Source of the DNA: Actinomycetota bacterium
Lineage (GTDB): Bacteria > Actinomycetota > Actinomycetes > JBDIAW01
Direction of reading: 5' to 3'
Length of the DNA: 64,000 bases
Assembly: GCA_039812585.1 (NCBI GenBank)
Contig: JBDIAW010000001.1
Location: 15,547 to 79,546, forward strand
Program-made: the position numbers and the translations under genes
Shown: piece by piece, positions 1 through 64,000 of the stretch
Position numbering within the stretch: position 1 is the first letter of the stretch
Layout of the letters: each line of letters begins with the position of its first letter
Notes under the pieces: model-generated
The model's input: the letters and a program-made list of their open reading frames with translations, nothing else
Databases searched by the model: none
Told to the model about the DNA's origin: nothing

Positions 1-172
1 ATCCGCACCCGCCTGGACTACCTGTGGGCCACTGCCGGGTTAGCCTCCCGCGCCACGCATTACCACGTGCTTCGCACCCCCGACACCGACCAGGCCAGCG
101 ACCACTACCCTCTGGTGGTCGACTTCACTGGGTGAGCAACGACAGGCTTGCCCTGGCGTCTGTCACACCTGG

Positions 173-481
173 TCAGTCCGCATCAGGTTCGGCCAGAAGA
201 TCGACGTAAGGCGGGTGTCGTTTGATCCACATCGCAACGAAGGGGCAGATGGGGTTGACTCGATAGCGACCATGCTTCCGGACGTCATCCAGAGCGTGAC
301 GCACCAGGGTTGAGCCCACGCCCTGGCCTTCAAACTCCGGCAGGACCACAGTGTGCGTGAAGTTGATCACCCTCTCCAGCACTTCATAGTCCAGCCGTCC
401 CACCACCTGCGAACCCTGGTGAGCTTCGTAGCGCAACTGGTAAGGATCGTGGGTCACCACAGGCTCAGTCATAGCAATCAC
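173..481 (-). CDS. Small GNAT-fold N-acetyltransferase (GNAT_acetyltran_2-like, ~100 aa)
   Basis: The 102-aa ORF has the characteristic '...GQGVGSTLVRHALDDVRKHGRYRVNPICPFV' acetyl-CoA-binding core of the mini-GNAT family. Its start overlaps the stop of the downstream ORF by 4 nt (ATGA). Confidence 0.55.
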   Translation of the reverse strand: MIAMTEPVVTHDPYQLRYEAHQGSQVVGRLDYEVLERVINFTHTVVLPEFEGQGVGSTLVRHALDDVRKHGRYRVNPICPFVAMWIKRHPPYVDLLAEPDAD

Positions 482-1548
482 CCTTCCGAGCGGGAGGTGA
501 GGTTGGTGACAGCTGCGGTGGCAGAGCTGGCCAACGCACCAGCTGCCGCAACGAACGAGGCCAAACCGCCGCCCTGACCCCCGGCCCAGTCCGGGTCATG
601 CGGGAGGGGGCCCATAGGGTCACGTTGCTGCGCCGGCGCCTGCTCGTCGGCAGGGGCTAAAGCCCGGCGTATCGATTCCTCCACCCCCAGCAGGTGATAC
701 CCCTCAGGCAGTAGTTCGGTGGTGAAGTCCATGGAGGTCGCCACCATGTCGTGGTGCAGGCTCTCGATCAACGCCTGCACGGTGGCGGAGGGAACATCGG
801 TCAGCGCCCCGGCCAACCACCCCACCACATCGGTGGAAAGCCCCGGCACCACCACCTGGGGGCGGGTCAAATTGGCCACCGTGGCATAGAGCTCCAACAG
901 CTGGGCGTAGGGCAGGCGATCCGGCCCTGCTACATCGGCGTAACTGCTGACCGCCGGTGCCTGCAGAGCACCCACCAAGGCGGCCACCATGTCCACCACA
1001 GCAACCGGCTGCACCTGACTGTTCATCCACCGGGGAATGGTGTGCACCGGCATCCGCTCAGCGATCTGGCGGATGATCTCAAAGCTGGTGGAGCCCGCCC
1101 CCAGGATCACTCCTGCACGCAAGGTGAGCGTGGGCACCCCACTGGAGCTCAACAGACGCTCCACCTCCAACCGGGAGCTCAGGTGAGGGGAGAGATCAGC
1201 CTCCCCCACCGCCGGGATCAGGCCGGAGAGGTACACCAGGCGCCCCACCCCAGCACCCTGGCAAGCTTGGGCCATGATGGAGGCGGCCTGGCGGTCTTTG
1301 GCAGCGAAATCCTGCGAGCTCAGGCTGTGGATCAGGTAGTACACCGCCTCCATGCCGGCCACGGCAGGAGCAACGGTGGGGGCATCCAGCACATCCATGC
1401 CCACCACCTGGCAGCGGGAGGCCCATCCATACCGCGTGGCCCGACTGGGGTCGGTGAAGGCGGCCCGCACCTCGTGTCCGGCGTCGAGCAGTCGGGGGAT
1501 CAGGCGCCCCCCCACATAGCCACTGGCTCCGGTGACCAGAACCCTCAT
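478..1548 (-). CDS. NAD(P)-binding SDR/NmrA-like epimerase/dehydratase family oxidoreductase
   Basis: The N-terminal Rossmann motif 'MRVLVTGASGYVGGRLIPRLL' is present in a 356-aa product with high-GC codon usage. Confidence 0.7.
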   Translation of the reverse strand: MRVLVTGASGYVGGRLIPRLLDAGHEVRAAFTDPSRATRYGWASRCQVVGMDVLDAPTVAPAVAGMEAVYYLIHSLSSQDFAAKDRQAASIMAQACQGAGVGRLVYLSGLIPAVGEADLSPHLSSRLEVERLLSSSGVPTLTLRAGVILGAGSTSFEIIRQIAERMPVHTIPRWMNSQVQPVAVVDMVAALVGALQAPAVSSYADVAGPDRLPYAQLLELYATVANLTRPQVVVPGLSTDVVGWLAGALTDVPSATVQALIESLHHDMVATSMDFTTELLPEGYHLLGVEESIRRALAPADEQAPAQQRDPMGPLPHDPDWAGGQGGGLASFVAAAGALASSATAAVTNLTSRSEG

Positions 1549-2057
1549 CAGCTCAGGTCCAGCTTGGCGTTATCCCCACCGGGGCGCGAGCCGGTCAGCA
1601 ACGACTTGGCTACTCCCAATAGCTGCGCAGGTTTACTGGGGGAATCCCAATACTGGCCGCCGGTCAAGTCCACCCGTAACAAAGCCACGGCGGGGTCTTC
1701 AGGCTCGCACTGGAACCAGGCCTGAGCAAAAGGGTTCCACAACTGCTGTTTTTTGGCCACATCGTGCACAACCTGACCGGTCCCGCTCGCTGAAACCCAG
1801 GTATCTCCATCAACGAAGACCAGATTGACCTGGGGGTATCGGCCTAGCTGATCCAGTTTCGCAGAGTCGGCATAGGTGAGGAACCACACGGTGGAGTCCT
1901 CCCGCTGCTGCACCGCCATCGGCCGGGAGTAGAGGGTGCCCTCATCATCCCTAGTGGTCATCATGCAGGTGCGTTCGCCGTGAACGAGCCGGTGGAAGAT
2001 CTCCACATCATGCTCAGGGCCTTGCGCGGGGTCAGGCTGGCTGCGGTCATCTGTCAT
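1548..2057 (-). CDS. Pyridoxamine 5'-phosphate oxidase-like FMN-binding protein (general stress protein 26 family)
   Basis: The 169-aa ORF has a PNPOx-like split-barrel signature in the region '...WFLTYADSAKLDQLGRYPQVNLVFVD...'. Confidence 0.55.
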   Translation of the reverse strand: MTDDRSQPDPAQGPEHDVEIFHRLVHGERTCMMTTRDDEGTLYSRPMAVQQREDSTVWFLTYADSAKLDQLGRYPQVNLVFVDGDTWVSASGTGQVVHDVAKKQQLWNPFAQAWFQCEPEDPAVALLRVDLTGGQYWDSPSKPAQLLGVAKSLLTGSRPGGDNAKLDLS

Positions 2058-2129
2058 GGGAGCTCCTTGGGGCGAGGGGGCGATCAGGTCAGGGCCAGCC
2101 TAAACCCGGGTGCTGACAAAACCACTGGC

Positions 2130-2771
2130 TCACAGGAGGTGGGGCAGAACATGCAGCATGATCATGCTCCAGGTGAGGTGGGTGAGGATCGGGGCCATAA
2201 CTGTTCCCCGGGTCTGACGTTGCCAGCTCGCCACAGCACCCACTGCTGCCGCAGCGAGGGTCAACATGAGGTTGCCGGTCAGCAGGGTGACCATCAGGTA
2301 CAGCGCGGTTGAGCCTGCCACCTGGTAGCGCTGTGGCAACGCGTTATACAGGGAGCCGCGAAAGAAAAGTTCCTCCGCGATACCCGAAAGCAGGGTGGTA
2401 GCGCTGAGCTGGAGCAACGAGCCGGATTGGGTGAAGCCCAACACGTCGTGCACCTGAGCGGCCCAGGAATCGATGCGCTGGGCCAGGAGTGCCCCAGCGA
2501 GAAAGGGCAACGCCAGCAGCACACCGGCAAGCATGGGGCAGGCAACCTGGCGGCTCCAGCACGTGACCGCCGCTTTGCAGCCCAGACCCGGCCAGCCCGA
2601 CCACCACGCTCCCACGGCCCAGATCAACGCCACTCCCAACGCGGCCAGGGGAAACCACGACGAGCTGTGGTCGAGGCGCAGGCTGGCGTTAAGCCCCGCC
2701 GCACCGGCTGCCACCACCAGCGCGCAGCGCGCCAGGACCTTGCGGGGTGCCTGCTGCGCAGTGGGGTGCAT
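2130..2771 (-). CDS. CPBP (CAAX protease/Abi) family intramembrane metalloprotease
   Basis: A polytopic membrane protein with the EExxxR motif ('AEELFFRGSLYNAL') and downstream His-containing helices typical of the CPBP family. Confidence 0.6.
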   Translation of the reverse strand: MHPTAQQAPRKVLARCALVVAAGAAGLNASLRLDHSSSWFPLAALGVALIWAVGAWWSGWPGLGCKAAVTCWSRQVACPMLAGVLLALPFLAGALLAQRIDSWAAQVHDVLGFTQSGSLLQLSATTLLSGIAEELFFRGSLYNALPQRYQVAGSTALYLMVTLLTGNLMLTLAAAAVGAVASWQRQTRGTVMAPILTHLTWSMIMLHVLPHLL

Positions 2772-2824
2772 CCCCCCACGCTAATGCCTTGCTGATGACC
2801 ACCGGCATAGGAGCGAAGCGAGGG

Positions 2825-3538
2825 TTAGACCTGCTCCAACTTCTCCTTCTCACGGGCCGCTAGCCGGGCGCGGGCATCGGCCAACGCGGCCAGGCTCTCG
2901 TGGATCTGCTGGAAAGGCTTACGGTGACACTGCTGATCGAACAGCTCCCCCTCGGCCTCCATCACGCGCAAGCGCGCGTAGTACAACGTGTCCTCGGCCA
3001 AGTGCGCCATGACCACCATGCCCGTCATTAACGGGTGGTTCATGGTGATGTTTTGCCCCCGCTCGCGCCCATGCTCCAACTCGACCGCCAGGGCATAGGC
3101 GAATTCGTCCACATGTCCCAGAGTGGGCTCTCCTTGGAACTGCTTGGGCGTTTGCAGAAAGTCATTAAGCACCTCTGGCGCCGGCTTGCCATGGTTCTTC
3201 GGCTTGAGATGGCCATCGCGGATCAGCGCGGCTAGCAACCCCAGCACCTTGTCAGCCTCACCAGTGGGCACCACGTTAATCCCGAAGGAATCAGCGGGAG
3301 CAATCTCGTCCAATGTCAGTTTTCCCCAGTTGCGGCGAATCCCCAGCGAAGTGCAAAACCTGCCCACTGCTTCCAGGCTCAGGAAGTCGAATTGCACGGC
3401 TTGACCTTTGGTGAACGCGGAGATGGTACGGACCACAGAGTGAGCCAGCACATCAGCATCTGCTGCCTGCTCCACTGCCCGCTGCAGGGATAGCTCCTTG
3501 CGGGTACCGGTGGGTTTTTTCGGAGTGCTGGTTGCCAT
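2825..3538 (-). CDS. Conserved hypothetical protein (237 aa, basic N-terminus, coiled-coil C-terminus)
   Basis: A long ORF with good codon bias on the same strand as its neighbours. I recognised no domain. Confidence 0.45.
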   Translation of the reverse strand: MATSTPKKPTGTRKELSLQRAVEQAADADVLAHSVVRTISAFTKGQAVQFDFLSLEAVGRFCTSLGIRRNWGKLTLDEIAPADSFGINVVPTGEADKVLGLLAALIRDGHLKPKNHGKPAPEVLNDFLQTPKQFQGEPTLGHVDEFAYALAVELEHGRERGQNITMNHPLMTGMVVMAHLAEDTLYYARLRVMEAEGELFDQQCHRKPFQQIHESLAALADARARLAAREKEKLEQV

Positions 3539-3742
3539 GACTCCCCCTTAAGGGTGCTTGTAGGTATCTCTTAGTGTGACAGTCTTATTCTGCGGGTGAT
3601 GCAAGGCTCCAGCAGTCACGAGGTCATACTCCCCTTCTCTTGACCCCTGCTTGTCCTTTTCCTTGGCGAAAGGCCTCAGCGTGGAAACTATGACCTGCCC
3701 TCACCAGAGCAACACGACGACCTTCGCCAGCTTGCCGCAACC

Positions 3743-4957
3743 GTGAAATCCTCACCCTCCAGGTGGTCACCGTGGCGTGTGGTGGCGATGTTCGGCCTCA
3801 CCAGCCTGGCCGCCGACCTGGTCTACGAGGGAGCCCGTTCGGTGTACGGGCCGCTGCTGGCCAGCGTGGGAGCCTCCGCTGTGGCGGTAGGAGCAGTGAC
3901 CGGCCTAGGTGAAGCTGCCGCCTTGGCGCTGCGCCTGCTGTTCGGCCCTTGGGCCGACCGCACTGGGCGTTACTGGGCGCTGACCATCGCCGGCTACACC
4001 CTGACCGTGGTGTCGGTGCCGCTGCTGGCGCTCACCCCTTTCCTCGGTGCGGCGGGGTTGACGGTCGCGGCCGGGCTCATCCTGCTCGAGCGCACGGGCA
4101 AGGCAATACGCTCCCCAGCTAAGTCGGCGTTGTTGGCGCAGGTGGCCCAGCAGGTGGGCCGGGGTCGCGGCTTTGGTGTGCACAAAGCGTTGGACCAGCT
4201 GGGAGCCTTCGCCGGTCCTCTGCTGGTTGCTGCCGTTGTCGCCCTCACCGGAGCGCTGTGGACCGGGCTGGCCGTGCTTGCCCTACCCGGCATGGTCGCC
4301 GTGGTGGTGCTGTTGGCCACCCGCGCCCACGCTCCGGCCCCTCCCGCCGCCGCTGGGCCGGGCCGCTCCTGGTGGGCGCAGGTGGCTGGGGCTGACCTGC
4401 CCCGGGCGTTCTTCTGGTTCGCGGCTGCGGCAGGATTGATGACCGGTGCTCTGGTGACCTTCGGGCTGATCGGCTACCACCTGGTGGTGGCCGGATTAGC
4501 CTCCCCGGCGGTGGTGCCCGTGGTGTACTCCGCCGGGATGTTGGCCGAAGCAGTGGCCGCCCTGGCCGTAGGGTGGCTCTACGACCGGATAGGCCCGCGC
4601 GTGCTTTTTGTGGTGCCCGTGTTGGTGGCCCTGGTCCCCGGCCTGGCTTTGGGCGGTGCGCTGTGGGTGGTGCTGCTGGGGGTCTTGGTGTGGGGTTTGG
4701 CGTTCGGGTTGCAAGACTCCACCATCAAAGCCTTAGTTGCCGACCTGGTGGTGGCACAGCGGCGCGCCACCGCCTACGGAGTCTTCGCCGCCATCCAGGC
4801 AGCTGCGGCCCTCACCGGAGGGATCCTCGCCGGCTGGCTCTACGCACGCTGGCTGCCCGCGCTGGTGATCACCGTCGCCATCAGCCAAGTGGTTGCCGCT
4901 GCTCTGCTGGCCAAGGCCCTGCGAGAGGGCAGCCAATCTGCGGATCGTGGGAATTGA
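3743..4957 (+). CDS. MFS transporter
   Basis: The 404-aa product has ~12 predicted TM helices and an MFS-like loop 'GRGRGFGVHKALDQLGAFAGP'. It uses a GTG start. Confidence 0.7.
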   Translation: MKSSPSRWSPWRVVAMFGLTSLAADLVYEGARSVYGPLLASVGASAVAVGAVTGLGEAAALALRLLFGPWADRTGRYWALTIAGYTLTVVSVPLLALTPFLGAAGLTVAAGLILLERTGKAIRSPAKSALLAQVAQQVGRGRGFGVHKALDQLGAFAGPLLVAAVVALTGALWTGLAVLALPGMVAVVVLLATRAHAPAPPAAAGPGRSWWAQVAGADLPRAFFWFAAAAGLMTGALVTFGLIGYHLVVAGLASPAVVPVVYSAGMLAEAVAALAVGWLYDRIGPRVLFVVPVLVALVPGLALGGALWVVLLGVLVWGLAFGLQDSTIKALVADLVVAQRRATAYGVFAAIQAAAALTGGILAGWLYARWLPALVITVAISQVVAAALLAKALREGSQSADRGN

Positions 4958-5018
4958 GTTTCCACATTCCCTGCCTTTTTGGGAGTTGCAGGATCGATCA
5001 TCTTACCTATGGTTAAAA

Positions 5019-6146
5019 TTAAAGCGAAAAGTAGGGAGATTCCATATAGTCATCCAAGCATTTCATCCATAAAACACTTGCTTTACGTCCCCACATTGCC
5101 TCGACTCTACTCGTGACTTTTTGGTCTGGATTAACTATAATCATTTCTTTTCTAAACTTCGAGAATTCGATTACTTCATCCATAAAAACTTTAAAATGCT
5201 GGTCACCACTAGGAAATGAGTACCCTATAAATACAATGCGATCGGATTGCTCAAGTGCAACTTTTGCCTTCCCCCAAATCGTTGCAAATGGCTGGTCATT
5301 AAATTTTTTAATCTGAGATGGTGCGATAAGTAAGGGGAGATATCTCGAGCATCTTTTGTAGGTAGTGGTTAAACTCCCGCCAACTAGTCTTCGATACCCG
5401 GTGTCATCGATAAGCAAGCCACGTGAACCATCTTCCCATTCAACATTAAACCAAGTAATACAGCCATGCAACTTTAATACCTCTACTGTAGTTTCGTCAT
5501 TGCAAAAATATGAGTAATAATCTTTGCGGCTAAAGTACGGAAGGGGTCCAGAGCATTCAATCAGAGCAATGTCATCGAACTCAAATCCATAACAACACTG
5601 CCTTTTCCAGCGATAAATTGCAGGAGGTAGTGTCAGTCTGAACTTGTCAGGATGGTGCTTGTATAAATCAATATAGGGTTCTTCGTAGCATTTTATCCGA
5701 GTAGACAGCTGGGACTCTATGAGCCTTTCAAGTACGGTATCGTAATTGAAAGTAATCACTGGTTCATTCGAACGAATGATAGACTGGGCTAAACGACTCG
5801 CATTACTATCTTCGGTGATGTTTATTCTCCCAACCAATTGTCCTAAAAGATGGACTGCTTGGAGAAAGATCTGATATTCTTCTGGATTATAACCGAAGCT
5901 TGTGGGATCAGATGGCATATCTAGCCCAGTAAAAAATTTTTCTAGGTTTAAAGTTTTCCCTTTAAGTAGATCTCTATAACTAATGTTCCATTTATTGCTA
6001 ATATACTGATCGAGTCCAGATCCTTCAAATTCTGGGTTTTCTTTGACCACATAATTGAAAAAATTGTCCGAAACGAATGCTTCGATGTACTGCTCATGAG
6101 GGTGTTTACGAAATGCCTTATTAAAACCAGCGCCCAGTACGTACAT
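5019..6146 (-). CDS. SIR2_2-family (ThsA/DSR-like sirtuin) NADase-domain protein, stand-alone, ~375 aa
   Basis: Three SIR2_2 motifs occur in order: 'YVLGAGFNKAF' (GAG nucleotide-binding loop), 'VITFNYDTVLE' (TNYD motif) and 'KLHGCITWF' (catalytic HG), plus 'RIVFIGYSFPSGDQHF' (the VGFSF motif of ThsA). The gene is ~37% GC in a ~67% GC genome. The ATG at 6146 lies 2 nt after the dnaB stop. The longer tracked ORF (to 6470) overlaps dnaB and is not believed. Confidence 0.6.
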   Translation of the reverse strand: MYVLGAGFNKAFRKHPHEQYIEAFVSDNFFNYVVKENPEFEGSGLDQYISNKWNISYRDLLKGKTLNLEKFFTGLDMPSDPTSFGYNPEEYQIFLQAVHLLGQLVGRINITEDSNASRLAQSIIRSNEPVITFNYDTVLERLIESQLSTRIKCYEEPYIDLYKHHPDKFRLTLPPAIYRWKRQCCYGFEFDDIALIECSGPLPYFSRKDYYSYFCNDETTVEVLKLHGCITWFNVEWEDGSRGLLIDDTGYRRLVGGSLTTTYKRCSRYLPLLIAPSQIKKFNDQPFATIWGKAKVALEQSDRIVFIGYSFPSGDQHFKVFMDEVIEFSKFRKEMIIVNPDQKVTSRVEAMWGRKASVLWMKCLDDYMESPYFSL

Positions 6147-6147
6147 C

Positions 6148-7560
6148 TTACATCCCTGCGGCCATATCGACGAAGCGGGAGTAGTGGCCTTGGAAAGCAA
6201 CGGTGATGGTGTCGGTGGGGCCGTTGCGTTGCTTGGCAACGATGAAGTCCGCCTCCCCGGCCCGGGGTGATTCTCGGTCGTAAACATCTTCGCGGTGCAG
6301 CAGAATGACCACGTCAGAGTCCTGCTCGATACTGCCCGATTCGCGCAGGTCAGAAAGCATAGGTTTCTTATCGGCGCGCTGTTCGCTGGAGCGGTTGAGT
6401 TGGGAGAGCGCCACGACGGGGACGTCAAGCTCCTTAGCCAGCAGCTTGAGCGAACGGGAGAACTCGGCAACCTCTTGTTGGCGTGATTCCACCCGCTTTC
6501 CGCTGCTCATCAACTGCAGGTAGTCGATAATCACCAGCTTGAGGTCGTGGCGCTGCTTGAGCCTGCGGCATTTGGCGCGAATCTCCATCAGCGACATGTT
6601 GGGGGAGTCGTCGATGAACAGCGGCGCGTTGGATACCTCCCCCATGCGCTTGGCCAGCTTGTTCCAGTCTTCATCGGTCATCGTGCCCGCACGCATGTGT
6701 TGCAGCGGCACTTTGGCCTCAGCCGACAGCAAACGCATAGTGATCTCATTGCGGCCCATTTCCAAGCTGAACACACAGGTAGGCAAGTTGTTTTTCACCG
6801 CAGCGCATCGGGCAATATCCAAGGCCAGGGTGGATTTACCCATCGATGGGCGGGCGGCTATAACGACCATCTGGCCCGGATGCAAACCGTTGGTCAGCTT
6901 GTCTAAGTCGGCAAAACCGGTAGGCACTCCGGTCATCGCCCCACCCCGGGAGCCGATGGCCTCCAGCTCGTCGAGCGCACCTTCCATGATGGCTGACAGG
7001 GGCTGGTAGTCCTCGCTGTTGCGTTGCTCAGTGACCGCATACATCACCGACTGGGCGGCATCCACCAGGTCGGTAGCCTCCGCCCCATCGGCGGAGTACC
7101 CCATCTGCACGATGCGGGTGCCAGCGTCCACCAGTCGGCGCAGCAGAGCCCTCTCACTGACAATGCGGGCGTAGTACTCCGCGTTGGCCGCTGTGGGCAC
7201 CATGGAGATCAACGTGTGCAGATAAGCTGCGCCGCCGATGCGGTTGAGTTCTCCACGCTTGGTCAGCTCGGCACTGACGGTGATGGGGTCCGCCGGTTGG
7301 CCTCGAGCGTAAAGATCAGTGATGATCTCGAAGATCAGCTCGTGGGCTGGGATGTAAAAGTCGCTGGAGTGCGTGACCTGCACGACGTCGGCGATGGCGT
7401 CCTTACTCATCAGCATGCCACCCAGCGCGGACTGCTCCGCGCCCACATCTTGGGGCGGAGTGCGGTCATAGGAGGGGCCCTGCTGACTGGAGGTGCCACT
7501 GTCGTTGGAGTGTTGCGGCCGTTGCGGCAAAGAAGTGACCGACATGGGCTGCCTTTCCAC
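6148..7560 (-). CDS. dnaB: Replicative DNA helicase DnaB
   Basis: A full-length 470-aa product with Walker A 'GARPSMGKST', the DnaB N-terminal domain and conserved rplI-dnaB synteny. No intein is present. Confidence 0.95.
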   Translation of the reverse strand: MERQPMSVTSLPQRPQHSNDSGTSSQQGPSYDRTPPQDVGAEQSALGGMLMSKDAIADVVQVTHSSDFYIPAHELIFEIITDLYARGQPADPITVSAELTKRGELNRIGGAAYLHTLISMVPTAANAEYYARIVSERALLRRLVDAGTRIVQMGYSADGAEATDLVDAAQSVMYAVTEQRNSEDYQPLSAIMEGALDELEAIGSRGGAMTGVPTGFADLDKLTNGLHPGQMVVIAARPSMGKSTLALDIARCAAVKNNLPTCVFSLEMGRNEITMRLLSAEAKVPLQHMRAGTMTDEDWNKLAKRMGEVSNAPLFIDDSPNMSLMEIRAKCRRLKQRHDLKLVIIDYLQLMSSGKRVESRQQEVAEFSRSLKLLAKELDVPVVALSQLNRSSEQRADKKPMLSDLRESGSIEQDSDVVILLHREDVYDRESPRAGEADFIVAKQRNGPTDTITVAFQGHYSRFVDMAAGM

Positions 7561-7924
7561 AGGAGGTGTTGTACTGGCAGCACCACCGCAGACATGGTGC
7601 CCCTACTGCTGAGTTTTAACACCTGCCACTGACAATGGTGCTGCCCGGTGCATGGGTGAGGGCGTCACCGTAAAGGGTGGCAGCCTCTCCGACAATTCAG
7701 CCTGTGGACAAGCTGGGGGTAACGGTGGATAACCGGTGGAAAAACTACGGCGTGTTGTGCACAGCCTGGGGAAAACCCTGGGGACAGCAACGGTAAGTTT
7801 GCCAATTTTCTTTAAGCAGCAAGAGGTATTTATACACAGCCTGATGAGAAAAAATGGCTTCACCCCTGCGTGCCAATGTCAGCTATTAAGGCTTAAATAC
7901 ACCTGACACTGCCCGGTGAGGAGC

Positions 7925-7970
7925 CCTTAAAAGCCACTGGCCTGCAGAGCAGGAGCTCCACAGGCCAGTG
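7925..7970 (-). terminator. Putative intrinsic terminator/attenuator hairpin downstream of rplI
   Basis: A 10-bp inverted repeat (cactggcctg ... caggccagtg) with a 16-nt loop is followed on the minus strand by a U-rich 'cuuuuaag'. It lies between the rplI stop and the dnaB promoter region. Confidence 0.4.
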
Positions 7971-7987
7971 ATCCAACACTTACGCAG

Positions 7988-8443
7988 TTAGACCTTTTTT
8001 GCCGCACTCACCTCGATCACCAGCGAGGTGGTCACCTCGGGGTGCAGGCGCACACTCACCTCGTGGCGCCCGAGCGTTTTAATGTGATCTGGCAGTATGA
8101 CTTGGCGTTTGTCGATGGCGGCCCCCAAGGTGTCATTGATGGCCTGAGCCACATCGGCTCCAGTAACCGAGCCAAACAGCCGCCCTTCACCACCAGCGCG
8201 CATGGTGATAGTCACCGTGCGGCCCTGCAGTTGGCTGGCCATCTCAGTAGCCTGCTCGCGGTTACGAATCTGGCGAGCCTTACGGGAACGGTGCAGATCC
8301 GCGACCTGCTTTTCCGCACCACGGGTCCAGCGCATCGCCAACCCGCGCGGCACGAGATAGTTACGAGCGTAACCGTCTTTGACGGTCACCACTTCGCCCG
8401 AGTCGCCCAGGCGCTCCACATCGTGGGTAAGAATTAGTTTCAT
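7988..8443 (-). CDS. rplI: 50S ribosomal protein L9
   Basis: 'MKLILTHDVERLGDSGEVVTVKDGYARNYL' is the canonical L9 N-terminus. Confidence 0.95.
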   Translation of the reverse strand: MKLILTHDVERLGDSGEVVTVKDGYARNYLVPRGLAMRWTRGAEKQVADLHRSRKARQIRNREQATEMASQLQGRTVTITMRAGGEGRLFGSVTGADVAQAINDTLGAAIDKRQVILPDHIKTLGRHEVSVRLHPEVTTSLVIEVSAAKKV

Positions 8444-8477
8444 CGTTACTCTCCTTGACCTACGTCGGCGGGCCGGG

Positions 8478-8720
8478 TTAGTGGGCGGACCCGGTGTAGG
8501 ACAGCAGCGCCATTTCGCGGCTGTTCTTCACGGCTTGAGCAATGTCTTTCTGATGCTGCGTGCAGTTGCCCGTCACCCGGCGAGCGCGAATCTTGCCCCG
8601 ATCGGAGATGAATTTGCGCAGCAGCCCAGTGTTTTTGTAGTCGATCGGTTCGCCGGACTTGCAGAACTGACACGGCTTGGTGCTGCGCACCAAGGGTTTG
8701 GGGGGTTGTTTGTTAGCCAT
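8478..8720 (-). CDS. rpsR: 30S ribosomal protein S18
   Basis: The 80-aa product has the S18 signature '...CQFCK...IDYKN...LRKFIS'. Confidence 0.95.
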
Positions 8721-8749
8721 GGAAATCCTCGTTTCAGATCAGTTGCTCA

Positions 8750-9244
8750 TTAAAAGGGGGGTTCATCGTAGGAGGGTGAGGCAGCGGCACCCACTCCAGC
8801 TCCAGCCGGGCTAGGAGCAGGAGTAGCGCTAGCCCAAGGGTCGTCCATCGCGCGGTTCCCCTCGCCGGCACTGCTGCGGCCAGTCTTATTGACCTTGGCG
8901 GTGGCGTTGCGCAGGCTGGGGCCGACATCGTCGACTTCCATCTCGAAAACGGTGCGTTTCTCGCCTTCCTTCGTTTCGTAGGAGCGCTGCTTGAGTCGAC
9001 CGGTCACGATGACGCGAGTACCACGTTGCAGCGATTCAGCCACATTTTCGGCGGATTGGCGCCACACGTTACAGGTGAGAAACAGGCTGTCGCCGTCTTT
9101 CCACTCGTTGGTCTGGCGGTCCAGGTAGCGCGGGGTGGAAGCCACGCGGAACTTGGCCACTGCCTGACCAGTGGAGGTGAAACGCAGTTCGGGATCGTCG
9201 ACCAGATTGCCGACCAGAGTGAGGGAGGTGTCACCGGCTGCCAT
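8750..9244 (-). CDS. ssb: Single-stranded DNA-binding protein
   Basis: An OB-fold N-terminus '[27 protein letters not shown]', a Gly/Ala-rich linker and an acidic C-terminal tip '...DEPPF'. Confidence 0.95.
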
Positions 9245-9283
9245 AGTGATGTCCTTTGGTGAGAGGGGCGGGCATGACCAGCA

Positions 9284-9574
9284 TCAGCGCTGGTCGGGAC
9301 GCAGAAGCTTGGTACGCATCACAGCCTCGTTCAGACCTAATTGGCGGTCCAGCTCAAGCACGACTTCTGGTTGAGCAGTGAGGTTGACGACGGCATAGAT
9401 TCCTTCAGACTTCTTGTTGATGTCGTAGGCCAGCCGACGCCGACCCCACACATCCACCGAGTCCACCGTGCCGCCGCCTTTGCGGACAACATTGAGGAAG
9501 GTATCCAACGACGGGTTCACCGAACGGTCATCCACATCGGGATCAAGGATGATCATTAATTCGTACTGACGCAT
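9284..9574 (-). CDS. rpsF: 30S ribosomal protein S6
   Basis: The internal start '[13 protein letters not shown]' is the canonical S6 N-terminus and is preceded by an AGGAGG Shine-Dalgarno. The tracked ORF extends to 9688 but that upstream part is not S6-like. Confidence 0.9.
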
Positions 9575-9885
9575 GAGGATGCGTCCTCCTTCGGACTGAT
9601 GGTCGCAGGTTGATCCAGCGACAGGAGGGACAACGAAGGTGTCGCCACCGTTACCGATACCGACACTAGAGCCCAATCTAGTCGCCACCAGCGCCTCCAG
9701 CGAAATGGTGGATAACTTTCCCCACCCACGTGCTGCTGGGGATAACCGTGAAAGGAAGGGGGAAAGTGTTGTTCCGCAACGGATAATTCGTTCTGCTCTG
9801 CCTCACTCGACCTCCGGGTGGGCAGGAAAACCGTTGCCCTGTGGATACCGCCAACGCCAATGACCAACGGTTAGTGTGTCCATGT

Positions 9886-10779
9886 ATGAGTCTTCTCCGT
9901 ATCGGGGCCCATGGGGAATCCGACGACCCGGTTACCGCAGCAAAAGCCAGGGACGCCAACGCAGCACAGTTTTTCGTGGGTGATCCGCAGGGATGGAAAG
10001 GCCCCCGGCTGGACTACCCCGCCGGGGCGGCGGCGCTCCGTCAAGCAGCTGAAAAAGCCGACGTGGCTCTCATCGTGCACGCGCCCTATGTGATCAATGT
10101 GGCTACCACCAACAACCGCATCCGCATCCCCAGCCGCAAACTGCTCCAGCAGTATGTCAATGCTGCCGCCGAGGTGGGAGCCAAAGGGTTGGTAGTCCAT
10201 GGTGGACATGTGAATAAAGGCGAGGAACCTCGCGAGGGCATCGCCAACTGGGTCAAAGCGCTGCAGCGCACCGACACCCCCATTCCCCTGTTGTTGGAGA
10301 ACACGGCTGGCGGAGACTATGCCATGGCACGCCACTTCGATCGACTGGCCCAACTATGGGAGGCAGCCAGCAACGCAGCGGATCAATCGGGCGCTCAACT
10401 GGGGTTTTGCCTCGACACCTGCCACGCCCACGCGGCGGGAGAAAACCTCTCCGACCTCGTGAACCGACTGATGGCTATCACCGGACGTCTGGACGTGGTC
10501 CATGTCAACGACAGCCGTGACGCGTTCGGCTCCGGGGCCGACCGACACGCCAACCTGGGAACCGGTCACATTGACCCGGCGGCCCTGTTCGCGGTGGTCC
10601 ACCGAGCGGTGGAGGTTGCCAACCCCATCCTCATCGTCGAAACCGCTGCCGCAGGTCAAGCCGCCGATATTGCCTGGCTGCGTAACAGCCTGGCTGCAGG
10701 TGCCCCTCTGCCCCACGCTCAAACCGCCGCCCATCCGTCTGGGGTCGCGACTGGCCAGGGCGTACTTGACCTGGAGTAG
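9886..10779 (+). CDS. nfo: Endonuclease IV (AP endonuclease family 2, TIM barrel)
   Basis: 'MSLLRIGAH...HAPYVINVAT...VVHGGHV' shows the conserved Zn-ligand histidines of Nfo. The start is taken at an internal Met; the tracked ORF begins at 9841. Confidence 0.8.
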   Translation: MSLLRIGAHGESDDPVTAAKARDANAAQFFVGDPQGWKGPRLDYPAGAAALRQAAEKADVALIVHAPYVINVATTNNRIRIPSRKLLQQYVNAAAEVGAKGLVVHGGHVNKGEEPREGIANWVKALQRTDTPIPLLLENTAGGDYAMARHFDRLAQLWEAASNAADQSGAQLGFCLDTCHAHAAGENLSDLVNRLMAITGRLDVVHVNDSRDAFGSGADRHANLGTGHIDPAALFAVVHRAVEVANPILIVETAAAGQAADIAWLRNSLAAGAPLPHAQTAAHPSGVATGQGVLDLE

Positions 10780-10804
10780 CACTGGGCGACACTGCAAGCG
10801 CGGC

Positions 10805-13489
10805 CTATCGCGGCATCAACTGCACCGTCGTGTCGGTGACGGCAACAGCAAACGAGTACGTGGCGTAGGTCGTGCCCTGGGGATAGGGCGTGGGCGCCGA
10901 CGAAGTCGGTGACGAGGTTGCAGTAGTTGTCGACCGTGGGGTAAGGGTGGGCAACACAATGGTCTGCTCATTGGAAGGGCGGTAGTACTGCAGTACCACC
11001 TGACCGGAAACCTGGATGTGGTTCTGGCTATCCAGATCGACCTTGGCCTCCTGTGAGGGCTGGCGGTACACCCACCAGGTGACGGGATCAGTCGGCGCGG
11101 CGCTGTACAGATTCTCGCCCATAAAAGGACAGGCCGGGGGCTTAGCCACTCCACTGGCGGTGCAGCGACCGATATAGGCATCCAGCTCCAGCAGAATCCG
11201 CTGCCGCGTTTGCTCATCGATGCTCACAACGGGATTGACCGTGGCTGAGCGTTGCCCTACCACGACGCTTTCACTGGGGGTCTGCACTCCCGGCCCGCCT
11301 GGATCGGCAGCCTTCACTTCATAACGTCCAGGTAGAGCGTGCAGGGTGCCCGTCTGGGCCTGATCCACCCCGGTGATCTTGTAGGACGTGGAGCCATTAC
11401 CAGTGAGGGAACTCACCAGGCCAGAGACCTTCCACTGTTGGAACACTCCCCAGCGCTTGGCGTTCGCACGAGTCAGAGTCAGGTGCTCCGTTTGGGTTTG
11501 GCCCGCCACCCGGTAGGTGACAGTGGCGCTGCGGTTCTTGTCTTCTCCGTTGAGTTCGGTGACCTCCACATCGGTCAGCGCCGCCTCTCCTTGGTGGGTG
11601 GCCTTCAAGACCTGCTCGTTGAGCAAGGGTCCAGGATCATCCGGCCAATCTGACATCAGGGAGGACAGGGTGCTCACATCGCCATCATTGATGGCGGAAA
11701 AGACCTTCTCTACGGACTTTTCCGGAGAGTAGGCCATGCGGTTGACCAACGCTACGCCGACTACGGCGGCAACCAGCGCAAGCAGTACCGCGCCAACAGC
11801 AATCAAGGTCAGGAGTACCCGCTTGTTCAGCCGTGCCGGTGCAGCCGAGGCAGGAGCCTCCCCTTCGGGTGCCGGCGGAGCCTGGGGGTCCGACGGCACA
11901 CGTGCAGAGGTAGCCAAAGCCTGCTGCCATTGGGGGGATATCCCTTTGCCCGCCAAGGCTCGAGACCACCGGGGGAGCAAGGCGACGAAGACCTCCGTGA
12001 GCCACGTTTGCGCCACCAACAGCAATAACCCCCACAGCAAAGCCATGAGCAGGAGGGAGCCAGGGCTGAGGTAGTACGAATCGGAGAACACCGCCCACCC
12101 ATTGAGGGATTGGTAATAATCCCGGCCGGATGGGCTGGAGTACACCCGGCTGGACTCAATGGCAACCCGAGTGAGGATCCCTATCCCGATCCAGGTCAGC
12201 ATCATGAGCAGCAACAGTTTCCACCAGTCGCCAGGCCATCGACCTCGGGTGCCCTGCCGCAGCCCGGCGCGCACCCCTACCACCACCGTCAGCAGCAGAG
12301 CGATCAGAAGCAATACCAGCATCCACGCCGGGCGATCCCCATGCAGCAAGCCATAGTTAGTCTCGAGATCACGATGATGCACCGAGGGGTTCATGCCTAG
12401 CAGGAATGCCCACGCATAGGCCAGCACTGTGGGGATAGCGATCAATGCGACAGCCAGAGAGGAGAGCTTGTCATCGTCGAGCACCAACCAGCACACCAGC
12501 AGCACCAACAGCCCCGCCACTAAACCGACTGCTAACCACACCACAACTGTGCCCAGCTGGGCACGCCAACTGCGCCAGTGGCGTAACCACCCCGGCTCTG
12601 CTTGGGTGGATGATTCTGCTCCTTGTCTGGTGGTCTTCTCGTGCAGCCACCACCACACCGGCCCCACCATGCCCGCAGCGGTGAGCAGCAGCGAGCCCAC
12701 CAGCAACGTCCACACGAAGGTAGAGAAATGGGACGTAGTGGTCAAACGCACGGTGGTATCGACGCCCAAGCCAAACGTCAACGACTCCTCAGCAGAGGAT
12801 CGCTCGGTCAGTGGCAAGCTCGATAGGGCTGCGGCAATGCACACCACCAGCGCTGCACCGACCCCGGCGATTGCGGCTGCTCCTAAACGGGCCCACACAG
12901 GCAGGGCAGCAGCGGTGGTCTTGGCAGCAAGACGCGCACGCCACCACGCCCACCCAGCTGTGACGCCTAGCAGGATCGCGCTGACCGTGGTGGGCCAAAG
13001 GGTGAGGTGGGCCACATAGCCGTAGTCGTCGTTGCGACCCGCTGGGGCATCGACGTTCAACGCCCCACCCAGCGCTGCACTGACCGTTAAGATCATGGCG
13101 CGGAACCAGTCGACGACCGACCAGCCCATGTCGTCCATCGCCACCCACCAGATCCCCATGATCAGCCCGGAGATCAGGGTGGCAGCAGCCAGACCCAATG
13201 CAACAGGTTGCAGAGCTGCTAACAGCACCGGGCCCACCGGCACCCCGGCCAATACGCTGGGCTTGCGCGGTGCACCCCACGCTGGATCTGGCGCTGCTGG
13301 AGAAGGTGGGGGCGCTGCCCCCGGAGGGGTAGCAGGGGGCGGGAAGGCAGGGGGCTGCTCGGCGGGGCCAGGAGGCGGGGACGCAGGAGCTTGCTCAGCC
13401 GATTCTTCCCCTCCAGCAGTCGCCGCTCCACAGGAGGAACAAAAACGCGCCTGAGCCTCAATCTGTGCACCACACGCTGAGCAGTACAT
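10805..13489 (-). CDS. Large polytopic membrane protein with an N-terminal zinc-ribbon and a C-terminal extracytoplasmic domain
   Basis: The N-terminus 'MYCSACGAQIEAQARFCSSCGAA' has two CxxC pairs, followed by a Pro-rich linker, at least 14 hydrophobic segments and a ~300-aa C-terminal soluble domain. The tracked ORF extends to 13717; the start is taken at the zinc-ribbon Met. Confidence 0.6.
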   Translation of the reverse strand: MYCSACGAQIEAQARFCSSCGAATAGGEESAEQAPASPPPGPAEQPPAFPPPATPPGAAPPPSPAAPDPAWGAPRKPSVLAGVPVGPVLLAALQPVALGLAAATLISGLIMGIWWVAMDDMGWSVVDWFRAMILTVSAALGGALNVDAPAGRNDDYGYVAHLTLWPTTVSAILLGVTAGWAWWRARLAAKTTAAALPVWARLGAAAIAGVGAALVVCIAAALSSLPLTERSSAEESLTFGLGVDTTVRLTTTSHFSTFVWTLLVGSLLLTAAGMVGPVWWWLHEKTTRQGAESSTQAEPGWLRHWRSWRAQLGTVVVWLAVGLVAGLLVLLVCWLVLDDDKLSSLAVALIAIPTVLAYAWAFLLGMNPSVHHRDLETNYGLLHGDRPAWMLVLLLIALLLTVVVGVRAGLRQGTRGRWPGDWWKLLLLMMLTWIGIGILTRVAIESSRVYSSPSGRDYYQSLNGWAVFSDSYYLSPGSLLLMALLWGLLLLVAQTWLTEVFVALLPRWSRALAGKGISPQWQQALATSARVPSDPQAPPAPEGEAPASAAPARLNKRVLLTLIAVGAVLLALVAAVVGVALVNRMAYSPEKSVEKVFSAINDGDVSTLSSLMSDWPDDPGPLLNEQVLKATHQGEAALTDVEVTELNGEDKNRSATVTYRVAGQTQTEHLTLTRANAKRWGVFQQWKVSGLVSSLTGNGSTSYKITGVDQAQTGTLHALPGRYEVKAADPGGPGVQTPSESVVVGQRSATVNPVVSIDEQTRQRILLELDAYIGRCTASGVAKPPACPFMGENLYSAAPTDPVTWWVYRQPSQEAKVDLDSQNHIQVSGQVVLQYYRPSNEQTIVLPTLTPRSTTTATSSPTSSAPTPYPQGTTYATYSFAVAVTDTTVQLMPR

Positions 13490-13663
13490 CAGCACCACCT
13501 TTCGCCGCACTTGACCAACTGGGCCTGAGCATAGCCATTGTTGTTCACCAGGATGTCCACCATGGCAGGAATGCCCCCAAAAACTCTTATCCGACAGGCG
13601 TTTATGCCGATATACAGGGGAGGTCTGCCGACCCCACACCCATGCAGCAGGAGAGGCGGCGAC

Positions 13664-14812
13664 ATGCAGTGGCAGGTGCGGGCGATCAGCACAGACCAGC
13701 ACCTGGGCTATATCCACACCCTGCCCAGCGCCAGTTTTCTGCAGTGCCCCTCCTGGGGGAGGGTAAAAACGGAATGGCAGACCGAAAGCCTAGGCTGGTT
13801 TAGCCCCCCTGACACCACCATGCATGCAGCAGGGTTAGTTCTTTATCGGCCCATCCCCCGACTGGGCAGACATCTGGCCTACCTACCCGAGGGCCCTTTG
13901 ATCGCTTGGGAGCAGCCTGAGCTGATGCAGGCCCAGGTGAAAGCCCTGGTGACCTACCTCAGGCAGCGGCAGGTGTTTGCGGTGAGGCTAGGACCTCCCG
14001 TCATCGCCCGCACCTGGAGTGCTGCGACCATCAAAACCGCACTGGCCAGCGACAGGTTCGCCCTGTTGGATCAGATTCCCGCCGACACCTCCACGGCCAG
14101 CGCTGAACAGGTCAGGCAAGGCCTGCGCGACCTGGGCTGGCATCCCTGCCAAGCAGAAAGCCACGCAGGTTTTCATACCGGCCAGCCCCGCTACGGCTTC
14201 CAACTGCCCCTCGCTGGGCGCAGTGAGCAGGAGTTACTGGCCGGTTTCAGTCAGCAGTGGCGGCGCAACATCACCCGGGCGCAGCGCAGCGAGGTCGAGG
14301 TGGCACGGGTGGGAGCCGACCAGCTCCCAATCTTTCATCATCTCTACCGGCACACCGCCCAGCGAGATCGGTTCACTCCCCGCCCCCTGAGCTACTTCCA
14401 GCGTATGGCCACACACCTGGGTGGGGAGGATTCGCACCGCTGGCAGCTTTACCTGGCCAGCCGTGCGGGACAACCCCTGGCCGCAGCGATCTGCGTGCGG
14501 GTGGGCTTGCACTGGTGGTACTCCTACGGCGCCTCAGATTCCGCCGGCTTCATCTGGCGAGCCAGCAACGCCCTGCAATGGCAGATGATTCGCGAGGCCA
14601 GGCAGGCCGGCGCCGATGTCTACGATTTGCGCGGTATCACCGCGACCCTGGCCGCCACCGACCCACTGCGGGGTTTATTGCAGTTCAAGCTAGGGACCGG
14701 CGGGCAGGCCGTGGAGTACCTCGGGGAGTGGGATTTACCTCTCAACCGGATGCTCTACCAGGGGTTCATCACGCTGATGAAACTGCGGGCTCGACGAAGG
14801 TCCACCCCATGA
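13664..14812 (+). CDS. FemAB/FemX-family peptidoglycan interpeptide-bridge aminoacyltransferase (GNAT fold)
   Basis: The C-terminal 'LRGITATLAATDPLRGLLQFKLGTGGQAVEYLGEWD' is the FemABX signature. The start is taken at the 'MQWQVRAIS' Met, preceded by GAGAGG. Confidence 0.7.
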   Translation: MQWQVRAISTDQHLGYIHTLPSASFLQCPSWGRVKTEWQTESLGWFSPPDTTMHAAGLVLYRPIPRLGRHLAYLPEGPLIAWEQPELMQAQVKALVTYLRQRQVFAVRLGPPVIARTWSAATIKTALASDRFALLDQIPADTSTASAEQVRQGLRDLGWHPCQAESHAGFHTGQPRYGFQLPLAGRSEQELLAGFSQQWRRNITRAQRSEVEVARVGADQLPIFHHLYRHTAQRDRFTPRPLSYFQRMATHLGGEDSHRWQLYLASRAGQPLAAAICVRVGLHWWYSYGASDSAGFIWRASNALQWQMIREARQAGADVYDLRGITATLAATDPLRGLLQFKLGTGGQAVEYLGEWDLPLNRMLYQGFITLMKLRARRRSTP

Positions 14813-15864
14813 GCCTGGACCTCTACGTTGACGCCCCAACATGGCAGGCCGGGATGTCAAACGTCCTCGCCGAGGTACCCAACCTGGTGCCGGTGATCAA
14901 GGGCAATGGGTACGGTTTCGGTCCTCTAGCGCTAGCCCGCCAGGTGCGCCTGTGGGGGGGTAACAGCGTGGCTGTCTACGACAGCGCTGACGCCGCCATG
15001 ATTAGGCCCTGGGTGAACGGGCAAATCATCGTCATGCAACCGTGGTTGGCCCCGCACATCAGTGCAGCCCAGTTGCCGGCCGATCCCGTGGTGCGCACTC
15101 TCAGCCATGTCGATGCCGTGCAGGCTTTGGCCCGCAGAAGTCTGCGTCATCACACCCCAGTCATCGTGGAGGGCCTGACCCGCCTGCAACGCCACGGGAT
15201 CGAGCTGGCGGATCTGCGGGAGTTACGCTCCAGCCTGCACGCCTTGAGCCTGGAGGGTTTCTCCGTTCACCTACCCATGCCGCAGTACTCTGCCCACGGC
15301 AACGAACAGGAGGCCACCGGGCTGCTTGACCAGCTGGCGCAGCAGGGCTACCCCACCGCCCAGGTGTGGCTCAGCCACCTCTCCGGGCCTCAGATGCACC
15401 GGCTGCAACAACGCTTCCCCTCCATGACCCTGCGTGTGCGTGTGGGCACCGGACTCTGGCTGAACCACCCCGGCGCGTACCAACCCCTGGCCAGTGTGTT
15501 GGACGTGCACCACCTGCCCGGCGGCACACCCATGGGCTACCGCCAGCACAGCACCCTGCGAGCACGCACCATCCTCATCGTCAGCGGAGGCACCACCCAC
15601 GGGATTGGGCTAGCTCCTGCCGGCCCCGACCCAGGGGTTGTGCCGCAGGGGGTAGCGCTGCTCAAGGCCCTAAGCAGCTGCCTGCTGGCCCCCTCCCCGT
15701 TCTACATCGGCGGGCATCAGGCCAGTTTCGCCGAACCGGCCCATCTGCACGTCAGTGCCATCGTGTTGCCCCGCAGGGCTAACCCTCCTGCGGTAGGGCA
15801 GCAGATCCCCGTACGGGTCCGCATGACACTGACCCGCTTTGACCAGGTCCACGGGCTGGAGTGA
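14809..15864 (+). CDS. Alanine racemase N-terminal-domain-like PLP enzyme (YhfX/amino-acid racemase-like)
   Basis: 'LVPVIKGNGYGFG' matches the racemase PLP-lysine region (VxKANAYGHG). The ATG overlaps the upstream femAB-like TGA (ATGA), which indicates translational coupling. Confidence 0.55.
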   Translation: MSLDLYVDAPTWQAGMSNVLAEVPNLVPVIKGNGYGFGPLALARQVRLWGGNSVAVYDSADAAMIRPWVNGQIIVMQPWLAPHISAAQLPADPVVRTLSHVDAVQALARRSLRHHTPVIVEGLTRLQRHGIELADLRELRSSLHALSLEGFSVHLPMPQYSAHGNEQEATGLLDQLAQQGYPTAQVWLSHLSGPQMHRLQQRFPSMTLRVRVGTGLWLNHPGAYQPLASVLDVHHLPGGTPMGYRQHSTLRARTILIVSGGTTHGIGLAPAGPDPGVVPQGVALLKALSSCLLAPSPFYIGGHQASFAEPAHLHVSAIVLPRRANPPAVGQQIPVRVRMTLTRFDQVHGLE

Positions 15865-15878
15865 ACTCCCAGGCTGCG

Positions 15879-17423
15879 TTAAACCGGCGCTGCCGCGCGG
15901 GAAGCTGTCGAGGGTGGGATGTTCAACTCCTCCCGCTGCGCCCGATCCGGGGCCTGGTCGAATACCCCTCCGCAGGGATCATCCAGACCAACGCGACGCA
16001 CCGGGTCGGCAGCCGGCACCCACACATCGCGGATCACCACCCCCATCAACCACAGCAATCCGAGCAGATGCAGCCCTATGGCCAGGCTGTAAGCATCTGC
16101 ACCTAGCGCCCGATTAGAGCCATCAGGAGAGACCGTAGCCAGTAAGAACAACCACGTAGCCGCAAAGTAAAGCACCTCTCCCAGTTGCCAAAGCAGCAGG
16201 TCACGCCAGCGAGGCCGGGCCAGCACCGCCAAAGGCACCAGCCACACCACGTGCTGCACGGAGTAGGTCTTGCTCGTGAGCACCAGAACCGCCACCGCCA
16301 GGAAGGCCACCTGAGCCAGGCGGGGCCGGCGAGGAGCCAGCAACACCAGCAGGCCCACCAGGGCGATCCCGGCCACCATCATTCCGGTCGACAGGATGGT
16401 CAACCGCTGCCCATCAGCAACGTCGAGCCAGGGCCATTGCTGCAGATGCGCGGCGTACCACAAGGAGCCCAACCCTGCAGAACCGTCGCGCCACTGGTGG
16501 AAGTATTGCGACCAGCTCACGGGAGACAGCAGCAGTGCGGGGGTGTAGATCACCAGCACAGTTAACGCTGTGGATGCCAGCGTCATCGCTGAGGCAGTCA
16601 ACTGACCGGCCCGCAAACCCAGGATTAATAACGGCACCAGCAGCACCACCGGGTATGGGGTGAAGCAGATCGCCACCCCGAGCAAGATTCCAGAGAGCAC
16701 AGGCTTTTTCCGTGACCACGCCCATAAGCCCAGGGTGGTGGCCATGACCGCCCACAGGTCAAAACTGACCAGGCCAGCCAGGATCACACTGGGCGCTAGG
16801 GCCACCAGACTGGCGTCCCAGCGACGGCGCCCAGATATCCGTGCTACAGCCACCACCACGATGAGCAGGCATCCCAACAGCAGGACCGCGTTAATGGCGA
16901 AGTAAAGCTGCTTGTTCTCGGCCACACTGCGCGTTTTGGGTATGACCCGGGCAGTGGCGTCCTTGAGCAGACTGGTCAACACCGAGGCATCTGCCACCAC
17001 CTGTTGGCCCTGGGCGTCGCGCGTGAAAAACCACCCTGGGCTGGCCACCGCAGCGGCCCCTAGCCAAGGTACATCGCTATAGCATTGGCGCACGTACTGG
17101 TAACGCAGGTCGTCTTTGCTGGCCGTCGAGTCCAAGGTGTTGCCCCATCCCTGCTGATAGCAGGGAGCTTTCACCCCCACCGCTAGCGCACTTCCTACCA
17201 GCCAGAGCAGCACCAGCAAACGTAACGGGGTCCACCAACGTTTCTTCCACCGAGTGCGCTGGCCCAGGGGGCCGCCAATGAGGGGACTAGCACTTCGTGC
17301 CACAGGGTCATCCCAGGTGGGGGCCACCACCCCATTGGGGGCCAAGCGAGCCAGGCGCAGGGTGGCCGGGTCATCACTGTCGATCAAATCGCGCACCGGG
17401 CGCACAGAGGAGCTCACGGTCAT
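15879..17423 (-). CDS. Polytopic membrane glycosyltransferase-like protein (GT87/DUF2029-like)
   Basis: The 514-aa product has a cytoplasmic N-terminus, then ~10 TM helices with a large loop, in the architecture of GT-C family lipid-linked sugar transferases. Confidence 0.45.
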   Translation of the reverse strand: MTVSSSVRPVRDLIDSDDPATLRLARLAPNGVVAPTWDDPVARSASPLIGGPLGQRTRWKKRWWTPLRLLVLLWLVGSALAVGVKAPCYQQGWGNTLDSTASKDDLRYQYVRQCYSDVPWLGAAAVASPGWFFTRDAQGQQVVADASVLTSLLKDATARVIPKTRSVAENKQLYFAINAVLLLGCLLIVVVAVARISGRRRWDASLVALAPSVILAGLVSFDLWAVMATTLGLWAWSRKKPVLSGILLGVAICFTPYPVVLLVPLLILGLRAGQLTASAMTLASTALTVLVIYTPALLLSPVSWSQYFHQWRDGSAGLGSLWYAAHLQQWPWLDVADGQRLTILSTGMMVAGIALVGLLVLLAPRRPRLAQVAFLAVAVLVLTSKTYSVQHVVWLVPLAVLARPRWRDLLLWQLGEVLYFAATWLFLLATVSPDGSNRALGADAYSLAIGLHLLGLLWLMGVVIRDVWVPAADPVRRVGLDDPCGGVFDQAPDRAQREELNIPPSTASRAAAPV

Positions 17424-17463
17424 GAGGGAAGGCTAGCTGGTCACTCCCACCATTCCTCTTCTG

Positions 17464-19983
17464 CTACCCACCCCCAGCCTGTTGACCTGGTTTGGGCTTA
17501 GTACTGCTGGTCGTGGTAGTCGGCAGGGTGGGTAGTGAGGAGCTTGAAGTAGAGCTGGTGGGGGTGGTCGGCTCGGTGGTGGGATCCGTCGATGTGGGGG
17601 TGGTCGGCAAAGTGGGAAGGGTGGGTTCCCCGGTTGGCAACGTGGATGCTGTGGGGGTATTGGTGGCGTTAGGATCGCTGGGATCGGTGGGCTGTCCACT
17701 GGGCGGTGCTGGGGGGGCAGTGACCGGAGGAACGGTCAATCCATCTGTGGAGCGGGCAAACTCCACTTTAGGGATGAGGTTTTTGTTGAATACTTGCAAC
17801 ATGTAGTTATACCAAATCTTTCCCGGCAATCCCCCACCGTAAAAATTGGCATAACCTCCCACTCCATTGAGGGATCGCAAGGTTGCATTACCTTGTGCAT
17901 CAACGCTCTCTCCATAGAAATTCACTGCCGTTGCTATCTTGGGAGTAACCCCCACATACCAAGCACTCTTATTATCTTGGGCAGTGCCGGTTTTCGCCGC
18001 TATCTGCAAGGTGCCTGGATCGTTTAAGGAGGCAGCTACTCTGCCAGTGGCGTACGGTTGGGTGGCTACCCGGTTCATGACGAACAGAACATCGGCGCAA
18101 AGATTACCTGCGTTCTCTTTACTGAGATCGCTAAATACTGGCTTTGCCGAGTCAGGTCCACGGTAAACCACCGTTCCATTGGGGGTTTGCGCCTCGCGGA
18201 TGAGATGGGGCTTGGCGCGTTGGCAACCCGCAGCAATAGAGGCATAAGCATTGGCCAAATCTATAGGCCGCACGGCTGCCGACCCTAAAGTCATGGTAGC
18301 TTCGGCGTTGAGCCCTCTGGCCAGATTTCGGGTAATACCAAGGTCTTCTATCGTTTTTCTAATTTGATCGAATCCAACGTGCTGAGCGATATCGACATAG
18401 GCAGTGTTAATCGAGCGTTCAGTCGCCTCGACGATATCCACGATTCCATATTTACTTGCTGGCCCATCGGTGGCATTGTTTACAGTACGCTCGGGATCTT
18501 TAGGATTGCCTGTTTTAATGGTCAACGGTGCATTGCCATTCCATCTCTTATCCCAGACGTTGTATTGCTTATCTTTCAATCCGGTCAGCATGGTAAAAGG
18601 TTTGAAAGTCGACCCCGCCTGGAGATGACCATCCATAGCCGAGTTGAATTGCACCTGCTTGTAATCAGAGCCCCCATACATGGCCAATACAGCCCCGCTG
18701 CCGGGCTGTATGGAAACCAATGAGGCGTGAACCTTGGGGTCCTTTTTTTGAATGGGCTCATAGAGATTTTCCATGGCTCGATTGGCTTCTTCTTGTAACT
18801 TCTTATCGAAGGTGGTGTAGATCCTCAGACCCCCACCATCAATGAGCTGTTCAGATACTCCACTATCAGCCAGCTCCTTACGTATAGCAGCATATAAGTA
18901 CCCATTAGGTCCACTAAAGTCTTGCATGGTAGAGCGATACGGCTCAAACTTCGGTAGTTTTTGCTTCGCGCGATCAGCAGGAGTGAGCCATCCATGCTCC
19001 ACCATCTTATTCAGAACATCATTCCATGCGAACTCGGCGCGTACCATGCGCTCTTTATGAGCGATAGACGTTTCTCCTTCTTTAATATCTTGAGTGTAAA
19101 GACCTGGGGATCGAATCAGCACCGCCAGATAAGCTCCTTGAGCCACAGTTAATTTACTGGCTGGGCATTTGAAATAAGCCTGAGCAGCTGCTTCGATACC
19201 CCATGTGCCTCTCCCCCAGTAGATAGCATTAAGATATCGCTCGAGAATTTGCTCTTTTTTGAGCTTACGGTTCACTTTCAATGCTAACAAAAACTCTTTA
19301 GACTTTCTTTTCAATGTTTGCTCAGACCCCACATAGACGTTTTTAACGTATTGTTGAGTGATGGTAGAACCACCCTGCTGATCCCCGCCTCGAAGGTTAT
19401 TGATCACAGCTCGGGTTATTCCTCGAGGGGACACTCCGCTATTGTCCCAGAACGTAGTATCTTCTGCAGCAATGACTGCGTTTTGTACATGCTTGGGAAC
19501 CTGATCAAGGGTAATACTGAAGCGGGTTTTAGTTCCCAAAATACCCATTTCCGAGTTATCGCCCCAAAAAACTTTGGTCGCCTGTGCTTCAGAATCTTGA
19601 TCAGGCTTAGGCAAGGGAGTGCGCGCGTAAGCGACGGCAAAAGCAACGACCCCAAAAATAATCAAAGCGCTAACAGCCAACGTGCCGTATTTAACGAAAA
19701 GACGTAAAACATCTTTCCAGGTCTTGTGGGGACGACCTGGGCGTCGAGCCGAAGTACCTGATGCAACTCGGGCCCCATAGACCGTCCCCGGGCCACTCCC
19801 GGTAGAAACGCCGGGACGCGGGGGGGGAGTTGGGGTGACGGGTCGACCCATGCCCCCGGGGCGTGCCGGTGCGCCACTGCCAGGAAGAGAGGGCCACTGA
19901 GGTTGCCTGGCGCCGCCATCACCCCCCGAACCTCCCGCACCGGGGGGAGGGCCTGGTGTTCCCATCGAGTTATCCACGCACAA
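17464..19983 (-). CDS. ponA: Class A penicillin-binding protein (transglycosylase + transpeptidase) with a Pro/Thr-rich C-terminal tail
   Basis: GT51 motifs 'EDTTFWDNSGV' and 'RGGSTITQQYVKN' are present, with the transpeptidase 'STFKPF' (SxxK), 'SIN' and 'KTGT' motifs. The last ~100 aa are a P/T/S-rich low-complexity region. Confidence 0.9.
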   Translation of the reverse strand: MCVDNSMGTPGPPPGAGGSGGDGGARQPQWPSLPGSGAPARPGGMGRPVTPTPPPRPGVSTGSGPGTVYGARVASGTSARRPGRPHKTWKDVLRLFVKYGTLAVSALIIFGVVAFAVAYARTPLPKPDQDSEAQATKVFWGDNSEMGILGTKTRFSITLDQVPKHVQNAVIAAEDTTFWDNSGVSPRGITRAVINNLRGGDQQGGSTITQQYVKNVYVGSEQTLKRKSKEFLLALKVNRKLKKEQILERYLNAIYWGRGTWGIEAAAQAYFKCPASKLTVAQGAYLAVLIRSPGLYTQDIKEGETSIAHKERMVRAEFAWNDVLNKMVEHGWLTPADRAKQKLPKFEPYRSTMQDFSGPNGYLYAAIRKELADSGVSEQLIDGGGLRIYTTFDKKLQEEANRAMENLYEPIQKKDPKVHASLVSIQPGSGAVLAMYGGSDYKQVQFNSAMDGHLQAGSTFKPFTMLTGLKDKQYNVWDKRWNGNAPLTIKTGNPKDPERTVNNATDGPASKYGIVDIVEATERSINTAYVDIAQHVGFDQIRKTIEDLGITRNLARGLNAEATMTLGSAAVRPIDLANAYASIAAGCQRAKPHLIREAQTPNGTVVYRGPDSAKPVFSDLSKENAGNLCADVLFVMNRVATQPYATGRVAASLNDPGTLQIAAKTGTAQDNKSAWYVGVTPKIATAVNFYGESVDAQGNATLRSLNGVGGYANFYGGGLPGKIWYNYMLQVFNKNLIPKVEFARSTDGLTVPPVTAPPAPPSGQPTDPSDPNATNTPTASTLPTGEPTLPTLPTTPTSTDPTTEPTTPTSSTSSSSLPTLPTTTTSSTKPKPGQQAGGG

Positions 19984-20359
19984 CCTCGCTTGCTCATGTC
20001 GGGTAGGCCCGACTCTGGCTCGGCCTCATGCCTCACGCGAAGGCACGTTTACAGCCACCGTAGCGACCAAGGCTGTGAAGAAAACCTACTTCACCAGAGA
20101 TTTACTCCCTTGAGCCACCACGGGCACCTTCGTCCCCTTGCGGAGATCCCTGCCAAGGGGCCAACCGCAGCCCCGCCTTCTCTTCTTTCGTCCACGCTGC
20201 CTTCAGGTTCACCACTCCATCATCCTCAGTCCACTGGGTATCGCCCCTCATGACCGGGGTGACTCTGGCTTTTACCCTCTTTTTCTCTCTTCGATGTATC
20301 GAGGCGATATATTGGTGCGGTACGTTAGCTGCCTACCCCCGTCAAAGGAGTCCACCTGT

Positions 20360-20938
20360 ATGGGTACCCGTTCCTCGGTCTACATGTTGGCCATCTTGGG
20401 GCTGCTCACCGACGGACCCATGCATGGCTACGAGCTGCGCAAACGCCTCAACGTGTTGCTGGGAACCTTGCGAGCCTTTAGTTACGGCTCGTTATACCCA
20501 TGCCTGCGTGATTTGCTCGCACAGGGTCTGATCGAGGAGGCGGGACCTGCTGATGCTGGAGCTCCCGCCCTTTCCGGCAAGCGCGCCAAGATCGTCTACC
20601 GGATCACTGCGGAGGGCAAGGAACACTTCGCTCAGCTCCTAGGTAACGCCGGCCCCTCCAGCTGGGAGGACGCTGAGTTTGGCGTTCACTTCGCCTTCTT
20701 TCGCCACCTGGACTCCGACGTGCGCCTGCGCATCCTGGAGGGCCGCCGCTCTCGTCTGGAGGAGCGACGCGAAGGGGTGCGCAGTCAACTCGCCCGCACC
20801 CGGGAGCGCCTTGATCGTTACACCCAGGAAATGCAGCGTTACGGACTGGAGTCGGCGGAGCGAGAGGTGCGCTGGATCAGCGAGTTGATCCACGACGAGC
20901 GCTCCGGTAACAAACCCCGGCATGCCCCTCATAACTGA
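20360..20938 (+). CDS. PadR-family transcriptional regulator
   Basis: The winged-helix N-terminus 'YMLAILGLLTDGPMHGYELRKRL...GSLYPCLRDLLAQGLIEE' is present, with an AAGGAG RBS upstream. It is adjacent to ino1, as in mycobacteria. Confidence 0.8.
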   Translation: MGTRSSVYMLAILGLLTDGPMHGYELRKRLNVLLGTLRAFSYGSLYPCLRDLLAQGLIEEAGPADAGAPALSGKRAKIVYRITAEGKEHFAQLLGNAGPSSWEDAEFGVHFAFFRHLDSDVRLRILEGRRSRLEERREGVRSQLARTRERLDRYTQEMQRYGLESAEREVRWISELIHDERSGNKPRHAPHN

Positions 20939-20990
20939 AGATCACAATCACATATCTGCGCCCCCATCCCCAACCTAAGGAGTCACCATC

Positions 20991-22070
20991 GTGGGAACCG
21001 TTCGTATCGCCATCATCGGGGTCGGCAACTGCGCCACCTCCCTGATCCAGGGCGTCGAGTACTACCGCAATACCCCCTCTGAAGCCCGGGTACCCGGCCT
21101 CATGCACGTACAGCTGGGTGATTACCACGTGAGCGACCTGGAGTTTGTGGCCGCCTTCGACGTGGACGCCAAAAAGGTCGGCCAGGACCTCTCGGCTGCC
21201 ACCCAGGCCAGCGAGAACAACACCATCAAGATCGCCGACGTGCCTCCCACTGGAGTGATCGTGCAGCGTGGTCACACTCTGGACGGGCTAGGCAAGTACT
21301 ACCGCGAGACGATCATCGAGTCCGACGACGAGCCGGTAGATGTGGTCGCCACTCTGCGTGAGGCCCGTGCTGACGTCGTGGTGTGCTACCTGCCGGTTGG
21401 CTCGGAGGACGCGGCACGCTTTTATGCCCAGTGCGCGATCGACGCCGGATGCGGGTTCGTCAACGCCCTACCGGTGTTCATCGCCGGTACCCCAGAATGG
21501 GCTCAGAAGTTCACCGATGCGGGGCTACCCATCGTCGGTGATGACATCAAGTCCCAGGTCGGGGCCACGATTACCCACCGTGTGCTGGCCAAGCTGTTCG
21601 AGGATCGCGGTGTGGTGCTCGACCGGACGATGCAGCTCAACGTGGGCGGCAACATGGACTTCATGAACATGCTCGAGCGGGAGCGTCTGGAGTCCAAGAA
21701 GATCTCCAAAACCCAAGCTGTTACCTCCCAAGTGCCCCACGAGATGGCCAAGCGTGACGTGCACATCGGCCCCTCGGACTACGTGGCGTGGCTCGATGAC
21801 CGCAAGTGGGCCTTCGTGCGCTTGGAGGGTCGGGCGTTTGGTGACGTGCCGCTGAGCCTGGAGTACAAGCTGGAGGTGTGGGACTCCCCCAACTCCGCTG
21901 GAGTGATCATCGATGCGGTGCGCTGCGCCAAAATCGCTTTGGACCGGGGTATCGGAGGTCCGCTGCTCTCCCCGGCCGCCTACTTCATGAAGTCCCCGCC
22001 GGAGCAGCGCGCTGACGACCAGGCCCGTGAGGACGTGGAGGCCTTCATCCGGGGCGAGAAGGAACGCTAA
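20991..22070 (+). CDS. ino1: myo-Inositol-1-phosphate synthase
   Basis: '[24 protein letters not shown]' is the Ino1 Rossmann N-terminus. The product is 359 aa with a GTG start and AAGGAG RBS. Confidence 0.9.
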
Positions 22071-22162
22071 CCACCGACTGCCCTGGTAAAAAGTCTGGGG
22101 GAATACCGCCGAACGGTATTCCCCCAGACTTTTTCATTGAACTACTCAGCGTGGGGCGGGCC

Positions 22163-22498
22163 CTATTCCATCACGTGGTCGTCCACTTTGAAGTCCAAGT
22201 GAGTGGTTCCGTCTGTCACCGAACTCACTGTCGCTGTCATACCCAGCTTGACTTCAGATTCCCCTGGCTCCACCCTGGGATAAATCACGCAGCGTAGCGA
22301 GGCTCCGACTTTGGCATCGATTCCCTCAGGGCAATCGACCCTGTCTAGAGGTTTGCCGACCTGTGCTTCTAGCGCGGATTTGGCTTTTTCTTCCACGGTT
22401 TTTTCCGAAAGACCTCTATTGGCATCTACGGAAACCGAACAGCCACTCAGCAGCGCTATCGCGCATAGCGCCCCAGCAGCAACAACTTTTGAACTCAC
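22163..22498 (-). CDS. Small lipoprotein (DUF4333-like)
   Basis: A signal peptide with lipobox 'LLSGCSV' precedes a ~90-aa mature domain. Confidence 0.5.
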   Translation of the reverse strand: MSSKVVAAGALCAIALLSGCSVSVDANRGLSEKTVEEKAKSALEAQVGKPLDRVDCPEGIDAKVGASLRCVIYPRVEPGESEVKLGMTATVSSVTDGTTHLDFKVDDHVME

Positions 22499-22648
22499 AG
22501 GTTGCCCCTTTCGTCAAATGTGATCCACAGGGGCCAGTGTGACGCTGTAGGGTGAAACTCGGTTGTCTTTGCAGGAAAACCACCATTAGGCCTAACAAGT
22601 CCCCAGTGGGTTGCCTCGTCGCCCTTCCTGCTGATCGGGACGTACAGT

Positions 22649-23243
22649 TTGCCTGTGGATTACCGGGTGGTGTTGGGTGCGCTGGCAACTGCTGTGGCTG
22701 TCATCGGCTACCTCCCGTATTGGCGCAACATGGCGCTGGGGCCGCACCAAGCCTCATGTTTTCAGCTGGTTAGTGTGGGCTGTTCTCACGACCGTGGCGT
22801 GTGCTGGGCAGATCACCGAGGGGGGTGGTCCTGGTGCATGGGTCACCGGTTTCACCGCTCTGGTGAGTTATGGCATTTTTTTCTTTGCATTGTTTCGTGG
22901 CGAAAAGAACATTACGGTGACCGATTGGCTGTGTTTACTTGGCGCAGCTGGGTCAATGGTGGCATGGTGGGCTACTCATGGCCCCTTACTAGCTGTCATT
23001 CTTATTACTATTATCGACGCGCTTGGGTTTGCTCCAACATTTCGGAAATCTTTTTACTCTCCTGACGAAGAAACGGCTTTAACTTATGCCCTCAGTGCGT
23101 TGAAGTTTATTCTGGCCATTATAGCCTTGCGGAACTTTACCGTTGTGACATGGCTTTATCCCGCATCTTTAGTAGTGATGAACGCTGGGTTCGTGGGAAT
23201 GGTTATGCTTAGGCGACGACAACTCCAAGGACACTCACCATGA
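22649..23243 (+). pseudogene. Small polytopic membrane protein, apparently frameshifted (frames starting at 22649 and 22677 join near 22740)
   Basis: Frame A gives a TM-like 'MPVDYRVVLGALATAVAVIGYLPYW' then nonsense. Frame B gives nonsense then four TM-like segments. A +1 shift at a G4 run near 22746 would yield one ~200-aa membrane protein. The 3' half is low-GC. Confidence 0.35.
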
Positions 23244-23480
23244 AACCTTTGCACCTGCCCTACTCGGTTGTTCTCATTGCCTGAGATGGCACACTCACCG
23301 ATACTCTTCCGGTATGGATCGAAGGCATCCAATCAACCTTGGCTCGATTGGGTGTATCCGCTAGTCAGCAACACATAGCTGGTCAATTTGGAAACATTGT
23401 CGGAGAAATAAACCTTGGCCTACCCAAAGAAGCCTTTCCTGCCTACCGCGACGCGCTCATGATTGGCGACACGGACAAGG
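23240..23480 (+). pseudogene. HAD-superfamily hydrolase remnant (motif I fused to motif IV, in-frame stop, internal deletion)
   Basis: It translates as 'MKPLHLPYSVVLIA*DGTLTDTLPVWIEGIQSTLARLGVS...AYRDALMIGDTDKA', which parallels the N-terminus and C-terminus of the intact HAD gene at 23576 ('LPYRAALIDWDGTLAQTLQAW...', 'AVMIGDSDKD'). A TGA replaces the first Asp of DxDGTL and the central ~100 residues are missing. GC is ~48%. Confidence 0.5.
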
Positions 23481-23484
23481 CGTC

Positions 23485-23559
23485 AGGTTTTGGGTTGATG
23501 TTTGTGCGGTTTTAGCGCGCGCAAGCGCCGCTAAAACCGCACAAACATCAACCCAAAAC
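23485..23559. repeat. Perfect 32-bp inverted repeat (hairpin) with 11-nt loop
   Basis: ggttttgggttgatgtttgtgcggttttagcg (23485-23516) is the exact reverse complement of 23528-23559. It is AT-rich for this genome and lies between the HAD pseudogene and the intact HAD gene. Confidence 0.85.
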
Positions 23560-23575
23560 CGGTGGAGGGTCAGAG

Positions 23576-24283
23576 GTGGCAGAATGGGGGGGCATGACCC
23601 TGACTGCGCCCGCCCAGGCCGACCCGCTGGAGTTGCCTTACCGGGCTGCGTTAATCGACTGGGACGGGACGTTGGCGCAGACCCTGCAGGCGTGGATGCG
23701 CTGCTACCTGCAGGCCTGCCAAGAGTGGGGCTGCCCGGCCACTCCCGAGCAGGTGGCCGCTCAGTTCGGCAGCTGGCAAGGGGTGCTGGACCTCGGGGTG
23801 GCACAGGAGTCATTCCAGGCGTACTGGGACCGGATGGACGTCCTCTTAGCACATCACCTCCCTAGCGTGGATCTCTACCCGCACGCCGTGGCTACCTTGC
23901 AGGCAGTACGCAATGCGGGGGTCTCCACGGCTCTGGTCACCACCGGGCGGCGGGCGGTATGGGGACCCAGCTTCACCAAACATGCGTTGGAGCCTCTGTT
24001 CGATGTCGTGGTCAGCGGCGATGAGGTGACTCAGCACAAACCTCACCCCGAGCCACTGTTGCTAGCGCTGCAGCGACTGGGCATCCCCGACCCTGGCCAG
24101 GCGGTGATGATCGGAGACAGCGATAAGGACCTGGGTGCGGCCAACGCCGCAGGGATGGATTCGGTGCTGTTCTATCCACCCGATCACCAGCAGTTCTACA
24201 ACAAGCCAATATTGCTTGAGCAGTACCAGCCGCGCCATCAGTGCGCCAGCTGGCGCGGTATCGGCACCGTCCTGCTGCCCTAA
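23576..24283 (+). CDS. HAD-superfamily hydrolase (phosphoglycolate phosphatase-like, subfamily IA)
   Basis: Motif I 'LIDWDGTL', 'VTTGRR' and motif IV 'MIGDSDKDLGAANAAG' are present in a high-GC gene. Confidence 0.75.
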   Translation: MAEWGGMTLTAPAQADPLELPYRAALIDWDGTLAQTLQAWMRCYLQACQEWGCPATPEQVAAQFGSWQGVLDLGVAQESFQAYWDRMDVLLAHHLPSVDLYPHAVATLQAVRNAGVSTALVTTGRRAVWGPSFTKHALEPLFDVVVSGDEVTQHKPHPEPLLLALQRLGIPDPGQAVMIGDSDKDLGAANAAGMDSVLFYPPDHQQFYNKPILLEQYQPRHQCASWRGIGTVLLP

Positions 24284-24359
24284 GGGCCGACCTGTCAACG
24301 TGTTGTGCCCAAGCTTCGCGCCCGCTACGCTCCCCGCATACTGAGCACCACGACTCAGT

Positions 24360-27300
24360 GTGATCATCGGTTCATCAGGAGTTGAGGTGCCGCGGATGTC
24401 GATCTCCCCCTACCCCCCACACCGTTGCAGGGCAAGCCTGATAGTCATGGCCGTGGTTGCCACCCTGCTCACCATCGTCAGCCCTTCCAGTGCCGCCCAG
24501 GCGATGGCAGCACCATCACCACGCTGCATGGGAAAACTCGCCACCATCGTGGGTACTGATGGACCCGACACGCTGCGGGGCACCCCCGGCCCGGACGTCA
24601 TGGTGGGGCTGGGTGGTGATGACGACATCGACGGTCTTGAGGGTGAGGACGTGCTGTGTGGTGGTCCCGGAGATGACCTGCTGCGTGGAGGCACGGGCAA
24701 AGACCGACTATTCGGCGAGGAGGGCAACGATGTGCTGGCCGGAAGCACTGCCCCTGACATGGTCGATGGTGGACCAGGCCGGGATGTATGCGCCGCTGGG
24801 CCGCAATGGCAGTGGGATTGCATCGCTGTAGCGCCAGGGCGGTTGCACGGTGTAGCGGCTCACAGCACCCGAAAGACCGAGGTGCGAATCATCGGCATTG
24901 GCCCGGTAGGTGCCAGCGTGCAAGTGTTTGGGGCCGGCGCACCTGCTAGCGCCACCATCGACAGCCAGGCAGTGTTCAGCATGACGGTGGTCTTGCGCCC
25001 AGGAGTGCGCAACCGGCTGCGCCTGGAGATTATTGGCCCTCGTCGAGACCAGGCGCAGCCGTTTTGGCTGTCAGTGCGCCAGTTGGCTCCCACCGGTACC
25101 CGCACCGTCACCGGGGAGGTACTTAACCCTGATGCCCAACCGGTGGCTGGGGCGCGAGTGGCCTACGGAAACCGGGTCAGCTTCACCTCGCCGGCCGGGA
25201 AGTACACCCTGACCGGGCTGCCCAGCGGAGCGCTGGCGTTGCAGGTCAGTAAACCGGGCTACTTAGGCAGCTTAGGAATGGTGCAGGCCGATCATCGCGG
25301 CCCTCAGTCGGTGCTGCTGCAACCTCTCGCCCCAGCGCTCACCCTCACCAGCGCGGGCACCACCGTGAGGGGGCTGGGTTACACGGTGCGCATCCCCGCT
25401 GGGGCTGTGAGCCGACCTACCCAGCTGCACGTCACGCCCGGAATCGCCACAGGAGGAACTGACGCCTACGGCTCACCGATCGTGGACCTGTCCCCCAACG
25501 GCCTGCGTTTCTCTCGACCTGTCACCGTGAGCCTGAATCCCAGCGTGTTGGGGACTACCGCCGAGCATGTGCAGGCGGTGGGGTTGAACCCTGAGACCAG
25601 CCAGGCTCGGGTATTGGACTCTCACATTGTCCAGGGCGAGGTGCAGGTCCGCGTCAGCACGTTGCAGGGGATGAAGTTCCTACTCAAACCCACCATTCAG
25701 CCCGAGGTGGAGTGTCAGCCTTACGCTGCGCTCAGCGATGCTTACCTGGCGCGTCTGTATTTACGCCAAGTCATGATTCCCCTCGTCCATGCACTGGTGG
25801 GGTATGAGGCAGCTCAACTGTGGTTTGACTATCTCGGTGGAGGGGTGGCTACACCCACCCCGGTGAACATTAGCTCCAGCAACGCCAAAGAGTTCGTGGA
25901 CGACCCCGATGCCGACCTAGCCATCTTCGAGGTCATGCACACCCTCAAAGCACACCTGACCGGCGCAGGGCCGGTACCAGCCCTGCGCCACCCCAGTAGC
26001 CCCGCCCAACGGCGTATCCGGGATTACGGGGTGGGTCACGAGGTGGCCATCACCTATCGAAACCCGTTCAACTACCCCGGCAACCTAGCCGGGGGGTTGA
26101 GCCCCGCCTCACCCTTATTGGGTGTACGCCACGACACCCGCACCATTGACGGGCCGGTGCAGTTCATCCCTTACGCCACCCAGCAAGGTGTGCTGACCGC
26201 CGTCAAAGCGATCGCCAAACCGACGTTAACCGTGGATGACAGTATGGATTTTTGCCCCGGAGATCTCACCCAAGGTCCCGAATACCACTTCACTTTGCCC
26301 ATGAGCCGTCTTGAGTCCACTGTTGATCCGCAAGATGGCAGATTCGCCCGGCCCATAGCCTTCCAGGCCCGAGCTGAGGCCAAGCAAGCCACCTACGACG
26401 TGACCCAGCGCTATCCCACCAACGACGCCGACCGTGACGGTTTTCCCGAACGTCAGCCCTGGTTGGACGGCGATTTCGTGCTGGATAACTGCCCCTCCAC
26501 GGCTAACCCAGACCAGGCCGATCGTGACGGTGACCATGTGGGAGATGCCTGCGACGATGAGGACAACCCACCCGACCCACCCGACCCTGGACCACAACCC
26601 CCCTCACTGGCGGGTTCTTTCGGTGACCCCCATTTGATCACCTACGACGGGTTGAGTTATGACTTCCAGGCCGCCGGGGATTATGTCGTCGCCACCGACG
26701 ATCGCGCGGATTTCCTGGTGCAGTTCCGTTACGCCCGCCGCGAGGCAGGGGCGCCCACGGTTTCCTATAACCGGGGGGTGGCTGCGAAGGTGGGGCCTTC
26801 GGTGATTGCCTTCGGCGATGACTCCTCAACCGACTTCCGAGCACCGCTCAACGCAACCCTCGATGGGCAGCCCCTCAACATCACTCCCACCCCCACACCC
26901 CTACCCGGTGGGGCCAGCGTGGTGCTACGAGGCAAGTACCGGGAGGTGAGCTGGGCTGATGGAACCACGTTAAGTGTTGGGCTGCGAGCGGCTGTGACCA
27001 CTCACACCCTCACCCTGGCACCCACGCGGCATGGTCGGGTGCGGGGGCTGTTCGGCAACGCCAACAGCCAACCCGGCGATGACTTGACCTCCCGCGAGGG
27101 CAGGACAGTGCAAGACGCCCGCCAGGCAGAGCAACTCTACGGTGCTTTTGGGGCCAGTTGGCGAGTCTCCGAAGGCCAGTCTCTATTCCGCACTCCCCTG
27201 CCTGCGGCCATTGGTGTGCCACTCAACCCCACGAACAACGCCACCATAGCCAACCTGACCCCCTCTCAACGCCACACCGCCGAGACCATATGCCGCTCCC

Positions 27301-28400
27301 GGGGCGTGCAAGCTGGGCAAGGCTGGCAGCAGTGCGTGCTCGATGTGGGAATGACTGGGGACTCCGCGTTTGCTGATCAAACCGCCGCCCAGGCCACTGC
27401 CCTGCGGGGCAGCGTGCCGGCTACCAGCTTGGCCAATGCGGTGGAATCCACCACTGCGCTCACCTTGGGGCAGCACGCCCGTGGCAGCCTAGATACTCCC
27501 CTAGCGGTTGATGTGTTCAACGTGGAGTTGACAGCCGGTGACTCGGTACGTGTGCAGCCCAGCGGTACTTGCCCCTCCTCGGGAACCTTCGCCCTCACCT
27601 TGGTGGCTCCCGACGGACGTCCTGTTGCGACTAGCCACGGCAGCGGATGCGGGCGTCTAGGGGTCAGCAACCTGCGCACCTCGGGGCGCTACCAGCTACG
27701 TGTGCAGGACGTGGGCGGGTTTACCGGCACCTACGATGTGCAGGTCACCGGCACAAGCCTGGGAGCTACCTGCCAGGCGAATGCGGTGGGGCCCAATGAC
27801 GACGACTCGGTGCAGGTGCGCGCTTTACCCTTCCCGATACGCCTTGGTGGGCAGACCTATCAGTCACTGTGGGTTAACACCAACGGAAACGTGAGCTTCG
27901 ACGGGCCGCTGTCCACTTTCACTCCCCGCGATTTGTCCACCTATCCCCGACCGATAGTGGCCGCGTGGTGGGCCGATGTGCTGACCAGCGGCTCCGGGAT
28001 GGGTCAGGTGCGTTACGGCACGGGTCAGGTTGGCGGGCGGCAGGCGTTTTGCGTGGACTACCACCAGGTTGGCTACTACGGAGGTCGCAATGATCCCAAG
28101 CGCAACACCTTCCAGTTGTATCTGGTAGAACGTTCCGACTCCGCCCCGGGGGCGATCGACATTGTTTACCGCTACCAACAGCTGCAGTGGGAGACCGGCG
28201 GGGCCTCTGGGGGGACTCAGGGTTTAGGAGGCACCTCCGCTACCGTCGGTTACACCGATGGCTCTGGTAACCCCGGTGGGTGGCATGAGGTGACCGGATC
28301 ACGAGTGCCTGGCTCGTTTCTCGACGGGGCACCGAACAGCCTGGTGTCCACCGCTACGGGCAGCGACCAGCCTGGTACTCACGTGTTCCCCGTCCGATAG
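24360..28400 (+). CDS. Giant secreted multidomain protein: RTX Ca-binding repeats, CarboxypepD_reg-like, thrombospondin type-3 repeats, von Willebrand factor D domain, PPC domain and a NIDO-like domain
   Basis: A signal peptide '...LLTIVSPSSAAQA' precedes 'GGDDDIDGLEGEDVLCGGPGDDLLRGGTGKD' (RTX GGxGxD repeats). It is followed by 'NDADRDGFPE...DNCPSTANPDQADRDGDHVGDACDDED' (TSP3), 'FGDPHLITYDGLSYDFQAAGDYVV' (VWD start), 'ELTAGDSVRVQPSG...YQLRVQD' (PPC-like) and 'LGGQTYQSLWVNTNGNVSFDG...IVAAWWADV' (NIDO-like). Confidence 0.8.
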   Translation: MIIGSSGVEVPRMSISPYPPHRCRASLIVMAVVATLLTIVSPSSAAQAMAAPSPRCMGKLATIVGTDGPDTLRGTPGPDVMVGLGGDDDIDGLEGEDVLCGGPGDDLLRGGTGKDRLFGEEGNDVLAGSTAPDMVDGGPGRDVCAAGPQWQWDCIAVAPGRLHGVAAHSTRKTEVRIIGIGPVGASVQVFGAGAPASATIDSQAVFSMTVVLRPGVRNRLRLEIIGPRRDQAQPFWLSVRQLAPTGTRTVTGEVLNPDAQPVAGARVAYGNRVSFTSPAGKYTLTGLPSGALALQVSKPGYLGSLGMVQADHRGPQSVLLQPLAPALTLTSAGTTVRGLGYTVRIPAGAVSRPTQLHVTPGIATGGTDAYGSPIVDLSPNGLRFSRPVTVSLNPSVLGTTAEHVQAVGLNPETSQARVLDSHIVQGEVQVRVSTLQGMKFLLKPTIQPEVECQPYAALSDAYLARLYLRQVMIPLVHALVGYEAAQLWFDYLGGGVATPTPVNISSSNAKEFVDDPDADLAIFEVMHTLKAHLTGAGPVPALRHPSSPAQRRIRDYGVGHEVAITYRNPFNYPGNLAGGLSPASPLLGVRHDTRTIDGPVQFIPYATQQGVLTAVKAIAKPTLTVDDSMDFCPGDLTQGPEYHFTLPMSRLESTVDPQDGRFARPIAFQARAEAKQATYDVTQRYPTNDADRDGFPERQPWLDGDFVLDNCPSTANPDQADRDGDHVGDACDDEDNPPDPPDPGPQPPSLAGSFGDPHLITYDGLSYDFQAAGDYVVATDDRADFLVQFRYARREAGAPTVSYNRGVAAKVGPSVIAFGDDSSTDFRAPLNATLDGQPLNITPTPTPLPGGASVVLRGKYREVSWADGTTLSVGLRAAVTTHTLTLAPTRHGRVRGLFGNANSQPGDDLTSREGRTVQDARQAEQLYGAFGASWRVSEGQSLFRTPLPAAIGVPLNPTNNATIANLTPSQRHTAETICRSRGVQAGQGWQQCVLDVGMTGDSAFADQTAAQATALRGSVPATSLANAVESTTALTLGQHARGSLDTPLAVDVFNVELTAGDSVRVQPSGTCPSSGTFALTLVAPDGRPVATSHGSGCGRLGVSNLRTSGRYQLRVQDVGGFTGTYDVQVTGTSLGATCQANAVGPNDDDSVQVRALPFPIRLGGQTYQSLWVNTNGNVSFDGPLSTFTPRDLSTYPRPIVAAWWADVLTSGSGMGQVRYGTGQVGGRQAFCVDYHQVGYYGGRNDPKRNTFQLYLVERSDSAPGAIDIVYRYQQLQWETGGASGGTQGLGGTSATVGYTDGSGNPGGWHEVTGSRVPGSFLDGAPNSLVSTATGSDQPGTHVFPVR

Positions 28401-28417
28401 GCGGTCTCCACCCAGGG

Positions 28418-29833
28418 GTGGGTGATTGGGCTAGGGTGGCGGGCATGATGGATGGCCTGCGGTCACACCCGGCCCGGTGGGTGGGAGCTGGGGTGGTTCT
28501 AGCCGTCTGCCTGGGAGGCGGTTGGTGGGTCACCCGCCATGACCCTCCATCAGCACCGCACACAGTGGAGCTGACCACCTCCTCACCTCAGGTTTCCTCC
28601 CCTACAGCCCCTGACTCCCTTGAGCCCACCATCCCGACGCTCACCAGTGGGGACTCCACTACTGCTTCTGCTAACCCCACGTCTGCCCTGGAGCCCTCCA
28701 CCTCAGGGGGGCGAAAGGGTGTCTCTGACTCAACTGCCTCCACTCAACCCGCATCGAGCTCCTCCAGCATCGCGATACCGGCCGCCACTGCCGTACTGAC
28801 CCCCGAGCAGTTTGGAGCCCGGGGGGACGGCCTCACCGATGACACAGCGGCGATTCGGCGCGCTATGAATGCGCTGAAACCGGGCAACCACCTGGTGTTC
28901 GCGGCGGGAAAAACTTACCGTCACAACGATGTGCTGCGCGTACTGAACGGCGATGTGGTTCTGCGCGGCAAGGGGACCCTCCTCGGCGGGGCAGAGGCAC
29001 AGTCGGGGCTGATCATCCAGGCCCCTCGTGTGCGGGTGGATGGGCTGCGCTTGACCACCACCTCGACCACCAAGCGCTGGGATGCTCCGGAGCAGACGGG
29101 GATCACGTTGTGGAACCAGCCTGGCATTGTGATCACCAATGTGACGGTTACCAAATCGGCTTCGGCGGGGATTCTGGTCTATGGCAGTTGGGATTTCACG
29201 ATTGCCGACGTGATCGTGCAGGACACCCGGGCTGATGCGATCCATATGACGGGAGCCAGCCACAATGGCCGCGTGCTGCGCCCGGTCATTCGCCGCCCTG
29301 GAGACGATGGTGTGGCAGTGGTCTCTTACGGCACCGAACAGGCCACGCATCACATTGAGGTGCTCTCCCCTCGCCTTGATGGGCAAGTGTGGGGCCGTGG
29401 TTTTACCGTGGTGGGTGGGCACGATGTGACCTACCGCGATGTGTATGCCCAAGGGTCTGCCGGGGCTGGAATCTACGTGGCAGCCGAAAGTTCCTATCAA
29501 ACCTTGGGAGTTTCTCGCGTTCAATTCCTGGGCGGAACCCTCATACGCTCCAATACGGTGCAATCGGTGCAGCAAGGAGCAATTCTGGTGCACTCTGACA
29601 AAGCCGCAGCAGTGGTGGAGGACGTCCACATCAGTGGTGTCACCATCCGTGACACGGCTAACCCTGTCAACCGCGAGGTGGGGGCCCTCATCGCCGGCGG
29701 AGGTGTTGTGCGCAATATCAGCTTCACTGGTATTGCCATTCACGGAGGCACCCGCATGCCCTTTTACGCCTCCCCCGGAATTGGCCCCATCACCCGTACT
29801 GGCTGGACTAAAGACGGAAAACCCCTCAGGTAA
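28418..29833 (+). CDS. Membrane-anchored right-handed beta-helix protein (Pectate_lyase_3 / GH28-like)
   Basis: An N-terminal TM segment 'WVGAGVVLAVCLGGGWWV' and an S/T/P-rich linker precede 'FGARGDGLTDDTAAIRRAMNAL', the hallmark start of PF12708 beta-helix enzymes, and then periodic beta-helix coils. It starts 18 nt after the upstream giant gene. Confidence 0.7.
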   Translation: MGDWARVAGMMDGLRSHPARWVGAGVVLAVCLGGGWWVTRHDPPSAPHTVELTTSSPQVSSPTAPDSLEPTIPTLTSGDSTTASANPTSALEPSTSGGRKGVSDSTASTQPASSSSSIAIPAATAVLTPEQFGARGDGLTDDTAAIRRAMNALKPGNHLVFAAGKTYRHNDVLRVLNGDVVLRGKGTLLGGAEAQSGLIIQAPRVRVDGLRLTTTSTTKRWDAPEQTGITLWNQPGIVITNVTVTKSASAGILVYGSWDFTIADVIVQDTRADAIHMTGASHNGRVLRPVIRRPGDDGVAVVSYGTEQATHHIEVLSPRLDGQVWGRGFTVVGGHDVTYRDVYAQGSAGAGIYVAAESSYQTLGVSRVQFLGGTLIRSNTVQSVQQGAILVHSDKAAAVVEDVHISGVTIRDTANPVNREVGALIAGGGVVRNISFTGIAIHGGTRMPFYASPGIGPITRTGWTKDGKPLR

Positions 29834-29866
29834 CCAACGCACGAGGCTGTGGGGCAGACCCTCGGC

Positions 29867-31372
29867 CTAACGCTGTTGCCCCTCCCACCACTGGCGCAGC
29901 GCCGCTTCGGCCTGCTCGGGGGTCATGGGGCCGTGGTCCAGGCGCAGCTCCAACAGGTATTTATAGGCTTGGCCTACGGCAGGGCCGGGTGGTAAGCCCA
30001 AGATCGTCATGATCTGATTGCCGTCGAGGTCGGGGCGCACCGCGGCCATCTCCTCTTGTTGCTCCAACTGCGCGATGCGGAGCTCCAGGCTGTCGTAGGT
30101 GCGTTGCAGAGCCTCCGCTTTACGCCGGTTACGGGTGGTGCAGTCGGCGCGGGTCAAGATGTGCAGCCGCTCCAGCAGAGGCCCAGCATCGCGCACGTAG
30201 CGGCGTACCGCCGAGTCGGTCCACTCCCCCCCGCCGTAGCCGTGGAAGCGCAGGTGCAACTCCACCAGCGTGGCCACCTCCTCTACCACCTCGTTGGGGT
30301 AGCGCAACCCCCGCAGACGCTTGCGCGCCAGCTTGGCCCCCACCACATCGTGGTGGTGGAAGGAGACCCCACCGCCAGGTTCGAAGCGGCGTGTACGGGG
30401 CTTGCCAATGTCGTGCAGCAGCGCAGCTAGGCGGAGCACCAGGTCCGGCTCCGGCTCGCGCGCTGCCTCCCGCTGGGCCTGCGTAGCGTCTGGCGGGAGC
30501 TGCGGGAAGGCGCCCGGCAGGCGGTGCTCCATGGCGATGGCCTGCTCGAGCACCGTGAGGGAGTGTTCGTAAACATCTTTATGACGGTGATGCTCGTCGA
30601 TCTCCAGACGCAGAGCGGGCAACTCGGGCAGCACCAACTCGGCCAGCCCAGTCTCCACCAACAGCGTTAACCCCGGGCGAGGATCACGCGCCAGCAGGAG
30701 TTTGCTCAGCTCATCGCGGATCCGTTCCGCCGAGACGATCTGCAGGCGTTGGCTCATGTCCCGCATCGCCTGCAGCACCTCGTCGGCGACGGCGAAACCC
30801 AGTTGTGAGGCGAAGCGAGCCGCGCGCAGCATCCGCAGCGGGTCGTCACCGAAGGACTGCTGTGGCGTTCCGGGGGTGCGCAGGATGTGCCCGGCCAGGT
30901 CGGCCATACCGGTGCCAGGGTCGACAAACTCCAAGCTGGGCAGACGCAACGCCAAGGCGTTGATCGTGAAGTCGCGCCGGGCCAGATCTCCCGCCAGGGT
31001 GTGACCATAGCTGACCTGAGGTTTGCGACTGGCAGCGTCGTAGCTCTCCGCGCGGTACGTGGTGATCTCCACGGTCAGGCCATGTTTCTGCGCCCCGATC
31101 GTGCCAAAATCGCGCCCGATCTCCCACACCGCATCCGCCCAGGGCCCGACCAGGGGCAACACCTGCTCGGGTGTGGCGTTGGTGGTGAAGTCCAGGTCAT
31201 GGCTGGGCCGCCCCAGCAACGCATCGCGCACCGTGCCCCCCACCAGAGCCAGTTCGTAGCCTGCCTGGGCGAACATGTGCCCTAACTCCACCGCTGGCCC
31301 AGCCACCGGCGCCAGGTTGGCCACCGCTTGTCTTTGCAGCTGGGATAGTGACGTGGAGGGCGTGGAGGTCAT
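29867..31372 (-). CDS. cca: CCA-adding tRNA nucleotidyltransferase / poly(A) polymerase family with HD domain
   Basis: 'GGTVRDALLGRPSHDLDFTT' is the nucleotidyltransferase GGxVRD...DxD motif, and 'LLHDIGKP' is the HD domain. Its position next to a NUDIX gene and murJ matches the mycobacterial pcnA-mutT4-Rv3909-mviN arrangement. Confidence 0.85.
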   Translation of the reverse strand: MTSTPSTSLSQLQRQAVANLAPVAGPAVELGHMFAQAGYELALVGGTVRDALLGRPSHDLDFTTNATPEQVLPLVGPWADAVWEIGRDFGTIGAQKHGLTVEITTYRAESYDAASRKPQVSYGHTLAGDLARRDFTINALALRLPSLEFVDPGTGMADLAGHILRTPGTPQQSFGDDPLRMLRAARFASQLGFAVADEVLQAMRDMSQRLQIVSAERIRDELSKLLLARDPRPGLTLLVETGLAELVLPELPALRLEIDEHHRHKDVYEHSLTVLEQAIAMEHRLPGAFPQLPPDATQAQREAAREPEPDLVLRLAALLHDIGKPRTRRFEPGGGVSFHHHDVVGAKLARKRLRGLRYPNEVVEEVATLVELHLRFHGYGGGEWTDSAVRRYVRDAGPLLERLHILTRADCTTRNRRKAEALQRTYDSLELRIAQLEQQEEMAAVRPDLDGNQIMTILGLPPGPAVGQAYKYLLELRLDHGPMTPEQAEAALRQWWEGQQR

Positions 31373-31604
31373 CCCCTGAGCTTATGAGGCATTGTCCTGC
31401 TGATTTTTGGTTCAAGAGGCACTCCCCAGCACCCTTCGACTCATGATCCACGAGGTTACTTCTGCAACCATTCCCCACCCCACGTATCCGGTGATCACCA
31501 GGGCAGGGCCATCGCACCTCAGTTGCTCATCGTTATGCCTCCGTGGCCGCCAGTGGTGGGTTTCATGGTGGCAGCAGGCAACCAGCCTGGCCATTCCTCA
31601 GCAG

Positions 31605-32060
31605 TAAGGAGACGTCATGCGTGGCTTCCGTCGTTACTAATCCACAACCATCTTCACGTAGGGCGGTCCTCTCACTCACCGAGGGACCGCCCTATGGCTT
31701 GAGCGGGTAGTTAACAGTCGCCGGCTCCACAAAGAGCAGCCACATTCGTGACAAATCCTCCATAGCTCCTTCACAAACAGTTACCACTCGCTACAAGGCG
31801 TTTCGGAATATCACCAAGTAGTGGGCGTGTCGCCAGACCAAGGTCTAACTTCCCTAGGCACACCGGCCCCGCTAACGGTTAGATGGAGGAGGCAGGCAAC
31901 CGCCTGACTTCCAGTACATCTCCCAAGGAGTGCATCATGCGTGGCATCAAGCTCCGTGGCATCAAGCTCCGCTAACCCCGACGCGTTTAACTCGTTCGGC
32001 TTAACAGTTTGGCTGGTCCCCTACCGATGAAGTAGGAGGCCAGCCAAACTGTTAAGGGGG
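31605..32060 (+). promoter_or_regulatory. Leader region of the GGDEF/EAL gene: two SD-preceded mini-ORFs (MRGFRRY*, 31617-31640; MRGIKLRGIKLR*, 31937-31975) plus strong hairpins (about 31659-31694 and 32001-32055)
   Basis: Both mini-ORFs begin ATGCGTGGC and sit 5-6 nt after AAGGAG. The second contains a 15-nt tandem repeat 'cgtggcatcaagctc' x2. A 16-bp perfect inverted repeat 'ttaacagtttggctgg...ccagccaaactgttaa' ends 11 nt before the GTG start of the downstream gene. Confidence 0.3.
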
Positions 32061-32066
32061 GTACAC

Positions 32067-34166
32067 GTGCGTCGTTCTACCCTCACAGCTTTTTGGACAA
32101 TCGTTGCCGCCGGTACGATATCTGGCATTTGGCATTTCGTTTCTGTAGATCTCAAGCAACATTACGATCCTCTGGTTGTCATATGTTTAACGTTAGTTCT
32201 CATACTCTCGGAGCTATTTCCAGTAGAACTTAAGCGTGGAAGCAAAAAGGTCAGCGCACTTACGCTATCTAATGCGTTTATCGTCGTGCTTATTATTATG
32301 GGGCCGATTTGGCTATGCGCTTTCGCACAATTAATTTCCGAGATGATCAACCAAGTTAAAGAGAAATACAGACTAACAGCTAGCTTGTACAACGTTGCCC
32401 ATGTAATACTGGCGGCCGTCATCGCTTCGAATTGTTACCGGTGGGGTGAGGAAAACATTGTCCAGCTTCAAGGTGGAAATGTTTCCTGGGCGTTAATCTG
32501 GCTTATGCTTGTGGGCACATTCTACACAGCGTTTAGTTCAATGCTTTCAATTGTAGTAGGTGTGCTGGACTCCAAGATGAACTTAAAGGGTAGTTTTATT
32601 ATGGCGAAACAAGCCTACGGATACAGTCAGGCTATTGAAATATTGCTGATCCCGATAATTGTTGCCCTTGTAAATTACTGGCCTCCTACTTTGGTTTTCG
32701 TAGTTGTACCTTTGGCATTTGCGTCGCGGTATAATAAACTTTCAGCACAATTGACCACTTCCTCCATGCATGACCAAACCACTGGACTTCCTAATCGCCA
32801 TACGGTCGAAGAACAGTTTCATGAGACTGTTCAAAGTGGTACTCAAAGGTTAGCTGTTATTGTCGTGCAAATTGACAACTTGGGAGATATGACCCGAGCA
32901 ATGGGGCACCAAGCGGGAGATCAATTAATGTGCGATATTGCTGCTCGCTTGAATTCGGTGACGCGGCAAGGCACGGACATTGTCGGGCGCCTAGGGAGCA
33001 GCCGATTTGTCGTTTTAGCCCCTTTAGAAGAAGGGGTGGAAAATCCTCCAGATGTGAAATCAATTGGCGATCGTCTGTTGACCTCCCTGCGGGATGACTT
33101 TCGCTTGCAAGGGGTGCGCGTCAGTGTGTTGGCGACCGCCGGTGCCAGCCTCTACCCTGACCACGGCCAAACTGCAAGAGAACTGCTCCCCAAGGCGGAG
33201 GCAGCCATTCTCGACGCACCCCGCGGCCAGACCAGCCTGCACGACCCAGCCAACGAGATTTCCTCTCCCGAACGCCTGTCGGTGCTGGGGCAGCTACGCC
33301 ACGCCATCGACAACGGGCAGCTGGAGGTGCACTACCAACCCAAAGTCGACGCCAGCACTGAGATCGTGATGGGGGCAGAGGCCTTGGTGCGCTGGAGGCA
33401 CCCCGAACGCGGCTTGATTCCACCCATGGACTTCATCCCACTGGCGGAAAGTACCGGGCTGGTCAACCCCATGACCTGGGTAGTACTCGATCATGCATTA
33501 TCGCAGGTGAAACGGTGGACCAACCACCATTGGGGTCTGAAGGTGTCGGTGAACTTCGCCGCCGACTTGCTGATTGACAGCGAAACTCCTGCTCTGGTGG
33601 CCCGGGCGCTGCAACACAACCAGGTCAGCGCAGACCTGCTCATCATCGAGGTGACTGAATCCAGCTTGATCAAAGACGCCGCCCTAGCTATGCAGACGAT
33701 CACTGCCATCCGCCACCTGGGGGTGCAGGTGAGCGTCGATGACTACGGAACGGGGTACTCCTCGCTGGCTTACCTGCAAAAACTGGATGCCGACGAGCTC
33801 AAAATTGACCGGGCGTTCGTGAAAAACCTTGGTGCGCCTGACAACCAGCATGATCTGGCCATCGTGGAGACCACCGTCGCGTTGGGTCACCGGTTAGGAA
33901 TGGCCATTGTGGCCGAGGGGGTGGAAACTGCAGTGGAGCGCCAAATCCTGGAGGATGCTGGCTGCGACATGATTCAGGGCTTCTTCTACAGCAAACCGCT
34001 CCCGGGACCTGAGTTAACCGCGTGGTTAGCTCAGCGCCAGGTGCGGCCCCATCTGCCCAGTACCCTGCCCACTGCGCACCAACTCCACCAGATGATCCCC
34101 CAGCAAAATATTGGGCAACATACGGGCGAATGTGAGTCCGCCCCGCTGGGTTTCACGCTGGAATAG
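32067..34166 (+). CDS. Membrane-bound c-di-GMP phosphodiesterase: N-terminal polytopic sensor domain, degenerate GGDEF, active EAL
   Basis: About 8 TM helices occupy the first 230 aa. The GGDEF position reads 'RLGSSRF' (degenerate). The EAL domain has 'GAEALVRWRHP', 'LIIEVTES', 'DDYGTGYSSLAYL' and 'KIDRAFV'. Confidence 0.8.
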   Translation: MRRSTLTAFWTIVAAGTISGIWHFVSVDLKQHYDPLVVICLTLVLILSELFPVELKRGSKKVSALTLSNAFIVVLIIMGPIWLCAFAQLISEMINQVKEKYRLTASLYNVAHVILAAVIASNCYRWGEENIVQLQGGNVSWALIWLMLVGTFYTAFSSMLSIVVGVLDSKMNLKGSFIMAKQAYGYSQAIEILLIPIIVALVNYWPPTLVFVVVPLAFASRYNKLSAQLTTSSMHDQTTGLPNRHTVEEQFHETVQSGTQRLAVIVVQIDNLGDMTRAMGHQAGDQLMCDIAARLNSVTRQGTDIVGRLGSSRFVVLAPLEEGVENPPDVKSIGDRLLTSLRDDFRLQGVRVSVLATAGASLYPDHGQTARELLPKAEAAILDAPRGQTSLHDPANEISSPERLSVLGQLRHAIDNGQLEVHYQPKVDASTEIVMGAEALVRWRHPERGLIPPMDFIPLAESTGLVNPMTWVVLDHALSQVKRWTNHHWGLKVSVNFAADLLIDSETPALVARALQHNQVSADLLIIEVTESSLIKDAALAMQTITAIRHLGVQVSVDDYGTGYSSLAYLQKLDADELKIDRAFVKNLGAPDNQHDLAIVETTVALGHRLGMAIVAEGVETAVERQILEDAGCDMIQGFFYSKPLPGPELTAWLAQRQVRPHLPSTLPTAHQLHQMIPQQNIGQHTGECESAPLGFTLE

Positions 34167-34256
34167 AACCATCTGAGGGTCATTGCAACCCAGGTGCGAC
34201 TCAGCCAGACCGCCAGTAACCGACACTCCCGTGACGTGACGATTAGTCTTGGGTCA

Positions 34257-34895
34257 ATGACCATACCGCCCAAACCCAGTGACCCCGGCGCCTCCGGGCG
34301 CAAGCGGGGTAAACGTGGCGGTGGCAAAAGGTTTTCCAGACGTCCCGCGCCACCCACCACCACCCGTGAACATTTGCCGACTGTAGAGGAAACCTCCGCC
34401 GGCGGTTTGGTGGTGGACTTTGCCGCTCGCCCTCGGTGCGCTGCGCTGATCGGCAGGCTGGACCGCCGCAACAACCTGCGTTGGTCACTACCCAAAGGCC
34501 ACCTGGAAGAAGGCGAGACCTCCGAACAGGCCGCCGTGCGCGAGGTACACGAGGAAACTGGCATTATGGGCACCATCCTGGCGCCTATCGGGCCGGTGGA
34601 TTATTGGTTCATTGCCGATGGTCGCCGTGTCCACAAGACGGTGCACCACTTTTTGCTGGAAGCTATTGGCGGGGAGCTTTCCGACGAGGACGTGGAAGTG
34701 ACCAGCGTGGCCTGGGTCCCACTGGATCAAGTGCGAGGGCAACTGGCCTACGAGGGTGAACGTCGTGTGTTGGACACAGCCTTGAGTTTGTTGCCTGCCG
34801 AAGGAGAGGGGCCTGATGCGCTGCGCAAAACCGCTACCCCTGCGCCGGCACTGCCCCATCACCCGCCGCAGCCTGACCCTTCCTCCTGGCTCTGA
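34257..34895 (+). CDS. NUDIX hydrolase (MutT4-like)
   Basis: The NUDIX box '[22 protein letters not shown]' is present. The start is taken at 'MTIPPKPSD'; the tracked ORF begins at 34194. Confidence 0.75.
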
Positions 34896-37161
34896 GCGCA
34901 GGGCAGACAATCGTGGGCGCTGGGTCGGTGCAGCGCTGAGGCCGGTACAGGCCTCGCTACTGTGCGCGCTGACGCTGTTCTCGCTGCTCATAGCCCTGCC
35001 CTGGAGTTCCTCATGGGGGGCAGTTGGAGCTCCTGGAGCACTGCCTCTACAGGCGCGACTACTCCCCCAGCATGGAGCTGCCCAGCCCAGCCTGAGCCTC
35101 CTGCTGGACTCGGTGACCCCTAGCCCAGCCCGCCCAGGGCAACCACTTGTTCTGGCCGGCAGGGTACGCCTGGCGCCCTCCCCTGCCCCGTCTGCAGCAC
35201 CCCTGCGTTTGAGCGTGCTGACCCGTAGCTCCCCGCTGGTCGCGCGGGAGAGCGTCGCGCAGATCCTCACCCATCCACCGCAAGGTTTGAATGCGTTGCC
35301 TCTTGACGCCAACGCTAGCCAAATCCCTACCACGGTGCAGGCGGGCACCACAACCTTCAGGCTGAGCATTGCTGCCGAGGAGCTGCCCTACTCCGCTTTC
35401 GGCGTCTATCCGCTGAGCGTTACTGCGACAGTGGGAGAACAAACCATCACGCTGGCCACCGTGATGGTTTGGCAGCCAGACACGTTAGCTGCCCAGCCCA
35501 CCCGGCTGGGTTGGTTATGGCCAATCGCTGATGATCCTCTGTCCAGCGGAATTGACACTCTCGGTGGAAGCACCCTGCAACCTCAAGAGGACCCCAAGCG
35601 CAGCCAGGTCTTGACCAGCACCTTGGCTCCTACCGGGCGTCTAGGCCACCTCCTTGAGGCCTTACGCCGAGCTAACAACCCCGGCGGGGTCAGCGCTGTG
35701 GTGGACCCTGCATTGCTACAAGACGTGCGCCAACTCGCCGATTCCTCACCACCCGACACCGCCACCGCCCCAACGGAGGTACCCCCGCAGGCCGCCGCCG
35801 ACCTGAGCGCATCTCAACAGTCCGCCCTAGCTCGACGCTGGTTGGATGGGCTGGACACCCTGTCTCCCGCCGGATCCCGCCTTCTTCTGCCCTACGCAGA
35901 TGCCGATCTTAACGCCTTGGCGGGGGCCGCCCGCCAAGATCTGATCAGCCTGGCCCTATCTGCTCCTCAGCTCTCCCAGAACGAGCCCGGCCTGTCCACC
36001 CAGAGCCACAGCTGGTTGGGATGGACAGATAGTGGCTACCTCAGCTCGCCAACAGTGAACGCTTTACTCCGCTCCAACGCTACTGCTCCCGCCGGATCGG
36101 TCCCTCTCGGAGGGTTGGTGCTCTCCGATGATGCCCTTCCCTCCGCCGAGCCGGCTACATCCACCTTGACTGCTCCGGGCAAAGTTAAGGTCGGCAACCA
36201 GTTGGTCCCCACCTTGCGCTACGACAGCCAGCTGTCCGCTTTAGTCGCTACCCGCGTCGACGAACAGAACCCAGCTGCGACCTCGGCTGTATTAAGGCAA
36301 CAGTTCCTCGCCCAAACTGCGATGATCACCGCAGAACGTCCTGCTGAGTCGCGCGCCATCATCATCGCTCCCCCCCACCGGTGGGAACCCAATCTTGAGC
36401 TAGTGAGTCAGTTACTCAGCCTGAGCAAAGAGGTGAGTTGGCTACGGCCTATGACTGCCCTACAGGGGTTCCAACTGCCTTCCACCCAGACCTGGAGCAG
36501 CCTGCACTACCCCAAAACCGCTGCCGCTGGACAACTGTCCTCCACCTATGTCAAGCAGGTGGAGCAGTTCCGCAATTCCGCAGAGACCTTCGTCTCTCTA
36601 CTTAGCGTGCCGCAAGTAGTGCGTGCCCGGGTTGACCACATCAGTCTGCGCCTTGCCACCAGCACCCACCGCTCCACCCAAGCCCGCATCCGCCTCTTAG
36701 CCGACCAAGTGGCTGCACTGGAGGCCTGGCAAAGCAAGGTGAGCATCAAGCCCTCAGGCGCAACCTTGGCTGCACGTACCGGGCCTATCCCCATCACGGT
36801 GATCAATGGTCTGGATCAGCCGATACGCGTACGAGTAGCCCTGCGACCGACCCTGCCGCGGGTCATTGTGACCGAAACCCCCTTGATCACCGCTGCTGCA
36901 GGGCGTCGCACCCAGGTCAATGTCCGGCTGCACGCGATCGCCAATGGCCCGGTGGAACTACAGGCCCAGGTGCAAACTCCGCAGGGAGAAGATGTCGGAT
37001 TACCGGCCACCATTACCGTCAGAGTGAGCACCCTGGGTCCCCTAGGGGTCCTGCTGACAGTGGGAGCTGGCGCGCTGTTCGTAGTAGCAGTTTTCACGCG
37101 AACGATTCGGCGGCGCTGGCGCACTCGACGAACTGGGGTGGTGGCTACGCTGGGGCCGTGA
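34816..37161 (+). CDS. Large conserved secreted/C-terminally membrane-anchored protein (Rv3909-like, positioned between NUDIX and murJ)
   Basis: The 781-aa product has an N-terminal signal-like hydrophobic stretch and a C-terminal TM '[18 protein letters not shown]' followed by Arg-rich residues. Synteny is conserved. The true start is probably downstream of 34816, because the tracked ORF overlaps the NUDIX gene by 80 nt. Confidence 0.55.
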
Positions 37162-38852
37162 TTCCCCCAGTTGAGGCCTCCACTCAGCTTGCACCTGACC
37201 CCGATGAGCAGCGCCAGCTCCTCCGTTCGAGCACCATCATGGCCACTGGCACCGTCATCTCCCGAATAACCGGCTTTGTCCGAGACACTCTGATCATCGT
37301 GGCAGCTCTGGGTAATGACAAACTCAGCGATGCTTTTCGCATCGCGCAAACCCTGCCGACCATGTTCTACATCCTCATGGTGGGCGGAGTCATCAACGCC
37401 GTGTTCGTCCCTCAAATCGTGCGGGCTTTGAAAACCCACCCCGACGGAGGAAGCGCCTACCTCGACCACCTCCTCAGTCTCACCGGAGGTGTGTTGCTCC
37501 TGCTCACCGTCGGAGTTACCCTCGCTGCCCCCGTGCTGGTGCCCTTGTGGACCGACTGGCAGGTCCAGTCCGATATTCATGTGGCGGTCGTCTTAGCCTA
37601 TTGGAGCCTGCCGCAGATTTTTTTCTACGGCTACACCTCAGTGCTCAGTCAGGTTCTCAATGCCCGCAGGCTGTTCGGCCCGATGACGTGGGCTCCCATT
37701 GCCAGCAACCTCATGGTGATTGCCACCGGCACAATCTTCATGGCCACCGTGGGTTCCATCGACAAGTCTCAACCCACTAGCGTACCCTCACACGGCATTC
37801 TCATTCTCGGGGCAGGCACCCTACTGGCAGCGGTAGTACAAACCTTGGTGCTCCTGCCACCGCTGTACCGCAGCGGTTACCGCTACCGCCCTCGTTGGAA
37901 TCGGCATACCACCGAGGACGGCAAAATCCTGGAGTTGGCGCGGTGGACCATCCTGTTCGTGCTGAGCAATCAGCTGTGTTACTTGGTCATCACTCGAGTG
38001 GGTACCCGGGTAACGGAACTGGGTCAGACCCTCAACGGTGGGGCTTTTGGTTACGGATTTTCCGCCTACACCAACGCCAGCATGATGATGATCGTGCCGC
38101 ACTCCATCGTCACCGTTTCTCTGGTCACTGCCCTACTTCCCCGTATGAGCAGCGCTGCCCTCGAGGGCGACCGTAATCATCTGCGCGAGCACCTCAGTCA
38201 GGGACTGCGCTGGTCTGCAGTATTGCTCATCCCCACCTCGATTGTTTTCCTCACGCTGGGACCCACGATAGGGCGGGCACTCTACGGGCATTTCATCGGC
38301 TTGGAAGGCTCCACTTACGTGGGATACATCCTGTCCATGATGAGCCTGGGCCTGGTGGCTTTCTCGGCACAGTATCTGCTCCTGCGGGGTTTCTACGCGC
38401 AAGAGGACACCCGTACTCCTTTTTTTATTAACCTGGTCATCACCGGACTTAACAGCGCCGGCGTAATGATTGCCTACCTCTGCCTGCCGCTGCAGTGGGT
38501 GAGCGTGGGCATGGCTGCCGCGTTTTGTGTGGCGTACGGTGTCGGGGTGGTAGTCAGTTTTCTGGTGCTACGTCAGCGTCTCGAGCATCTCCAGGGTCGG
38601 CGCATCCTCAACTCGTACACCCGCCTGTTCGCGGCCAGCCTCACGGCGGGGGGGGTAGCGGTGGGTGTTGCGCAGGTGATGCGTCACTGGTGGGGAGTGA
38701 GCGTGGCGGCCTCGTTTGCCACTTTATTGGTGAGCGGAGGCTTAACCCTGGTTCTTTCCCTCATGGGGGCCTCGCTACTCCACGTTCCCGAGGTGAACCA
38801 GTTTTCCCGCGCTATGCGCCTTGGCCTGCCAAGTCGCACCCTTTCTGACTGA
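37158..38852 (+). CDS. murJ: Lipid II flippase MurJ (MviN)
   Basis: The 564-aa product has 14 TM helices and the N-terminal 'TGTVISRITGFVRDTLI' MurJ motif. Its ATG overlaps the upstream stop (ATGA). Confidence 0.9.
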   Translation: MIPPVEASTQLAPDPDEQRQLLRSSTIMATGTVISRITGFVRDTLIIVAALGNDKLSDAFRIAQTLPTMFYILMVGGVINAVFVPQIVRALKTHPDGGSAYLDHLLSLTGGVLLLLTVGVTLAAPVLVPLWTDWQVQSDIHVAVVLAYWSLPQIFFYGYTSVLSQVLNARRLFGPMTWAPIASNLMVIATGTIFMATVGSIDKSQPTSVPSHGILILGAGTLLAAVVQTLVLLPPLYRSGYRYRPRWNRHTTEDGKILELARWTILFVLSNQLCYLVITRVGTRVTELGQTLNGGAFGYGFSAYTNASMMMIVPHSIVTVSLVTALLPRMSSAALEGDRNHLREHLSQGLRWSAVLLIPTSIVFLTLGPTIGRALYGHFIGLEGSTYVGYILSMMSLGLVAFSAQYLLLRGFYAQEDTRTPFFINLVITGLNSAGVMIAYLCLPLQWVSVGMAAAFCVAYGVGVVVSFLVLRQRLEHLQGRRILNSYTRLFAASLTAGGVAVGVAQVMRHWWGVSVAASFATLLVSGGLTLVLSLMGASLLHVPEVNQFSRAMRLGLPSRTLSD

Positions 38853-38945
38853 GCTGTCACTCATGAACGGAAGGGAATCTTCGGTTCATCGGCTAGGTTG
38901 AACGGCGAGACAGACCCTCCCCTCTTGTCCTTCTCTAGGAGCCTC

Positions 38946-39869
38946 ATGACCATCCATCCCGTAGCCATCATTGGTTCAGGGCCGGCGGGATACACCGCAG
39001 GTCTCTACACCGCCCGCGCCAACCTTTCCCCCGTGGTGATCGAAGGGTCGGTTACCTCAGGTGGGGCGTTGATGAACACCACCGAAGTGGAAAACTTTCC
39101 CGGTTTTCGGGAACCCATCATGGGACCTGAACTCATGCAGGCTATGAGGGACCAGGCTGAACGGTTTGGAGCGCAATTGCTCAGCGACGATGTAGTCAGC
39201 ACCGACCTCACCGGCCCAACGAAAACTCTCACTATGGGAAGCGGCCAAACTCTCCAAGCCGCCAGCATCATCCTCGCCATGGGGTCGAGCTACCGTGAGC
39301 TCGGATTGCCGCGTGAAAAGGAGTTCTCCGGACGCGGTGTGTCCTGGTGTGCCACATGCGATGGCTTTTTCTTCCGCGATCAAGACATCGCCGTAGTCGG
39401 CGGCGGGGATTCAGCTATGGAGGAAGCTACCTTCCTCACCAAGTTTGCCCGCAGCGTCACCGTCATCGTCCGAAGAGACCAGCTACGCGCCAGCCACATT
39501 ATGCAGCAGCGAGCCCAGTCCAACCCGAAGATACGTTTCACGTGGAACGCTCAAGTCACCGCCTTACAGGGTGATGATCGCCTCAGTGGTATTACGGTTA
39601 CCACCACCTCTGGGGAAGTAACACAAATACCGGTAACAGGATTGTTCATCGCCATCGGCCATGATCCCAGGAGTGCAATCGTTGCGGGGCAGGTGGACCG
39701 AGACTCAGAGGGATACATTCTGGTGGAGGGTCGCAGTACCCGCACCAACGTATCAGGGGTATTTGCCTGCGGTGATGTGGTCGATCACACTTATCGCCAG
39801 GCCATCACCGCGGCCGGCAGTGGGTGCAGTGCTGCCCTCGACGCCCAGAGGTATCTCGAGCAGCTGTAG
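38946..39869 (+). CDS. trxB: Thioredoxin reductase
   Basis: '[16 protein letters not shown]' is the FAD-binding motif, 'WCATCDGF' the redox CxxC and '[13 protein letters not shown]' the NADPH site. Confidence 0.9.
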
Positions 39870-39949
39870 CACTCATGGATCACCGCTTATCGCGAGTACA
39901 TTGGCAGTACGCCCAACTCTGCTCATGCTGCTTGTGAAAGGATTTCTCC

Positions 39950-40282
39950 ATGGCAACCCTGACCATTACTGACTCCACTTTTTCCACAGAAGTACTCACG
40001 AGTTCTACCTCAGTCTTGGTGGATTTTTGGGCGCAGTGGTGCGGGCCCTGTCGCCAGATTGCTCCGGCATTAGAGGAGATTTCTACCGAAATGGCCGATT
40101 CGCTGGTGGTGGCCAAACTCAATATCGACGAAAACCCTCAGACAGCCGCCCAATTCGGGATTACTTCCATACCTACTATGATCCTTTTCCGTCAGGGTAG
40201 CCCTGTGCATACCATCGTTGGGGCTCAACCCAAACATGCAATCGTGCAGCAGCTTCAAACTCACCTGCTCAGTGCACATTGA
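39950..40282 (+). CDS. trxA: Thioredoxin
   Basis: 'VDFWAQWCGPCRQIAP' contains the WCGPC active site in a 110-aa product. Confidence 0.9.
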   Translation: MATLTITDSTFSTEVLTSSTSVLVDFWAQWCGPCRQIAPALEEISTEMADSLVVAKLNIDENPQTAAQFGITSIPTMILFRQGSPVHTIVGAQPKHAIVQQLQTHLLSAH

Positions 40283-40489
40283 GACGTCTGTAGTCAGTGT
40301 GGGTGGCATGATGAGCCCTTAACTACTGCTTAGGCCGCAAAAGTTCCTCCTGCCGTTAGACACAATGAGACAATTCCTTCTGGCTGATGCTCCTGAATGC
40401 CAGATTCCCGTGTGCTTAGGTAGGTGTTGTGGAATGACTCTGACTAATGCCGCAAAAACTTTGTTGTTGGACACGAAGAAAGGCTCTCG

Positions 40490-41608
40490 GTGAATTCCAC
40501 CTCCTACATGCTGGGCGACCATGGCCAAGCGGTGACAGAAATCCGTGACCGCCTCGTGGTGTTGGGCCTGTTAACGCCTCACCCCGAATCAGGCGATACT
40601 TTTGACGAGACTGTTGACACTGCAGTGCGTATTTTTCAACAGCAACGCAGTCTTACCGTGGATGGGGTTGTAGGGCCTGTCACCTTCCGCACACTTGAAG
40701 AAGCACGTTGGCGCTTGGGTGACCGGATCCTGCACAACCAAATCCACAACCCCTTGGCTGGCGACGATGTGGCGCAGTTGCAGCAACGTCTTTCTTCTAT
40801 GGGCTTCGACAGTGGACGGGTAGACGGCATCTTTGGGCCCCACACTGAGGCCGCTTTAAGAGACTTCCAAAAAAATGTCGGGATGCCCGTAGACGGCACC
40901 TGTGGTCCCACCACTTTCAAGGCGTTACAGCGTCTCTCCCGAACTGTTGTGGGAGGAAGCCCCTTAGCACTGCGAGCAGAAGAACAGTTCCATGCCTCTG
41001 GCTTAACCCCTTTAGGGAAAGTGGTCGTCCTAGACCCTGGGCATGGTGCGGATGATGCCGGCATTCTCATGGGGACGCTGGCAGAGGCCGATATCGTTTC
41101 TGATTTAGCGGCACGTATTGAGGGTCGATTGGTAGCCACAGGGATGCTGGTCTTCTTAACGAGAGGTAAGGACGGGAATCATCTAACCGACCAGCAACGT
41201 GCCCACTTTGCCAACTCTGCTGGTGCCCAATTATGTGTGTCACTCCACGTCGATCAAGATGACAACACCGTAGCTAATGGAGTGGCTACGTATTACTACG
41301 GAAACGAGAGATACTCCACCGTTTCCCCATTAGGGCAACGATTTGCAGAGCTGGTTCAACGCCACATCGTGACAGCGACCGACCTGTCCAACTGTCGAAG
41401 CCATGCCAAGACCTGGGACTTGTTGCGACTCACCACTATGCCGACGGTCCTCATTGAGGTTGGCTATCTCACCAATTCAGGTGATGCTGAGCGTTTAGCT
41501 AATCCAGCCTTTCGCGACACGGTCGCTGAAGCAATCAGCAACGCGATCGTGGCGATGTTTAACCCCTCCACTCCATCCTTCGCCGACGACGCTGTGCCAG
41601 TTGGATAA
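40490..41608 (+). CDS. cwlM: N-acetylmuramoyl-L-alanine amidase (Amidase_3) with two N-terminal peptidoglycan-binding (PG_binding_1) domains; CwlM-like
   Basis: Two repeats ('AVTEIRDRLVVLGLL...', 'DVAQLQQRLSSMGFDSGRVDGIFGPHTEAALRDFQ') precede the amidase_3 'VVVLDPGHGADDAG'. Position after trxA is conserved. Confidence 0.85.
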   Translation: MNSTSYMLGDHGQAVTEIRDRLVVLGLLTPHPESGDTFDETVDTAVRIFQQQRSLTVDGVVGPVTFRTLEEARWRLGDRILHNQIHNPLAGDDVAQLQQRLSSMGFDSGRVDGIFGPHTEAALRDFQKNVGMPVDGTCGPTTFKALQRLSRTVVGGSPLALRAEEQFHASGLTPLGKVVVLDPGHGADDAGILMGTLAEADIVSDLAARIEGRLVATGMLVFLTRGKDGNHLTDQQRAHFANSAGAQLCVSLHVDQDDNTVANGVATYYYGNERYSTVSPLGQRFAELVQRHIVTATDLSNCRSHAKTWDLLRLTTMPTVLIEVGYLTNSGDAERLANPAFRDTVAEAISNAIVAMFNPSTPSFADDAVPVG

Positions 41609-41620
41609 GGAATGCCTGCC

Positions 41621-41634
41621 GTTTCACGTGAAAC
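41621..41634. promoter_or_regulatory. parS site 1 (GTTTCACGTGAAAC), overlapping the stop codon and last 3 codons of ddl
   Basis: An exact 14-bp actinobacterial parS consensus, extended to the 18-bp palindrome ccGTTTCACGTGAAACgg. The ddl C-terminal residues RFT* are encoded by it. Confidence 0.8.
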
Positions 41635-42595
41635 GGGCCCCATTAGTGCGCTGGTAAGCGTGTTCGACCAGCGCGGAGCAGAAGTCAGTTAGGGTTCGGC
41701 CCGTAGCATGAACTGCTTGCGGAAGCAGGCTGTTAATGGTCATCCCCGGAGAAACATTGACCTCCAGAAACCAGTGTTGCCCTTGAGGGTCAACGATGAA
41801 GTCGGCGCGAGAATAATCACGTAAACCCAATGCTTGATGAATGCTTTCCGCTGCCTCGGTCAAAGCAGACAGAACGTCAGGGCCAACACCGGCTGGGATG
41901 ACAAATTGACTCTCCCCCACCGTGTATCTGGCCGTGTAGTCATAGCCTTGCTGGCCAGTTTTGATTTCTACGGCCGGTAAGCTACCCCAACCAGGAACTG
42001 CGTCGATAACTGTTAATGCCACCTCTGTCCCCACGATGAACTTCTCCAAGAGCACTGCAGAGTCATAGGCAAAAGCATGGACCAGAGCACTAGTGAGTTC
42101 ATCGGCCTGCTGAACCACACTCAACCCCAGCGAAGAACCCCCCCGGTTTGGCTTTACTACTAGCGGGAATCCTAAGGACTCCACCATGGGCGTTAAGAGG
42201 TGAGCTGCTCCTAACAATTTGATGGTATCTGTTGTGATAATAAAAGCGGGGGGGGTGATCAATCCTTGAGCCTGAGCAATACTCTTGGCAGCGAACTTAT
42301 CAAAAGCTAGATGGGCGGCACCCGCAGTGCTACCCACATAGGCCAATCCCAGTGCTTCGCATAAGGTTTGGATGGCTCCATCTTCCCCCAAGCTCCCATG
42401 CAACATTGAAAAGGCAAGATTGGTTTCGAGTTCTCGGAGTTTGGGTACCAAGGAAGTATCGATATCACAGACACTCACTGTGTAACCAGCGCTTCCTAAG
42501 GCCTCGGCAACTTGGAGCCCAGATTGTAGGGAAATCTCCCGCTCGTGAGACAAACCACCAGCGAGTACTGCAATTTTTAGGTTGGAGGTGGTCAT
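41624..42595 (-). CDS. ddl: D-alanine--D-alanine ligase
   Basis: The N-terminus 'KIAVLAGGLSHEREISLQSG' and an ATP-grasp C-terminal region 'ADFIVDPQGQHWFLEVNVSPGMT' are present. Confidence 0.85.
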   Translation of the reverse strand: MTTSNLKIAVLAGGLSHEREISLQSGLQVAEALGSAGYTVSVCDIDTSLVPKLRELETNLAFSMLHGSLGEDGAIQTLCEALGLAYVGSTAGAAHLAFDKFAAKSIAQAQGLITPPAFIITTDTIKLLGAAHLLTPMVESLGFPLVVKPNRGGSSLGLSVVQQADELTSALVHAFAYDSAVLLEKFIVGTEVALTVIDAVPGWGSLPAVEIKTGQQGYDYTARYTVGESQFVIPAGVGPDVLSALTEAAESIHQALGLRDYSRADFIVDPQGQHWFLEVNVSPGMTINSLLPQAVHATGRTLTDFCSALVEHAYQRTNGARFT

Positions 42596-43914
42596 GGCAT
42601 GCTCACATTAGGGTTGTCGGACTGGCGCCATTGAGGTTTGCTTTGGGTAGGTCCAAGGATATGTCGAAGCTCTAATTCCTCATTGACCACACCAGCTAAC
42701 CTTCGCACTCCTTCGCGTAATTGATCCACTGGAGGGAAGCAGTAAGAGAGACGCAAACTGCTTTCACCCAACACTCGCCCTGCGCCGGAGTAGAAAGCGC
42801 TGCCCGGAACATAAGCAACCCTTGCATTCAATGCGCGAGGCAGCATTAATGCTGAATCGATCCCCATGGGAAGGTTAACCCACACATAAAACCCGCCCTG
42901 AGGAACTGTCCAGTGCACTCCTTCAGGCATGGCTGCCGTCAGGGTTTCAATCACCGCATCACGCCGCTCCCGATAAATATTGCGATACGAGGTGATCTGT
43001 TGCTGCCAATCAAACTCCTGTAAATAGGTGCAGACAACTGTCTGGGCCAAAGCCGAAGGACACAACATAGTCGCTTCGGCTGCCAAAATCAGCTTGTCCC
43101 TAATCACCCGAGGTGCCACGACCCATCCGACCCGAGTGCCAGGAGCAAAGGTTTTAGAAAATGATCCCAGATAGATGACGTCTTCGTTGATGGAGCGCAG
43201 AGCTGGCAAAGTTTGGTGATCAAATCCGAGCAAGCCATAAGGGTTGTCCTCAACTAATGGCACTTTAGACTGAGCGCAAAGGCTCACAATCCGCTGGCGA
43301 CGCTCCAATGTTTGAGTCACTCCGGCTGGATTGTGAAACGTGGGAATGGTGTAAACAAACTTGGGAGCTTTTCCTTGGGCTTGACATCCTGCAATAGCTG
43401 ACGACAGCGCCTCGGGATGCAGTCCTTGCTCATCCATGTCGACATGAACAACTTCTGCTTCGTATGATCTAAATGCTTGAAGGGCACCCACATACGATGG
43501 GGCTTCAGCGAGGATGACATCGCCCGGATTAATGAACACCCTCGTCAATAGATCCAAGGCCTGCTGGGACCCAGTTGTGACCACTACGTCATCTGGGTGT
43601 GCTGCTATACCCTCTACAGCCATCACGGAGACGATTTCTTCACGTAGCTGAGGGTCGCCTTGGGCCGATCCGTACTGCAAGGCATAGGTACCTCGGGTTT
43701 TAATCAGCTCGGCAATCTTGTTCCCGATCTCAGCGAGAGGGAGAGCAGAGACGTAGGGCATGCCGCCCGCTAAGGAAACAATTTCCGGCCGTGAAGCGAC
43801 GGCAAATAGGGCGCGGATCTCCGAGGCGGTCATACTTGCGGTTCGCTCAGCCAGTAGTGGGATGGTTTCACGTGAAACCATCCCACTACTGGGGTTCTCC
43901 CCCTCAACACTCAT
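42592..43914 (-). CDS. PLP-dependent aminotransferase, class I/II fold (2-aminoadipate/MocR-C-terminal-like, no HTH)
   Basis: 'TASEIRALFAV' near the N-terminus, the fold-type I core 'VVVTTGSQQALDL' and a PLP Lys region 'YLGSFSKTFAPGTRVGW' are present. The stop overlaps the ddl start (ATGA). The start is uncertain (43914 or 43881), and the 5' end contains a parS site. Confidence 0.7.
   Translation of the reverse strand: MSVEGENPSSGMVSRETIPLLAERTASMTASEIRALFAVASRPEIVSLAGGMPYVSALPLAEIGNKIAELIKTRGTYALQYGSAQGDPQLREEIVSVMAVEGIAAHPDDVVVTTGSQQALDLLTRVFINPGDVILAEAPSYVGALQAFRSYEAEVVHVDMDEQGLHPEALSSAIAGCQAQGKAPKFVYTIPTFHNPAGVTQTLERRQRIVSLCAQSKVPLVEDNPYGLLGFDHQTLPALRSINEDVIYLGSFSKTFAPGTRVGWVVAPRVIRDKLILAAEATMLCPSALAQTVVCTYLQEFDWQQQITSYRNIYRERRDAVIETLTAAMPEGVHWTVPQGGFYVWVNLPMGIDSALMLPRALNARVAYVPGSAFYSGAGRVLGESSLRLSYCFPPVDQLREGVRRLAGVVNEELELRHILGPTQSKPQWRQSDNPNVSMP
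43865..43878. promoter_or_regulatory. parS site 2 (GTTTCACGTGAAAC) inside the 5' end of the aminotransferase CDS
   Basis: An exact consensus within the 20-bp palindrome atGGTTTCACGTGAAACCat. It encodes 'MVSRET' in the ORF. Confidence 0.8.
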
Positions 43915-44045
43915 CGAGGCTCACCTTCATCTTCGCTTCGCAGCGCATCCCACCGAACGGTCGCCAGCCTACTCATCGACGAGCCGACACCCTCTTAGCA
44001 GTGCTTTTAGTACGGACGCTGCCTTTTTATCAAACAGGAGGGGGC

Positions 44046-44059
44046 GTTTCACGTGAAAC
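44046..44059. promoter_or_regulatory. parS site 3 (GTTTCACGTGAAAC), intergenic between parB and the aminotransferase
   Basis: An exact consensus within the 24-bp palindrome ggggcGTTTCACGTGAAACgcccc. Confidence 0.85.
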
Positions 44060-44086
44060 GCCCCCTCCTGTTTGATAAAAAGTGTC

Positions 44087-45145
44087 CTAAAACACCGCTG
44101 GTGATCTTGTTTCTTCAGAAGTGCCTTGGCGAAGATCGACAACCTCGGGCGAGGATCGCTCCATACGACGTCCAGGCAGCGAAGCCACTAATTGGGGGTC
44201 TAAGATACCTAAGATTCGTTCGAGATCATCTAGGGTGGCAAACTCAATGGCTACTTTTCCTTTGTGTCGACCTAAATCAACTTTCACACGGGTCTCTAGG
44301 TGGGTGGAGAGTCGCTCAGCAATTTCCACCAAGCGGGGCGATACTGGACGATGAGTCCTGTTCGATGAAGGGTGCTCGACTTCCTCCTCATGAGAAAGGG
44401 TAGCTAACTCCTCCACGGCTCGAACGGATAAACCCTCCGCTACAATGCGATCAGCAACCTCTTCTTGGCGCTTTTCGCCGTCAAAGGCCAACAACGCCCG
44501 GGCATGTCCTGCCGTGAGGACACCAGCAGCAACTTTTCGCTGGACCGAGGGAGGGAGCTTGAGTAATCGAAGTGTATTACTGATTTGCGGGCGGGATCGG
44601 CCAATACGCTGAGCGAGTTCCTCGAGGGAACAGGAAAAATCATTAAGCATTTGATCGTAAGCTGCGGCCTCCTCTAATGGGTTCAGGGGACTGCGATGCA
44701 AGTTCTCAAGCAATGCGTCGCGTAGCATGCTGTGATCTTCAGTATCCCTCACAATTGCGGGCAAATGGGTAAAGCCGGCTTGTTGAGCAGCCCGCCAACG
44801 CCTCTCTCCCATCACCAGCTCATATTGGCCATCCTCGACCCGGCGTACCACTACCGGCTGGAGCAGACCTACTTCTTTCAATGAGTGCACCAACTCTGCT
44901 AAGTCATCTTCATTGAAAACCTGCCTAGGTTGCCTAGCATTGGGCCGCACACTTTTAATGGGCAATTCTGCGAAATGCCCACCCACGGGCTCATCCAGGA
45001 CAGGTTCTAACCGGGGAGGTTTTTCCGGAATCAACATGTCGACGGGGCTCGACTCGTTAGTCCGATTGGTGGTTTCATGAGTGGGTGGCACCACCGGTAT
45101 GAGGGCGCCCAGGCCTCGGCCTAACCCTCTGCGTCGTTCGGTCAC
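44087..45145 (-). CDS. parB: Chromosome partitioning protein ParB
   Basis: The ParB box 'GERRWRAA' is present, with an HTH region and the N-terminus '...RGLGRGLGALIP'. Confidence 0.9.
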   Translation of the reverse strand: MTERRRGLGRGLGALIPVVPPTHETTNRTNESSPVDMLIPEKPPRLEPVLDEPVGGHFAELPIKSVRPNARQPRQVFNEDDLAELVHSLKEVGLLQPVVVRRVEDGQYELVMGERRWRAAQQAGFTHLPAIVRDTEDHSMLRDALLENLHRSPLNPLEEAAAYDQMLNDFSCSLEELAQRIGRSRPQISNTLRLLKLPPSVQRKVAAGVLTAGHARALLAFDGEKRQEEVADRIVAEGLSVRAVEELATLSHEEEVEHPSSNRTHRPVSPRLVEIAERLSTHLETRVKVDLGRHKGKVAIEFATLDDLERILGILDPQLVASLPGRRMERSSPEVVDLRQGTSEETRSPAVF

Positions 45146-46443
45146 TAGTTTTCCTCTCGGGTTGTCGGAGAAAGTGCATGGCTAAATTCGTTGGCAGCTT
45201 GCATGTAACACCATGTGCCTGTTGATGTGGGGTCGTAGGTCAAGACTGTTTGCCCGTGACTGGGTGCTTCGGAGATACGTACCGAACGAGGAATAACTGT
45301 TTTAAGCACTGAATCATTGAAGTGTCCTCGCACCTCATCGGTCACCTGGGCGGCTAGACGGGTGCGGCTATCAAACATTGTCAACAAAATGGCGGAAATC
45401 TCCAATTGTGGATTGAGATGCTTCTGGATCATGTCGATATTTTGCAGCAATTGCCCCAAACCTTCTAGCGCGTAATATTCGCACTGAATAGGTATGAATA
45501 CTTCAGTAGCTGCCACGAGTGCATTGATGGTGAGCAGGCCCAGGCTGGGTGGGCAGTCAATAAACACATAGTCAGGTAAGGTTTCCCCCAACTTTCGCTG
45601 CTCGGCGAGATAGTCATCCAAAGCCTTGCGAAGTCGTAGCTCCCGAGCTACCACGGGAACCAATTCGATCTCAGCCCCTGCCAAGTCAATAGTCGCGGGT
45701 ACCACACGCATCGAGGGGAAGAATGGAACTGGATGCACCACCTCACTCAGGGGCTTCCCACCAATGAGTACCTCATAAATGCCCTCTGTACCCGGCGCAT
45801 GGTCAACCCCCAATGCGGTGGAGGCATTTCCTTGCGGGTCAAGATCGATAACGAGCACCTGGGCTCCCTGAGCGGCTAAGCCCGCTGCAACATTGACCGT
45901 ACTGGTGGTTTTCCCTACTCCACCTTTTTGATTGGCAACAGAAACCCTTCGCACGTGAGAGTGGCGAGCCAGAGGTGGCATGTGGGGTAAAAGTTCGATC
46001 GGGCTCGTGGATTCTTCCGGAGCAGCCACTCCTGGATACTCCACGGGATCAGATTCTTGGGGTTGAGGTGAAAGTTCTACAGCGATGGGTTGCTCAAGGA
46101 TCGATGATGGCTCGGTGATTGCCTCCGCCTCGTCTCTGAGTAATTCGCCCTCCCTCATCAGGGATGCTGGCTCGGGCAAATCGGCTGGAGTCGCTGAGTA
46201 GGAGTCATCACGTAAATCGAGCACCAAGTTGGTTTGGCTCGCAGTAGGCCAACCCAGCCCGGATACCTGCTGAATCAATGGCCAAGACGATCCTGCGTGA
46301 TCATGTGTGGCCCAACCGACCGAGCAAAAGCTAGGTGTCATGTACTGGCCAGACGAGATGACGGATAAAGAAGATTTTGTTTCTGTGCTGACGTGGTTCA
46401 TCGCTACCTTCCTGATAGTCCTACAGTCCGCACCTTGTGTCAC
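45145..46443 (-). CDS. parA: Chromosome partitioning ATPase ParA (Soj) with a long N-terminal extension
   Basis: The deviant Walker A 'KGGVGKTTSTVN' is at about residue 175 of 432. The core after that is a typical ParA. The start codon is uncertain. Confidence 0.85.
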   Translation of the reverse strand: MTQGADCRTIRKVAMNHVSTETKSSLSVISSGQYMTPSFCSVGWATHDHAGSSWPLIQQVSGLGWPTASQTNLVLDLRDDSYSATPADLPEPASLMREGELLRDEAEAITEPSSILEQPIAVELSPQPQESDPVEYPGVAAPEESTSPIELLPHMPPLARHSHVRRVSVANQKGGVGKTTSTVNVAAGLAAQGAQVLVIDLDPQGNASTALGVDHAPGTEGIYEVLIGGKPLSEVVHPVPFFPSMRVVPATIDLAGAEIELVPVVARELRLRKALDDYLAEQRKLGETLPDYVFIDCPPSLGLLTINALVAATEVFIPIQCEYYALEGLGQLLQNIDMIQKHLNPQLEISAILLTMFDSRTRLAAQVTDEVRGHFNDSVLKTVIPRSVRISEAPSHGQTVLTYDPTSTGTWCYMQAANEFSHALSPTTREEN

Positions 46444-46452
46444 GGTCGTCTC

Positions 46453-47073
46453 TTAATGGGCATGACGCTGATAAACAACCACATTAACCGGTTGATCGTA
46501 AATATCCTTCGCCACTTGTAATCTACATGCACCGCTGGCAGATAGAGCTTTATCCACCAGTACCGCTTCAATTTCTTGCTCGGCACTTGATCCTTTAAGA
46601 GCTAGGAGGTGGCCGTTGGGCTTGAGGAGGTGGGCTGTGTGACGAATCAGAACCGGCATTGGAGCTACGGCCCTGGCGGTTACATAGTCAAAACGTTGAT
46701 GGTGCACATTTTCGCTCCGGGCGTTGACCACCTGTGCACGTGAAAGAGCGAGCTCATCAATCACCTCGCGAAGGAATAAACAACGCTTCGCAATGGAATC
46801 TATACACGTCACTGACACATCGGGACGAATAATGGCGATCACCAAGCCAGGAAGTCCCGCGCCTGAGCCTACGTCAGCAATGATTGAATGAGTCGGTAGT
46901 AGGGGGGCCAAAGCAGCGCAGTTGGCAATGTGACGCGGCCACAATCTGTCCAGTTCGCTAGGCCCGATAAAGCCTCGCCGCTGGGCTACGTCGGCGAGCA
47001 ATTGGGCATAGCGCCTCAGTAGTTCTGCCCTAGGCCCCGGGCAGATGAGGTCAGAGGGGTCGCTATCTTTCAT
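46453..47073 (-). CDS. rsmG: 16S rRNA (guanine527-N7)-methyltransferase RsmG (GidB)
   Basis: The SAM motif 'DVGSGAGLPGLVIAI' is present, and synteny is conserved. Confidence 0.9.
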   Translation of the reverse strand: MKDSDPSDLICPGPRAELLRRYAQLLADVAQRRGFIGPSELDRLWPRHIANCAALAPLLPTHSIIADVGSGAGLPGLVIAIIRPDVSVTCIDSIAKRCLFLREVIDELALSRAQVVNARSENVHHQRFDYVTARAVAPMPVLIRHTAHLLKPNGHLLALKGSSAEQEIEAVLVDKALSASGACRLQVAKDIYDQPVNVVVYQRHAH

Positions 47074-47107
47074 CGATGGTTCGGAGCTACCGAAGTAGGG
47101 ATAACGC

Positions 47108-47121
47108 GTTTCACGTGAAAC
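47108..47121. promoter_or_regulatory. parS site 4 (GTTTCACGTGAAAC), intergenic between jag and rsmG
   Basis: An exact consensus within the 18-bp palindrome gcGTTTCACGTGAAACgc. Confidence 0.85.
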
Positions 47122-47124
47122 GCT

Positions 47125-47718
47125 CTAGGAGTTCGCTGGCAAGATAACAACGTAGCGATCTGGCTCCGTACCTTCAGATTCACTCACCAACCCCGAAGCA
47201 GCCACTACATCATGGACGACTTTGCGCTCAAAGGGAGTCATGGGATCAAGGCGATACTTAGTGGCACTGGATTGGACCGAGGCAATCGCTTCGTGCGTCA
47301 CCCGGGTGATTTCCTCGCGCCGGTCTTTGCGATAGTCGGCGATATCAAGCATTAACCCTGATCGATGGCCTGTTTTAACATGGACAGCTAAGCGAGTGAG
47401 TTCTTGGAGAGCCTCTAATCCTTTGCCGTCCTCGCCTACCAAATCATCTAATCCCTCCCCCACAATGGCTACTGATGAGCGCTCCCCTTCGACATCCATA
47501 TCAATATCACCATCAAGGTCAGCAATATCTAGTAGGCCTTCGAGGTAGTCAGCGGCAATTTCTCCCTCACGCTCCAACAAGGCTAGGTTTGGACCGTTCT
47601 GATCATCACCTGTGACTGTTTGTAATGTTGCCTCGTTGTCTTTTGTCTCCCCCATGGAAGGGTCGCTTTCTACTCGGCTAGATGAGGCAAGATCGGCGGG
47701 TGGAAGTGATTGGTCCAT
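47125..47718 (-). CDS. jag: Jag/SpoIIIJ-associated RNA-binding protein (KH + R3H domains)
   Basis: An acidic N-terminus precedes the C-terminal R3H 'LDPMTPFERKVVHDVVAASG'. Confidence 0.85.
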   Translation of the reverse strand: MDQSLPPADLASSSRVESDPSMGETKDNEATLQTVTGDDQNGPNLALLEREGEIAADYLEGLLDIADLDGDIDMDVEGERSSVAIVGEGLDDLVGEDGKGLEALQELTRLAVHVKTGHRSGLMLDIADYRKDRREEITRVTHEAIASVQSSATKYRLDPMTPFERKVVHDVVAASGLVSESEGTEPDRYVVILPANS

Positions 47719-47774
47719 GAAAAGCCCTTTCCTTGGTTGCGAAGTCGGGGTGAGGCTAGATGTATGAGTTGAGG

Positions 47775-48767
47775 TTAACGACGTTTGCTGCGTGTCTTCT
47801 TTTTTGGTTGCTGCCGTGAGGGAGAGTCCTTCTCCTGCGGTGTGGAAGTTTCCTCAGGGCTTACTTCGGAAGACTCCTTCTCATCGCGTTGAGCTCGCTG
47901 CTGAGACGTTACCCGCGAAAGGCTAAAACGACGGATACCGGAGGACGAAGACTGGGCGCTCTTAGTCGCTTGCCGTTCAAGATAAAGTTTTTCTGCCTTA
48001 GAACCAGGTGCGGGTAGACGGTGAATCACCACCATTTGCTGTCCCAATGACCACAGGTTGGTGGTCAACCAGTAAACGAGAACACCAATAGGAAAAACAA
48101 AGCCGGAAAGACCGAAAATAATCGGCATCACATACATCATTATTTTTTGCTGTTGAGCAAACGATCCCGTTAAAGCAGCTTCAGGCATATTCTTCATGAT
48201 GAGTTGCCGCTGCTGGAAGAACGTAGAAGCCGTCATAGTAACGATCAGAGTGGCGGCTACAATCTTGGCTGATAAAGAGTGAGTTTGAGTAAAAGTATCA
48301 AAAAGTTTAGCCCCAAAAAGGTGCGCATCTAAAGCCTGAGTTACTTTTTCGTGAGTCATGAAACCACGTGGATGGTTTTGTGATATACCCTTCAACACCA
48401 TAAATAAAGCAAAGAAGAACGGAGACTGAGCTAAAAGTGGTAGGCAGCTCGTGAAGGGGTTTGCTTTCCTTTCCTTATAGAGTTCCATTAATTTTTGACT
48501 TTGTAGCTGCCGATCATGTTTATATTTTTGTTGGATTTTTTTCACCTCAGGCTGAATAAGCTGCATAGCTCGTTGAGCCTTAATTTGTTTAACATAAAGG
48601 GGTATCAAAAAGGTCCGGACAACGAGCACTAGGCCAATAATGCTCAGGACCCACGTGACCCCCCCATTGTTAGGTAAACCAATTGAAGTAAAAATCCAAT
48701 GGAAGGATAACATGATAAAGGAAACCAATTTATACAATGGCTCCATGAGAAAATGAAGATTATCCAT
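47775..48767 (-). CDS. yidC: Membrane protein insertase YidC
   Basis: TM helices, the conserved 'PFTSCLPLLAQSPFFFALF' region and a basic C-terminal tail are present. GC is lower than the genome average. Confidence 0.9.
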   Translation of the reverse strand: MDNLHFLMEPLYKLVSFIMLSFHWIFTSIGLPNNGGVTWVLSIIGLVLVVRTFLIPLYVKQIKAQRAMQLIQPEVKKIQQKYKHDRQLQSQKLMELYKERKANPFTSCLPLLAQSPFFFALFMVLKGISQNHPRGFMTHEKVTQALDAHLFGAKLFDTFTQTHSLSAKIVAATLIVTMTASTFFQQRQLIMKNMPEAALTGSFAQQQKIMMYVMPIIFGLSGFVFPIGVLVYWLTTNLWSLGQQMVVIHRLPAPGSKAEKLYLERQATKSAQSSSSGIRRFSLSRVTSQQRAQRDEKESSEVSPEETSTPQEKDSPSRQQPKKKTRSKRR

Positions 48768-48773
48768 GTTTTC

Positions 48774-49103
48774 CTAACTAACAGTGTTGGCTGTGGTTGT
48801 CTTGCCTGGACGAGATTTTACAGGATCGAATCCACCATCGGAAAAAGGGTTACACCGTACTAATCTCCACGCAGTACGGACTCCCCCACTCCACAACCCG
48901 TATTCCACGAAAGACTGGCGCGCATAGGAAGAGCAGGAGGGGTAGTACTTACAACGAGGCCCCAAAAGGGGTGAAATCAGACGTTGATAAACAACAATCA
49001 CACCGACCACCCAGTAATGAGGCCTCATGAGCTTCCAGCCATTCCTAGGAGGGGAAATCTCCTGGGAATGGCTAGGCACGTCACTCTCTTTACGGTGTTC
49101 CAT
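48774..49103 (-). CDS. yidD: Membrane protein insertion efficiency factor YidD
   Basis: 'YQRLISPLLGPRCKYYPSCSSYARQ' is the YidD signature. The true start is probably an internal Met, so the product is shorter than the tracked ORF. Confidence 0.8.
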   Translation of the reverse strand: MEHRKESDVPSHSQEISPPRNGWKLMRPHYWVVGVIVVYQRLISPLLGPRCKYYPSCSSYARQSFVEYGLWSGGVRTAWRLVRCNPFSDGGFDPVKSRPGKTTTANTVS

Positions 49104-49494
49104 GACGTGTCCGAAGAGAACTGGTGGTCACCAGCTTGCGCATGGTGGCTTCGAGAGCGGTGCTGAGTTGAAGGTAACTGGCCTGTGCCGCCGCTGGGTT
49201 GGCGCGTATCACGAGTAGGTGAACAGGTGGCAACAGGGGCCTAGACTGCCTCACCCACGACCGGAGACGCCTCTTCACCCGATTGCGTACTACTGCGTTG
49301 CCTACCGACTTACTGACGATAAACCCCACGTGGACGGATTCGAAGGACTCATCCGACTGGCTGGGTGTTGAGCAGGAAGCGCCAGAAGGGTGAGCAAACA
49401 CACTGATATAGCGATGGTGGGCCGACCAGCGTTTTTCACGAAACACCAGGCTGAAGTCTGAGGACTTAGTCAGGCGGTGCACACGAGGCAACAT
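49090..49494 (-). CDS. rnpA: Ribonuclease P protein component
   Basis: 'MLPRVHRLTKSSDFSLVFR' has the RnpA-like basic RNR motif region 'VVRNRVKRRLR'. Confidence 0.85.
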   Translation of the reverse strand: MLPRVHRLTKSSDFSLVFREKRWSAHHRYISVFAHPSGASCSTPSQSDESFESVHVGFIVSKSVGNAVVRNRVKRRLRSWVRQSRPLLPPVHLLVIRANPAAAQASYLQLSTALEATMRKLVTTSSLRTRHGTP

Positions 49495-49544
49495 AGTCCC
49501 ACTATTCCTACCGGAAAGATCTCCATAAAAGCTGGCAGGAGTTG

Positions 49545-49682
49545 TTAGGCAGAAAGCTTTTTACGCCCTTTACTGCGTCGCAGAGCCAAAATCGCCCTGC
49601 CTGCTCGGGTGGCCATCCGTTGGCGGAAGCCGTGAGTCTTCGCGCGACGACGGTTGTTGGGTTGAAAGGTCCGCTTGGACAC
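49545..49682 (-). CDS. rpmH: 50S ribosomal protein L34
   Basis: '(V/M)[44 protein letters not shown]' uses a GTG start preceded by AAGGAG. The tracked ORF extends to 49739. Confidence 0.9.
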
Positions 49683-49874
49683 GGTGGTCTCCTTAGGACA
49701 AGCAGGGGTGGTGTCGACCCGGTTGTCTCGACTCATCACACGATGCGAGGCAACTGGACCATTAAGCAGGCAAAAATGACACAGCTCACCATGAGCTTAT
49801 CGGACGCTGTCTACTAAGAAGGGGCATCGCCGGCCGGTCCACTCCCCCGTGCCCACTGCCACTTTCCCCACCCT

Positions 49875-50086
49875 GTGGACAACCACTTGCCTGATTGCTG
49901 CGGATTAGCTACGTTCACACCTGTCTGCAACGTGGTGACCGATACCTTCCTGTCGGGTAGTTTTGGTTGATCTGTAGGAAAAACCAGCGGTACGACACCT
50001 AGGCACGCAGGGTGACGAGAAATTCTTCCCAGCCCTGAAGTCCTCAGGGTCATTGTCCCCAACTTGTGGATAACCTTGTGGACAAC
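49875..50086. promoter_or_regulatory. DnaA-box cluster in the dnaA promoter region (rpmH-dnaA intergenic)
   Basis: tgtggacaa (49875-49883), tgtggataa (50066-50074) and tgtggacaa (50078-50086) are reverse complements of TTGTCCACA/TTATCCACA. A weaker box ttgtcccca lies near 50053. Confidence 0.6.
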
Positions 50087-50126
50087 CGGCGTGTGAGTGA
50101 GCCTCCGATCTGAAGGGAAGGGCCCA

Positions 50127-51584
50127 ATGACTCAAGGTTCTGAAGCCACTCAAGTGTCGTTTTCTCAAGCGTGGGATGCAACCATCGAAGCGTTGGCAGG
50201 TGATAACTTCCCTGCGCAATACCGAGCTTTTTTACGACTAGCCCAACCCATGGGGCTCATTGACGACACTGCACTGATCCGTGTGCCAGACAATTTCACT
50301 AAAAACAAACTGGAAACAGATCTAAGGGAGTACCTTACTTCTGCATTGGCCAAGACACTGGGCCATCCCGTGCGCTTGGCTGTCACAGTCGATGACTCCC
50401 CTACGCGATTCTCGCCTGTTTTAGAGGTTTGTCAGTCAGATGGACTAACAGACAAGCCCCTACCGACTCCCCTACCTAGTGACGATGATGATCCACCTAC
50501 TTTGCCTTTCACCACTCTCGATAGCGTTCCCACCCCTGACCCTGGTGACTCATCCCAACTGAACCCGCGCTACATCTTCGACACCTTTGTGATCGGCGCC
50601 AGTAATCGTTTCGCTCACGCTGCTGCTATTGCTGTTTCGGAGGCGCCTGCTAAAGCCTATAATCCATTGTTTATTTATGGTGATTCTGGTTTAGGTAAAA
50701 CCCACCTTTTACACGCTATCGGATACTACGCACAAAGCCTCTATCCAGGGATACAGGTGAGATACGTTAGTTCTGAAGAGTTCACTAATGACTTTATTAA
50801 CTCTATTCGTGATGACCGAGCTTCGGTTTTCCAACGACGCTATCGTGATTTAGACATTCTTTTAGTGGATGATATTCAGTTCTTAGAGAATAAAGAACGA
50901 ACCCAGGAAGAATTCTTCCATACCTTTAATACTTTGTACAATGCCAACAAACAAATAGTGATCTCTAGTGATCGGGCTCCCAAACAGCTCGTCACGTTGG
51001 AGGATCGGCTCCGTAGTCGATTTGAGTGGGGACTGATCACTGATGTCCAACCACCAGATTTGGAGACACGTATAGCTATCCTGCGCAAAAAGGCCGTTCA
51101 GGAACAGTTAAACGTCCCTGCTGAAGTCCTAGAATATATTGCCTCTAAAATCAGTACAAATATAAGAGAGTTAGAGGGTGCTCTTATTAGAGTGACGGCT
51201 TTCGCTAACCTCAATCAGCAAGGGGTGGATTTATCGCTAGCGGAGATCGTCCTCAAGGATCTCATTCCCGACGAGGATGGCCCCGAGATCACCGTAGCGA
51301 CTATCATTGCTCAGACTGCTGCTTATTACGCTCTATCCATGGATGATTTATGTGGAGCCTCACGCTCCAGAACCTTGGTTCAAGCCCGACAAATTGCTAT
51401 GTATCTGTGTCGAGAATTGACCTCACTTTCACTACCAAAAATAGGGCAGCAATTTGGAGGTCGTGACCACACCACTGTCATGCACGCAGACCGTAAAGTA
51501 CGTCAAGAAATGAGTGAAAAACGCTCGGTTTACAATCAAGTCACTGAGCTAACCAATCGCATTAAATCCCAGGCGCGCCAATAA
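50127..51584 (+). CDS. dnaA: Chromosomal replication initiator protein DnaA
   Basis: The AAA+ Walker A '[15 protein letters not shown]', sensor motifs and the C-terminal DNA-binding '[11 protein letters not shown]' are present. An alternative GTG start lies at 50097. Confidence 0.95.
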
Positions 51585-51909
51585 TGACTAGGCATCTTCC
51601 TCCCCACCAACTCCCCTACAGGCCAGCTTGTGCACAGTCTGTGGATAAGGTTGTGGATGACTGGGGAAAACTGGGGGTCATCTGTGAGCAAAACACAACA
51701 CCAGCAGTGAAAGGCAGAAGAAATCCCCAGGTCGACACGGTTTTTCCACACCGTCCACGCAGCAGCGTCCACACCCGAATCGGGTCTTTACCAGGGAAAA
51801 TGCAGGTTTTCCCCAGAATCCACACCCCCTACTGCGACGAAGACATTTTTATCATGATGGGATTTAAGGTCATAGAAGCCACAGCGGCCCAAACGGTGAG
51901 GAGCCGACC
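51585..51909. promoter_or_regulatory. Putative oriC core (dnaA-dnaN intergenic) with DnaA boxes and an AT-rich unwinding element
   Basis: Boxes tgtggataa (51640-51648), tgtggatga (51653-51661), ttttccaca (51742-51750) and cgtccaca (~51767-51775) are present. An AT-rich stretch 'gaagacatttttatcatgatgggatttaaggtcatag' lies at ~51838-51877. Confidence 0.6.
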
Positions 51910-53133
51910 ATGAAAGTCAGAGTGAATCAAGCCACGCTCAACGAGGCAGTTGCATGGGCGGTCCGCAGCGTCCCACTGCGTCCTTCACTGCCAGTACTGG
52001 CAGGCCTGCATTTACAGGCAGTAGACGAGCAATTGATCATCAGTGCAGTGGATTACGAGTCCTCCACGCGTGCGATGATCGACGCTGAGGTCATGGAACC
52101 AGGCACGGTGGTGGTCAGCGGGCGACTTTTGGCCGACATTGTTCGCAGCCTTCCCGGGGATAGCGCTGACATCACGTGCGAGGACACCAGGGTGACGATC
52201 ACCTCGCAACGCTCGCGATTTGTCATGCTCACCCTTCCGGTGCAGGACTACCTTGAAGCTCCCACCCTGCCTCCGGTGTGTGGGCAGGTCTCCGGAGCCG
52301 TGCTGGCCAAGACGATCAGTCAGGTCAGCGTGGCAGCTAGTCGTGATGACTCCCTGCTGGTGCTGACCGGGATTCGCCTGGAGCTCGAGGGGGAGGAGCT
52401 GACTGCGGTTGCCACAGACCGCTACCGGCTGGCGATGAAGCAAGTCGACTGGCAGCCGGCCAGCCCCCAGACCAGCACCCAAGTGCTGATCCCAGCCAAG
52501 ATGGCCACCGATGCGGCTAAAGCTTTCGCCGGAGTGAGCCAGGTCAGCGTGGCTTTATCCACCGACGGTCAGGAGGCGGTGCTCGGGCTCGAGGGGGAGG
52601 GACGGCGTATGACCACCCGGTTGTTGGGAGGGCAGTTCCCCGCCTCCTACCGCTCGCTGTTCCCCTCGCAAACCTCCAGCAGGTTGGTGGTCCGCACAGA
52701 GGTGCTGCTGGAGGCCACCCGTCGGGTGGCGTTGGTCGCGCAACGCACCAGCCCCTTGCGTCTGACGGTGACCGCCGACTCGGTGGTGCTGGAGGCTGGG
52801 CGCGGCGATGACGCCCAAGCAGTGGAGTCAATCAGCGCGTTGTTGGAGGGTGAGCCGATCCAGATGGCGTTCAACCACACCTACCTGGTGGATGGTTTGG
52901 TGGCACTGGGGACTCCATTTGCCCAAATCACCTTCGCAGATCCGAGTAAGCCCGCTGTGTTGATGGGGTGCCAGGCGGCGGATGGTCAACCGGGGGAGCC
53001 TGCCAACCCCCAACCGGAAAGCGAGTCTTTCGCAGCTCAGGCTCATGTGGTGGACCAACCAGTGCAGGCGCAGCAGGTGGGGCCGGCGCAAGAATCGTTT
53101 CGCTACCTGCTGATGCCAATCCGGTTGAGTTAG
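51910..53133 (+). CDS. dnaN: DNA polymerase III beta sliding clamp
   Basis: A three-domain beta clamp ending with the conserved '...YLLMPIRLS'. A ~40-aa low-complexity Q/P-rich insertion precedes the C-terminus. Confidence 0.95.
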   Translation: MKVRVNQATLNEAVAWAVRSVPLRPSLPVLAGLHLQAVDEQLIISAVDYESSTRAMIDAEVMEPGTVVVSGRLLADIVRSLPGDSADITCEDTRVTITSQRSRFVMLTLPVQDYLEAPTLPPVCGQVSGAVLAKTISQVSVAASRDDSLLVLTGIRLELEGEELTAVATDRYRLAMKQVDWQPASPQTSTQVLIPAKMATDAAKAFAGVSQVSVALSTDGQEAVLGLEGEGRRMTTRLLGGQFPASYRSLFPSQTSSRLVVRTEVLLEATRRVALVAQRTSPLRLTVTADSVVLEAGRGDDAQAVESISALLEGEPIQMAFNHTYLVDGLVALGTPFAQITFADPSKPAVLMGCQAADGQPGEPANPQPESESFAAQAHVVDQPVQAQQVGPAQESFRYLLMPIRLS

Positions 53134-53192
53134 GTCGAGCTGGGGCTGCCACACTGGGTGCATCAAGGCTGGGTTACTGAGGAAGGATCACC

Positions 53193-54122
53193 ATGCAGCT
53201 AGGACTGGTGGGGCTGGGCAAGATGGGCGCGAACATGCGGCAACGGCTGCGTGAGGGCGGTCATGAGGTGATTGGGTACTCACGGGAGTCGGGTGTGCGC
53301 GATGTGGAGAGCCTGCCCGCGTTGGTGCAAGCGTTGCACGCTCCGCGCGCGGTGTGGGTGATGGTTCCGGCAGGAGAGGCTACGCGAGCGGTCATTGATG
53401 AGCTGGCCGGGTTGCTCCAGCCTGGGGATGTGATCGTCGAGGGTGGTAATTCCCGTTGGAGTGACGACCAACGCCATGCCGCACAGCTGCAGGGCTTGGG
53501 GATCGACTACCTCGATGTGGGGGTGTCTGGGGGAGTGTGGGGCCTGGCCAACGGATATGCCCTGATGGTGGGAGGCCACGCAGAGACCGTGGCCCGACTC
53601 CAGCCGATCTTTGACACGCTTAAGCCCGCCCAGGGAGGTTTCGTGCATGCGGGCGAAGTGGGGGCGGGGCACTTCGCCAAAATGGTCCACAACGGCATCG
53701 AGTACGGCTTGATGCAGGCCTACGCTGAAGGTTTTGAACTGCTGCAGGCTAGCGATCTGGTGCGCGATGTGCCCGGGGTGATCTCCTCATGGACGCAGGG
53801 GACGGTCATTCGCTCGTGGCTGCTGGATTTGCTGGTGCGGGCTTTGGAGGATGACCCGCAGTTGAGCCAGCTCGCCGGCTATGCCACCGATTCGGGGGAG
53901 GGGCGCTGGACTGTGGAGGCCGGCATCGACCACGCCGTGCCTTTGCCGGTGATCAGTGCGGCGTTGTTTGCCCGTTTTGCCTCCCGGCAGCAGGATTCTC
54001 CGGCGATGAAGGTGGTGGCGGCGTTACGGCAGCAGTTCGGAGGCCATGCAGTTCAGCGCCACGACCTGCCGGCGCCGCTGCAGTCCACACCCCAAGCGGG
54101 AGCTCCACCTGTGGCAAGCTGA
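53193..54122 (+). CDS. gnd: 6-phosphogluconate dehydrogenase (decarboxylating)-like, short form
   Basis: The Rossmann N-terminus 'MQLGLVGLGKMGANM' is present, and dnaN-gnd-recF synteny is common in Actinobacteria. Confidence 0.8.
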   Translation: MQLGLVGLGKMGANMRQRLREGGHEVIGYSRESGVRDVESLPALVQALHAPRAVWVMVPAGEATRAVIDELAGLLQPGDVIVEGGNSRWSDDQRHAAQLQGLGIDYLDVGVSGGVWGLANGYALMVGGHAETVARLQPIFDTLKPAQGGFVHAGEVGAGHFAKMVHNGIEYGLMQAYAEGFELLQASDLVRDVPGVISSWTQGTVIRSWLLDLLVRALEDDPQLSQLAGYATDSGEGRWTVEAGIDHAVPLPVISAALFARFASRQQDSPAMKVVAALRQQFGGHAVQRHDLPAPLQSTPQAGAPPVAS

Positions 54123-54126
54123 ACAG

Positions 54127-55335
54127 ATGTTTATCAGTGGGGTGCAGGTGCGTGACTTTCGCAGCTATCCCCATGCGCAGCTACAGCTTCAACCTGGAGT
54201 GACGATCTTGCTGGGGCCAAATGGCAGCGGGAAAACCAATCTGGTGGAGGCCATGGCCTACCCAGCCATGATGGGGTCACATCGAGTCTCCAACGATGCC
54301 GCTCTGGTGCGCCAAGGCCAGCCGCACGCCCTGATCCAAGTGGTGGCAGTGCGCGCCGATCGGCAGGTCAGTATCGATGTGCACCTCACCCCGGGGTCTC
54401 GCACCCGGGCTCGGCTCAACCGCAATCCGGTGCCACGGGTGCGGGATGTGGCAGGGGTGCTCCAGGTGGTGATGTTTGCTCCCACCGATGTGGAGCTGGT
54501 GCGCGGGGACCCAGCGGCGCGGCGGCGTTTCCTCGATGATTTGCTGGTCTGCCAAGCCCCCCGTTGGGCAGGGGTACGCGCCGATTACGACAAGGCGGTC
54601 CGCCAGCGCAGTGCCCTGCTCAAGTCGCTGGCGGCCCAACGGGGCAGGGGCAGTGGCATCTCGATGGATGATGACTACACCTTGCACGTATGGGATCAAG
54701 CGTTGGTACGCCACGGGGCGGCGTTAACGCAGGCACGGATTCAGTTGGTCGAGCAGCTCAATCCATTGCTAGCCAAGGCTTATGGGCAGTTGAGTGGCAC
54801 CAGCCAGGCACCCACGCACTGCCAGGCGCACTATCAACCCGCCGCAGGGGAGATCCCGGCTGGGGCCAGCGTGGAGCAGGTCGAGCAGGTGTTGCACCAC
54901 CAGGTGGAGCAGTCCCGCCGCCAGGAGTTGGCCCGTGGGGTGTGTTTGGTGGGGCCGCACCGCGATGAGCTGGTGGTGAGGTTGGGCATCAACCCGGCGC
55001 TTCCAGTGCGCACCCACGCCAGCCATGGGGAGACCTGGTCGGTGGCGTTGGCCCTGCGGGTTGCCTCGGCCTGGTTGTTGCGCGGTGGGCAGCACGATCT
55101 GGCCCAGAGCCCTATCGTCATCCTCGATGATGTGCTGGCTGAGTTGGACCCGGCTCGGCGTCAAGAGTTGGCTCAGATCCTAGGAGATTTCGAGCAGGTG
55201 ATCATCACGGCAGCAGACCCAGCTGATCTGCCTGATCAGCTGGAAGGTCGAGTGGTGCGCGTGCCCGGGGAGGTCAGTGTGCTCGATCTCACCGGATCGA
55301 CTCTGCAGCCCCAAGTGGCCGGAGCTCTCCCATGA
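54127..55335 (+). CDS. recF: DNA replication and repair protein RecF
   Basis: 'MFISGVQVRDFRSY...ILLGPNGSGKTNLVEAM' is the Walker A region, and 'VILDDVLAELDPARRQEL' is the signature/Walker B region. The start is 5 nt after the gnd stop. Confidence 0.9.
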   Translation: MFISGVQVRDFRSYPHAQLQLQPGVTILLGPNGSGKTNLVEAMAYPAMMGSHRVSNDAALVRQGQPHALIQVVAVRADRQVSIDVHLTPGSRTRARLNRNPVPRVRDVAGVLQVVMFAPTDVELVRGDPAARRRFLDDLLVCQAPRWAGVRADYDKAVRQRSALLKSLAAQRGRGSGISMDDDYTLHVWDQALVRHGAALTQARIQLVEQLNPLLAKAYGQLSGTSQAPTHCQAHYQPAAGEIPAGASVEQVEQVLHHQVEQSRRQELARGVCLVGPHRDELVVRLGINPALPVRTHASHGETWSVALALRVASAWLLRGGQHDLAQSPIVILDDVLAELDPARRQELAQILGDFEQVIITAADPADLPDQLEGRVVRVPGEVSVLDLTGSTLQPQVAGALP

Positions 55336-55913
55336 GCTCCTCCAGCCAAGGCCTGCCTCCCCAGGCCTTGGAGCAGGCTTTGGAGCACGCTCAGGCCAAA
55401 GGATGGAAGCCAGTGGGTTTGGCTGCACCCACCGGCGATGAGGTGGAGCTGCTTTCTGCACCACCCCGCCTGCGCAGTAGTCGCACTACTGCAGGGCCGG
55501 TGTTGAGTGGGGCTGGCCCCGACGAGCGCGACCCAATGGTGATCGGTCAGGCCATTCCTGATTTGGCTCGCCAGCGTCAGTGGTATGGGCGCACGGTTCT
55601 TTCCGATGTGCTCTCAGGCTGGCCGCAGATGGTGGGACCGCAAGTAGCGGCGCACTGTCGACCGGAGGCGGTGCACGAGCACACACTGACAGTGCGGGCT
55701 GACTCCACGGCGTGGGCCACGCAGATGCGCCTGTTAGCCGACACTGTTCTGGCTCGTATCAATCAGGCGTTAGCTATGGCAGGGCATGACGTGCCAGGTG
55801 AGCAACCGGTAGCTGCCCTGCAATCGGTGCGGGTGCTGGGCCCTGATGCTCCTTCATGGAGTCACGGGCGTCTGCGTCTACCGGGGCGTGGCCCGCGCGA
55901 TACCTATGGCTGA
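55332..55913 (+). CDS. dciA: DUF721 protein (DciA-like putative helicase loader)
   Basis: It sits in the conserved position between recF and gyrB, and its start overlaps the recF stop. The C-terminal region 'WPQMVGPQVAAHCRPEAVHEHTLTVRADSTAWATQMR' is DUF721-like. Confidence 0.7.
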   Translation: MSSSSQGLPPQALEQALEHAQAKGWKPVGLAAPTGDEVELLSAPPRLRSSRTTAGPVLSGAGPDERDPMVIGQAIPDLARQRQWYGRTVLSDVLSGWPQMVGPQVAAHCRPEAVHEHTLTVRADSTAWATQMRLLADTVLARINQALAMAGHDVPGEQPVAALQSVRVLGPDAPSWSHGRLRLPGRGPRDTYG

Positions 55914-56092
55914 GTAGCCGCCGCTATCGGCTGGTGCACCCCCGCGACTGGTAGGGGGACATGTCCGCTGGGTTTTTAATAGCCGATACCCCCTTTATTT
56001 GGCCTCTCAGCGCCCAATCTGACGCGATTGTGTACCTAGGGCGACTAAGCTGATGAGGTTGTGTAGAACCGGCATCACCCCAGCACGCCTAG

Positions 56093-58192
<2,100 letters not shown>

Positions 58193-58333
58193 AAATGTGC
58201 CGTTTTGTTTTCAGGCAGGCTCGGCGCCGCGCTGGCAAGGCGGATCAGGAGAGCAGAGCAGAGCTTTTCGTGACGACGACAATGCAGTCCAGCGTGGAGG
58301 CCCAGCCCGTCCCACCGAAACCGAAGGAACACC

Positions 58334-60901
58334 ATGACTGAAACCCCCGTTGAGCAAACCCCTGGCGATCGCGTAGAGCCGGTGGATCTGCAGGTGGAGA
58401 TGCAGCGCAGCTACCTGGATTACGCGATGAGCGTCATCGTGGGTCGAGCCTTACCGGTAGTGGAGGATGGGCTCAAGCCGGTGCATCGTCGGGTGCTTTA
58501 TGGCATGTTCGACGGGGGATATCGTCCAGATCGCGGCTACTCCAAGTGCGCCCGCATTGTCGGTGAGGTGATGGGTAACTACCACCCCCACGGTGACTCC
58601 GCGATCTATGACACCTTGGTGCGTCTGGCCCAACCGTGGTCCTTGCGTTATCCGCTGGTCGATGGCAACGGTAACTTCGGCTCCCCGGGTAACGACCCGG
58701 CTGCAGCCATGCGGTACACCGAGTGCCGCTTGACTCCCCTGGCCATGGAGATGATGCGTGACATCGATCAGGACACGGTGGATTTTTCCCCCAACTACGA
58801 CGGTAGAAGCCAAGAGCCTGACGTGCTGCCCAGTCGTTTCCCCAACCTGCTCGTCAACGGTAGCGCCGGTATTGCGGTGGGCATGGCCACCAACATCCCC
58901 CCCCACAACCTGCGGGAGGTTATCTCCGGGGTGCAGTGGGCGTTGGAGAACCCGCAGGCCAGCGAGGAGGAGCTGCTGGAGGCACTGTTGACGCGGATCA
59001 GCGGCCCGGACTTCCCCACCCATGGACTCATCGTGGGCCGGCGCGGCATCGAGCAGGCCTACCGCACCGGCCGGGGCTCCATCACCATGCGCGCCCTGGT
59101 GGAGGTCGAGGAGATCCACAACCGCACGTGTCTGGTCGTCACCCAGCTGCCCTACCAAGTCAACCCCGACAACCTGGCCATCAAGATCGCCGATCTGGTC
59201 AAAGACGGGCGTTTGCAAGGGATCGCCGATGTGCGCGATGAATCCAACGGTCGCACCGGCCAACGTTTGGTCATTGTGTTGCGCCGTGATGCAGTGGCCA
59301 AGGTCGTGCTCAACAACCTCTACAAGCACACCCAACTGCAAGAAACCTTTGGTGCCAACATGCTGGCTCTGGTTGATGGGGTTCCGCGCACGTTGCCGCT
59401 GAATGCATTTGTGCGCCACTATGTCGCCCACCAAATCGAGGTGATCGTACGCCGCACCCGCTACCGGTTGCGTAAAGCCCAAGAACGCGCCCACATTTTG
59501 GAGGGCTACCTTAAGGCGCTGGATGCCCTCGATGCGGTCATCGCCTTGATCCGTGCCAGCGAGTCCGCCGAGGCGGCTCGGGTGGGCCTGATGGAGTTGC
59601 TGGAGGTTGATGACGAGCAGGCCCGGGAAATCCTCAACCTGCAGTTACGCCGCCTGGCCGCTCTGGAGCGCCGAGCAATCATGGATGAGTACGACGCGCT
59701 CATGCGCGATATCACCACGTATCAGGCAATCTTGGCCTCACCGGCTCGGCAGCGCGAGATCGTGGGGGAGGAACTGGGTGAAATCGGCCAACGCTTCGGC
59801 GACGAGCGGCGTACGCGCATCATTGCCGCCGAGGGTGAAGTCAGCGAGGCTGACCTGATTGCCCAAGAGGATGTGGTGGTCTCGATCACCCGTGGAGGCT
59901 ATGCCAAGCGCACCAAGACCGACCTTTACCGCTCCCAGCGCCGTGGTGGCAAAGGAGTGCGGGGAGCGGCGCTACGCAGTGAAGATCTGGTGGATCATTT
60001 CTTCGTGACCAGCACCCACAACTGGATCCTCTTTTTCACCAATAAGGGTCGGGTCTATCGCGCCAAGGCGTATGAGCTACCTGATTCTGGGCGAGACGCT
60101 AAGGGGCAACATGTGGCTAACCTGCTGGCTTTCGAACCCGACGAGCGCATTGCTCAGGTGATGACTCTGCGCGGTTATGATGATGCGCCCTACCTCGTGC
60201 TGGCCACCCGTGGGGGCATGGTAAAAAAGACCAAGCTGAGCGAATATGACTCCAATCGCAGCGGTGGGGTGATCGCCATCAACTTGCGTGAAGACGATGA
60301 GCTGATCTCCGCTGTTCTGGTCGAGGAGGATGCCGACCTGCTTTTAGTCTCCCACAAAGGCCAGTCGGTGCGTTTCACCGCCGATGCCTCCAGCCTGCGC
60401 CCCATGGGTCGAGCTACCAGCGGGGTCACCGGGATGCGCTTCCGGGGAAGCGACCAGTTGCTGTCCATGGAGGTGGTGCGCCCGCAGAGCTACCTGCTCA
60501 CGGTCACCGACGGCGGTTACGCCAAGCGCACCAACCTCCAGGAGTGGACTCCCAAGGGGCGTGGAACCTTGGGGATCAAGGCCATGCGCTTCGATGAAGC
60601 TCGCGGAGCTCTGGCTGGCGCCCTTGTGGTGGGAGAAGGCGAGGAGATCTTCGTCATGACTGCATTGGGAGGGGTCATTCGCACTCCGGTCACTGAGCAG
60701 GCGCTTCGCCCGATGGGTCGCGACACCATGGGCGTGCGCCTGATCAACCTGGGGAAGGGCGATCGTGTGGTAGCACTCGCCCGTAATGCTGAGGGTGATG
60801 AGCAGGAAACTGAGGGTGAGGGGGAACCCATCCCCTCGGAAGAAGGCTTACCAAACCTCACAAACCTTAACGGGCATCCTCAGGTGAACGATCAGGAATA
60901 G
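58334..60901 (+). CDS. gyrA: DNA gyrase subunit A
   Basis: The active-site region 'AAAMRYTE' contains the catalytic Tyr. The QRDR '[10 protein letters not shown]' and C-terminal beta-pinwheel repeats are present, with an acidic tail. Confidence 0.95.
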
Positions 60902-61170
60902 GGGGCAGGCCAAGCCGTTACCTCCAATTTGCTCGTCTAGGTCAGAGCCACGCATCTGCTGCCGATGGGGCATCTGGAGTCATTCAGGCCAGACATCTCA
61001 GTCTGGGCTCGCCAGGTGCGTATCGTAAAGCTGTTCCTGGCGCACCAACTGCGATGTTCATGGTGGCAATCTCCGATACGCTGCGTGAACAGCGGATATC
61101 GGGGATAATCATCCTGGTTTCTGATGGGGTGGTGGGCTAGTGGTGAGGTTCTGATAGTTCTCGACCGAAG

Positions 61171-61680
61171 TTGGGGGTTGGCACGGTGGCGGAAGACACA
61201 AATGCTGTCAGCACGGCAGCGGCAGATGACCAAGCAGCAGCTCCGGTCGCCGATACTCCTAGCTCTACGCGCCGGTCAAGTACGGAATCAACGCGAACTC
61301 CTACGCCCCAGGGTCGTCGGGCGCGCTTGATCCTCATCCGTATCGACCCGTGGTCAGTCATGAAACTCTCGTTTCTCCTTTCTATTGCTGCCGCCCTGGT
61401 CAACGTGGTCGCCACCATGATCGTGTGGGTGGTGCTGAAGGTACTGAACGTTTTCGATGCTCTCAACGACAATGTGGGCTCGTTGCTGTCCAGCGGGACC
61501 AGCAGTGGCAGCACTATTGATCTGGGGGCTTATCTAGCCTTCAGCCGTTGGCTGGGCTTGGCTACGTTGACCGGAGTGCTCAACGTGTTCCTCATCACCG
61601 CCATCGCCACCCTGGCCGCTTTCCTCTACAACATCGCCACTAGCCTGGTCGGTGGTATTCAGGTTACGTTGTCTGATTAA
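61171..61680 (+). CDS. DUF3566 transmembrane protein (conserved downstream of gyrA in Actinobacteria)
   Basis: 'RRARLILIRIDPWSVMKLSFLLSIAAALV' precedes a second TM helix. It is syntenic with mycobacterial Rv0007. The start codon is uncertain. Confidence 0.7.
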   Translation: MGVGTVAEDTNAVSTAAADDQAAAPVADTPSSTRRSSTESTRTPTPQGRRARLILIRIDPWSVMKLSFLLSIAAALVNVVATMIVWVVLKVLNVFDALNDNVGSLLSSGTSSGSTIDLGAYLAFSRWLGLATLTGVLNVFLITAIATLAAFLYNIATSLVGGIQVTLSD

Positions 61681-61748
61681 CCGGCAGAGTTAATCGTTGG
61701 GGTCGCTGGGCATTCTCAGGTAGGCTGGGTCGAAGCCCGCCTGCGCAC

Positions 61749-61822
61749 GGGCCTATAGCTCAGCTGGTTAGAGCGCCGCCCTGATAAGGCGGAGGTCAGT
61801 GGTTCAAGTCCACTTAGGCCCA
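61749..61822 (+). tRNA. tRNA-Ile (anticodon GAT)
   Basis: A cloverleaf is readable: acceptor GGGCCTA/TAGGCCC, D-arm 'agctcagctggttagagc', anticodon loop 'ctGATaa' and T-arm 'ggttcaagtcc'. No CCA is encoded. Confidence 0.85.
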
Positions 61823-62027
61823 CGGTTCACGAAGGGATAGCGGGAATGAACAAGCGCCAAACTTCCTGGGCGGCCCTGAGCACCCTCGCCTTTCTGTTCG
61901 CTGCGGTGGTCGCCACGCGGGTCCAGCACCGTCGTAAACTGAAAAACCTTTGGCATGAGGCCACCACCAGTGTGGGCATCAACGGCAGCACTCCCGCCAC
62001 CGCCCACACTCACTAGGGAGCCCACCC

Positions 62028-62102
62028 ACGGGGACGTAGCTCAATTGGCAGAGCACTGCCTTTGCAAGGCAGGGGTTAGGGGTTCGATTCCCCTCGTCTC
62101 CA
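62028..62102 (+). tRNA. tRNA-Ala (anticodon TGC)
   Basis: Acceptor GGGGACG/CGTCTCC carries the G3:U70 Ala identity pair. The anticodon loop is 'ttTGCaa' and the T-arm 'ggttcgattcc'. No CCA is encoded. Confidence 0.85.
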
Positions 62103-62126
62103 CTCCGGTTAAGGCCACGTACTGCC

Positions 62127-63227
62127 CTACGCTACTGGGCCCCATACGCGCACCCAGTCGATGTCGAGGGGATATCCCTCTCCGCTGCCCAGGATGAGGG
62201 CCTGGCCCTGTGGCTGAGTGTCGAAAAAACTAAAGGTTCCTCGCGGATTGTTGTTGTGATTAGGGATGGGAAACCCCGTAGCCGAATAGCTGACGCTATG
62301 TAAAGGTTTGCCATCAAAAAACCAGGTCACTTTCCCGGGCTGCCATAAGCAGCCATACCGATGCCAGGTACGGAAATCTACTCCGGTGATTGCTGAAATG
62401 GAGGGGGAGTTAGCGTAAGAGCCACCTGAATCACGGGGATTAGGTTTCCCTGTTTCCCAGTGGTGCAGGGTCCCCACGTACTCCTGGGGTGACTGCTGTC
62501 CTGGTGCATGGTATGCCTCGAAGAAATCAATTTCAGCGGCTCGATCAGTAGAAGTGCCGTCGAGGTGCTGTTTTGACCATGACCAAAAAGAGGGCCACCC
62601 GTGTGAGGCAATTGCTGAAGCTTGCGTGGGATCAAAGCGCATCCTGGCTTCAAAGTAGCCCAAGGTGATGTGCGTACCATTTCCGTTTCGCGCACAAATC
62701 GTTGATAAACCCCAGTTGGAATAGGCCTCTTGCTGGTTCAAGGTGAGAACTCCGTGAGAGACGAAAAATTCCTGACGAGATAAAGCTGGCCATCCAAAAG
62801 GCCTGGCCCGGTACCAGGTGAATGCGTGAGAACAAGAATCTTCTAGGTCAATGCTTGCGGTAGAGGAAAAATCATCATTGATAATTAACCGGTGATAACC
62901 TGCCTGGCGAGCTGGCGTCGGGGCCTGAGGTACCTCACTGCCAGAACCAACAGGCTCCGAAGTGCTGACAGCAGTTGTGGGTTCTGTGGTGCCTGGTATT
63001 GGTGGGTTCTTCGGCTGGGTTGGTGAGGATACGGTCATCGTGGTGTTGCTGGTGTTTGTCGTGGGAAAAACGTCAGGGGTCGTGAAGGTGGTTGGTGAGG
63101 TGATAGCAGTAGTGAGTGGACGTCGCTGCTCATGGCGCACATACATGCCGTAGCTCGCGAGCGCCACCAGTATGGTGACCATAACGGCAATGATTATTTT
63201 CCTGCCGTGTGTGAGGGATATCGCCAT
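62127..63227 (-). CDS. Membrane-anchored GH16-like (laminarinase/concanavalin-A-like glucanase fold) protein with S/T/P-rich linker
   Basis: An N-terminal TM 'IIIAVMVTILVALASYGMYV' and a T/P-rich linker precede the catalytic-like 'AAEIDFFEAY' (ExDxxE). GC is ~52%. The gene ends 25 nt from tRNA-Ala. Confidence 0.65.
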   Translation of the reverse strand: MAISLTHGRKIIIAVMVTILVALASYGMYVRHEQRRPLTTAITSPTTFTTPDVFPTTNTSNTTMTVSSPTQPKNPPIPGTTEPTTAVSTSEPVGSGSEVPQAPTPARQAGYHRLIINDDFSSTASIDLEDSCSHAFTWYRARPFGWPALSRQEFFVSHGVLTLNQQEAYSNWGLSTICARNGNGTHITLGYFEARMRFDPTQASAIASHGWPSFWSWSKQHLDGTSTDRAAEIDFFEAYHAPGQQSPQEYVGTLHHWETGKPNPRDSGGSYANSPSISAITGVDFRTWHRYGCLWQPGKVTWFFDGKPLHSVSYSATGFPIPNHNNNPRGTFSFFDTQPQGQALILGSGEGYPLDIDWVRVWGPVA

Positions 63228-63329
63228 GAGGTCCTCCTAGACGGCTCAATCCGAGGTTCTGCATATGCAGATCGTTGATAAGGCTCGCAAGGGCACATCT
63301 GACCGGAGGAGGTCGGTACTGCTCAAGGT

Positions 63330-63953
63330 TTAGCGTCCCCATACGCGCACCCAGTCGACGTCGAGGGGATAGCCTGCTCCGCTGCCTAGCACCACTGTCA
63401 TTCCCTGTGCTTGGGTGTCGAAGGAGCTAAAAGTTCCCACCGGGTTCCCGCGAGGGTTGGGCACAGGATAGCCAGTGGGGGAATATTGCTGACGCAAAAC
63501 CAGGGTGTCGTCGAAATACCAGCTTATTTCTCCCGGCTTCCATAGACATCCGTACGTGTGCCACGATGAGAAATCCACTTCGCCAAGCGATGCAATGTGA
63601 TTCCCATAGGATCCAAAGTCCTCGTTGGGATCAGGCCAGTGGCCGATCCAATCGTGCAGAGTTCCGACGAAATCATGAGGGGAACGTTGCCCCGGCGAGT
63701 GATACGCCTCGAAGAAATCAATTTCAGCCCAGCGGTCATTTTTAGTCCCATCAATGTGCTGTTTTGACATTGACCAAAAACTGGGCCATCCGGTGGAAGC
63801 GATGGCTGACGGTGTGGATGGGTTGAAGCGTAAACGGGCTTCAAAATAGCCAAAGGTGAAATGCTGACCATGACCATTGCGTGCACAGGTAGTAGATAAA
63901 CCCCAATTTGCGTAGTCACGAGATTGTGTGAAGGTCAAGACACCCTGATTCAC
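63330..63953 (-). CDS. GH16-like paralog (C-terminal part; gene continues beyond window end)
   Basis: 'WAEIDFFEAY' and a C-terminal 'YPLDVDWVRVWG' are nearly identical in motif layout to the upstream copy. This is a tandem duplicate and is truncated by the window edge. Confidence 0.6.
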   Translation of the reverse strand: MNQGVLTFTQSRDYANWGLSTTCARNGHGQHFTFGYFEARLRFNPSTPSAIASTGWPSFWSMSKQHIDGTKNDRWAEIDFFEAYHSPGQRSPHDFVGTLHDWIGHWPDPNEDFGSYGNHIASLGEVDFSSWHTYGCLWKPGEISWYFDDTLVLRQQYSPTGYPVPNPRGNPVGTFSSFDTQAQGMTVVLGSGAGYPLDVDWVRVWGR

Positions 63954-64000
63954 GCGAAACTCTGAGGTTCCTAGCGTGGGCCACCCAAAGGGACGTGCTC

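Follow-up and report, generated by a model that had tools for sequence, protein, structure and literature searches.

A single AT-rich gene, most likely gained horizontally by a high-GC actinobacterium, lies directly behind the replicative helicase gene dnaB in the 64,000-nt stretch of DNA analyzed here (the window). This islet gene (5019..6146, minus strand; 375 codons, ATG start, TAA stop) encodes a standalone SIR2_2 (SIRim-type) protein, by its sequence a member of an already-known enzyme superfamily, and probably owes its expression to dnaB, with which it would travel as a passenger. We give roughly even chances to the interpretation that it represents a horizontally gained, autoinhibited NADase defence effector read through from dnaB.

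The GC content (200-nt windows) changed from 0.64-0.70 at positions 4501-5000 to 0.35-0.44 at positions 5001-6100 and rose to 0.57-0.60 from position 6101. For individual genes, GC was 0.394 for the islet gene as compared to 0.607 for dnaB and 0.695 for the convergent MFS transporter gene (3788..4957, plus strand), a gene of native composition (GC 0.70) that marks the left boundary. GC3 of the islet gene was 0.37 as compared to 0.66-0.81 in neighboring genes, and the FYMINK fraction was 0.32 for its protein as compared to 0.11-0.28 for the neighbors. Each of its three codon positions has a foreign-looking composition, as has the amino-acid content; these measures and windowed GC agree with the foreign composition proposed in an earlier, sequence-only reading of this DNA. 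That reading also placed abrupt GC changes at both edges; an AT-rich islet is present and its right edge coincides with the dnaB stop codon, but the step on the MFS side is gradual, extending across the 61-nt spacer of intermediate GC between the convergent MFS and islet-gene stops (4958..5018; 0.57, 0.50, 0.40 and 0.33 in 40-nt windows). This spacer contains no significant hairpin or terminator (RNA fold z-score -0.05). The islet gene has the lowest GC3 among 45 ORFs, yet its distance below the mean is no more than 2.7 sd. Moreover, core genes near oriC (dnaA, yidC, parAB) have GC contents of 0.44-0.54, so that local genomic GC is not uniform; as native dnaA and yidC are at 0.44-0.48, low GC alone is weaker evidence of foreign origin than it appears.

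A compositional step this sharp could also be produced by an assembly chimera or by a contaminant joined to the actinobacterial contig, and Logan contigs do break nearby (two inside dnaB at position 6595, one at position 4790). Both junctions nevertheless recur across independent assemblies, which makes this explanation almost certainly wrong: the dnaB-SIR2 junction was found in three Logan runs (SRR19427084, SRR10090775, SRR10090778), the SIR2-MFS junction in the same three and in SRR10090776, and Logan contigs L081-L083 match the window at 100% identity. A fifth Logan contig (L189) ends in a putative convergent gene fragment, and the islet gene is also present in a 101-kb NCBI record.

The dnaB gene (6148..7545, minus strand) was recognized by its translation, by Pfam DnaB/DnaB_C matches in an identical Logan contig and by 87% identity to a relative (P0010). 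At the junction (TAAgATG, 6144..6150, minus strand; GCAGGGATGTAAGATG), the dnaB stop codon (6150..6148) is followed by a single spacer base (6147) and the ATG of the islet gene (6146..6144). An SD-like AGGGA (6153..6157, minus strand), 6 nt upstream of this ATG, is embedded in the final dnaB codons and resembles native ribosome-binding sites of the locus (AAAGGA for ssb, GAAAGG for dnaB). The abutment and the location of AGGGA had been described correctly before. Since dnaB and the islet gene occupy different reading frames, a DnaB-SIR2 readthrough fusion protein was rejected. A longer ORF (5019..6470; 483 aa, TTG start) was likewise rejected as the gene, as homologues begin no more than approx. 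10 residues before the GAGFN motif.

No promoter-like or terminator-like site was found between dnaB and the islet gene, which abut so closely that a promoter would not fit between them. The promoter scan covered sigma-70-type consensus sites, and an internal promoter of another type within the 3' end of dnaB might drive the gene. The order rpsF-ssb-rpsR-rplI-dnaB was observed as described, and transcription of the islet gene had been attributed to the promoter of this operon. The gaps from rpsF to rplI measure 29-39 nt, but the rplI-dnaB spacer (7546..7987, minus strand) measures 442 nt and carries four DnaA-box-like sites (7703-7838) within a block conserved in the relative with 87% identity, so that any read-through more likely starts from a dnaB-specific promoter, and the operon-wide attribution was set aside. 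The 442-nt spacer likely serves as promoter and leader of dnaB, and a transcript that extends into the islet gene would then likely originate there; no known RNA elements were found at positions 4900-8050. Lsr2 typically silences AT-rich DNA in actinobacteria, and the islet gene, which is AT-rich and has a codon usage poorly suited to the host, may be poorly expressed.

Comparison with relatives did not yield an ancestral state of the locus. Close relatives by DnaB (P0010, 87% identity; P0011, 84%) carry other genes after dnaB, with no MFS gene. The islet gene was lacking 3' of dnaB in both of the nearest relatives whose flanks were available, next to dnaB in L084-L088, and at another 80 actinobacterial dnaB loci. 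Searches for proteins identical to the MFS and SIR2 proteins gave islet-bearing contigs only, with no empty MFS-dnaB site, and the same search with DnaB gave no matches. The empty site can not be reconstructed, because the whole stretch of approx. 6 kb from dnaB to a GNAT acetyltransferase gene differs from the closest relative. MFS never adjoins dnaB in the relatives compared, and the view that the islet was inserted between these two genes gained no support.

A near-direct repeat is present at the islet edges, with a left copy, ACATTCCCTGC, at 4964..4974 (plus strand) and a right copy, ACATCCCTGC, at 6150..6159 (plus strand). Both copies had been noted in the sequence-only reading, with the left one placed a base too far to the right, and taken as a possible target-site duplication or attachment-site remnant. 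A site-specific mobile cassette that duplicated a target of approx. 10 bp, ACAT(T)CCCTGC, on insertion would account for two observations: a check of the motif's rarity found these two flanking matches and no other on either strand of the 64-kb window, and the left copy, which reads GCAGGGAATGT on the minus strand, resembles GCAGGGATG located directly after the dnaB stop in relative L084. However, a match of equal quality (10 nt or longer, one edit allowed, in a pair of 40-nt windows of the same geometry) occurred in 5.3% of 3000 random placements; the repeat is real, but statistically unremarkable and at chance level. The right copy, moreover, consists of conserved dnaB coding sequence, i.e., the final codons Ala-Gly-Met and the first base of the stop codon, and a junction there would leave the pre-insertion dnaB without a stop codon (the DnaB C-terminus is A-G-M-stop here and AAGV in relatives). 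Among the features expected of a mobile element, we found at the islet no integrase, transposase or other recombinase, no terminal inverted repeats and no direct repeats beyond chance, and an integron-like attC was rejected as its core site was unmatched. Other members of the protein family share no flanking motif and occur in heterogeneous contexts. Overall, a cassette of this kind is very unlikely, and the interpretation of the repeat as a duplication or attachment remnant was not supported.

Identification of the product as SIR2-like was upheld by a Pfam match to PF13289 (SIR2_2) above the cutoff (33.2 bits vs. 24.5; E 6.8e-8) and by the SIR2 fold of the structural model; 13 PADLOC SIR2 models also matched. 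SIR2_2 was the sole Pfam match at E ≤ 1, i.e., the classical sirtuin family PF02146 was absent, and the SIR2 domain fills the whole 375-aa protein; Pfam shows no other domain in it, and no sensor domain is obvious. The motifs GAGFN (residues 5-9), TFNYD (132-136), KLHG (225-228) and IGYSFPSGD (307-315) are present; N134 and D136 do not vary among 69 family sequences, in which H227 is conserved to at least 90%. These three residues align to N163, D165 and H212 of PsSIR2, which are catalytic (PMC11472057); in 8w9l and 8j4u, the segments aligned to TFNYD and KLHG read TTNYD and KLHGS. The protein keeps the glycine loop of the NAD pocket and all family-invariant catalytic and structural residues, but its cysteines are not conserved across the family, so that it carries no family-wide Cys4 zinc module. 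A segment of approx. 33 residues found in other family members is missing, which might impair the protein. An AF2 model built from the 69 family sequences (pLDDT 86.5, pTM 0.88; a version with 5 sequences gave an unusable pLDDT of 48.8) predicts a SIR2 Rossmann fold with a helical small domain. Foldseek ranked the SIR2 subunit of SIR2-HerA best (E 2.5e-8), followed by DSR2, ThsA and sirtuins; a viral structure library gave no match under E 1e-3.

Within the SIR2 family, SIR2_2/SIRim proteins make up the half associated with immunity (bioRxiv 10.1101/2024.09.18.613514), and the islet protein differs from each of the systems compared. Its identity to the SIR2 proteins of SIR2-HerA (Nezha; 8w9l PsSIR2, 8wld, 8j4u, 8sub) is 13-17%; there, the NADase is switched on by a HerA hexamer, whereas the islet protein has no dedicated partner, as no HerA gene was found adjacent to it, among 36 ORFs of the 64-kb window or among 101 neighbors of 34 family members. 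DSR1, DSR2 and ThsA share the SIR2_2-type NADase domain and gave significant structural matches. DSR1 and DSR2 act as single genes, but are approx. 1000 aa long with large C-terminal sensor domains, in contrast to the bare 375-aa SIR2 described here, and DSR2 chains align over the SIR2 domain only (TM normalized to target, 0.15-0.17). Thoeris ThsA depends on the TIR partner ThsB and has a SLOG or Macro domain; neither domain occurs on the islet protein and no TIR gene occurs in the window. Similarly, the window has no pAgo/APAZ gene as in SIR2-pAgo (SPARSA), and the protein no STAND NTPase fusion as in Avs5 (SIR2-STAND). FAM118B and FAM118A form a vertebrate-specific SIR2_2 clade in which activity requires the A/B paralogue pair.

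The nearest homologue among 5.8 billion proteins shows 27-28% identity. At E ≤ 1e-30, 199 family representatives were found (about 200 clusters at 50% identity); these are proteins of approx. 390 aa, sparse and patchy in distribution, which occur alone and sometimes in integrase- or defence-rich surroundings. No recurrent partner gene emerged, with no neighbor family in more than 2 of 34 loci (101 neighbors; Pfam, PADLOC and all-vs-all BLASTP). Neighbors do include methyltransferases, TIR, Dsr1, DRT and integrases, but this defence link is anecdotal, as it concerns a handful of the 34 loci and is not a statistical enrichment. The analysis delineates an uncharacterised subfamily of minimal, partnerless SIR2_2 proteins, which in predicted structure is closest to HerA-dependent SIR2.

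In the favored interpretation, the islet gene would have no promoter of its own and would depend on transcripts that run on from dnaB and probably start at the promoter bearing the DnaA boxes. Termination-reinitiation coupling via AGGGA in the last dnaB codons would then yield a low, replication-linked level of SIR2 protein. PsSIR2 alone is autoinhibited through its small domain (PMC11472057), and the helical small domain might hold the islet protein inactive as in PsSIR2 and ThsA, until a phage-derived cue triggered oligomerisation, NAD+ hydrolysis and aborted infection. Small SIR2-only proteins can also be controlled by filament formation (FAM118B, PMC12700824). A more specific proposal, in which the SIR2 protein would use host DnaB as a HerA-like partner and act as a guard that senses phage hijack or inhibition of DnaB and then destroys NAD+, seems highly improbable. 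It stems from the observation that the closest structural relatives are activated by HerA, a RecA-fold hexamer like DnaB, and in this scheme translational coupling to dnaB would favor co-assembly with DnaB.

Two interpretations without a defence role have to be weighed against the read-through NADase effector. The gene could be an inert, recently gained fragment, silenced or barely translated and kept by drift with no function in this host, as its unameliorated composition (GC3 0.37) and foreign codon usage, the absence of its own promoter and of a partner gene, the missing 33-residue family segment and the single lineage known to carry it would suggest. We consider this unlikely, as the 375-codon ORF is intact in AT-rich DNA with all family-invariant catalytic and structural residues kept, the exact 1-nt junction with its SD-like site saves both the dnaB stop and a usable start and so looks selected, and decay would be the expected fate of an NADase gene lying idle on an essential transcript. 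The other possibility is an NAD-dependent modifier, i.e., a deacylase or ADP-ribosyltransferase acting on a host target, possibly replication-linked and functionally analogous to DarT, whose operon with dnaB in M. tuberculosis ties DNA ADP-ribosylation to replication. In that species, transcription of darT-darG is linked to that of dnaB (PMC12170906), and darT-darG is likewise an NAD+-using defence-type module located right after dnaB in an actinobacterium. This position is the sole likeness: DarT is a PARP-like ADP-ribosyltransferase as opposed to a SIR2 fold, and DarTG is a two-gene toxin-antitoxin system with a macrodomain antitoxin, conserved in the M. tuberculosis complex, whereas the islet holds a single strain-specific gene of foreign composition. 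Neither DarT nor DarG is present at the islet, where Pfam and PADLOC give SIR2 only and no second gene lies between dnaB and MFS. A modifier role is distinctly unlikely, since Pfam gives SIR2_2 and no classical sirtuin family, no antitoxin or macrodomain partner is present, a strain-specific gene of foreign composition fits an integrated regulatory role poorly, and other family members show no linkage to replication genes save one divergent MCM approx. 1 kb away.

If the proposed arrangement is true, this would be the second independent NAD+-consuming defence-type enzyme on a replicative-helicase transcript in an actinobacterium, after darT-darG, and a case in which a promoterless foreign gene gains expression by joining onto an essential gene at its 3' end, perhaps also evading silencing of AT-rich DNA. 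Current knowledge would not be overturned; the locus adds a variant and a testable candidate. The place is unusual for an accessory gene, as suggested before, but darT-darG provides a precedent. The dnaB 3' flank was rejected as a general hot spot, as the 80 actinobacterial dnaB loci showed no AT-rich dip (minimum 500-nt GC within approx. 0.06 of the locus mean). These loci contained no SIR2 or MFS homologue, and matches to defence models were limited to two mad2 (methyltransferase-like) hits. The first gene after dnaB encoded a beta-lactamase-family/DUF7586 protein in 36 of 79 loci, mostly from Streptomyces.

The AT-rich islet between dnaB and the MFS gene coincides with a single open reading frame (6146..5019, minus strand; 375 codons, ATG start, TAA stop), with GC contents in 200-nt windows of 0.64-0.70 at 4501-5000, 0.35-0.44 at 5001-6100 and 0.57-0.60 beyond 6101. 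While the islet described in the sequence-only reading is therefore real, GC does not fall "exactly" at the MFS stop, as the shift on that side is gradual and spread across the 61-nt spacer. The islet gene had a GC content of 0.39 and a GC3 of 0.37, with GC3 values of 0.76 for dnaB, 0.81 for the MFS gene and 0.66-0.77 for rplI, rpsR, ssb and rpsF. It ranked lowest among the 45 ORFs of the window, yet only 2.7 standard deviations below the mean, because the chromosome is unevenly composed, which weakens arguments from low GC to foreign origin in this genome. For example, a 12-kb origin-proximal core block (40000-51600; amidase, ddl, aminotransferase, parB, parA, gidB, jag-like, yidC and dnaA) showed GC3 values of 0.44-0.53, and the adjoining dnaN, gyrB and gyrA, as well as dnaB 44 kb away, values of 0.72-0.76; this block could have been replaced by recombination with a lower-GC relative, or could reflect a regional bias. 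The islet gene deviates in amino acid content (FYMINK 0.32 versus 0.11-0.28) as well as at each of the three codon positions, a composition that points to a long stay in an AT-rich donor and not to a local mutational quirk. Two promoter-like sites lie within the gene on the plus strand (5113-5141 and 5494-5521), antisense and facing dnaB (GTGACT-17-TATAAT scores 10 of 12); AT-rich foreign DNA typically shows such spurious promoters in GC-rich hosts.

The encoded protein scored above the threshold of the Pfam model SIR2_2 (PF13289) and matched 13 PADLOC "SIR2" models, with E values down to 3.9e-11; no NCBIfam model matched it. Together with the predicted structure, these matches confirm that the gene is SIR2-like. 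Among 5.8 billion proteins, the sole close match was an identical sequence and the next best was 27% identical; an exhaustive profile search, which ruled out an orphan gene, yielded 199 family representatives at E <= 1e-30 and 3710 at E <= 1e-10, each standing for a 50%-identity cluster, with single-domain proteins of 380-430 aa as the best matches. In an alignment of 69 sequences, N134, D136, E140, K225, G228, W232, G308, S310 and D315 were invariant, and G5, A6, G7, N9 and H227 were at least 90% conserved. The AlphaFold model made with this alignment was confident (pLDDT 86.5, pTM 0.88), and after the top ones its structural matches were classical sirtuins, KomC, ThsA, Avs5 and FAM118B. In the profile alignment, TFNYD and KLHG fell on TTNYD and KLHGS of 8w9l and 8j4u; as the catalytic residues of PsSIR2 are N163, D165 and H212 (PMC11472057), alignment to PsSIR2-type motifs indicates that the window protein retains N134, D136 and H227 as its catalytic triad, together with the N-terminal glycine loop. 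Cysteines are not conserved, and the protein thus lacks a sirtuin-type zinc module. A segment of approx. 33 residues (W-W...PPD...W; alignment columns 326-358) found in the four nearest homologues is missing from the window protein at about 255-270. Overall, the islet gene belongs to the SIR2_2 superfamily, every testable defining feature being present.

The gene belongs to no known system. Its immediate neighbours are dnaB and the convergent MFS gene, and PADLOC found no HerA, TIR, pAgo or DarT in 36 window ORFs, the matches being generic ones to ATPases and methylases. Membership in SIR2-HerA (no HerA), Thoeris (no TIR), SPARSA (no pAgo), DarTG (no DarT) and the classical sirtuins (no zinc module) was rejected on these grounds, and the window protein also failed the tests for DSR1/2 and Avs5. 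In the literature, the SIR2_2/SIRim clade forms that half of the SIR2 family which is associated with immunity (bioRxiv 10.1101/2024.09.18.613514). Metagenomic, viral and Logan contigs supplied 34 full-length family members with 101 neighbours; no neighbour family occurred in more than two of these loci (Pfam, PADLOC), and an all-versus-all BLASTP of the neighbours did not show any hidden recurrent partner. Neighbours included DNA methylases, TIR proteins, Dsr1, DRT reverse transcriptases, PDC-S02 and phage integrases; one archaeal member sits in an element carrying two integrases, a few members lie on IMG/VR contigs, and many have lower GC than their flanks. The family has the character of a standalone accessory gene that is mobile, with a defence-island flavour that is anecdotal at 34 loci; the islet gene, which rides on dnaB, represents a minimal and partnerless SIRim subfamily.

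On the minus strand, a single base separates the dnaB stop (6150..6148) from the islet ATG (GCAGGGATG-TAA-G-ATG), a spacer that leaves no room for a promoter. The SD-like AGGGA reported by the sequence-only reading is present 6 nt before the ATG and is similar to the native ribosome-binding sites AAAGGA and GAAAGG. A consensus scan, which captures actinobacterial promoters poorly, found no promoter-like site in the 3' end of dnaB and no terminator between dnaB and the islet gene. That reading had the gene driven from the ribosomal-protein operon promoter, which is doubtful since rplI and dnaB are separated by 442 nt (7546-7987), as compared to 29-39 nt between rpsF, ssb, rpsR and rplI. The 442-nt spacer matched no Rfam family and carries four DnaA-box-like sites at 7703-7838 (TTGTCCACA, TTATCCACC, TTGTGCACA and TTATACACA), in a block 86% identical over 85 nt to the relative with 87% identical DnaB, above flanking coding DNA. 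Judging from these motifs, dnaB is probably under its own DnaA-responsive promoter, where any read-through into the islet gene would probably begin. Upstream of rpsF (9707-9848), three more DnaA-box-like sites form another small cluster. Further DnaA-box clusters (49874-50085 and 51628-51750) flank dnaA (50097-51584), which is followed by dnaN (51910-53133); by gene order and motif content, the window holds the chromosomal origin region, which places the islet approx. 44 kb from oriC, its transcription being co-directional with replication.

The nearest relatives with flanking DNA keep rpsF-ssb-rpsR-rplI-dnaB and carry other genes after dnaB, i.e., a luciferase-like gene and then a GNAT acetyltransferase in P0010 (DnaB 87% identical) and a convergent 482-aa gene in P0011 (84%). 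The acetyltransferase (173-481; 55% identical to the GNAT of L084, the contig of the 87% relative) is the sole post-dnaB gene common to the window and its relatives, so the whole dnaB-to-GNAT stretch is lineage-specific: it spans approx. 6 kb in the window (173-6147; SIR2, MFS, DUF5661, Rce1-like, PNPOx-like and epimerase), of which only the SIR2 gene is AT-rich, and approx. 1.3 kb in the closest relative (L084 9209-10801; luciferase-like gene). In this lineage, synteny breaks at the 3' flank of dnaB. Neither an AT-rich dip nor a homologue of the islet gene was found in 80 further actinobacterial dnaB loci, and look-ups of the locus proteins found no allele without the islet. As 79 other actinobacterial dnaB flanks held no defence genes, the 3' side is not a general hot spot. 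The location is unusual, as the sequence-only reading had it, but not without precedent, as darT-darG is transcriptionally linked to dnaB in M. tuberculosis (PMC12170906).

That the islet was created by misassembly is extremely improbable, and neither junction is an assembly artefact: three independent SRA assemblies contain the dnaB-SIR2 junction and four the SIR2-MFS junction (100% identity to the window in the three that were aligned), and the gene is also present in an NCBI record. In a fifth run (SRR10090770) the contig ends in a putative convergent gene fragment. Two independent assemblies end at the same base within dnaB (6595), one of them also within the MFS gene (4790), breaks that could be due to heterogeneous strains or to poor coverage near the islet. 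Insertion as a site-specific cassette with target duplication is quite unlikely. The near-direct repeat on which the sequence-only reading based a possible target-site duplication or attachment-site remnant exists, its left copy shifted by one base (4964-4974, ACATTCCCTGC; right copy 6150-6159, ACATCCCTGC), and the copies are the sole two matches to the pattern in the window. However, in this geometry 5.3% of random placements of two 40-nt windows yield a one-edit match of 10 nt or more, the islet interior holds many repeats of comparable quality, and no terminal inverted repeats, recombinase or significant hairpin in the 3' spacer were found. Moreover, the right copy consists of the terminal codons of dnaB (Ala-Gly-Met-stop; AAGV or AQV in relatives), and an insertion junction there would therefore leave the pre-insertion dnaB without a stop codon. 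In the 87% relative, GCAGGGATG directly follows the dnaB stop and resembles the left copy (GCAGGGAATG on the minus strand); the left copy may be what is left of the native sequence after dnaB, and illegitimate recombination may have been guided by microhomology, both being suggestive only. At L084 9197-9222, the 12 nt after the dnaB stop (GCAGGGATGAGA) resemble a degenerate version of the final 12 nt of dnaB (GCCGGTGTGTGA) and match the motif 3' of the islet in the window.

In the islet, an intact foreign gene for a catalytically equipped SIR2_2 enzyme is fused to the 3' end of dnaB; its anatomy is neat and testable, its class is familiar, and its function is one that we infer. It would be transcribed by read-through from dnaB, as its anatomy suggests, and translated by termination-reinitiation coupling; the protein would be kept off by its own helical small domain, as has been shown for PsSIR2 on its own and for ThsA, and activated through oligomerisation, as in the filaments of FAM118B, Avs5 and ThsA, and NAD+ depletion would then serve as an abortive-infection response. 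This five-step scheme, taken whole, has about an even chance of being correct. An inert or silenced passenger is unlikely, and a non-defence NAD-dependent modifier, which would be analogous to DarT, is rather improbable. It is very improbable that the enzyme uses DnaB as a partner, guarding it against phage hijacking; the evidence for such pairing comprises position and structural kinship to HerA-dependent SIR2, and nothing further, the DnaB helicase and HerA both being RecA-fold hexamers. A replicative helicase lies near just one of the 34 family loci, an archaeal one (L122 2995-7422), as a divergent MCM gene approx. 1 kb away.

Follow-up and report, generated by a model that had tools for sequence, protein, structure and literature searches.

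The closest solved relatives of the protein described here, by profile as well as by fold, are the SIR2 subunits of the SIR2-HerA system (Nezha / GAO_19; PDB 8w9l, 8yhx, 8j4u), in which a HerA gene adjoins the SIR2 gene. The solved SIR2 relatives are NADases kept inactive until assembly, and PsSIR2 alone forms an auto-inhibited dodecamer (PMC11472057). In Thoeris, ThsA carries a SLOG (or Macro) domain and a ThsB/TIR gene lies adjacent, while DSR1 and DSR2 are single-gene SIR2 NADase defences of ~1000 aa whose large C-terminal sensor domains bind the phage tail tube protein. SPARSA involves APAZ and a short pAgo, Avs5 (SIR2-STAND) is fused to a STAND NTPase, and KomC (Kongming) acts with KomA/B. 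To our knowledge, separate sensors are found in all well-studied SIR2 systems, be it HerA, TIR/SLOG, pAgo, STAND or the DSR C-terminus. The initial annotation of the locus studied here held that every known SIR2 defence is paired with a sensor, to which sole-Sir2 is an exception: in this single-gene, CRISPR-supervised system, described in a 2024 preprint, a single ~440-aa protein hydrolyses NAD+ to ADPR in vitro, with a homologue conferring protection on E. coli against T2 and T4 (bioRxiv 10.1101/2024.12.27.630466).

Here we describe a 375-aa protein from an actinobacterium, encoded in a 64-kb stretch of contig JBDIAW010000001.1 (hereafter the window), which differs from each of these systems. 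In contrast to ThsA, it comprises one SIR2 domain, which ends at aa 375 (Pfam, structural model), and its gene lies between dnaB and an MFS transporter gene instead of beside a ThsB/TIR gene. It resembles DSR1/DSR2 as a single-gene system with, by analogy, a putative NADase defence activity, but consists of the SIR2 domain alone. No NTPase domain of the Avs5 kind is present (Pfam), and the likeness to SPARSA is confined to a weak SIR2-domain match (Aga_SIR2, 7.4e-6), with no Argonaute neighbour. It shares only 13-17% identity with the SIR2-HerA SIR2 chains, at a TM of about 0.5, and HerA is missing both at this locus and at the 27 loci of the protein's family. Sole-Sir2, in which one small SIR2 protein provides defence without further genes, offers a precedent for the proposed mode of action; compared by description only, it has a C-terminal DSR2-like SIR2 domain and an N-terminal substructure, whereas the window protein has its GAG loop at residue 5 and finds its nearest fold match in the SIR2-HerA type. 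On balance, we favour the reading that the gene is an intact, horizontally acquired one encoding a self-contained SIR2_2-fold enzyme, most likely an abortive-infection-type anti-phage effector that hydrolyses NAD+.

Results

An intact foreign gene directly behind dnaB

The gene is an intact minus-strand ORF of 375 aa, read 6146→5019 from an ATG at 6146-6144 to a TAA at 5021-5019 (CDS 5019..6146, stop codon included), as delimited by translation of the window, a Pfam SIR2_2 match, an AF2 model and the open frame. Given the base composition of the region, the frame would be open by chance with P about 6e-12, and the remaining five frames of the gene region contain 16-39 stops each. Gene callers likewise assigned 375 aa to the SIR2_2 gene in three independent assemblies. 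A 483-aa TTG-started ORF was rejected as the true gene, its extra part being an out-of-frame read through the 3' end of dnaB. We also rejected an assembly chimera, because the DNA of the islet and of both its junctions is 100% identical across contigs from three sequencing runs.

This single gene occupies a low-GC islet of ~1.2 kb, which extends from the end of the MFS gene to the dnaB stop (4958..6147) and contains no other gene. GC per 50-nt bin is 0.28-0.46 from 4951 to 6150 and 0.58-0.68 outside; overall, the islet has 39-42% GC compared with 60-70% in the flanks. Codon usage is poorly matched to the host, with a GC3 of 0.37 against 0.76 for dnaB, and TTA accounts for 8 of 33 Leu codons as opposed to 23 of 566 in native genes. 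By composition, the SIR2_2 gene is foreign, an AT-rich gene in a high-GC actinobacterium, and was probably acquired horizontally. This foreign composition, like the mobile-element context of its family (see below), sets it apart from the canonical sirtuins.

On its upstream side the islet abuts the replicative helicase gene dnaB (6148..7560, minus strand; Pfam DnaB_C 1.3e-109, DnaB 4.1e-34), which by synteny is the last native gene of an rpsF-ssb-rpsR-rplI-dnaB cluster, while the convergent MFS transporter gene (3743..4957, plus strand; Pfam MFS_1 8.8e-25) forms the other boundary. The site belongs to the oriC-proximal core region, surrounded by core housekeeping genes and not by a defence island. 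For the window's other ORFs, the PADLOC listing (the first 25 of 46 matched families) contained no HerA, TIR or Argonaute model. Neither an integrase nor a transposase was found at the islet, and a search for flanking direct or inverted repeats or target-site duplications returned only short matches at chance level. A close relative genome with an empty dnaB-MFS site was not found either, the best DnaB match being 76% identical among the matches listed.

The junction with dnaB, read from the sequence (6144..6157, minus strand), comprises an SD-like AGGGA (6157-6153), the dnaB stop TAA (6150-6148), one G and the ATG, which places the dnaB stop codon 1 nt ahead of the SIR2_2 start. No promoter-like site was found between dnaB and the ATG, and a promoter and terminator scan of the islet gave counts not above those of shuffles. 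As judged from this layout, the SIR2_2 gene is probably co-transcribed and translationally coupled with dnaB.

A SIR2 fold with an enlarged Asn-to-His module

The initial annotation recognised four SIR2_2 diagnostic motifs, and the translation contains all of them in the right order: YVLGAGFNKAF (aa 2-12), VITFNYDTVLE (130-140), KLHGCITWF (225-233) and RIVFIGYSFPSGDQHF (303-318). In agreement with that assignment, Pfam SIR2_2 (PF13289) matches with 33.2 bits against a gathering cutoff of 24.5 (E 6.8e-8), a match that covers only aa 216-343 and profile positions 36-124 of 141. No further Pfam or NCBIfam domain was found in the protein, which, together with an islet of one gene, bears out the annotated lack of a fused partner domain and of a partner gene. 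An AF2 model built on a 5-sequence alignment was unusable (pLDDT 48.8); the model from a 57-sequence alignment (pLDDT 82.6, pTM 0.85), used instead, has the SIR2 fold, again as anticipated. The narrower label "ThsA/DSR-type" proved imprecise: SIR2-HerA SIR2 proteins are closer among solved structures, and although generic PADLOC SIR2 models match the protein (best 3.9e-11), no PADLOC ThsA or Dsr model does so at E ≤ 1. Foldseek E values for matches to the SIR2 domain of DSR2 ranged from about 2e-4 to 4e-3.

In the model, the protein adopts a SIR2 Rossmann-type fold; it has the GAG loop as well as the catalytic Asn/Asp and His, but lacks a zinc module. We scored conservation over 57 sequences, comprising the family and related proteins, and mapped the resulting features to the minus strand, on which all of the following coordinates lie. 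The NAD-binding loop G5-A6-G7 (codons 6126..6134) is located at the N-terminus, with G5 and G7 invariant and A6 at least 90% conserved. Between strands 1 and 2, the AF2 model places an alpha-helical module (aa 13-128; 5763..6110) with helices at 26-36, 44-53, 57-61, 68-74, 88-106 and 114-126, which is variable within the family (mean top-residue frequency 0.48). In the catalytic Asn/Asp motif T132-F-N134-Y-D136 (5739..5753), N134 never varies, and conservation of T132, F133, Y135 and D136 reaches at least 90%; its aligned counterpart in the SIR2-HerA SIR2 chains 8yhx, 8w9l and 8j4u is TTNYD. The enlarged Asn-to-His module that constitutes the family signature (aa 148-222; 5481..5705), recognised by the N-to-H spacing, is predicted with moderate AF2 confidence (block means 58-89) and contains the conserved anchors W180, Y186, G187, F190, D191 and Y211. 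The catalytic H227-G228 (5463..5468), invariant in the 57 sequences, aligns to the K(L/I)HGS motif of the solved SIR2-HerA SIR2 chains. Next to it, the model and the family alignment define a post-His beta module (aa 234-285; 5292..5447), with predicted strands at 228-237, 242-246 and 265-273, and the conserved Rossmann strand/loop motif G308-Y-S-F311 (5214..5225) has G308, Y309 and S310 invariant.

The post-His module is the most variable, indel-rich part of the protein (mean top-residue frequency 0.40) and is about 14 residues shorter than in relatives, where 7+7 additional residues follow the positions of window aa 239 and 258. In variability, the Asn-to-His module roughly equals the helical module, and the post-His segment exceeds both; nothing in these data identifies the insertion as the sensor, a role that the initial annotation had suggested for it.

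Canonical sirtuin deacylases (CobB, Sir2Tm, Af2 Sir2) carry a zinc ribbon, whereas the window protein has eight Cys and no CxxC pair, consistent with the earlier view that it is not CobB-type; no match to Pfam SIR2 (PF02146) was listed at E ≤ 1. Both features argue against an active SIR2-fold enzyme with another chemistry or role, be it one that ADP-ribosylates proteins or nucleic acids (SirTM-like), one that deacylates, or one that serves in regulation or addiction (toxin-like). So do the lack of a macrodomain partner of the SirTM-operon kind and the fact that the closest relatives in sequence and fold are all defence NADases. Deacylation in particular is disfavoured because the zinc module needed for deacetylation is absent from SIR2_2 proteins in general (PMC12700824). 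We therefore judge an enzyme of this sort to be quite improbable and retain NAD+ hydrolysis in defence as the preferred reading.

A rare family of solo SIR2 proteins

Sequence comparison places the 375-aa protein in a rare, uncharacterised family of 380-490-aa solo SIR2 proteins with ~34 clusters. An exhaustive search returned 102 cluster representatives at E ≤ 1e-10, mostly of 350-430 aa and matching over their full length, and in a profile search ~34 clusters scored 339-551 bits, their sources being Vibrio, Aliivibrio, a Hodarchaeota MAG and metagenomes. The window protein scores 298 bits against the A2 family profile (members 339-551, next tier at most 206), a value inflated because the protein is itself a row of that profile. 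Pairwise BLASTP, which is profile-independent, gave E 1e-17 to 1e-42 against seven full-length members. PADLOC matches across the family are weak and generic (best 3e-15).

At the sequence level, it is the long N-to-H spacing that defines the family. From Asn134 to His227 we measured 93 aa, close to the ~95 aa initially claimed; the core family ranges from 79 to 114 (mode 91), compared with 40-63 aa in related solo SIR2_2 proteins and 49-61 in the SIR2-HerA SIR2 chains, than which the module of this family is a further 30-45 aa longer. ThsA, whose corresponding residues we take to be N112 and H152, would have a spacing of about 40 aa, and the N-to-H segments of KomC, Avs5 and the vertebrate FAM118B are short and without this module. 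In core-family members the first Gly of the GAG loop lies at residue 3-27, mostly 9. The short N-terminus of the window protein is therefore normal, and an N-terminal truncation through insertion was rejected, as family members likewise start 3-15 residues ahead of the loop.

Within the family, the window protein is by sequence an outlier or a sister lineage. It is the most divergent member, departing at 18 of the 61 columns with conservation of 90% or more, S229C and N231T beside the catalytic His included, whereas other members depart at 8 or fewer. Such divergence, along with the shortened post-His module, would fit an inert passenger, that is, a recently acquired and poorly adapted gene that is non-functional or unexpressed and decaying, its intact frame reflecting recency only. 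The unameliorated composition with its frequent TTA codons and the lack of a promoter of its own point the same way, as does the identity of the three assemblies, which leaves no polymorphism for reading selection. However, every catalytic and structural anchor residue is retained, zero stops occur across 375 AT-rich codons, and two separate sets of sequencing runs show the locus unaltered. The start codon 1 nt past the dnaB stop and the SD-like AGGGA moreover form a layout permitting expression. An inert passenger thus appears unlikely to us, while deserving real weight, and a working anti-phage effector remains our preferred interpretation.

A tblastn search with the window protein and the Vibrio member P0170 gave no match in sequenced phages and no full-length relative in plasmids, where P0170 had three weak matches, each partial, covering 40-75% of the query at 22-26% identity. 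A scan of viral contigs revealed two distant SIR2_2 relatives only.

Genomic contexts without a shared partner

Among 162 neighbour ORFs within 5 kb at the 27 family loci, BLASTP and phmmer detected no conserved partner except a tRNA synthetase pair. No HerA, Argonaute or STAND gene is present in the annotated family contexts. TIR_2 is carried by 2 of 127 family neighbours within 5 kb, and none of the individually annotated neighbours is a TIR protein; ordinary metabolic genes make up about half of the family neighbours. In Vibrio sp. Vb2424, whose SIR2 protein (WP_206946629.1) is better conserved than the window protein, the SIR2 gene resides inside a prophage, in the order integrase, 231-aa gene, SIR2, HNH_2 gene. 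Other members are located within integrase/resolvase elements, near Mrr and HNH genes, or next to MazE/PIN and HicB or a TPR-DpnII/MboI-like gene, and some follow housekeeping genes (ddl, a glmM-like mutase). The GC content of the SIR2 gene is lower than that of the locus in most cases. These contexts, which span prophages, integrase-bearing elements, restriction/toxin neighbourhoods and the ends of housekeeping operons, are best explained by a family that moves as single-gene cassettes.

The initial annotation regarded the gene as either a new minimal architecture or an orphaned effector; as one of a family of solo SIR2 proteins whose 27 loci lack a conserved neighbour, it is neither unique nor obviously an orphan. 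A subunit orphaned from a two-gene system, SIR2-HerA-type or other, with its partner elsewhere in the genome, would account for best fold and profile matches to SIR2 subunits that are inactive without HerA, and one second-tier solo SIR2 protein, P0188, indeed has an AAA_5/CbbQ_C ATPase gene 20 nt upstream. Nevertheless, HerA or a conserved neighbour occurs at none of the 27 family loci, identity to the SIR2-HerA chains is low, the family has a signature of its own in the 79-114-aa module, and the PADLOC listing for the remainder of the 64-kb window (25 of 46 matched families) includes no HerA. We consider this origin very improbable.

HerA and DnaB are both ring ATPases, and the SIR2_2 gene abuts dnaB, with which it is probably co-translated, so that the hexameric replicative helicase could in principle serve as a HerA-like partner or sensor. 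Yet no helicase recurs near other members at the 27 loci; these follow unrelated genes or sit in prophages, and borrowing of transcription explains the position more simply. We rejected a DnaB-SIR2 functional pair as barely credible, and continue with the self-contained effector.

Discussion

From the relatives of the protein and the layout of the locus we infer that it is an NADase acting in defence, that oligomerisation activates it and that the dnaB transcript serves for its expression. Read-through from dnaB would probably reach the gene, with translation at a low level. An infection cue would then switch the protein from an auto-inhibited to an active state, probably via a change in oligomeric state, as in the solved relatives, and Asn134, Asp136 and His227 would hydrolyse NAD+, starving the infected cell and the phage. 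Because there is no partner, sensing would have to reside within the protein's own variable modules, namely the helical, the enlarged Asn-to-His and the post-His beta modules.

A bolder and rather unlikely version would combine two propositions. The family would be a fully self-contained sensor-effector NADase in which the Asn-to-His and post-His modules replace separate sensors, and it would at the same time be a promoter-less single-gene cassette inserting exactly at the 3' end of essential housekeeping operons (here behind dnaB; elsewhere behind ddl and a glmM-like gene) and borrowing their constitutive transcription.

The solo SIR2_2 gene is plausibly a variation on known SIR2 defence and not a new principle. 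For annotation, it indicates that a lone "SIR2 family protein" outside a defence island can still be a foreign, defence-type gene. The recurring position behind housekeeping genes without a mobility gene raises the question of how single defence genes enter core operons and persist there. If active, the protein would combine sensing and killing in a single domain of ~380 aa, a very compact form of SIR2 NADase defence, and would provide a simple system for studying how a SIR2 NADase stays off and then switches on without a partner. Its family would then represent a second, structurally distinct solo-SIR2 lineage beside sole-Sir2.

An intact foreign SIR2_2 gene fills a low-GC islet behind dnaB

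The open reading frame that the initial annotation had placed at 5019-6146 is intact at these coordinates and lies on the minus strand (ATG at 6146-6144, TAA at 5021-5019). All four motifs quoted for its 375-aa product were found in the translation, in the claimed order. Under the base composition of the islet, such an open frame would arise by chance with a probability of ~6e-12, and each of the other five frames contains 16-39 stops. Gene callers chose the 375-aa form in three public assemblies; a 483-aa TTG-started ORF was rejected as only an out-of-frame reading across the end of dnaB. Because the start codons of relatives lie 3-15 residues ahead of the GAG loop, the very short N-terminus (GAG loop at residues 5-7) is typical of the family, and N-terminal truncation was likewise rejected.

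The foreign gene fills an islet of ~1.2 kb with a GC content of 0.28-0.46 per 50-nt bin, compared with 0.58-0.70 in the flanks; its GC3 is 0.37 versus 0.76 for dnaB. On its own strand it is preceded by the native cluster rpsF-ssb-rpsR-rplI-dnaB; a single base separates the SIR2 ATG from the stop codon of dnaB (6150-6148), and AGGGA is positioned 6 nt upstream of that ATG. On the other side, a convergent MFS transporter gene ends 61 nt downstream. Neither mobility genes nor tRNAs mark the islet, and repeats flanking it do not go beyond short matches expected by chance. Contigs of runs SRR19427084 and SRR10090775/8 reproduce the islet and its two junctions at 100% DNA identity, which excludes an assembly chimera. 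The 64-kb window is an oriC-proximal core region (dnaA, dnaN, gyrA/B, parA/B, gidB, yidC, jag, murJ), and the best DnaB relatives (Kineosporiaceae, Streptomyces, Cellulomonas) among the matches listed from the genome collection are only 76% identical. Two genes from the islet, a 237-aa protein (2825-3538, minus strand) matches DUF5661 (4.9e-7), with the same synteny kept in Logan contigs.

Low GC is also seen in two core genes, yidC (47775-48767, minus strand; GC 0.44, GC3 0.45) and dnaA (50097-51584, plus strand; GC 0.48, GC3 0.44), whose neighbours have a far higher GC3 of 0.74-0.82; low GC alone is therefore no proof of foreign origin here, and the origin-region genes may have an unusual history. 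Further low-GC patches (0.44-0.52) occur at 17800-19800, 22800-23500 and 31900-33100, some of them within long ORFs (839 aa, 17464-19983; the beginning of a 699-aa ORF, 32067-34166). The ORFs at 22677-23243 and 19318-19707 gave no Pfam match.

The predicted fold is closest to SIR2-HerA proteins

A Pfam SIR2_2 match of 33.2 bits (gathering cutoff 24.5), confined to the C-terminal half of the protein, bears out the domain identification. NCBIfam gave no match, nor did a single-sequence search of PDB sequences, and PADLOC returned weak matches only, to the generic "SIR2" and "Aga_SIR2" models (best 3.9e-11). The label ThsA/DSR-type is imprecise: the PADLOC ThsA and Dsr models were unmatched even at E<=1.

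The AlphaFold2 model, built from a 57-sequence alignment, is confident (pLDDT 82.6, pTM 0.85) and predicts a SIR2 fold. Three SIR2-HerA proteins led the model comparison, followed by Af2 Sir2 (14.3), KomC (13.4) and ThsA (13.0) and, further down, canonical sirtuins (11-13), SirTM (11.6), Avs5 (11.4 and 10.7) and FAM118B (10.2). Foldseek again placed SIR2-HerA proteins at the top, then DSR2, and the same three SIR2-HerA proteins were the best matches in a profile search of PDB sequences. Relatives of the protein are not CobB-type and it has no CxxC pair; SIR2_2 proteins generally lack a zinc module (PMC12700824). Given the HMM match, the non-CobB relatives and the predicted fold, the proposal that this is a SIR2_2 protein and no housekeeping deacetylase stands, and we regard the structural and family assignment as very secure. 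With defence NADases as its nearest relatives in sequence and fold, a SIR2-fold enzyme of different chemistry is an improbable reading.

A rare solo family with an enlarged Asn-to-His module

A word-indexed search of 5.8 billion proteins yielded eight matches only. When 1.84 billion cluster representatives were scanned exhaustively with HMMER, 1,499 reached E<=1e-3 and 102 reached E<=1e-10; apart from the protein itself, P0009 (30% identity) alone fell below 1e-30. A profile search delineated a core family of ~34 clusters (339-551 bits, 380-484 aa), annotated "hypothetical" throughout and including Vibrio sp. Vb2424, Aliivibrio sp. 1S128 and a Hodarchaeota MAG; a second tier consists of 350-360-aa solo SIR2_2 proteins with <=206 bits to the family profile. 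The window protein is a member of this solo family, scoring 298 bits to a profile whose alignment itself includes it. It is an outlier or a sister lineage, changed at 18 of the 61 columns of >=90% conservation (others <=8), S229C and N231T among them, and missing ~14 residues after the catalytic His. Every catalytic and structural anchor is retained, including the conserved NAD-site triad. An inert passenger, recently acquired, would fit the divergence and the foreign composition of the gene; set beside these anchors, it is an unlikely explanation, though one to be taken seriously.

Several core-family members on metagenome contigs (L105, L106, L111, L113, L114, L122) reach 473-489 aa through a C-terminal extension not present in the window protein; it may be a sensor or oligomerisation piece added in a sub-lineage. 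A distant relative of the window protein (22% identity) with a C-terminal extension of ~130 aa, a 486-aa SIR2_2 protein with the motifs ILGAGFS, ITFNYD and KLHGSLNWF, is encoded on a high-GC viral or prophage contig (L090, IMGVR_UViG_2926353618_000001, 7962-9422).

The long Asn-to-His spacing previously pointed out is real (93 aa) and is what sets the core family apart (79-114 aa, mode 91). The second tier has 40-63 aa, and the SIR2 chains of SIR2-HerA (n = 3), counted from alignments, 49-61 aa; the "insertion" thus adds length to a stretch that the closest relatives have in expanded form already. W180, Y186, G187, F190, D191 and Y211 are conserved anchors within it. The suggestion that this module is the sensor was not supported, as nothing marks it out: anchors aside, its variability equals that of the helical module (mean top-residue frequency 0.48), and the family varies most in the stretch that follows the catalytic His (0.40).

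Family loci carry no consistent partner gene

As claimed initially, the islet has no partner gene, and no neighbour is conserved across 27 core-family loci. Among their 162 neighbour ORFs within 5 kb, no similarity between loci was found beyond one pair of class II tRNA synthetases, and no HerA, Argonaute or STAND genes occur at these loci. TIR_2 is carried by two neighbours within 5 kb; no TIR protein is found among the individually annotated neighbours, where these two were not located. In the window, none of the 25 PADLOC families listed, of 46 matched by the other ORFs, is a HerA, TIR or Argonaute model, and the AAA-ATPase matches all fall on one ORF, probably RecF. From these 27 loci and the 64-kb window, the idea that the protein is an orphaned subunit of a two-gene system, as its SIR2-HerA resemblance could suggest, is highly improbable. 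In a separate second-tier locus (L102, 5175-7065), an AAA_5/CbbQ_C (MoxR-like) ATPase gene ends 20 nt upstream of the solo SIR2_2 protein P0188 (354 aa, Asn-to-His 61 aa), followed by a PIN toxin pair; ATPase and SIR2 may form a two-gene system distinct from SIR2-HerA.

Family contexts are of two kinds, and in most loci the SIR2 gene has a lower GC than its surroundings. The first kind is mobile or defence-like: integrase/resolvase elements, Mrr and HNH genes, MazE/PIN plus HicB, and a TPR-DpnII/MboI-like gene. In a prophage of Vibrio sp. Vb2424 (GCA_023810865.1; L096, 7823-12026), an integrase, a 231-aa unknown gene and the SIR2 gene (387 aa) are followed, 143 nt downstream, by an HNH_2 nuclease gene, and in a sister strain (L097) this element includes, farther on, genes of the SduA_C (Shedu-like) and AAA_15 families. 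P0009, the closest relative, likewise has an HNH_2 gene, at a distance of ~4 kb. In the second kind, found in three unrelated genomes, the SIR2 gene sits straight behind a housekeeping gene of the same orientation, and mobility genes are absent. The gene in front is ddl (L098, 8840-11173; 22-nt gap), a glmM-like phosphoglucosamine mutase gene (L108, 2774-5417; 122-nt gap) or dnaB (window, 5019-7560; 1-nt gap). These placements suggest single-gene cassettes that borrow housekeeping transcription. With ddl and glmM-like genes in the same position, a role coupled to DnaB is hardly credible, close as the two genes are.

A candidate single-gene defence NADase

As a candidate for single-gene defence the gene is credible, and its product is somewhat more likely than not to be a defence NADase. 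Its novelty had been overstated, since solo SIR2_2 proteins abound among known sequences and one solo-SIR2 system has already been validated: in sole-Sir2, one small SIR2 protein hydrolyses NAD+, and a homologue shields E. coli against T2 and T4 (bioRxiv 10.1101/2024.12.27.630466). What appears new is the family itself, rare, unannotated and of a layout that differs from the one described for sole-Sir2, together with its enlarged Asn-to-His module and its habit of occurring as a lone cassette behind housekeeping genes. PADLOC 2.0 has no specific model for the core family, and tblastn with two members (the window protein and Vibrio P0170) matched nothing among the collected phages and nothing at full length among the plasmids.

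By analogy with the nearest characterised proteins, Asn134, Asp136 and His227 would hydrolyse NAD+ to ADPR and nicotinamide, with the enzyme kept off in a resting oligomer and freed upon infection. On its own, PsSIR2 forms an auto-inhibited dodecamer, which is activated by HerA (PMC11472057), and ThsA, KomC, Avs5 and FAM118B function as filaments (PDB titles). As no promoter-like site was found between dnaB and the SIR2 gene, expression probably relies on dnaB read-through. TTA accounts for 8 of its 33 Leu codons versus 23 of 566 in native genes, and this poor codon match would hold protein levels low. Such low expression would fit a potentially toxic NADase.

Follow-up and report, generated by a model that had tools for sequence, protein, structure and literature searches.

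A putatively foreign, decaying transporter–phosphatase gene pair that ends at a perfect inverted repeat in an actinobacterial chromosome

The locus described here is part of a 64,000-nucleotide stretch of DNA, called the window throughout, and lies about 27 kb from dnaA. The genes of the window encode, among others, Ino1, PadR, a class A PBP, a GT87 protein and a DUF4333 protein, and further along trxB, a cwlM-like amidase gene, parB, parA, rsmG, jag, yidC and dnaA follow one another in an order which we take to be the synteny of the actinobacterial origin region. Judged by this gene content, the host chromosome is actinobacterial. The proteins of the source organism are singletons when clustered at 90%, and an Rfam scan of the window returned only two tRNAs above the gathering threshold.

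Two overlapping genes, both damaged, occupy the centre of the locus (Table 1). The first encodes a membrane protein, a predicted transporter, and the second is the remnant of a phosphatase of the haloacid dehalogenase (HAD) type. The remnant runs into a long inverted repeat, behind which an intact HAD gene begins.

Table 1. Features of the locus, numbered from the first nucleotide of the window
Feature	Position	Strand	Basis or remark
Hairpin with perfect 21+21-nt arms, 5-nt loop, A5/T5 flanks	22088..22134		Between ino1 and the DUF4333 gene
DUF4333 gene, left neighbour	22163..22498	-	Pfam DUF4333, E 4e-10; GC3 0.54, intermediate
Gene for a seven-helix membrane protein (predicted transporter), complete but frameshifted	22649..23243	+	Two reading frames; 606 homologues; predicted fold
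GGGG run with one extra G, giving a +1 frameshift	22733..22736	+	Frame comparison
Low-GC patch proper, GC 0.49	22864..23575		Change-point analysis
HAD-IA phosphatase pseudogene (remnant)	23240..23515	+	Lesions read directly; alignment to the intact HAD
Inverted repeat, left arm	23486..23517		Perfect, 32 nt
Hairpin loop CGCGCAAGCGC, 11 nt, with three more base pairs within it	23518..23528		Repeat search and folding
Inverted repeat, right arm	23529..23560		Perfect, 32 nt
15-nt spacer ahead of the intact HAD gene, with GGAGGG ribosome-binding site at 23564-23569	23561..23575	+	Read from the sequence
Intact high-GC HAD-IA phosphatase gene, 235 aa, GC3 0.79	23576..24283	+	Pfam HAD_2, E 2e-29

An earlier note on this DNA had pointed to a segment of about 0.7 kb with low GC content, and the change-point analysis bears it out. 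The best change point falls inside the membrane-protein gene, with a GC content of 0.59 before it and 0.49 from there to the end of the patch, and the downstream HAD gene has 0.65–0.70. At third codon positions (GC3), the membrane-protein gene drops from 0.69 in codons 1–70 to 0.43 in codons 71–195 (Fisher p 9e-4); none of 84 homologous genes has so large a step. GC3 is low in both damaged genes, at 0.43 in the membrane-protein gene and 0.52 in the HAD remnant, and is 0.79–0.81 in the flanking HAD gene and ino1. A smaller hairpin between ino1 and the DUF4333 gene, which marks the left edge of a wider stretch of reduced GC, folds at −36.7 kcal/mol (z −8.4) and served as the comparison hairpin. 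On base composition, a patch that starts within a gene is more readily reconciled with a recombination joint than with clean insertion.

Only the tail of the membrane-protein gene had been recognised before, and the patch does hold its 3′ two-thirds; the whole gene is present, however, split between two frames by a shift in a G-run that had gone unnoticed. Codons 1–29 are in the frame of 22649/22652 and the remainder is in that of the open reading frame 22677–23243, with the shift falling between ...NMALG and RTKPHVFSW..., and three independent metagenome contigs (Logan) carry the same frameshift. The reconstructed protein retains all 46 of the 46 invariant columns of a 16-sequence family alignment. 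A single +1 frameshift in a protein that otherwise keeps every invariant residue suggests that the gene was hit recently.

The best intact homologue of the protein is 66% identical to it. Neither Pfam nor NCBIfam gave a match (E up to 0.01–0.1), PQ-loop and MtN3/SWEET profiles included, and a profile search of PDB sequences with the family produced noise only. The AlphaFold model (pLDDT 89) has seven helices in a predicted 3+1+3 architecture that can be superposed on solved PQ-loop/SWEET members, and by this model the protein belongs to an unannotated seven-helix family with a PQ-loop/SWEET-like predicted fold. Unlike the PQ-loop, SWEET, cystinosin and KDEL-receptor proteins, the family has its own motifs (PYxR...TKPHxxSW, GPGAWVTG and PTFRK) and is prokaryotic, with a concentration in CPR, DPANN and predatory lineages. 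Of 271 genome loci, the best 80 belong to Saccharibacteria, other CPR bacteria, DPANN archaea, Bdellovibrio/Micavibrio and Chloroflexota, and no Actinobacteria occur among these 80. The family resides mainly in CPR bacteria, Saccharibacteria above all, in DPANN archaea and in predatory bacteria. In a neighbour-joining tree, the copy in the window is sister to that of locus L004.

The intact HAD gene exceeds the cut-offs of the Pfam models HAD_2 (103 bits against 23.8) and Hydrolase (82.7 against 26.4) and of the HAD-IA subfamily model TIGR01509 (48.8 against 29.4), and it carries the motifs DWDGTL and GDSDKD of HAD-IA phosphatases. Neither this gene nor the remnant reaches the cut-off of an NCBIfam equivalog. 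The intact gene, which is of host-like composition, had been called native; this is not established, given that its best relatives are only 41–45% identical and that proteins labelled Saccharimonadales and proteins from high-GC contigs occur together in its subfamily.

The remnant lies directly upstream, in the same reading frame and 336 nt apart, and is coupled to the membrane-protein gene through an ATGA overlap (stop at 23241–23243, ATG at 23240). Both this coupling and the position next to an intact, high-GC gene of the same subfamily had been correctly described. Remnant and neighbour align without gaps over 73 residues at 40% identity (pairwise E 4e-18), and the protein P0129 aligns with the remnant over 64 residues at 45%. 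Where motif I of the intact gene reads I-D-W-D-G-T-L, the remnant has I-A-*-D-G-T-L (GCC TGA GAT GGC ACA CTC) and has thereby lost the nucleophile, the Asp codon now being GCC (Ala) at 23279–23281. The TGA at 23282–23284, which interrupts the frame at codon 15, stands in place of Trp (TGG) and not of the first catalytic Asp, as had been read before. The motif continues as DGTLTD at 23285–23302.

Downstream of motif I, an in-frame internal deletion with its junction at 23452/23453 has removed about 88 codons, which correspond to residues 88–174 of the neighbour and include motifs II (Ser/Thr) and III (Lys). The internal loss put at some 100 codons in the earlier note is therefore real but smaller, and it is accompanied by the loss of the 3′ end: about 48 C-terminal codons are missing, and HAD homology ends at Gly83 (23486–23488), the first codon of the left arm of the repeat. 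Motif IV has survived, as noted earlier, as MIGDTDKA at 23459–23482; the aligned sequence in both the neighbour and P0129 is VMIGDSDKD, and the last Asp has become Ala in the remnant. The frame ends with a TAG at 23513–23515, inside the hairpin. Of the features of HAD-IA phosphatases (HAD_2, PF13419; PGP/PpaX-like), DGTLTD, the beginning of the cap region and MIGDTDKA are left in the remnant, but the nucleophile, motifs II and III and the C-terminus are missing and there is an in-frame stop codon. It is a pseudogene.

The best match of the remnant anywhere is the HAD gene next door (62.8 bits). A word-indexed homology search of 5.8 billion proteins gave no candidates, and an exhaustive phmmer search of 1.84 billion representative proteins returned four spurious matches to long repetitive proteins and no HAD, so that the neighbour and P0129 are the closest intact relatives found and the databases searched hold none closer. 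This result, together with the shared frame and the short distance, speaks for a local origin, in which the resident HAD gene was duplicated in tandem long ago and the remnant is the duplicate, turned pseudogene and drifted to low GC by AT-biased mutation, no foreign HAD having been acquired. In a simulation of neutral, AT-biased decay from a GC3 of 0.79 to 0.52, however, about five stop codons are expected per 73 codons and the residual identity is 23–36%; the remnant has one stop and no frameshift over its 73 aligned codons (P(≤1 stop) = 0.01–0.04) and is still 40% identical. Moreover, its composition matches that of the adjoining foreign-type transporter segment to which it is coupled. Given the probability from the simulation, in-place decay of a resident duplicate was rejected as the origin of the remnant, and local duplication is improbable. 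The low GC content of the remnant would then be inherited and not made by decay, which makes a foreign two-gene cassette the best reading of the locus.

The inverted repeat at the end of the patch consists of two arms that are 100% complementary and measures 75 bp in total; it was known from the earlier note, where its coordinates (23485–23559) were off by one. The folding energy of the RNA is −65 to −69 kcal/mol on either strand (z about −10 to −14), and none of 100 shuffled sequences reached a perfect repeat of 32 nt. Independent Logan contigs from three sequencing runs match the window at 100% identity up to 23515, where they stop, and a fourth contig, L091, starts at 23531. These two positions would be k=31 graph breaks caused by the 32-bp perfect repeat, which carries the practical warning that the points where such repeats interrupt k=31 assemblies can be predicted exactly. 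An assembly artefact was rejected as the origin of the hairpin, since in independent contigs each arm is joined to a unique flank of its own. Likewise rejected was a protelomerase-type or parS-type site, as the centre lacks dyad symmetry and the genome's parS sites differ in sequence.

In sequence, the repeat is unlike anything else in the window, as had been stated, but not in kind, as other perfect hairpins with arms of 21–30 nt are present there. No other copy with up to three mismatches was found in the window, and no diverged copy in the window or in the fetched loci. An exact 22-mer of the arm had no match in 596 Gb of GTDB species-representative genomes, and an exact 20-mer had none in IMG/VR and one in the JGI metagenomes, where unrelated flanks mark it as a chance match; blastn of 22600–23600 against plasmids and phages gave no match. 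The further copies that MITE-like behaviour would entail were absent from all of these collections; of the source genome itself, the search covered the 64-kb window.

Perfect inverted repeats of about 30 nt around a short centre, placed at the truncation point of a gene, are known from MITEs, REP elements and the terminal repeats of insertion sequences. The hairpin could accordingly be what is left of a mobile element. It might be a MITE; alternatively, an insertion sequence would have entered the HAD gene and given rise to the deletion beside it, after which excision or internal deletion left only its paired termini. The 32-nt perfect arms of terminal type only 11 nt apart and their sequence, unlike the rest of the window, would agree with a mobile origin. 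In contrast to such elements, it occurs once in everything searched, has no transposase among the annotated neighbouring genes, and is flanked by no direct repeat or target-site duplication (...GCGTCA against GGTGGA..., and ...AAGGCGTCA against GGTGGAGGG...). The earlier suggestion of a mobile-element terminus thus finds no support in target-site duplications or second copies in the collections searched, and a mobile origin is held to be distinctly unlikely.

The hairpin had also been proposed to be the cassette's own terminator. It cannot simply be that in its original place, as it lies where HAD coding sequence is expected, with the stop due only about 48 codons further on. The stem is strong, but neither strand has a U-tract (T-run) after it, so that it departs from the canonical Rho-independent terminator with its GC-rich stem and U-tract, and a simple terminator scan made no call. 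The nearest parallels are the hairpin-only (“I-shaped”, U-tract-less) intrinsic terminators of actinobacteria and long-stem bidirectional terminators, in which a strong stem-loop ends a transcription unit, as here; the window also has a 21-bp-stem hairpin right after ino1. Compared with these, the 32-bp stem is far longer, a stop codon lies within it and the next gene begins 15 nt on. A fully efficient terminator at this position would leave the intact HAD gene without an obvious promoter, none having been found near it by a sigma-70-like scan, which covers actinobacterial promoters poorly. Against Rfam, the hairpin gave only sub-threshold matches to generic microRNA-precursor models.

A role at the RNA level is most likely, and the hairpin may be terminator-like or insulating, or possibly the scar of a recombination junction. 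It could act as a U-tract-less terminator or as a stem that protects the 3′ end and closes the transcript of the dead cassette, and it could insulate or process the mRNA of the intact HAD gene. A similar role appears to fall to the other long and perfect hairpins between genes in this genome.

A regulatory role could be taken further, to a locus that still functions as a whole: the transporter would be made by programmed +1 frameshifting or from an internal start, and the remnant with its hairpin would serve as a translated leader or attenuator for the intact HAD gene. All invariant residues of the transporter family are retained, the locus is identical in three samples, the stop of the remnant lies inside the hairpin, in frame with the HAD start and 60 nt ahead of it, and at another place in the window a gene is preceded by mini-ORFs with hairpins behind them. 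However, GGGG followed by CCG is not known as a frameshift signal, the remnant is already broken at codon 15, no Rfam family recognises the hairpin above threshold, and finding the same sequence in three samples indicates no more than repeated sampling of one strain. A locus that is still functional is therefore highly improbable.

The break in composition inside the transporter gene lends itself to another explanation, in which a second foreign transporter–HAD copy came in and recombined with an older one, already resident, whose composition had drifted to that of the host. A crossover would have taken place in the transporter gene near 22864, and the other end would have been joined illegitimately upstream of the resident HAD gene, where fold-back (snap-back) synthesis or template switching made one arm of the repeat as the reverse-complement copy of the other. 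Homology-facilitated illegitimate recombination and template switching at quasi-palindromes are established mechanisms. The GC3 step, the exact coincidence of the end of HAD homology with the first codon of the left arm, and an intact gene and a remnant of the same subfamily side by side all agree with such a junction, and a recent one-off event would be expected to leave a repeat that is perfect, single-copy where searched and free of target duplications. On the other hand, two sources are not demonstrable in the transporter, as its N- and C-terminal parts are about equally distant from relatives (61% and 68% identical to P0002) and a comparison of their nearest relatives gave no clear signal. 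At such divergence, the DNA would also be too dissimilar to provide a RecA-dependent anchor, except if donor and resident copy were much more closely related, and the left arm has no HAD homology beyond Gly83 and is thus not obviously the “original” arm. A recombination scar is unlikely, although it is given more weight than a mobile element or a local duplication.

The reading to which we give somewhat better than even chances is that a transporter–phosphatase unit was acquired horizontally, is dying in the actinobacterial chromosome and is bounded by a single-copy hairpin that acts at the RNA level. The transporter and the HAD-IA phosphatase would have arrived together, with the phosphatase translationally coupled through the ATGA overlap; their common composition and this overlap are what points to joint transfer. 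The phosphatase probably died first, losing its nucleophile Asp, gaining the TGA and shedding about 88 internal codons and its 3′ end, and the single +1 frameshift would have struck the transporter later. DNA of foreign composition starts within the transporter gene and ends at the hairpin, 15 bp upstream of the HAD gene of host composition. The earlier note had likewise seen a foreign membrane-protein/HAD cassette in decay, and low GC3, the ATGA overlap and the range of the transporter family support a foreign, decaying unit; its clean insertion beside a native HAD gene is not supported. An intact cassette was also sought in donor-type genomes, where tblastn of both HAD proteins against 80 transporter loci and of the transporter against nine HAD loci found no transporter next to such a HAD gene. 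As a whole, the locus is a case of ordinary genome decay.

Metagenomic surveys (e.g., PMC10031880) have dealt with the exchange of genes between CPR episymbionts and the bacteria that host them, and Saccharibacteria grow on Actinobacteria (bioRxiv 10.1101/2025.01.22.634366). In line with such transfer, a gene family typical of CPR and DPANN lineages is found here with donor-like composition in an actinobacterial chromosome; in contrast to the surveys, the direction would be from a symbiont-type lineage to the host, and, with a best relative that is 66% identical, no donor can be named. A more specific proposal, that the patch is a fossil of CPR/DPANN-type episymbiont DNA and the hairpin the scar of a fold-back joint anchored on an older resident cassette, is speculative and rather doubtful. 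If true, it would show at the sequence level, as is rarely possible, how genes pass from a symbiont to its host and how a palindrome arises de novo in a bacterial chromosome.

What is mildly interesting about the locus is that a transporter family typical of ultra-small episymbionts (CPR and DPANN) and predators occurs, with donor-like composition, in an actinobacterial chromosome. Since Actinobacteria are hosts of Saccharibacteria, the locus may be a small datum on gene flow from symbiont to host. The transporter family itself is widespread, highly conserved and without annotation, and it may merit study as a candidate nutrient-scavenging transporter.

The membrane-protein gene that leads into the low-GC patch is complete and frameshifted, and not the tail of a gene as had been thought. 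Codons 1-29 (VDYRVVLGALATAVAVIGYLPYWRNMALG) lie in the frame opening at 22649, and the remainder, from RTKPHVFSW on, is read in that of the ORF at 22677-23243; the frame changes through one extra G in a GGGG run at about 22733-22736. Once this G is removed, a 195-residue transporter is obtained that can be aligned to its family over the full length and retains 46 of the 46 invariant columns of a 16-sequence family alignment, and the frameshift, which is found in every independent contig, is therefore recent. The protein has no match in Pfam or NCBIfam, its family has no sequence match in the PDB, and its fold is confidently predicted to be of the seven-helix PQ-loop/SWEET/cystinosin type. The family, large, highly conserved, about 195 residues long and without annotation, comprises 606 homologues in the protein search and relatives at 271 loci among 185,579 species-representative genomes. 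The best 80 of these 271 loci belong mostly to Saccharibacteria, other CPR phyla and DPANN archaea, along with some Bdellovibrio/Micavibrio-type predators and some Chloroflexota, and include no actinobacterial members. The closest intact relative is P0002, with 66% identity; in an NJ tree it is the sister of the window copy.

The stop codon of the transporter gene (TGA, 23241-23243) overlaps the ATG of a HAD-IA pseudogene at 23240, which confirms the ATGA coupling described previously. The translation of this remnant reads MKPLHLPYSVVLIA, stop, DGTLTD...AYRDA/LMIGDTDKASG-FGLMFVRF, stop. Its motif I (DGTLTD) and motif IV (MIGDTDKA) are preserved as the earlier note had stated, but the TGA stands for the Trp of D-W-D-G-T-L and not for the first catalytic Asp; the codon of the nucleophile Asp is now GCC (Ala). 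The central loss, formerly put at about 100 codons, is indeed internal; it is in frame and amounts to about 88 codons (junction 23452/23453). Homology to HAD stops at Gly83, encoded by the first codon of the left arm of the inverted repeat (23486-23488), so about 48 C-terminal codons are also lost. Alignment to the downstream HAD and to database HADs, as proposed with the original observation, matches the remnant to its intact, high-GC neighbour of the same subfamily, directly downstream (40% identity over 73 residues, no gaps, pairwise E 4e-18), but yields no close intact relative in either large protein search. The neighbour itself has no relative above 45% identity, and its subfamily contains both Saccharimonadales-labelled proteins and proteins encoded on contigs of 59.5% and 69.8% GC.

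Features of the locus and of its surroundings (GC3, GC at third codon positions)
Feature	Coordinates	Strand	GC3	Description
Transporter gene	22649-23243	+	0.43 (3' two-thirds)	
HAD remnant	23240-23515	+	0.52	
Inverted repeat, left arm	23486-23517			32 nt, 100% complementary to right arm
Inverted repeat, right arm	23529-23560			32 nt, 11 nt between arms
Spacer, right arm to intact HAD				15 nt, GGAGGG ribosome-binding site
Intact HAD-IA gene	23576-24283	+	0.79	235 residues, Pfam HAD_2 (2e-29), GTG start
ino1			0.81	
Perfect 21+21 hairpin	22088-22134			A5/T5 flanks, 18 nt after ino1 stop, facing convergent DUF4333 gene
Mini-ORFs, each with its hairpin	31610-31693, 31938-32056			
Perfect 25+25 hairpin	32000-32056			After mini-ORF
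parS-centred palindromes	43851-43892, 44023-44082			42 bp, 60 bp
yidC	47775-48767	-		
dnaA	50097-51584			

In base composition, the best change point is 22864, where GC drops from 0.59 to 0.49, close to the 48% noted originally, before rising to 0.65-0.70 in the intact HAD gene. Within the transporter (22652-23243), GC3 is 0.69 over codons 1-70 versus 0.43 over codons 71-195 (Fisher p = 9e-4), and since this step is larger than that of any of 84 homologous genes (mean 0.00 ± 0.07, maximum 0.21), the patch truly starts inside the gene, as the earlier coordinates implied. The step possibly marks a joint where a newer, foreign copy recombined with an older one adapted to the host, a reading kept conditional because both halves lie at about the same distance from sampled relatives. 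When the resident HAD is made to decay in a simulation of neutral, AT-biased mutation until GC3 reaches 0.52, about five stops arise per 73 codons (P(<=1) 0.01-0.04) and residual identity drops to 23-36%, whereas the actual remnant carries a single stop and no frameshift and retains 40% identity; its low GC was thus inherited and does not stem from decay. The idea of a foreign, decaying cassette is thus upheld by GC3, the decay simulation, the family distribution and the ATGA coupling. A co-transferred two-gene unit would be the best reading of composition and coupling; among 80 loci with the transporter and nine with relatives of the HADs, none shows a transporter-HAD pairing.

The perfect 32-bp inverted repeat between the remnant and the intact HAD is confirmed; 0 of 100 shuffles of the sequence give such a repeat, and the RNA of either strand has a folding energy of -65 to -69 kcal/mol (z about -10 to -14). 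Three Logan contigs (L001-L003), obtained in three sequencing runs, match window 22480-23515 at 100% identity and all end at 23515, a fourth (L091) begins at 23531, and these k=31 contig ends fall exactly 30 nt into each arm. We infer that a k=31 de Bruijn graph, on meeting a 32-bp perfect inverted repeat, has to break at exactly these points; each arm is thus seen in independent data joined to its own unique flank, and an artefact of this assembly is rejected. Breaks at perfect palindromes being predictable, contig-end statistics could serve to detect such palindromes.

The suggestion that the repeat is a mobile-element terminus finds no support in the window, the fetched loci or the public collections searched. 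On inspection no direct repeat flanks it, and no further copy, exact or diverged, occurs in any fetched locus or in the 64-kb window (<=3 mismatches). An exact 22-mer from it is absent from 596 Gb of representative genomes, an exact 20-mer is absent from IMG/VR, and the hairpin locus has no match in plasmid and phage collections; a single 20-mer match in JGI metagenomes, with unrelated flanks, is due to chance. In Rfam, only generic microRNA-precursor models are matched, all below threshold. The repeat is unlike the rest of the window in sequence, as claimed, but not in kind: other long perfect hairpins or palindromes (21+21, 25+25, 42-bp and 60-bp) are present, and such structures are therefore part of the genome's intergenic style.

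The hairpin lies inside former HAD coding sequence, so it cannot have been the terminator of the cassette in its original position; this location, the missing U-tract and a start codon only 15 nt away also speak against a simple terminator. The most economical reading, which we consider somewhat better than even, is a role at the RNA level (U-tract-less termination, 3'-end protection or processing), in which the hairpin would set the dead cassette apart from the intact HAD. The main rival, a junction scar left by fold-back synthesis or template switching during the joining of foreign DNA, would explain why the hairpin is perfect and unique and why it lies where HAD homology ends, and is judged improbable. 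A symbiont-to-host transfer with the palindrome as integration scar appears slightly less probable still.

Among the other structures, the 21+21 hairpin is a textbook bidirectional terminator and forms the left edge of a wider reduced-GC stretch (22100-23600). Two of five parS-like sites (GTTTCACGTGAAAC) near parAB lie at the exact centre of perfect, spacer-less palindromes that far exceed the 16-bp parS, the longer of which ends AAAAAG/CTTTTT, resembling a bidirectional terminator. Two intergenic mini-ORFs (MRGFRRY and MRGIKLRGIKLR, each closed by a stop), with AAGGAG-type ribosome-binding sites and a strong hairpin after each, lie upstream of a GGDEF-EAL gene (32067-34166) and look like leader peptides or attenuators.

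The window also encodes Ino1, a PadR regulator, a class A PBP, a GT87 membrane protein and DUF4333 and, farther on, trxB, a cwlM-like amidase, parB, parA, rsmG, jag, yidC and dnaA, an order which we take to be the conserved actinobacterial origin-region arrangement. The AT-rich gap between yidC and dnaA is the chromosomal origin region, which places the hairpin locus about 27 kb from oriC. In the protein collection the organism lacks close relatives, its Ino1 and its HAD being singletons after clustering at 90%. In composition the chromosome is a mosaic, as seen from several low-GC segments: a 39% GC SIR2_2-domain gene (5019-6470, minus strand), which may be defence-related, a 46% GC stretch (18300-19600) inside the PBP gene (17464-19983), and the portion of the GGDEF-EAL gene that encodes the membrane domain (32067-33000). 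Directly downstream of the HAD gene, 24360-28400 encodes a 1346-residue secreted-type protein with RTX calcium-binding repeats and VWD, NIDO and CarboxypepD_reg domains, an animal-like mix unusual in a bacterium.

The locus is best read as a horizontally acquired gene pair in pseudogenisation beside a structured intergenic hairpin, a further case of a familiar phenomenon. Metagenomes have led to the inference that CPR bacteria exchange genes with other prokaryotes (PMC10031880), and Saccharibacteria are epibionts of Actinobacteria (bioRxiv 10.1101/2025.01.22.634366). The presence of a gene of CPR type in the chromosome of an actinobacterium, as read from sequence, would fit this picture. The transporter family is a candidate scavenging transporter and merits characterisation.

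Follow-up and report, generated by a model that had tools for sequence, protein, structure and literature searches.

What role, if any, is played by the 694 bp that separate cca from a GGDEF/EAL gene near the replication origin of an uncultured high-GC actinobacterium? The window that we analysed (the whole 64-kb stretch of DNA) is origin-proximal and carries cca, NUDIX, DUF6049, MurJ, thioredoxin reductase and amidase genes, with a parS cluster and tRNA-Ile/Ala after the amidase in the gene order. The gap (31373–32066) lies between cca (29867–31372, − strand; PolyA_pol/HD domains, ATG at 31372) and the GGDEF/EAL ORF, and a preliminary description had singled it out as a low-GC leader in which mini-ORFs and strong hairpins resemble ribosome-stalling attenuation control. 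Its extent and composition are as described, with a GC content of 0.56–0.58 vs 0.63–0.69 in the flanks. A hidden or decayed protein-coding gene in the gap was considered and rejected, since its ORFs of 29–66 aa match nothing in Pfam or NCBIfam and GC3 shows a flat profile. Three independent assemblies agree over the locus at 100% identity; it is therefore real, but the assemblies provide no variation. The locus is present in the samples SRR10090775, SRR10090778 and SRR19427084.

The two mini-ORFs sit in paralogous modules

Two Shine-Dalgarno (SD)-led mini-ORFs encoding peptides that begin with MRG had been noted in the gap, and both are present on the + strand. Mini-ORF1 has the SD AAGGAG at 31606–31611, a 5-nt spacer, ATG at 31617 and TAA at 31638–31640, and encodes MRGFRRY. 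Mini-ORF2 (uORF2) has AAGGAG at 31925–31930, a 6-nt spacer, ATG at 31937 and TAA at 31973–31975, and encodes MRGIKLRGIKLR; the 15-nt tandem duplication reported within it (31940–31954/31955–31969) is perfect and in frame. This exceeds chance: none of 5000 dinucleotide shuffles contained AAGGAG-N4-8-ATG two or more times as the gap does, and on both strands of the 64-kb window the pattern occurs only four times, namely at two ordinary gene starts and at the two mini-ORFs.

Beyond the earlier description, what is new here is that alignment identifies the two mini-ORFs as parts of paralogous modules. Module 1 (31559–31640, + strand) consists of the box GGTTTCATGGTGGCAGCAGGCAACC, a bulged 10-bp stem-loop (31567–31595), the SD and mini-ORF1; module 2 (31877–31975, + strand) consists of the box GGTTAGATGGAGGAGGCAGGCAACC, a bulged 10-bp stem-loop (31888–31912; −16.3 kcal/mol, z −3.8), the SD and mini-ORF2. 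Common to both ~90-nt modules, which are ~319 bp apart, are ATG-CGT-GGC, AAGGAG, TAA and the 10-bp stem-loop. The alignment of module 1 (31559–31628) with module 2 (31877–31948) scores 21, as compared to 10.9 ± 1.4 in shuffles (maximum 16; 0/200). Removal of the 15-nt duplication reduces both ORFs to 7 codons plus TAA (MRGFRRY and MRGIKLR), and the modules can then be aligned over their full length (89 vs 91 nt). Identity between them is confined to blocks – the box GGTTnnATGGnGGnnGCAGGCAACC, GCCTG, AAGGAG (6/6), TCATGCGTGGC (11/11) and TAA – and in the spacers and codons 4–7 it is at the random level. The outer stem pairs are GGC/GCC in module 1 vs GGAGG/CUUCC in module 2, with the pairing retained. 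Such block-wise identity would be as expected for a pattern of constraint, not for a recent neutral copy. The start region of the main gene was considered as a third copy of the module and rejected, the similarity being not significant (p = 0.18 and 0.82).

Very stable hairpins follow both mini-ORFs

The two strong hairpins that had been reported are both present, the second being longer than first described. Hairpin 1 (31657–31696, either strand) begins 16 nt past the mini-ORF1 stop codon and has 13+3 bp, including the 11-bp GC-rich perfect core (31659–31669/31684–31694); its folding energy is −30.9 kcal/mol on the + strand (z −7.3) and −27.9 kcal/mol on the − strand. Hairpin 2 (32000–32056, either strand) has 25-nt arms (32000–32024/32032–32056) that are 92% complementary and a 7-nt loop, and the 16-bp palindrome at 32001–32055 is its outer part (perfect 16-nt arms 32001–32016/32040–32055); it folds with −40.9 kcal/mol on the + strand (z −6.8) and −41.1 kcal/mol on the − strand, and ends 10–11 nt before the GTG at 32067. 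A small hairpin of 7 bp (31978–31999, + strand) lies between the uORF2 stop codon and hairpin 2. The spacing from the mini-ORF stop codons to the strong hairpins is 16–24 nt and the sequences of hairpins 1 and 2 are unrelated; hairpins no more than 30 nt after both stop codons are expected with p ~0.005 under random placement, i.e. the architecture is non-random. The repeated unit is a 5′ stem-loop, an SD, a 7-codon cationic ORF (MRG-Φ-+-x-x), a 16–24 nt spacer and a very stable hairpin.

The hairpins had also been suggested as terminators. Hairpin 1 has no U tract on either side and hairpin 2 has none, the sequences that follow being UGGCUUGA and GGGGGGUA, unlike the real, canonical U-tract terminators found elsewhere in the window (22088–22134, 44023–44082 and 7935–7970), and no terminator-like site was found on the + strand of the gap.

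As the hairpins are equally stable on both strands, we dropped the attempt to deduce the strand of action from G-U pairs; the symmetry means that they need not act as RNA, and an RNA-level function is assumed below. The palindromes could instead be DNA-level elements: operators, attC-like recombination sites or ends of a miniature mobile element. Apart from the strand symmetry, this explanation can draw on the outer ends of hairpin 2 (GCTTAAC...GTTAAGG), which on inspection resemble the integron core sites RYYYAAC/GTTRRRY, and on AACAGT/ACTGTT, present four times in the gap. However, operators are not typically hairpins of 57 bp with 23 bp between the half-sites, hairpin 2 has no extrahelical bases, no second site lies downstream of the gene (where the gap to the next ORF is 27 nt), and there are no target-site duplications. 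Furthermore, no copies were found in the window, related loci, plasmids, phages or viral contigs, and a search for mobile-element copies of the hairpins in the 64-kb window, the first 92 loci and public collections was likewise negative. We judge the integron attC and operator readings unlikely on the grounds of the missing extrahelical bases, second site and copies, and the chances of DNA-level elements as a whole are very remote.

A candidate promoter lies between the modules

The minimal actinobacterial −10 motif is TANNNT. It occurs once on the + strand of the gap and twice on the − strand, vs 5.9 ± 2.2 in dinucleotide shuffles, and a + strand count as low as this was seen in 4 of 500 shuffles. 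The only + strand match, TAACTT at 31846–31851 (with the transcription start predicted at ~31857–31860), falls between the end of module 1 and the beginning of module 2. This candidate promoter is a hexamer match only, with a poor −35; the scan found no sigma-70 consensus promoter, and the TANNNT scan of the + strand gave no −10-like hexamer upstream of module 1. If the hexamer at 31846 is used, module 2 lies within the mRNA, in a leader of ~210 nt, and module 1 is untranscribed. Hairpin 2 must be part of the mRNA because there is no room for a promoter between it and the GTG.

On the − strand, the −10-like hexamer TAAGCT (31379–31384) lies 6 nt upstream of the cca ATG at 31372, which has no SD. 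A −10 hexamer just before the start codon is a known geometry of leaderless actinobacterial promoters, and we infer that the cca mRNA is leaderless, so that almost none of the gap would be needed by cca.

The + strand also carries two C-rich, G-poor tracts, one before module 1 (31399–31528; C/G up to 2.46, ~99th percentile of the window) and a second, rut-like one stretching from hairpin 1 to module 2 (31711–31814; C/G 2.36–2.45). After uORF2, C/G is only 1.4–1.6. Rho loading would be compatible with these tracts, but transcription from the predicted promoter would start downstream of the stronger one.

Could the modules rather be two independent tiny genes or sRNAs, i.e. transcription units of their own that end at, or are stabilised by, the hairpins and encode cationic peptides of 7–12 aa, with the GGDEF/EAL gene expressed by read-through only? 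A gene-like layout (5′ stem-loop, SD, ORF, 3′ hairpin) is indeed repeated, and no gene comes after hairpin 1. However, no −10-like hexamer precedes module 1, the U tract is absent, the peptides are far below the length of known functional small proteins, and neither the metagenome scans nor the profile search produced homologues, nor Rfam a match. We consider independent tiny genes decidedly improbable.

The GGDEF/EAL gene and its start

The GGDEF/EAL gene (32067–34166, + strand, GTG start, 699 aa) encodes a membrane-sensor protein with a degenerate GGDEF motif (RLGSSRF) and intact EAL motifs, and hence probably a c-di-GMP phosphodiesterase. One public gene call sets the start 77 codons later (622 aa). 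We accept the GTG at 32067, since in an alignment with nine homologues an invariant E49 and its surrounding motif are upstream of that later start, and there is no other in-frame start from 32067 to E49. GC3 is 0.44 in the first 300 codons (the membrane sensor part) and 0.71 in the remainder, native genes being at ~0.7, which suggests that the 5′ part of the gene is chimeric or recently recombined; hairpin 2 adjoins this 5′ part (42–49% GC) at a compositional boundary. When only the N-terminal 238 residues (32067–32780) served as query, a word-indexed protein search missed even the identical entry, and it is uninformative as to orphan status of the sensor domain.

The main translation initiation region (32053–32084, + strand) comprises the SD AAGGGGGG at 32053–32061 and the GTG at 32067. 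Both are predicted to pair with codons 4–6 (UACCCUC, 32078–32084), with P(unpaired) of the SD at 0.01; the local hairpin that masks the SD is not in itself significant (z −1.1).

The gene was inserted between cca and NUDIX

No homologue of the GGDEF/EAL protein above 37% identity was found among 5.8 billion proteins. In two more distant actinobacteria (L039 and L075) cca and NUDIX are divergent neighbours ~20–120 bp apart, and the 694 bp together with the GGDEF/EAL gene are therefore a lineage-specific insertion; in the reading that we prefer, the gene was acquired horizontally and recently. Synteny differs around the closest relative of cca (80% identity), which has a rearranged context (L084–L093): a zeta-toxin gene and DUF4913 before cca, then an FhaA/FhaB/PP2C/FtsW/PBP/PknB cluster, with flavodoxin-like and HAD genes after cca and origin surroundings that differ from those of the window.

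In the window, the longest NUDIX ORF starts at 34194, only 27 nt past the GGDEF/EAL stop codon (34166), and the gene call of another assembly starts it at ~34257. The insertion puts NUDIX-DUF6049-MurJ 2.8 kb from the cca-proximal region, which in relatives is a shared divergent promoter region. NUDIX-DUF6049-MurJ may now be co-transcribed with the inserted GGDEF/EAL gene and may depend on transcription through the gap region.

Upstream of distant homologues with the same domain layout, the spacers are 27–127 bp in five of six cases. The only long one (509 bp) belongs to the nearest homologue (L094, 37% identity). Here, at 700–880, an SD-led 29-codon hydrophobic ORF, MNAKLYVRAATVATTLSTLVYVVGAPHKW, precedes the GGDEF/EAL homologue; a canonical U-tract terminator with a 12-bp stem begins 24 nt after its stop codon and ends 17 nt before the start codon of the homologue, with no room for a promoter between the terminator and the start. 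The 29-codon peptide has no Pfam or NCBIfam match. The L094 spacer, with an ORF unrelated to the mini-ORFs, is an architectural parallel and not a homologue of the gap.

An insertion at this site brings up the main rival to any regulatory function, namely that the gap is non-functional debris of the acquisition and rearrangement of a foreign segment: a region that once served translation initiation would have been duplicated locally long ago to give the modules, and the palindromes would be rearrangement scars. The insertion itself speaks for this, as do the foreign composition of the first 900 nt of the gene (GC3 0.44) with hairpin 2 exactly at the boundary, the perfect 15-nt tandem duplication, which shows ongoing slippage, the lack of a promoter-like hexamer for module 1, and the failure to see conservation anywhere searched. 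A further argument is a second, longer palindrome that edges another low-GC block in the same window: a perfect 32-bp palindrome with an 11-nt loop (23486–23560) forms the right edge of a block of 44–57% GC (~22100–23500) with 15 nt between it and the GTG start of an intact HAD hydrolase gene (23576–24283). The reading frame of a 58-aa low-GC ORF runs on into the 5′ arm of the palindrome; this ORF is a decayed, internally deleted HAD fragment that matches two separate stretches of the intact gene in BLASTP (E-values of 3e-8 and 3e-4). In this region (23339–23576) the palindrome has the look of a scar left by inverted duplication where a rearrangement was joined, parallel to hairpin 2. Against debris stand the block-wise conservation, with SD, start and stop codons intact in both copies and the ORFs of equal length, and the independent sequences of the hairpins at matching post-stop positions (p ~0.005); neutral decay is unlikely to spare two perfect AAGGAG-ATG sites while saturating the spacers. 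On balance we regard the debris explanation as somewhat unlikely.

Searches for further copies

No similarity to the leader was detected by blastn in 90 loci and the rest of the 64-kb window, and no copy of the module in 22 related loci. Plasmids and phages were negative for leader and module copies or gave matches at chance level, and viral contigs yielded none or chance 16-mer matches. A first pattern scan of metagenomes (JGI) returned 0 matches; a looser second scan returned 44, all of them ordinary gene starts or internal sites without the box. A search with a module profile found no third copy; the best extra match (19884–19925, − strand; 11 bits, E ~0.03, box ATGGnGGCnnCAGGCAACC...TGGCC) lies inside the 5′ coding part of an 839-aa ORF (17464–19983) and is probably due to chance. 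That no riboswitch was recognisable agrees with our comparison to Rfam 15 (including c-di-GMP-I/II), in which nothing rose above miRNA-hairpin noise (15–23 bits vs gathering thresholds of 50–100); a known RNA family was rejected on this basis.

Classical attenuation fits the predicted folds poorly

Hairpins 1 and 2 are kept in the MFE and centroid structures of every folded construct with no competing helix, so there is no antiterminator alternative; the alternative structures contemplated in the preliminary description thus did not appear on folding, both hairpins being invariant. To mimic a ribosome, 31 nt were held open at uORF2 codon 6, codon 11 or the stop codon in the leader that starts at the predicted transcription start. 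In these constrained folds P(unpaired) of the main SD stays at 0.00–0.01 (99% paired). The SD of uORF2 is mostly paired in the predicted fold. The attenuation originally proposed is not supported by these results: the U tract and the antiterminator are missing, the only candidate −10 on the + strand lies between the modules and the predicted pairing of the SD is unaffected. In these models, classical attenuation fits poorly.

More broadly, read-through or the access of Rho might depend on a ribosome stalled on the Arg/Lys-rich leader peptides, in response to the supply of Arg-tRNA or, at the K-L-R of uORF2, to a ribosome-targeting drug, K-L-R being presumably a macrolide-type +x+ arrest motif. 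Two copies of K-L-R are present in uORF2 and none in uORF1, in which 3 of 7 residues are Arg. Stalling would account for short SD-led ORFs upstream of hairpins and for rut-like tracts in the leader, and can point to the L094 homologue with its small ORF and canonical terminator directly before the gene. Moreover, uORFs that sense translation stress via Rho are known, e.g. toiL/topAI (PMC12121999). What weighs against stalling is that the hairpins have no U tract, unlike the real terminators of this genome; that the hairpins of −31 and −41 kcal/mol persist in MFE and centroid with no competing antiterminator; that the uORF stop codons come 16–24 nt before the hairpins; that SD accessibility is unchanged by the ribosome constraints; that the strongest rut-like tract is upstream of the predicted promoter; and that the downstream gene is neither a resistance nor an amino-acid gene. 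Nor is CGT rare: it makes up 23% of Arg codons in native genes, where TTA is 7.5% of Leu codons, and rare-codon sensing is not indicated. We think stalling-based attenuation improbable.

The reading that we prefer, with a probability of about 0.4, is that of a uORF-containing 5′ leader that acts post-transcriptionally on an acquired c-di-GMP gene, module 1 being a probable relic. The gap would be the promoter and 5′-leader region of the horizontally acquired GGDEF(degenerate)/EAL gene. A promoter near 31846 would most likely drive module 2 and the gene as one transcript, on which uORF2 would be translated. Hairpin 2 would be a constitutive 5′ UTR structure adjoining the main SD, for which masking is predicted. 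Control would be post-transcriptional and linked to the uORF, affecting translation of the main ORF or mRNA stability and processing, and would not operate by terminator/antiterminator attenuation. Module 1, for which no promoter is recognisable, would probably be an inactive or decaying duplicate.

We infer the promoter, the translation of the uORF and any regulatory effect. We favour the 5′ leader because the paralogy of the modules is significant and their similarity falls in functional-looking blocks, because both ORFs reduce to 7 codons plus TAA, and because stem pairing is kept despite the change from GGC/GCC to GGAGG/CUUCC. Strong, unrelated hairpins after both stop codons (p ~0.005), the restriction of AAGGAG-N-ATG in the window otherwise to true gene starts, the ~210-nt leader that the lone TANNNT at 31846 would give, with module 2 and hairpin 2 in the mRNA, and the small SD-led ORF plus hairpin before the start in L094 argue in the same direction. 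Against it count the lack of orthologues in the databases, the identical assemblies, the short spacers of five of six distant homologues and the lack of a module copy in the other sequences searched; the main SD that in the models stays shut with a ribosome on uORF2, and the mostly paired SD of uORF2; and a promoter that is only a hexamer with a poor −35, together with strand-symmetric hairpins.

Relation to known leaders

Structurally, hairpin 2 invites comparison with 5′ UTR stabilisers and RNase III substrates, i.e. ompA-type 5′ stem-loops and long perfect leader duplexes. As in these, a near-perfect duplex of >20 bp lies directly upstream of the SD in the mRNA; unlike ompA-type hairpins, hairpin 2 is not at the predicted 5′ terminus.

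Regulatory uORFs that act by coupling or RBS occlusion are represented by a uRBS/uORF set in Sinorhizobium meliloti (PMC13285730) and are reviewed for bacteria in PMC11550727. The locus shares with them a short SD-led leader ORF and a structured stretch before a masked main RBS. It differs in that a ribosome on uORF2 leaves the main SD masked in silico, and in that the cassette is duplicated, each copy with an unusually stable hairpin (−31 to −41 kcal/mol).

The drug-sensing leader peptides of erm, cat and ABCF genes and of toiL-topAI (PMC12121999; PMC5499644) resemble the locus in that the leader ORF is very short (6–14 codons), has a strong SD and encodes basic residues (here the K-L-R of uORF2), and in that a hairpin precedes the gene. 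Here, however, the downstream gene is that of a c-di-GMP enzyme and not a resistance gene, and, in contrast to the ermC/cat type, the main SD is outside the hairpin that a stalled ribosome could open. Rho-dependent uORF leaders (tnaC, toiL) have a C-rich, G-poor, rut-like tract downstream of the uORF; here C/G is 2.4 at 31711–31814, after uORF1, and only 1.4–1.6 after uORF2. With amino-acid attenuators (the trp, his and ilvB leaders; e.g. the Corynebacterium ilvBNC uORF, PMC10272879) the locus has in common a peptide rich in one residue (Arg, 3/7 in uORF1) before a stem-loop and, as in trp/his, a leader ORF with its own ribosome-binding site, present twice here; it departs from them in that a U-tract terminator and a mutually exclusive antiterminator are both missing, the gene has no connection with arginine metabolism and conservation was not seen.

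Implications and other features of the window

If the leader is functional, it would be a case in which an uncultured actinobacterium controls c-di-GMP turnover post-transcriptionally through a uORF, and would illustrate the wiring of a new acquisition into a conserved gene cluster near the origin. If the gap is debris, it illustrates that regulatory architecture can be mimicked by duplications and palindromes that form where foreign DNA ends. A bolder version of the functional 5′ leader sees the cassette as a previously undescribed, duplicable translational-control unit that senses ribosome status (e.g. drug or stress arrest at K-L-R) and sets expression of the c-di-GMP phosphodiesterase and possibly of NUDIX-DUF6049-MurJ; this is a long shot. 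As this is a single unconserved locus, its general significance is limited.

Finally, four perfect GTTTCACGTGAAAC palindromes, which we take to match the parS consensus, are present in the window (41619–41636, 43851–43892, 44023–44082 and 47106–47123) and fit its origin-proximal location. One of these sites is found inside a perfect 60-nt palindrome with A/T tracts that resembles a bidirectional terminator.
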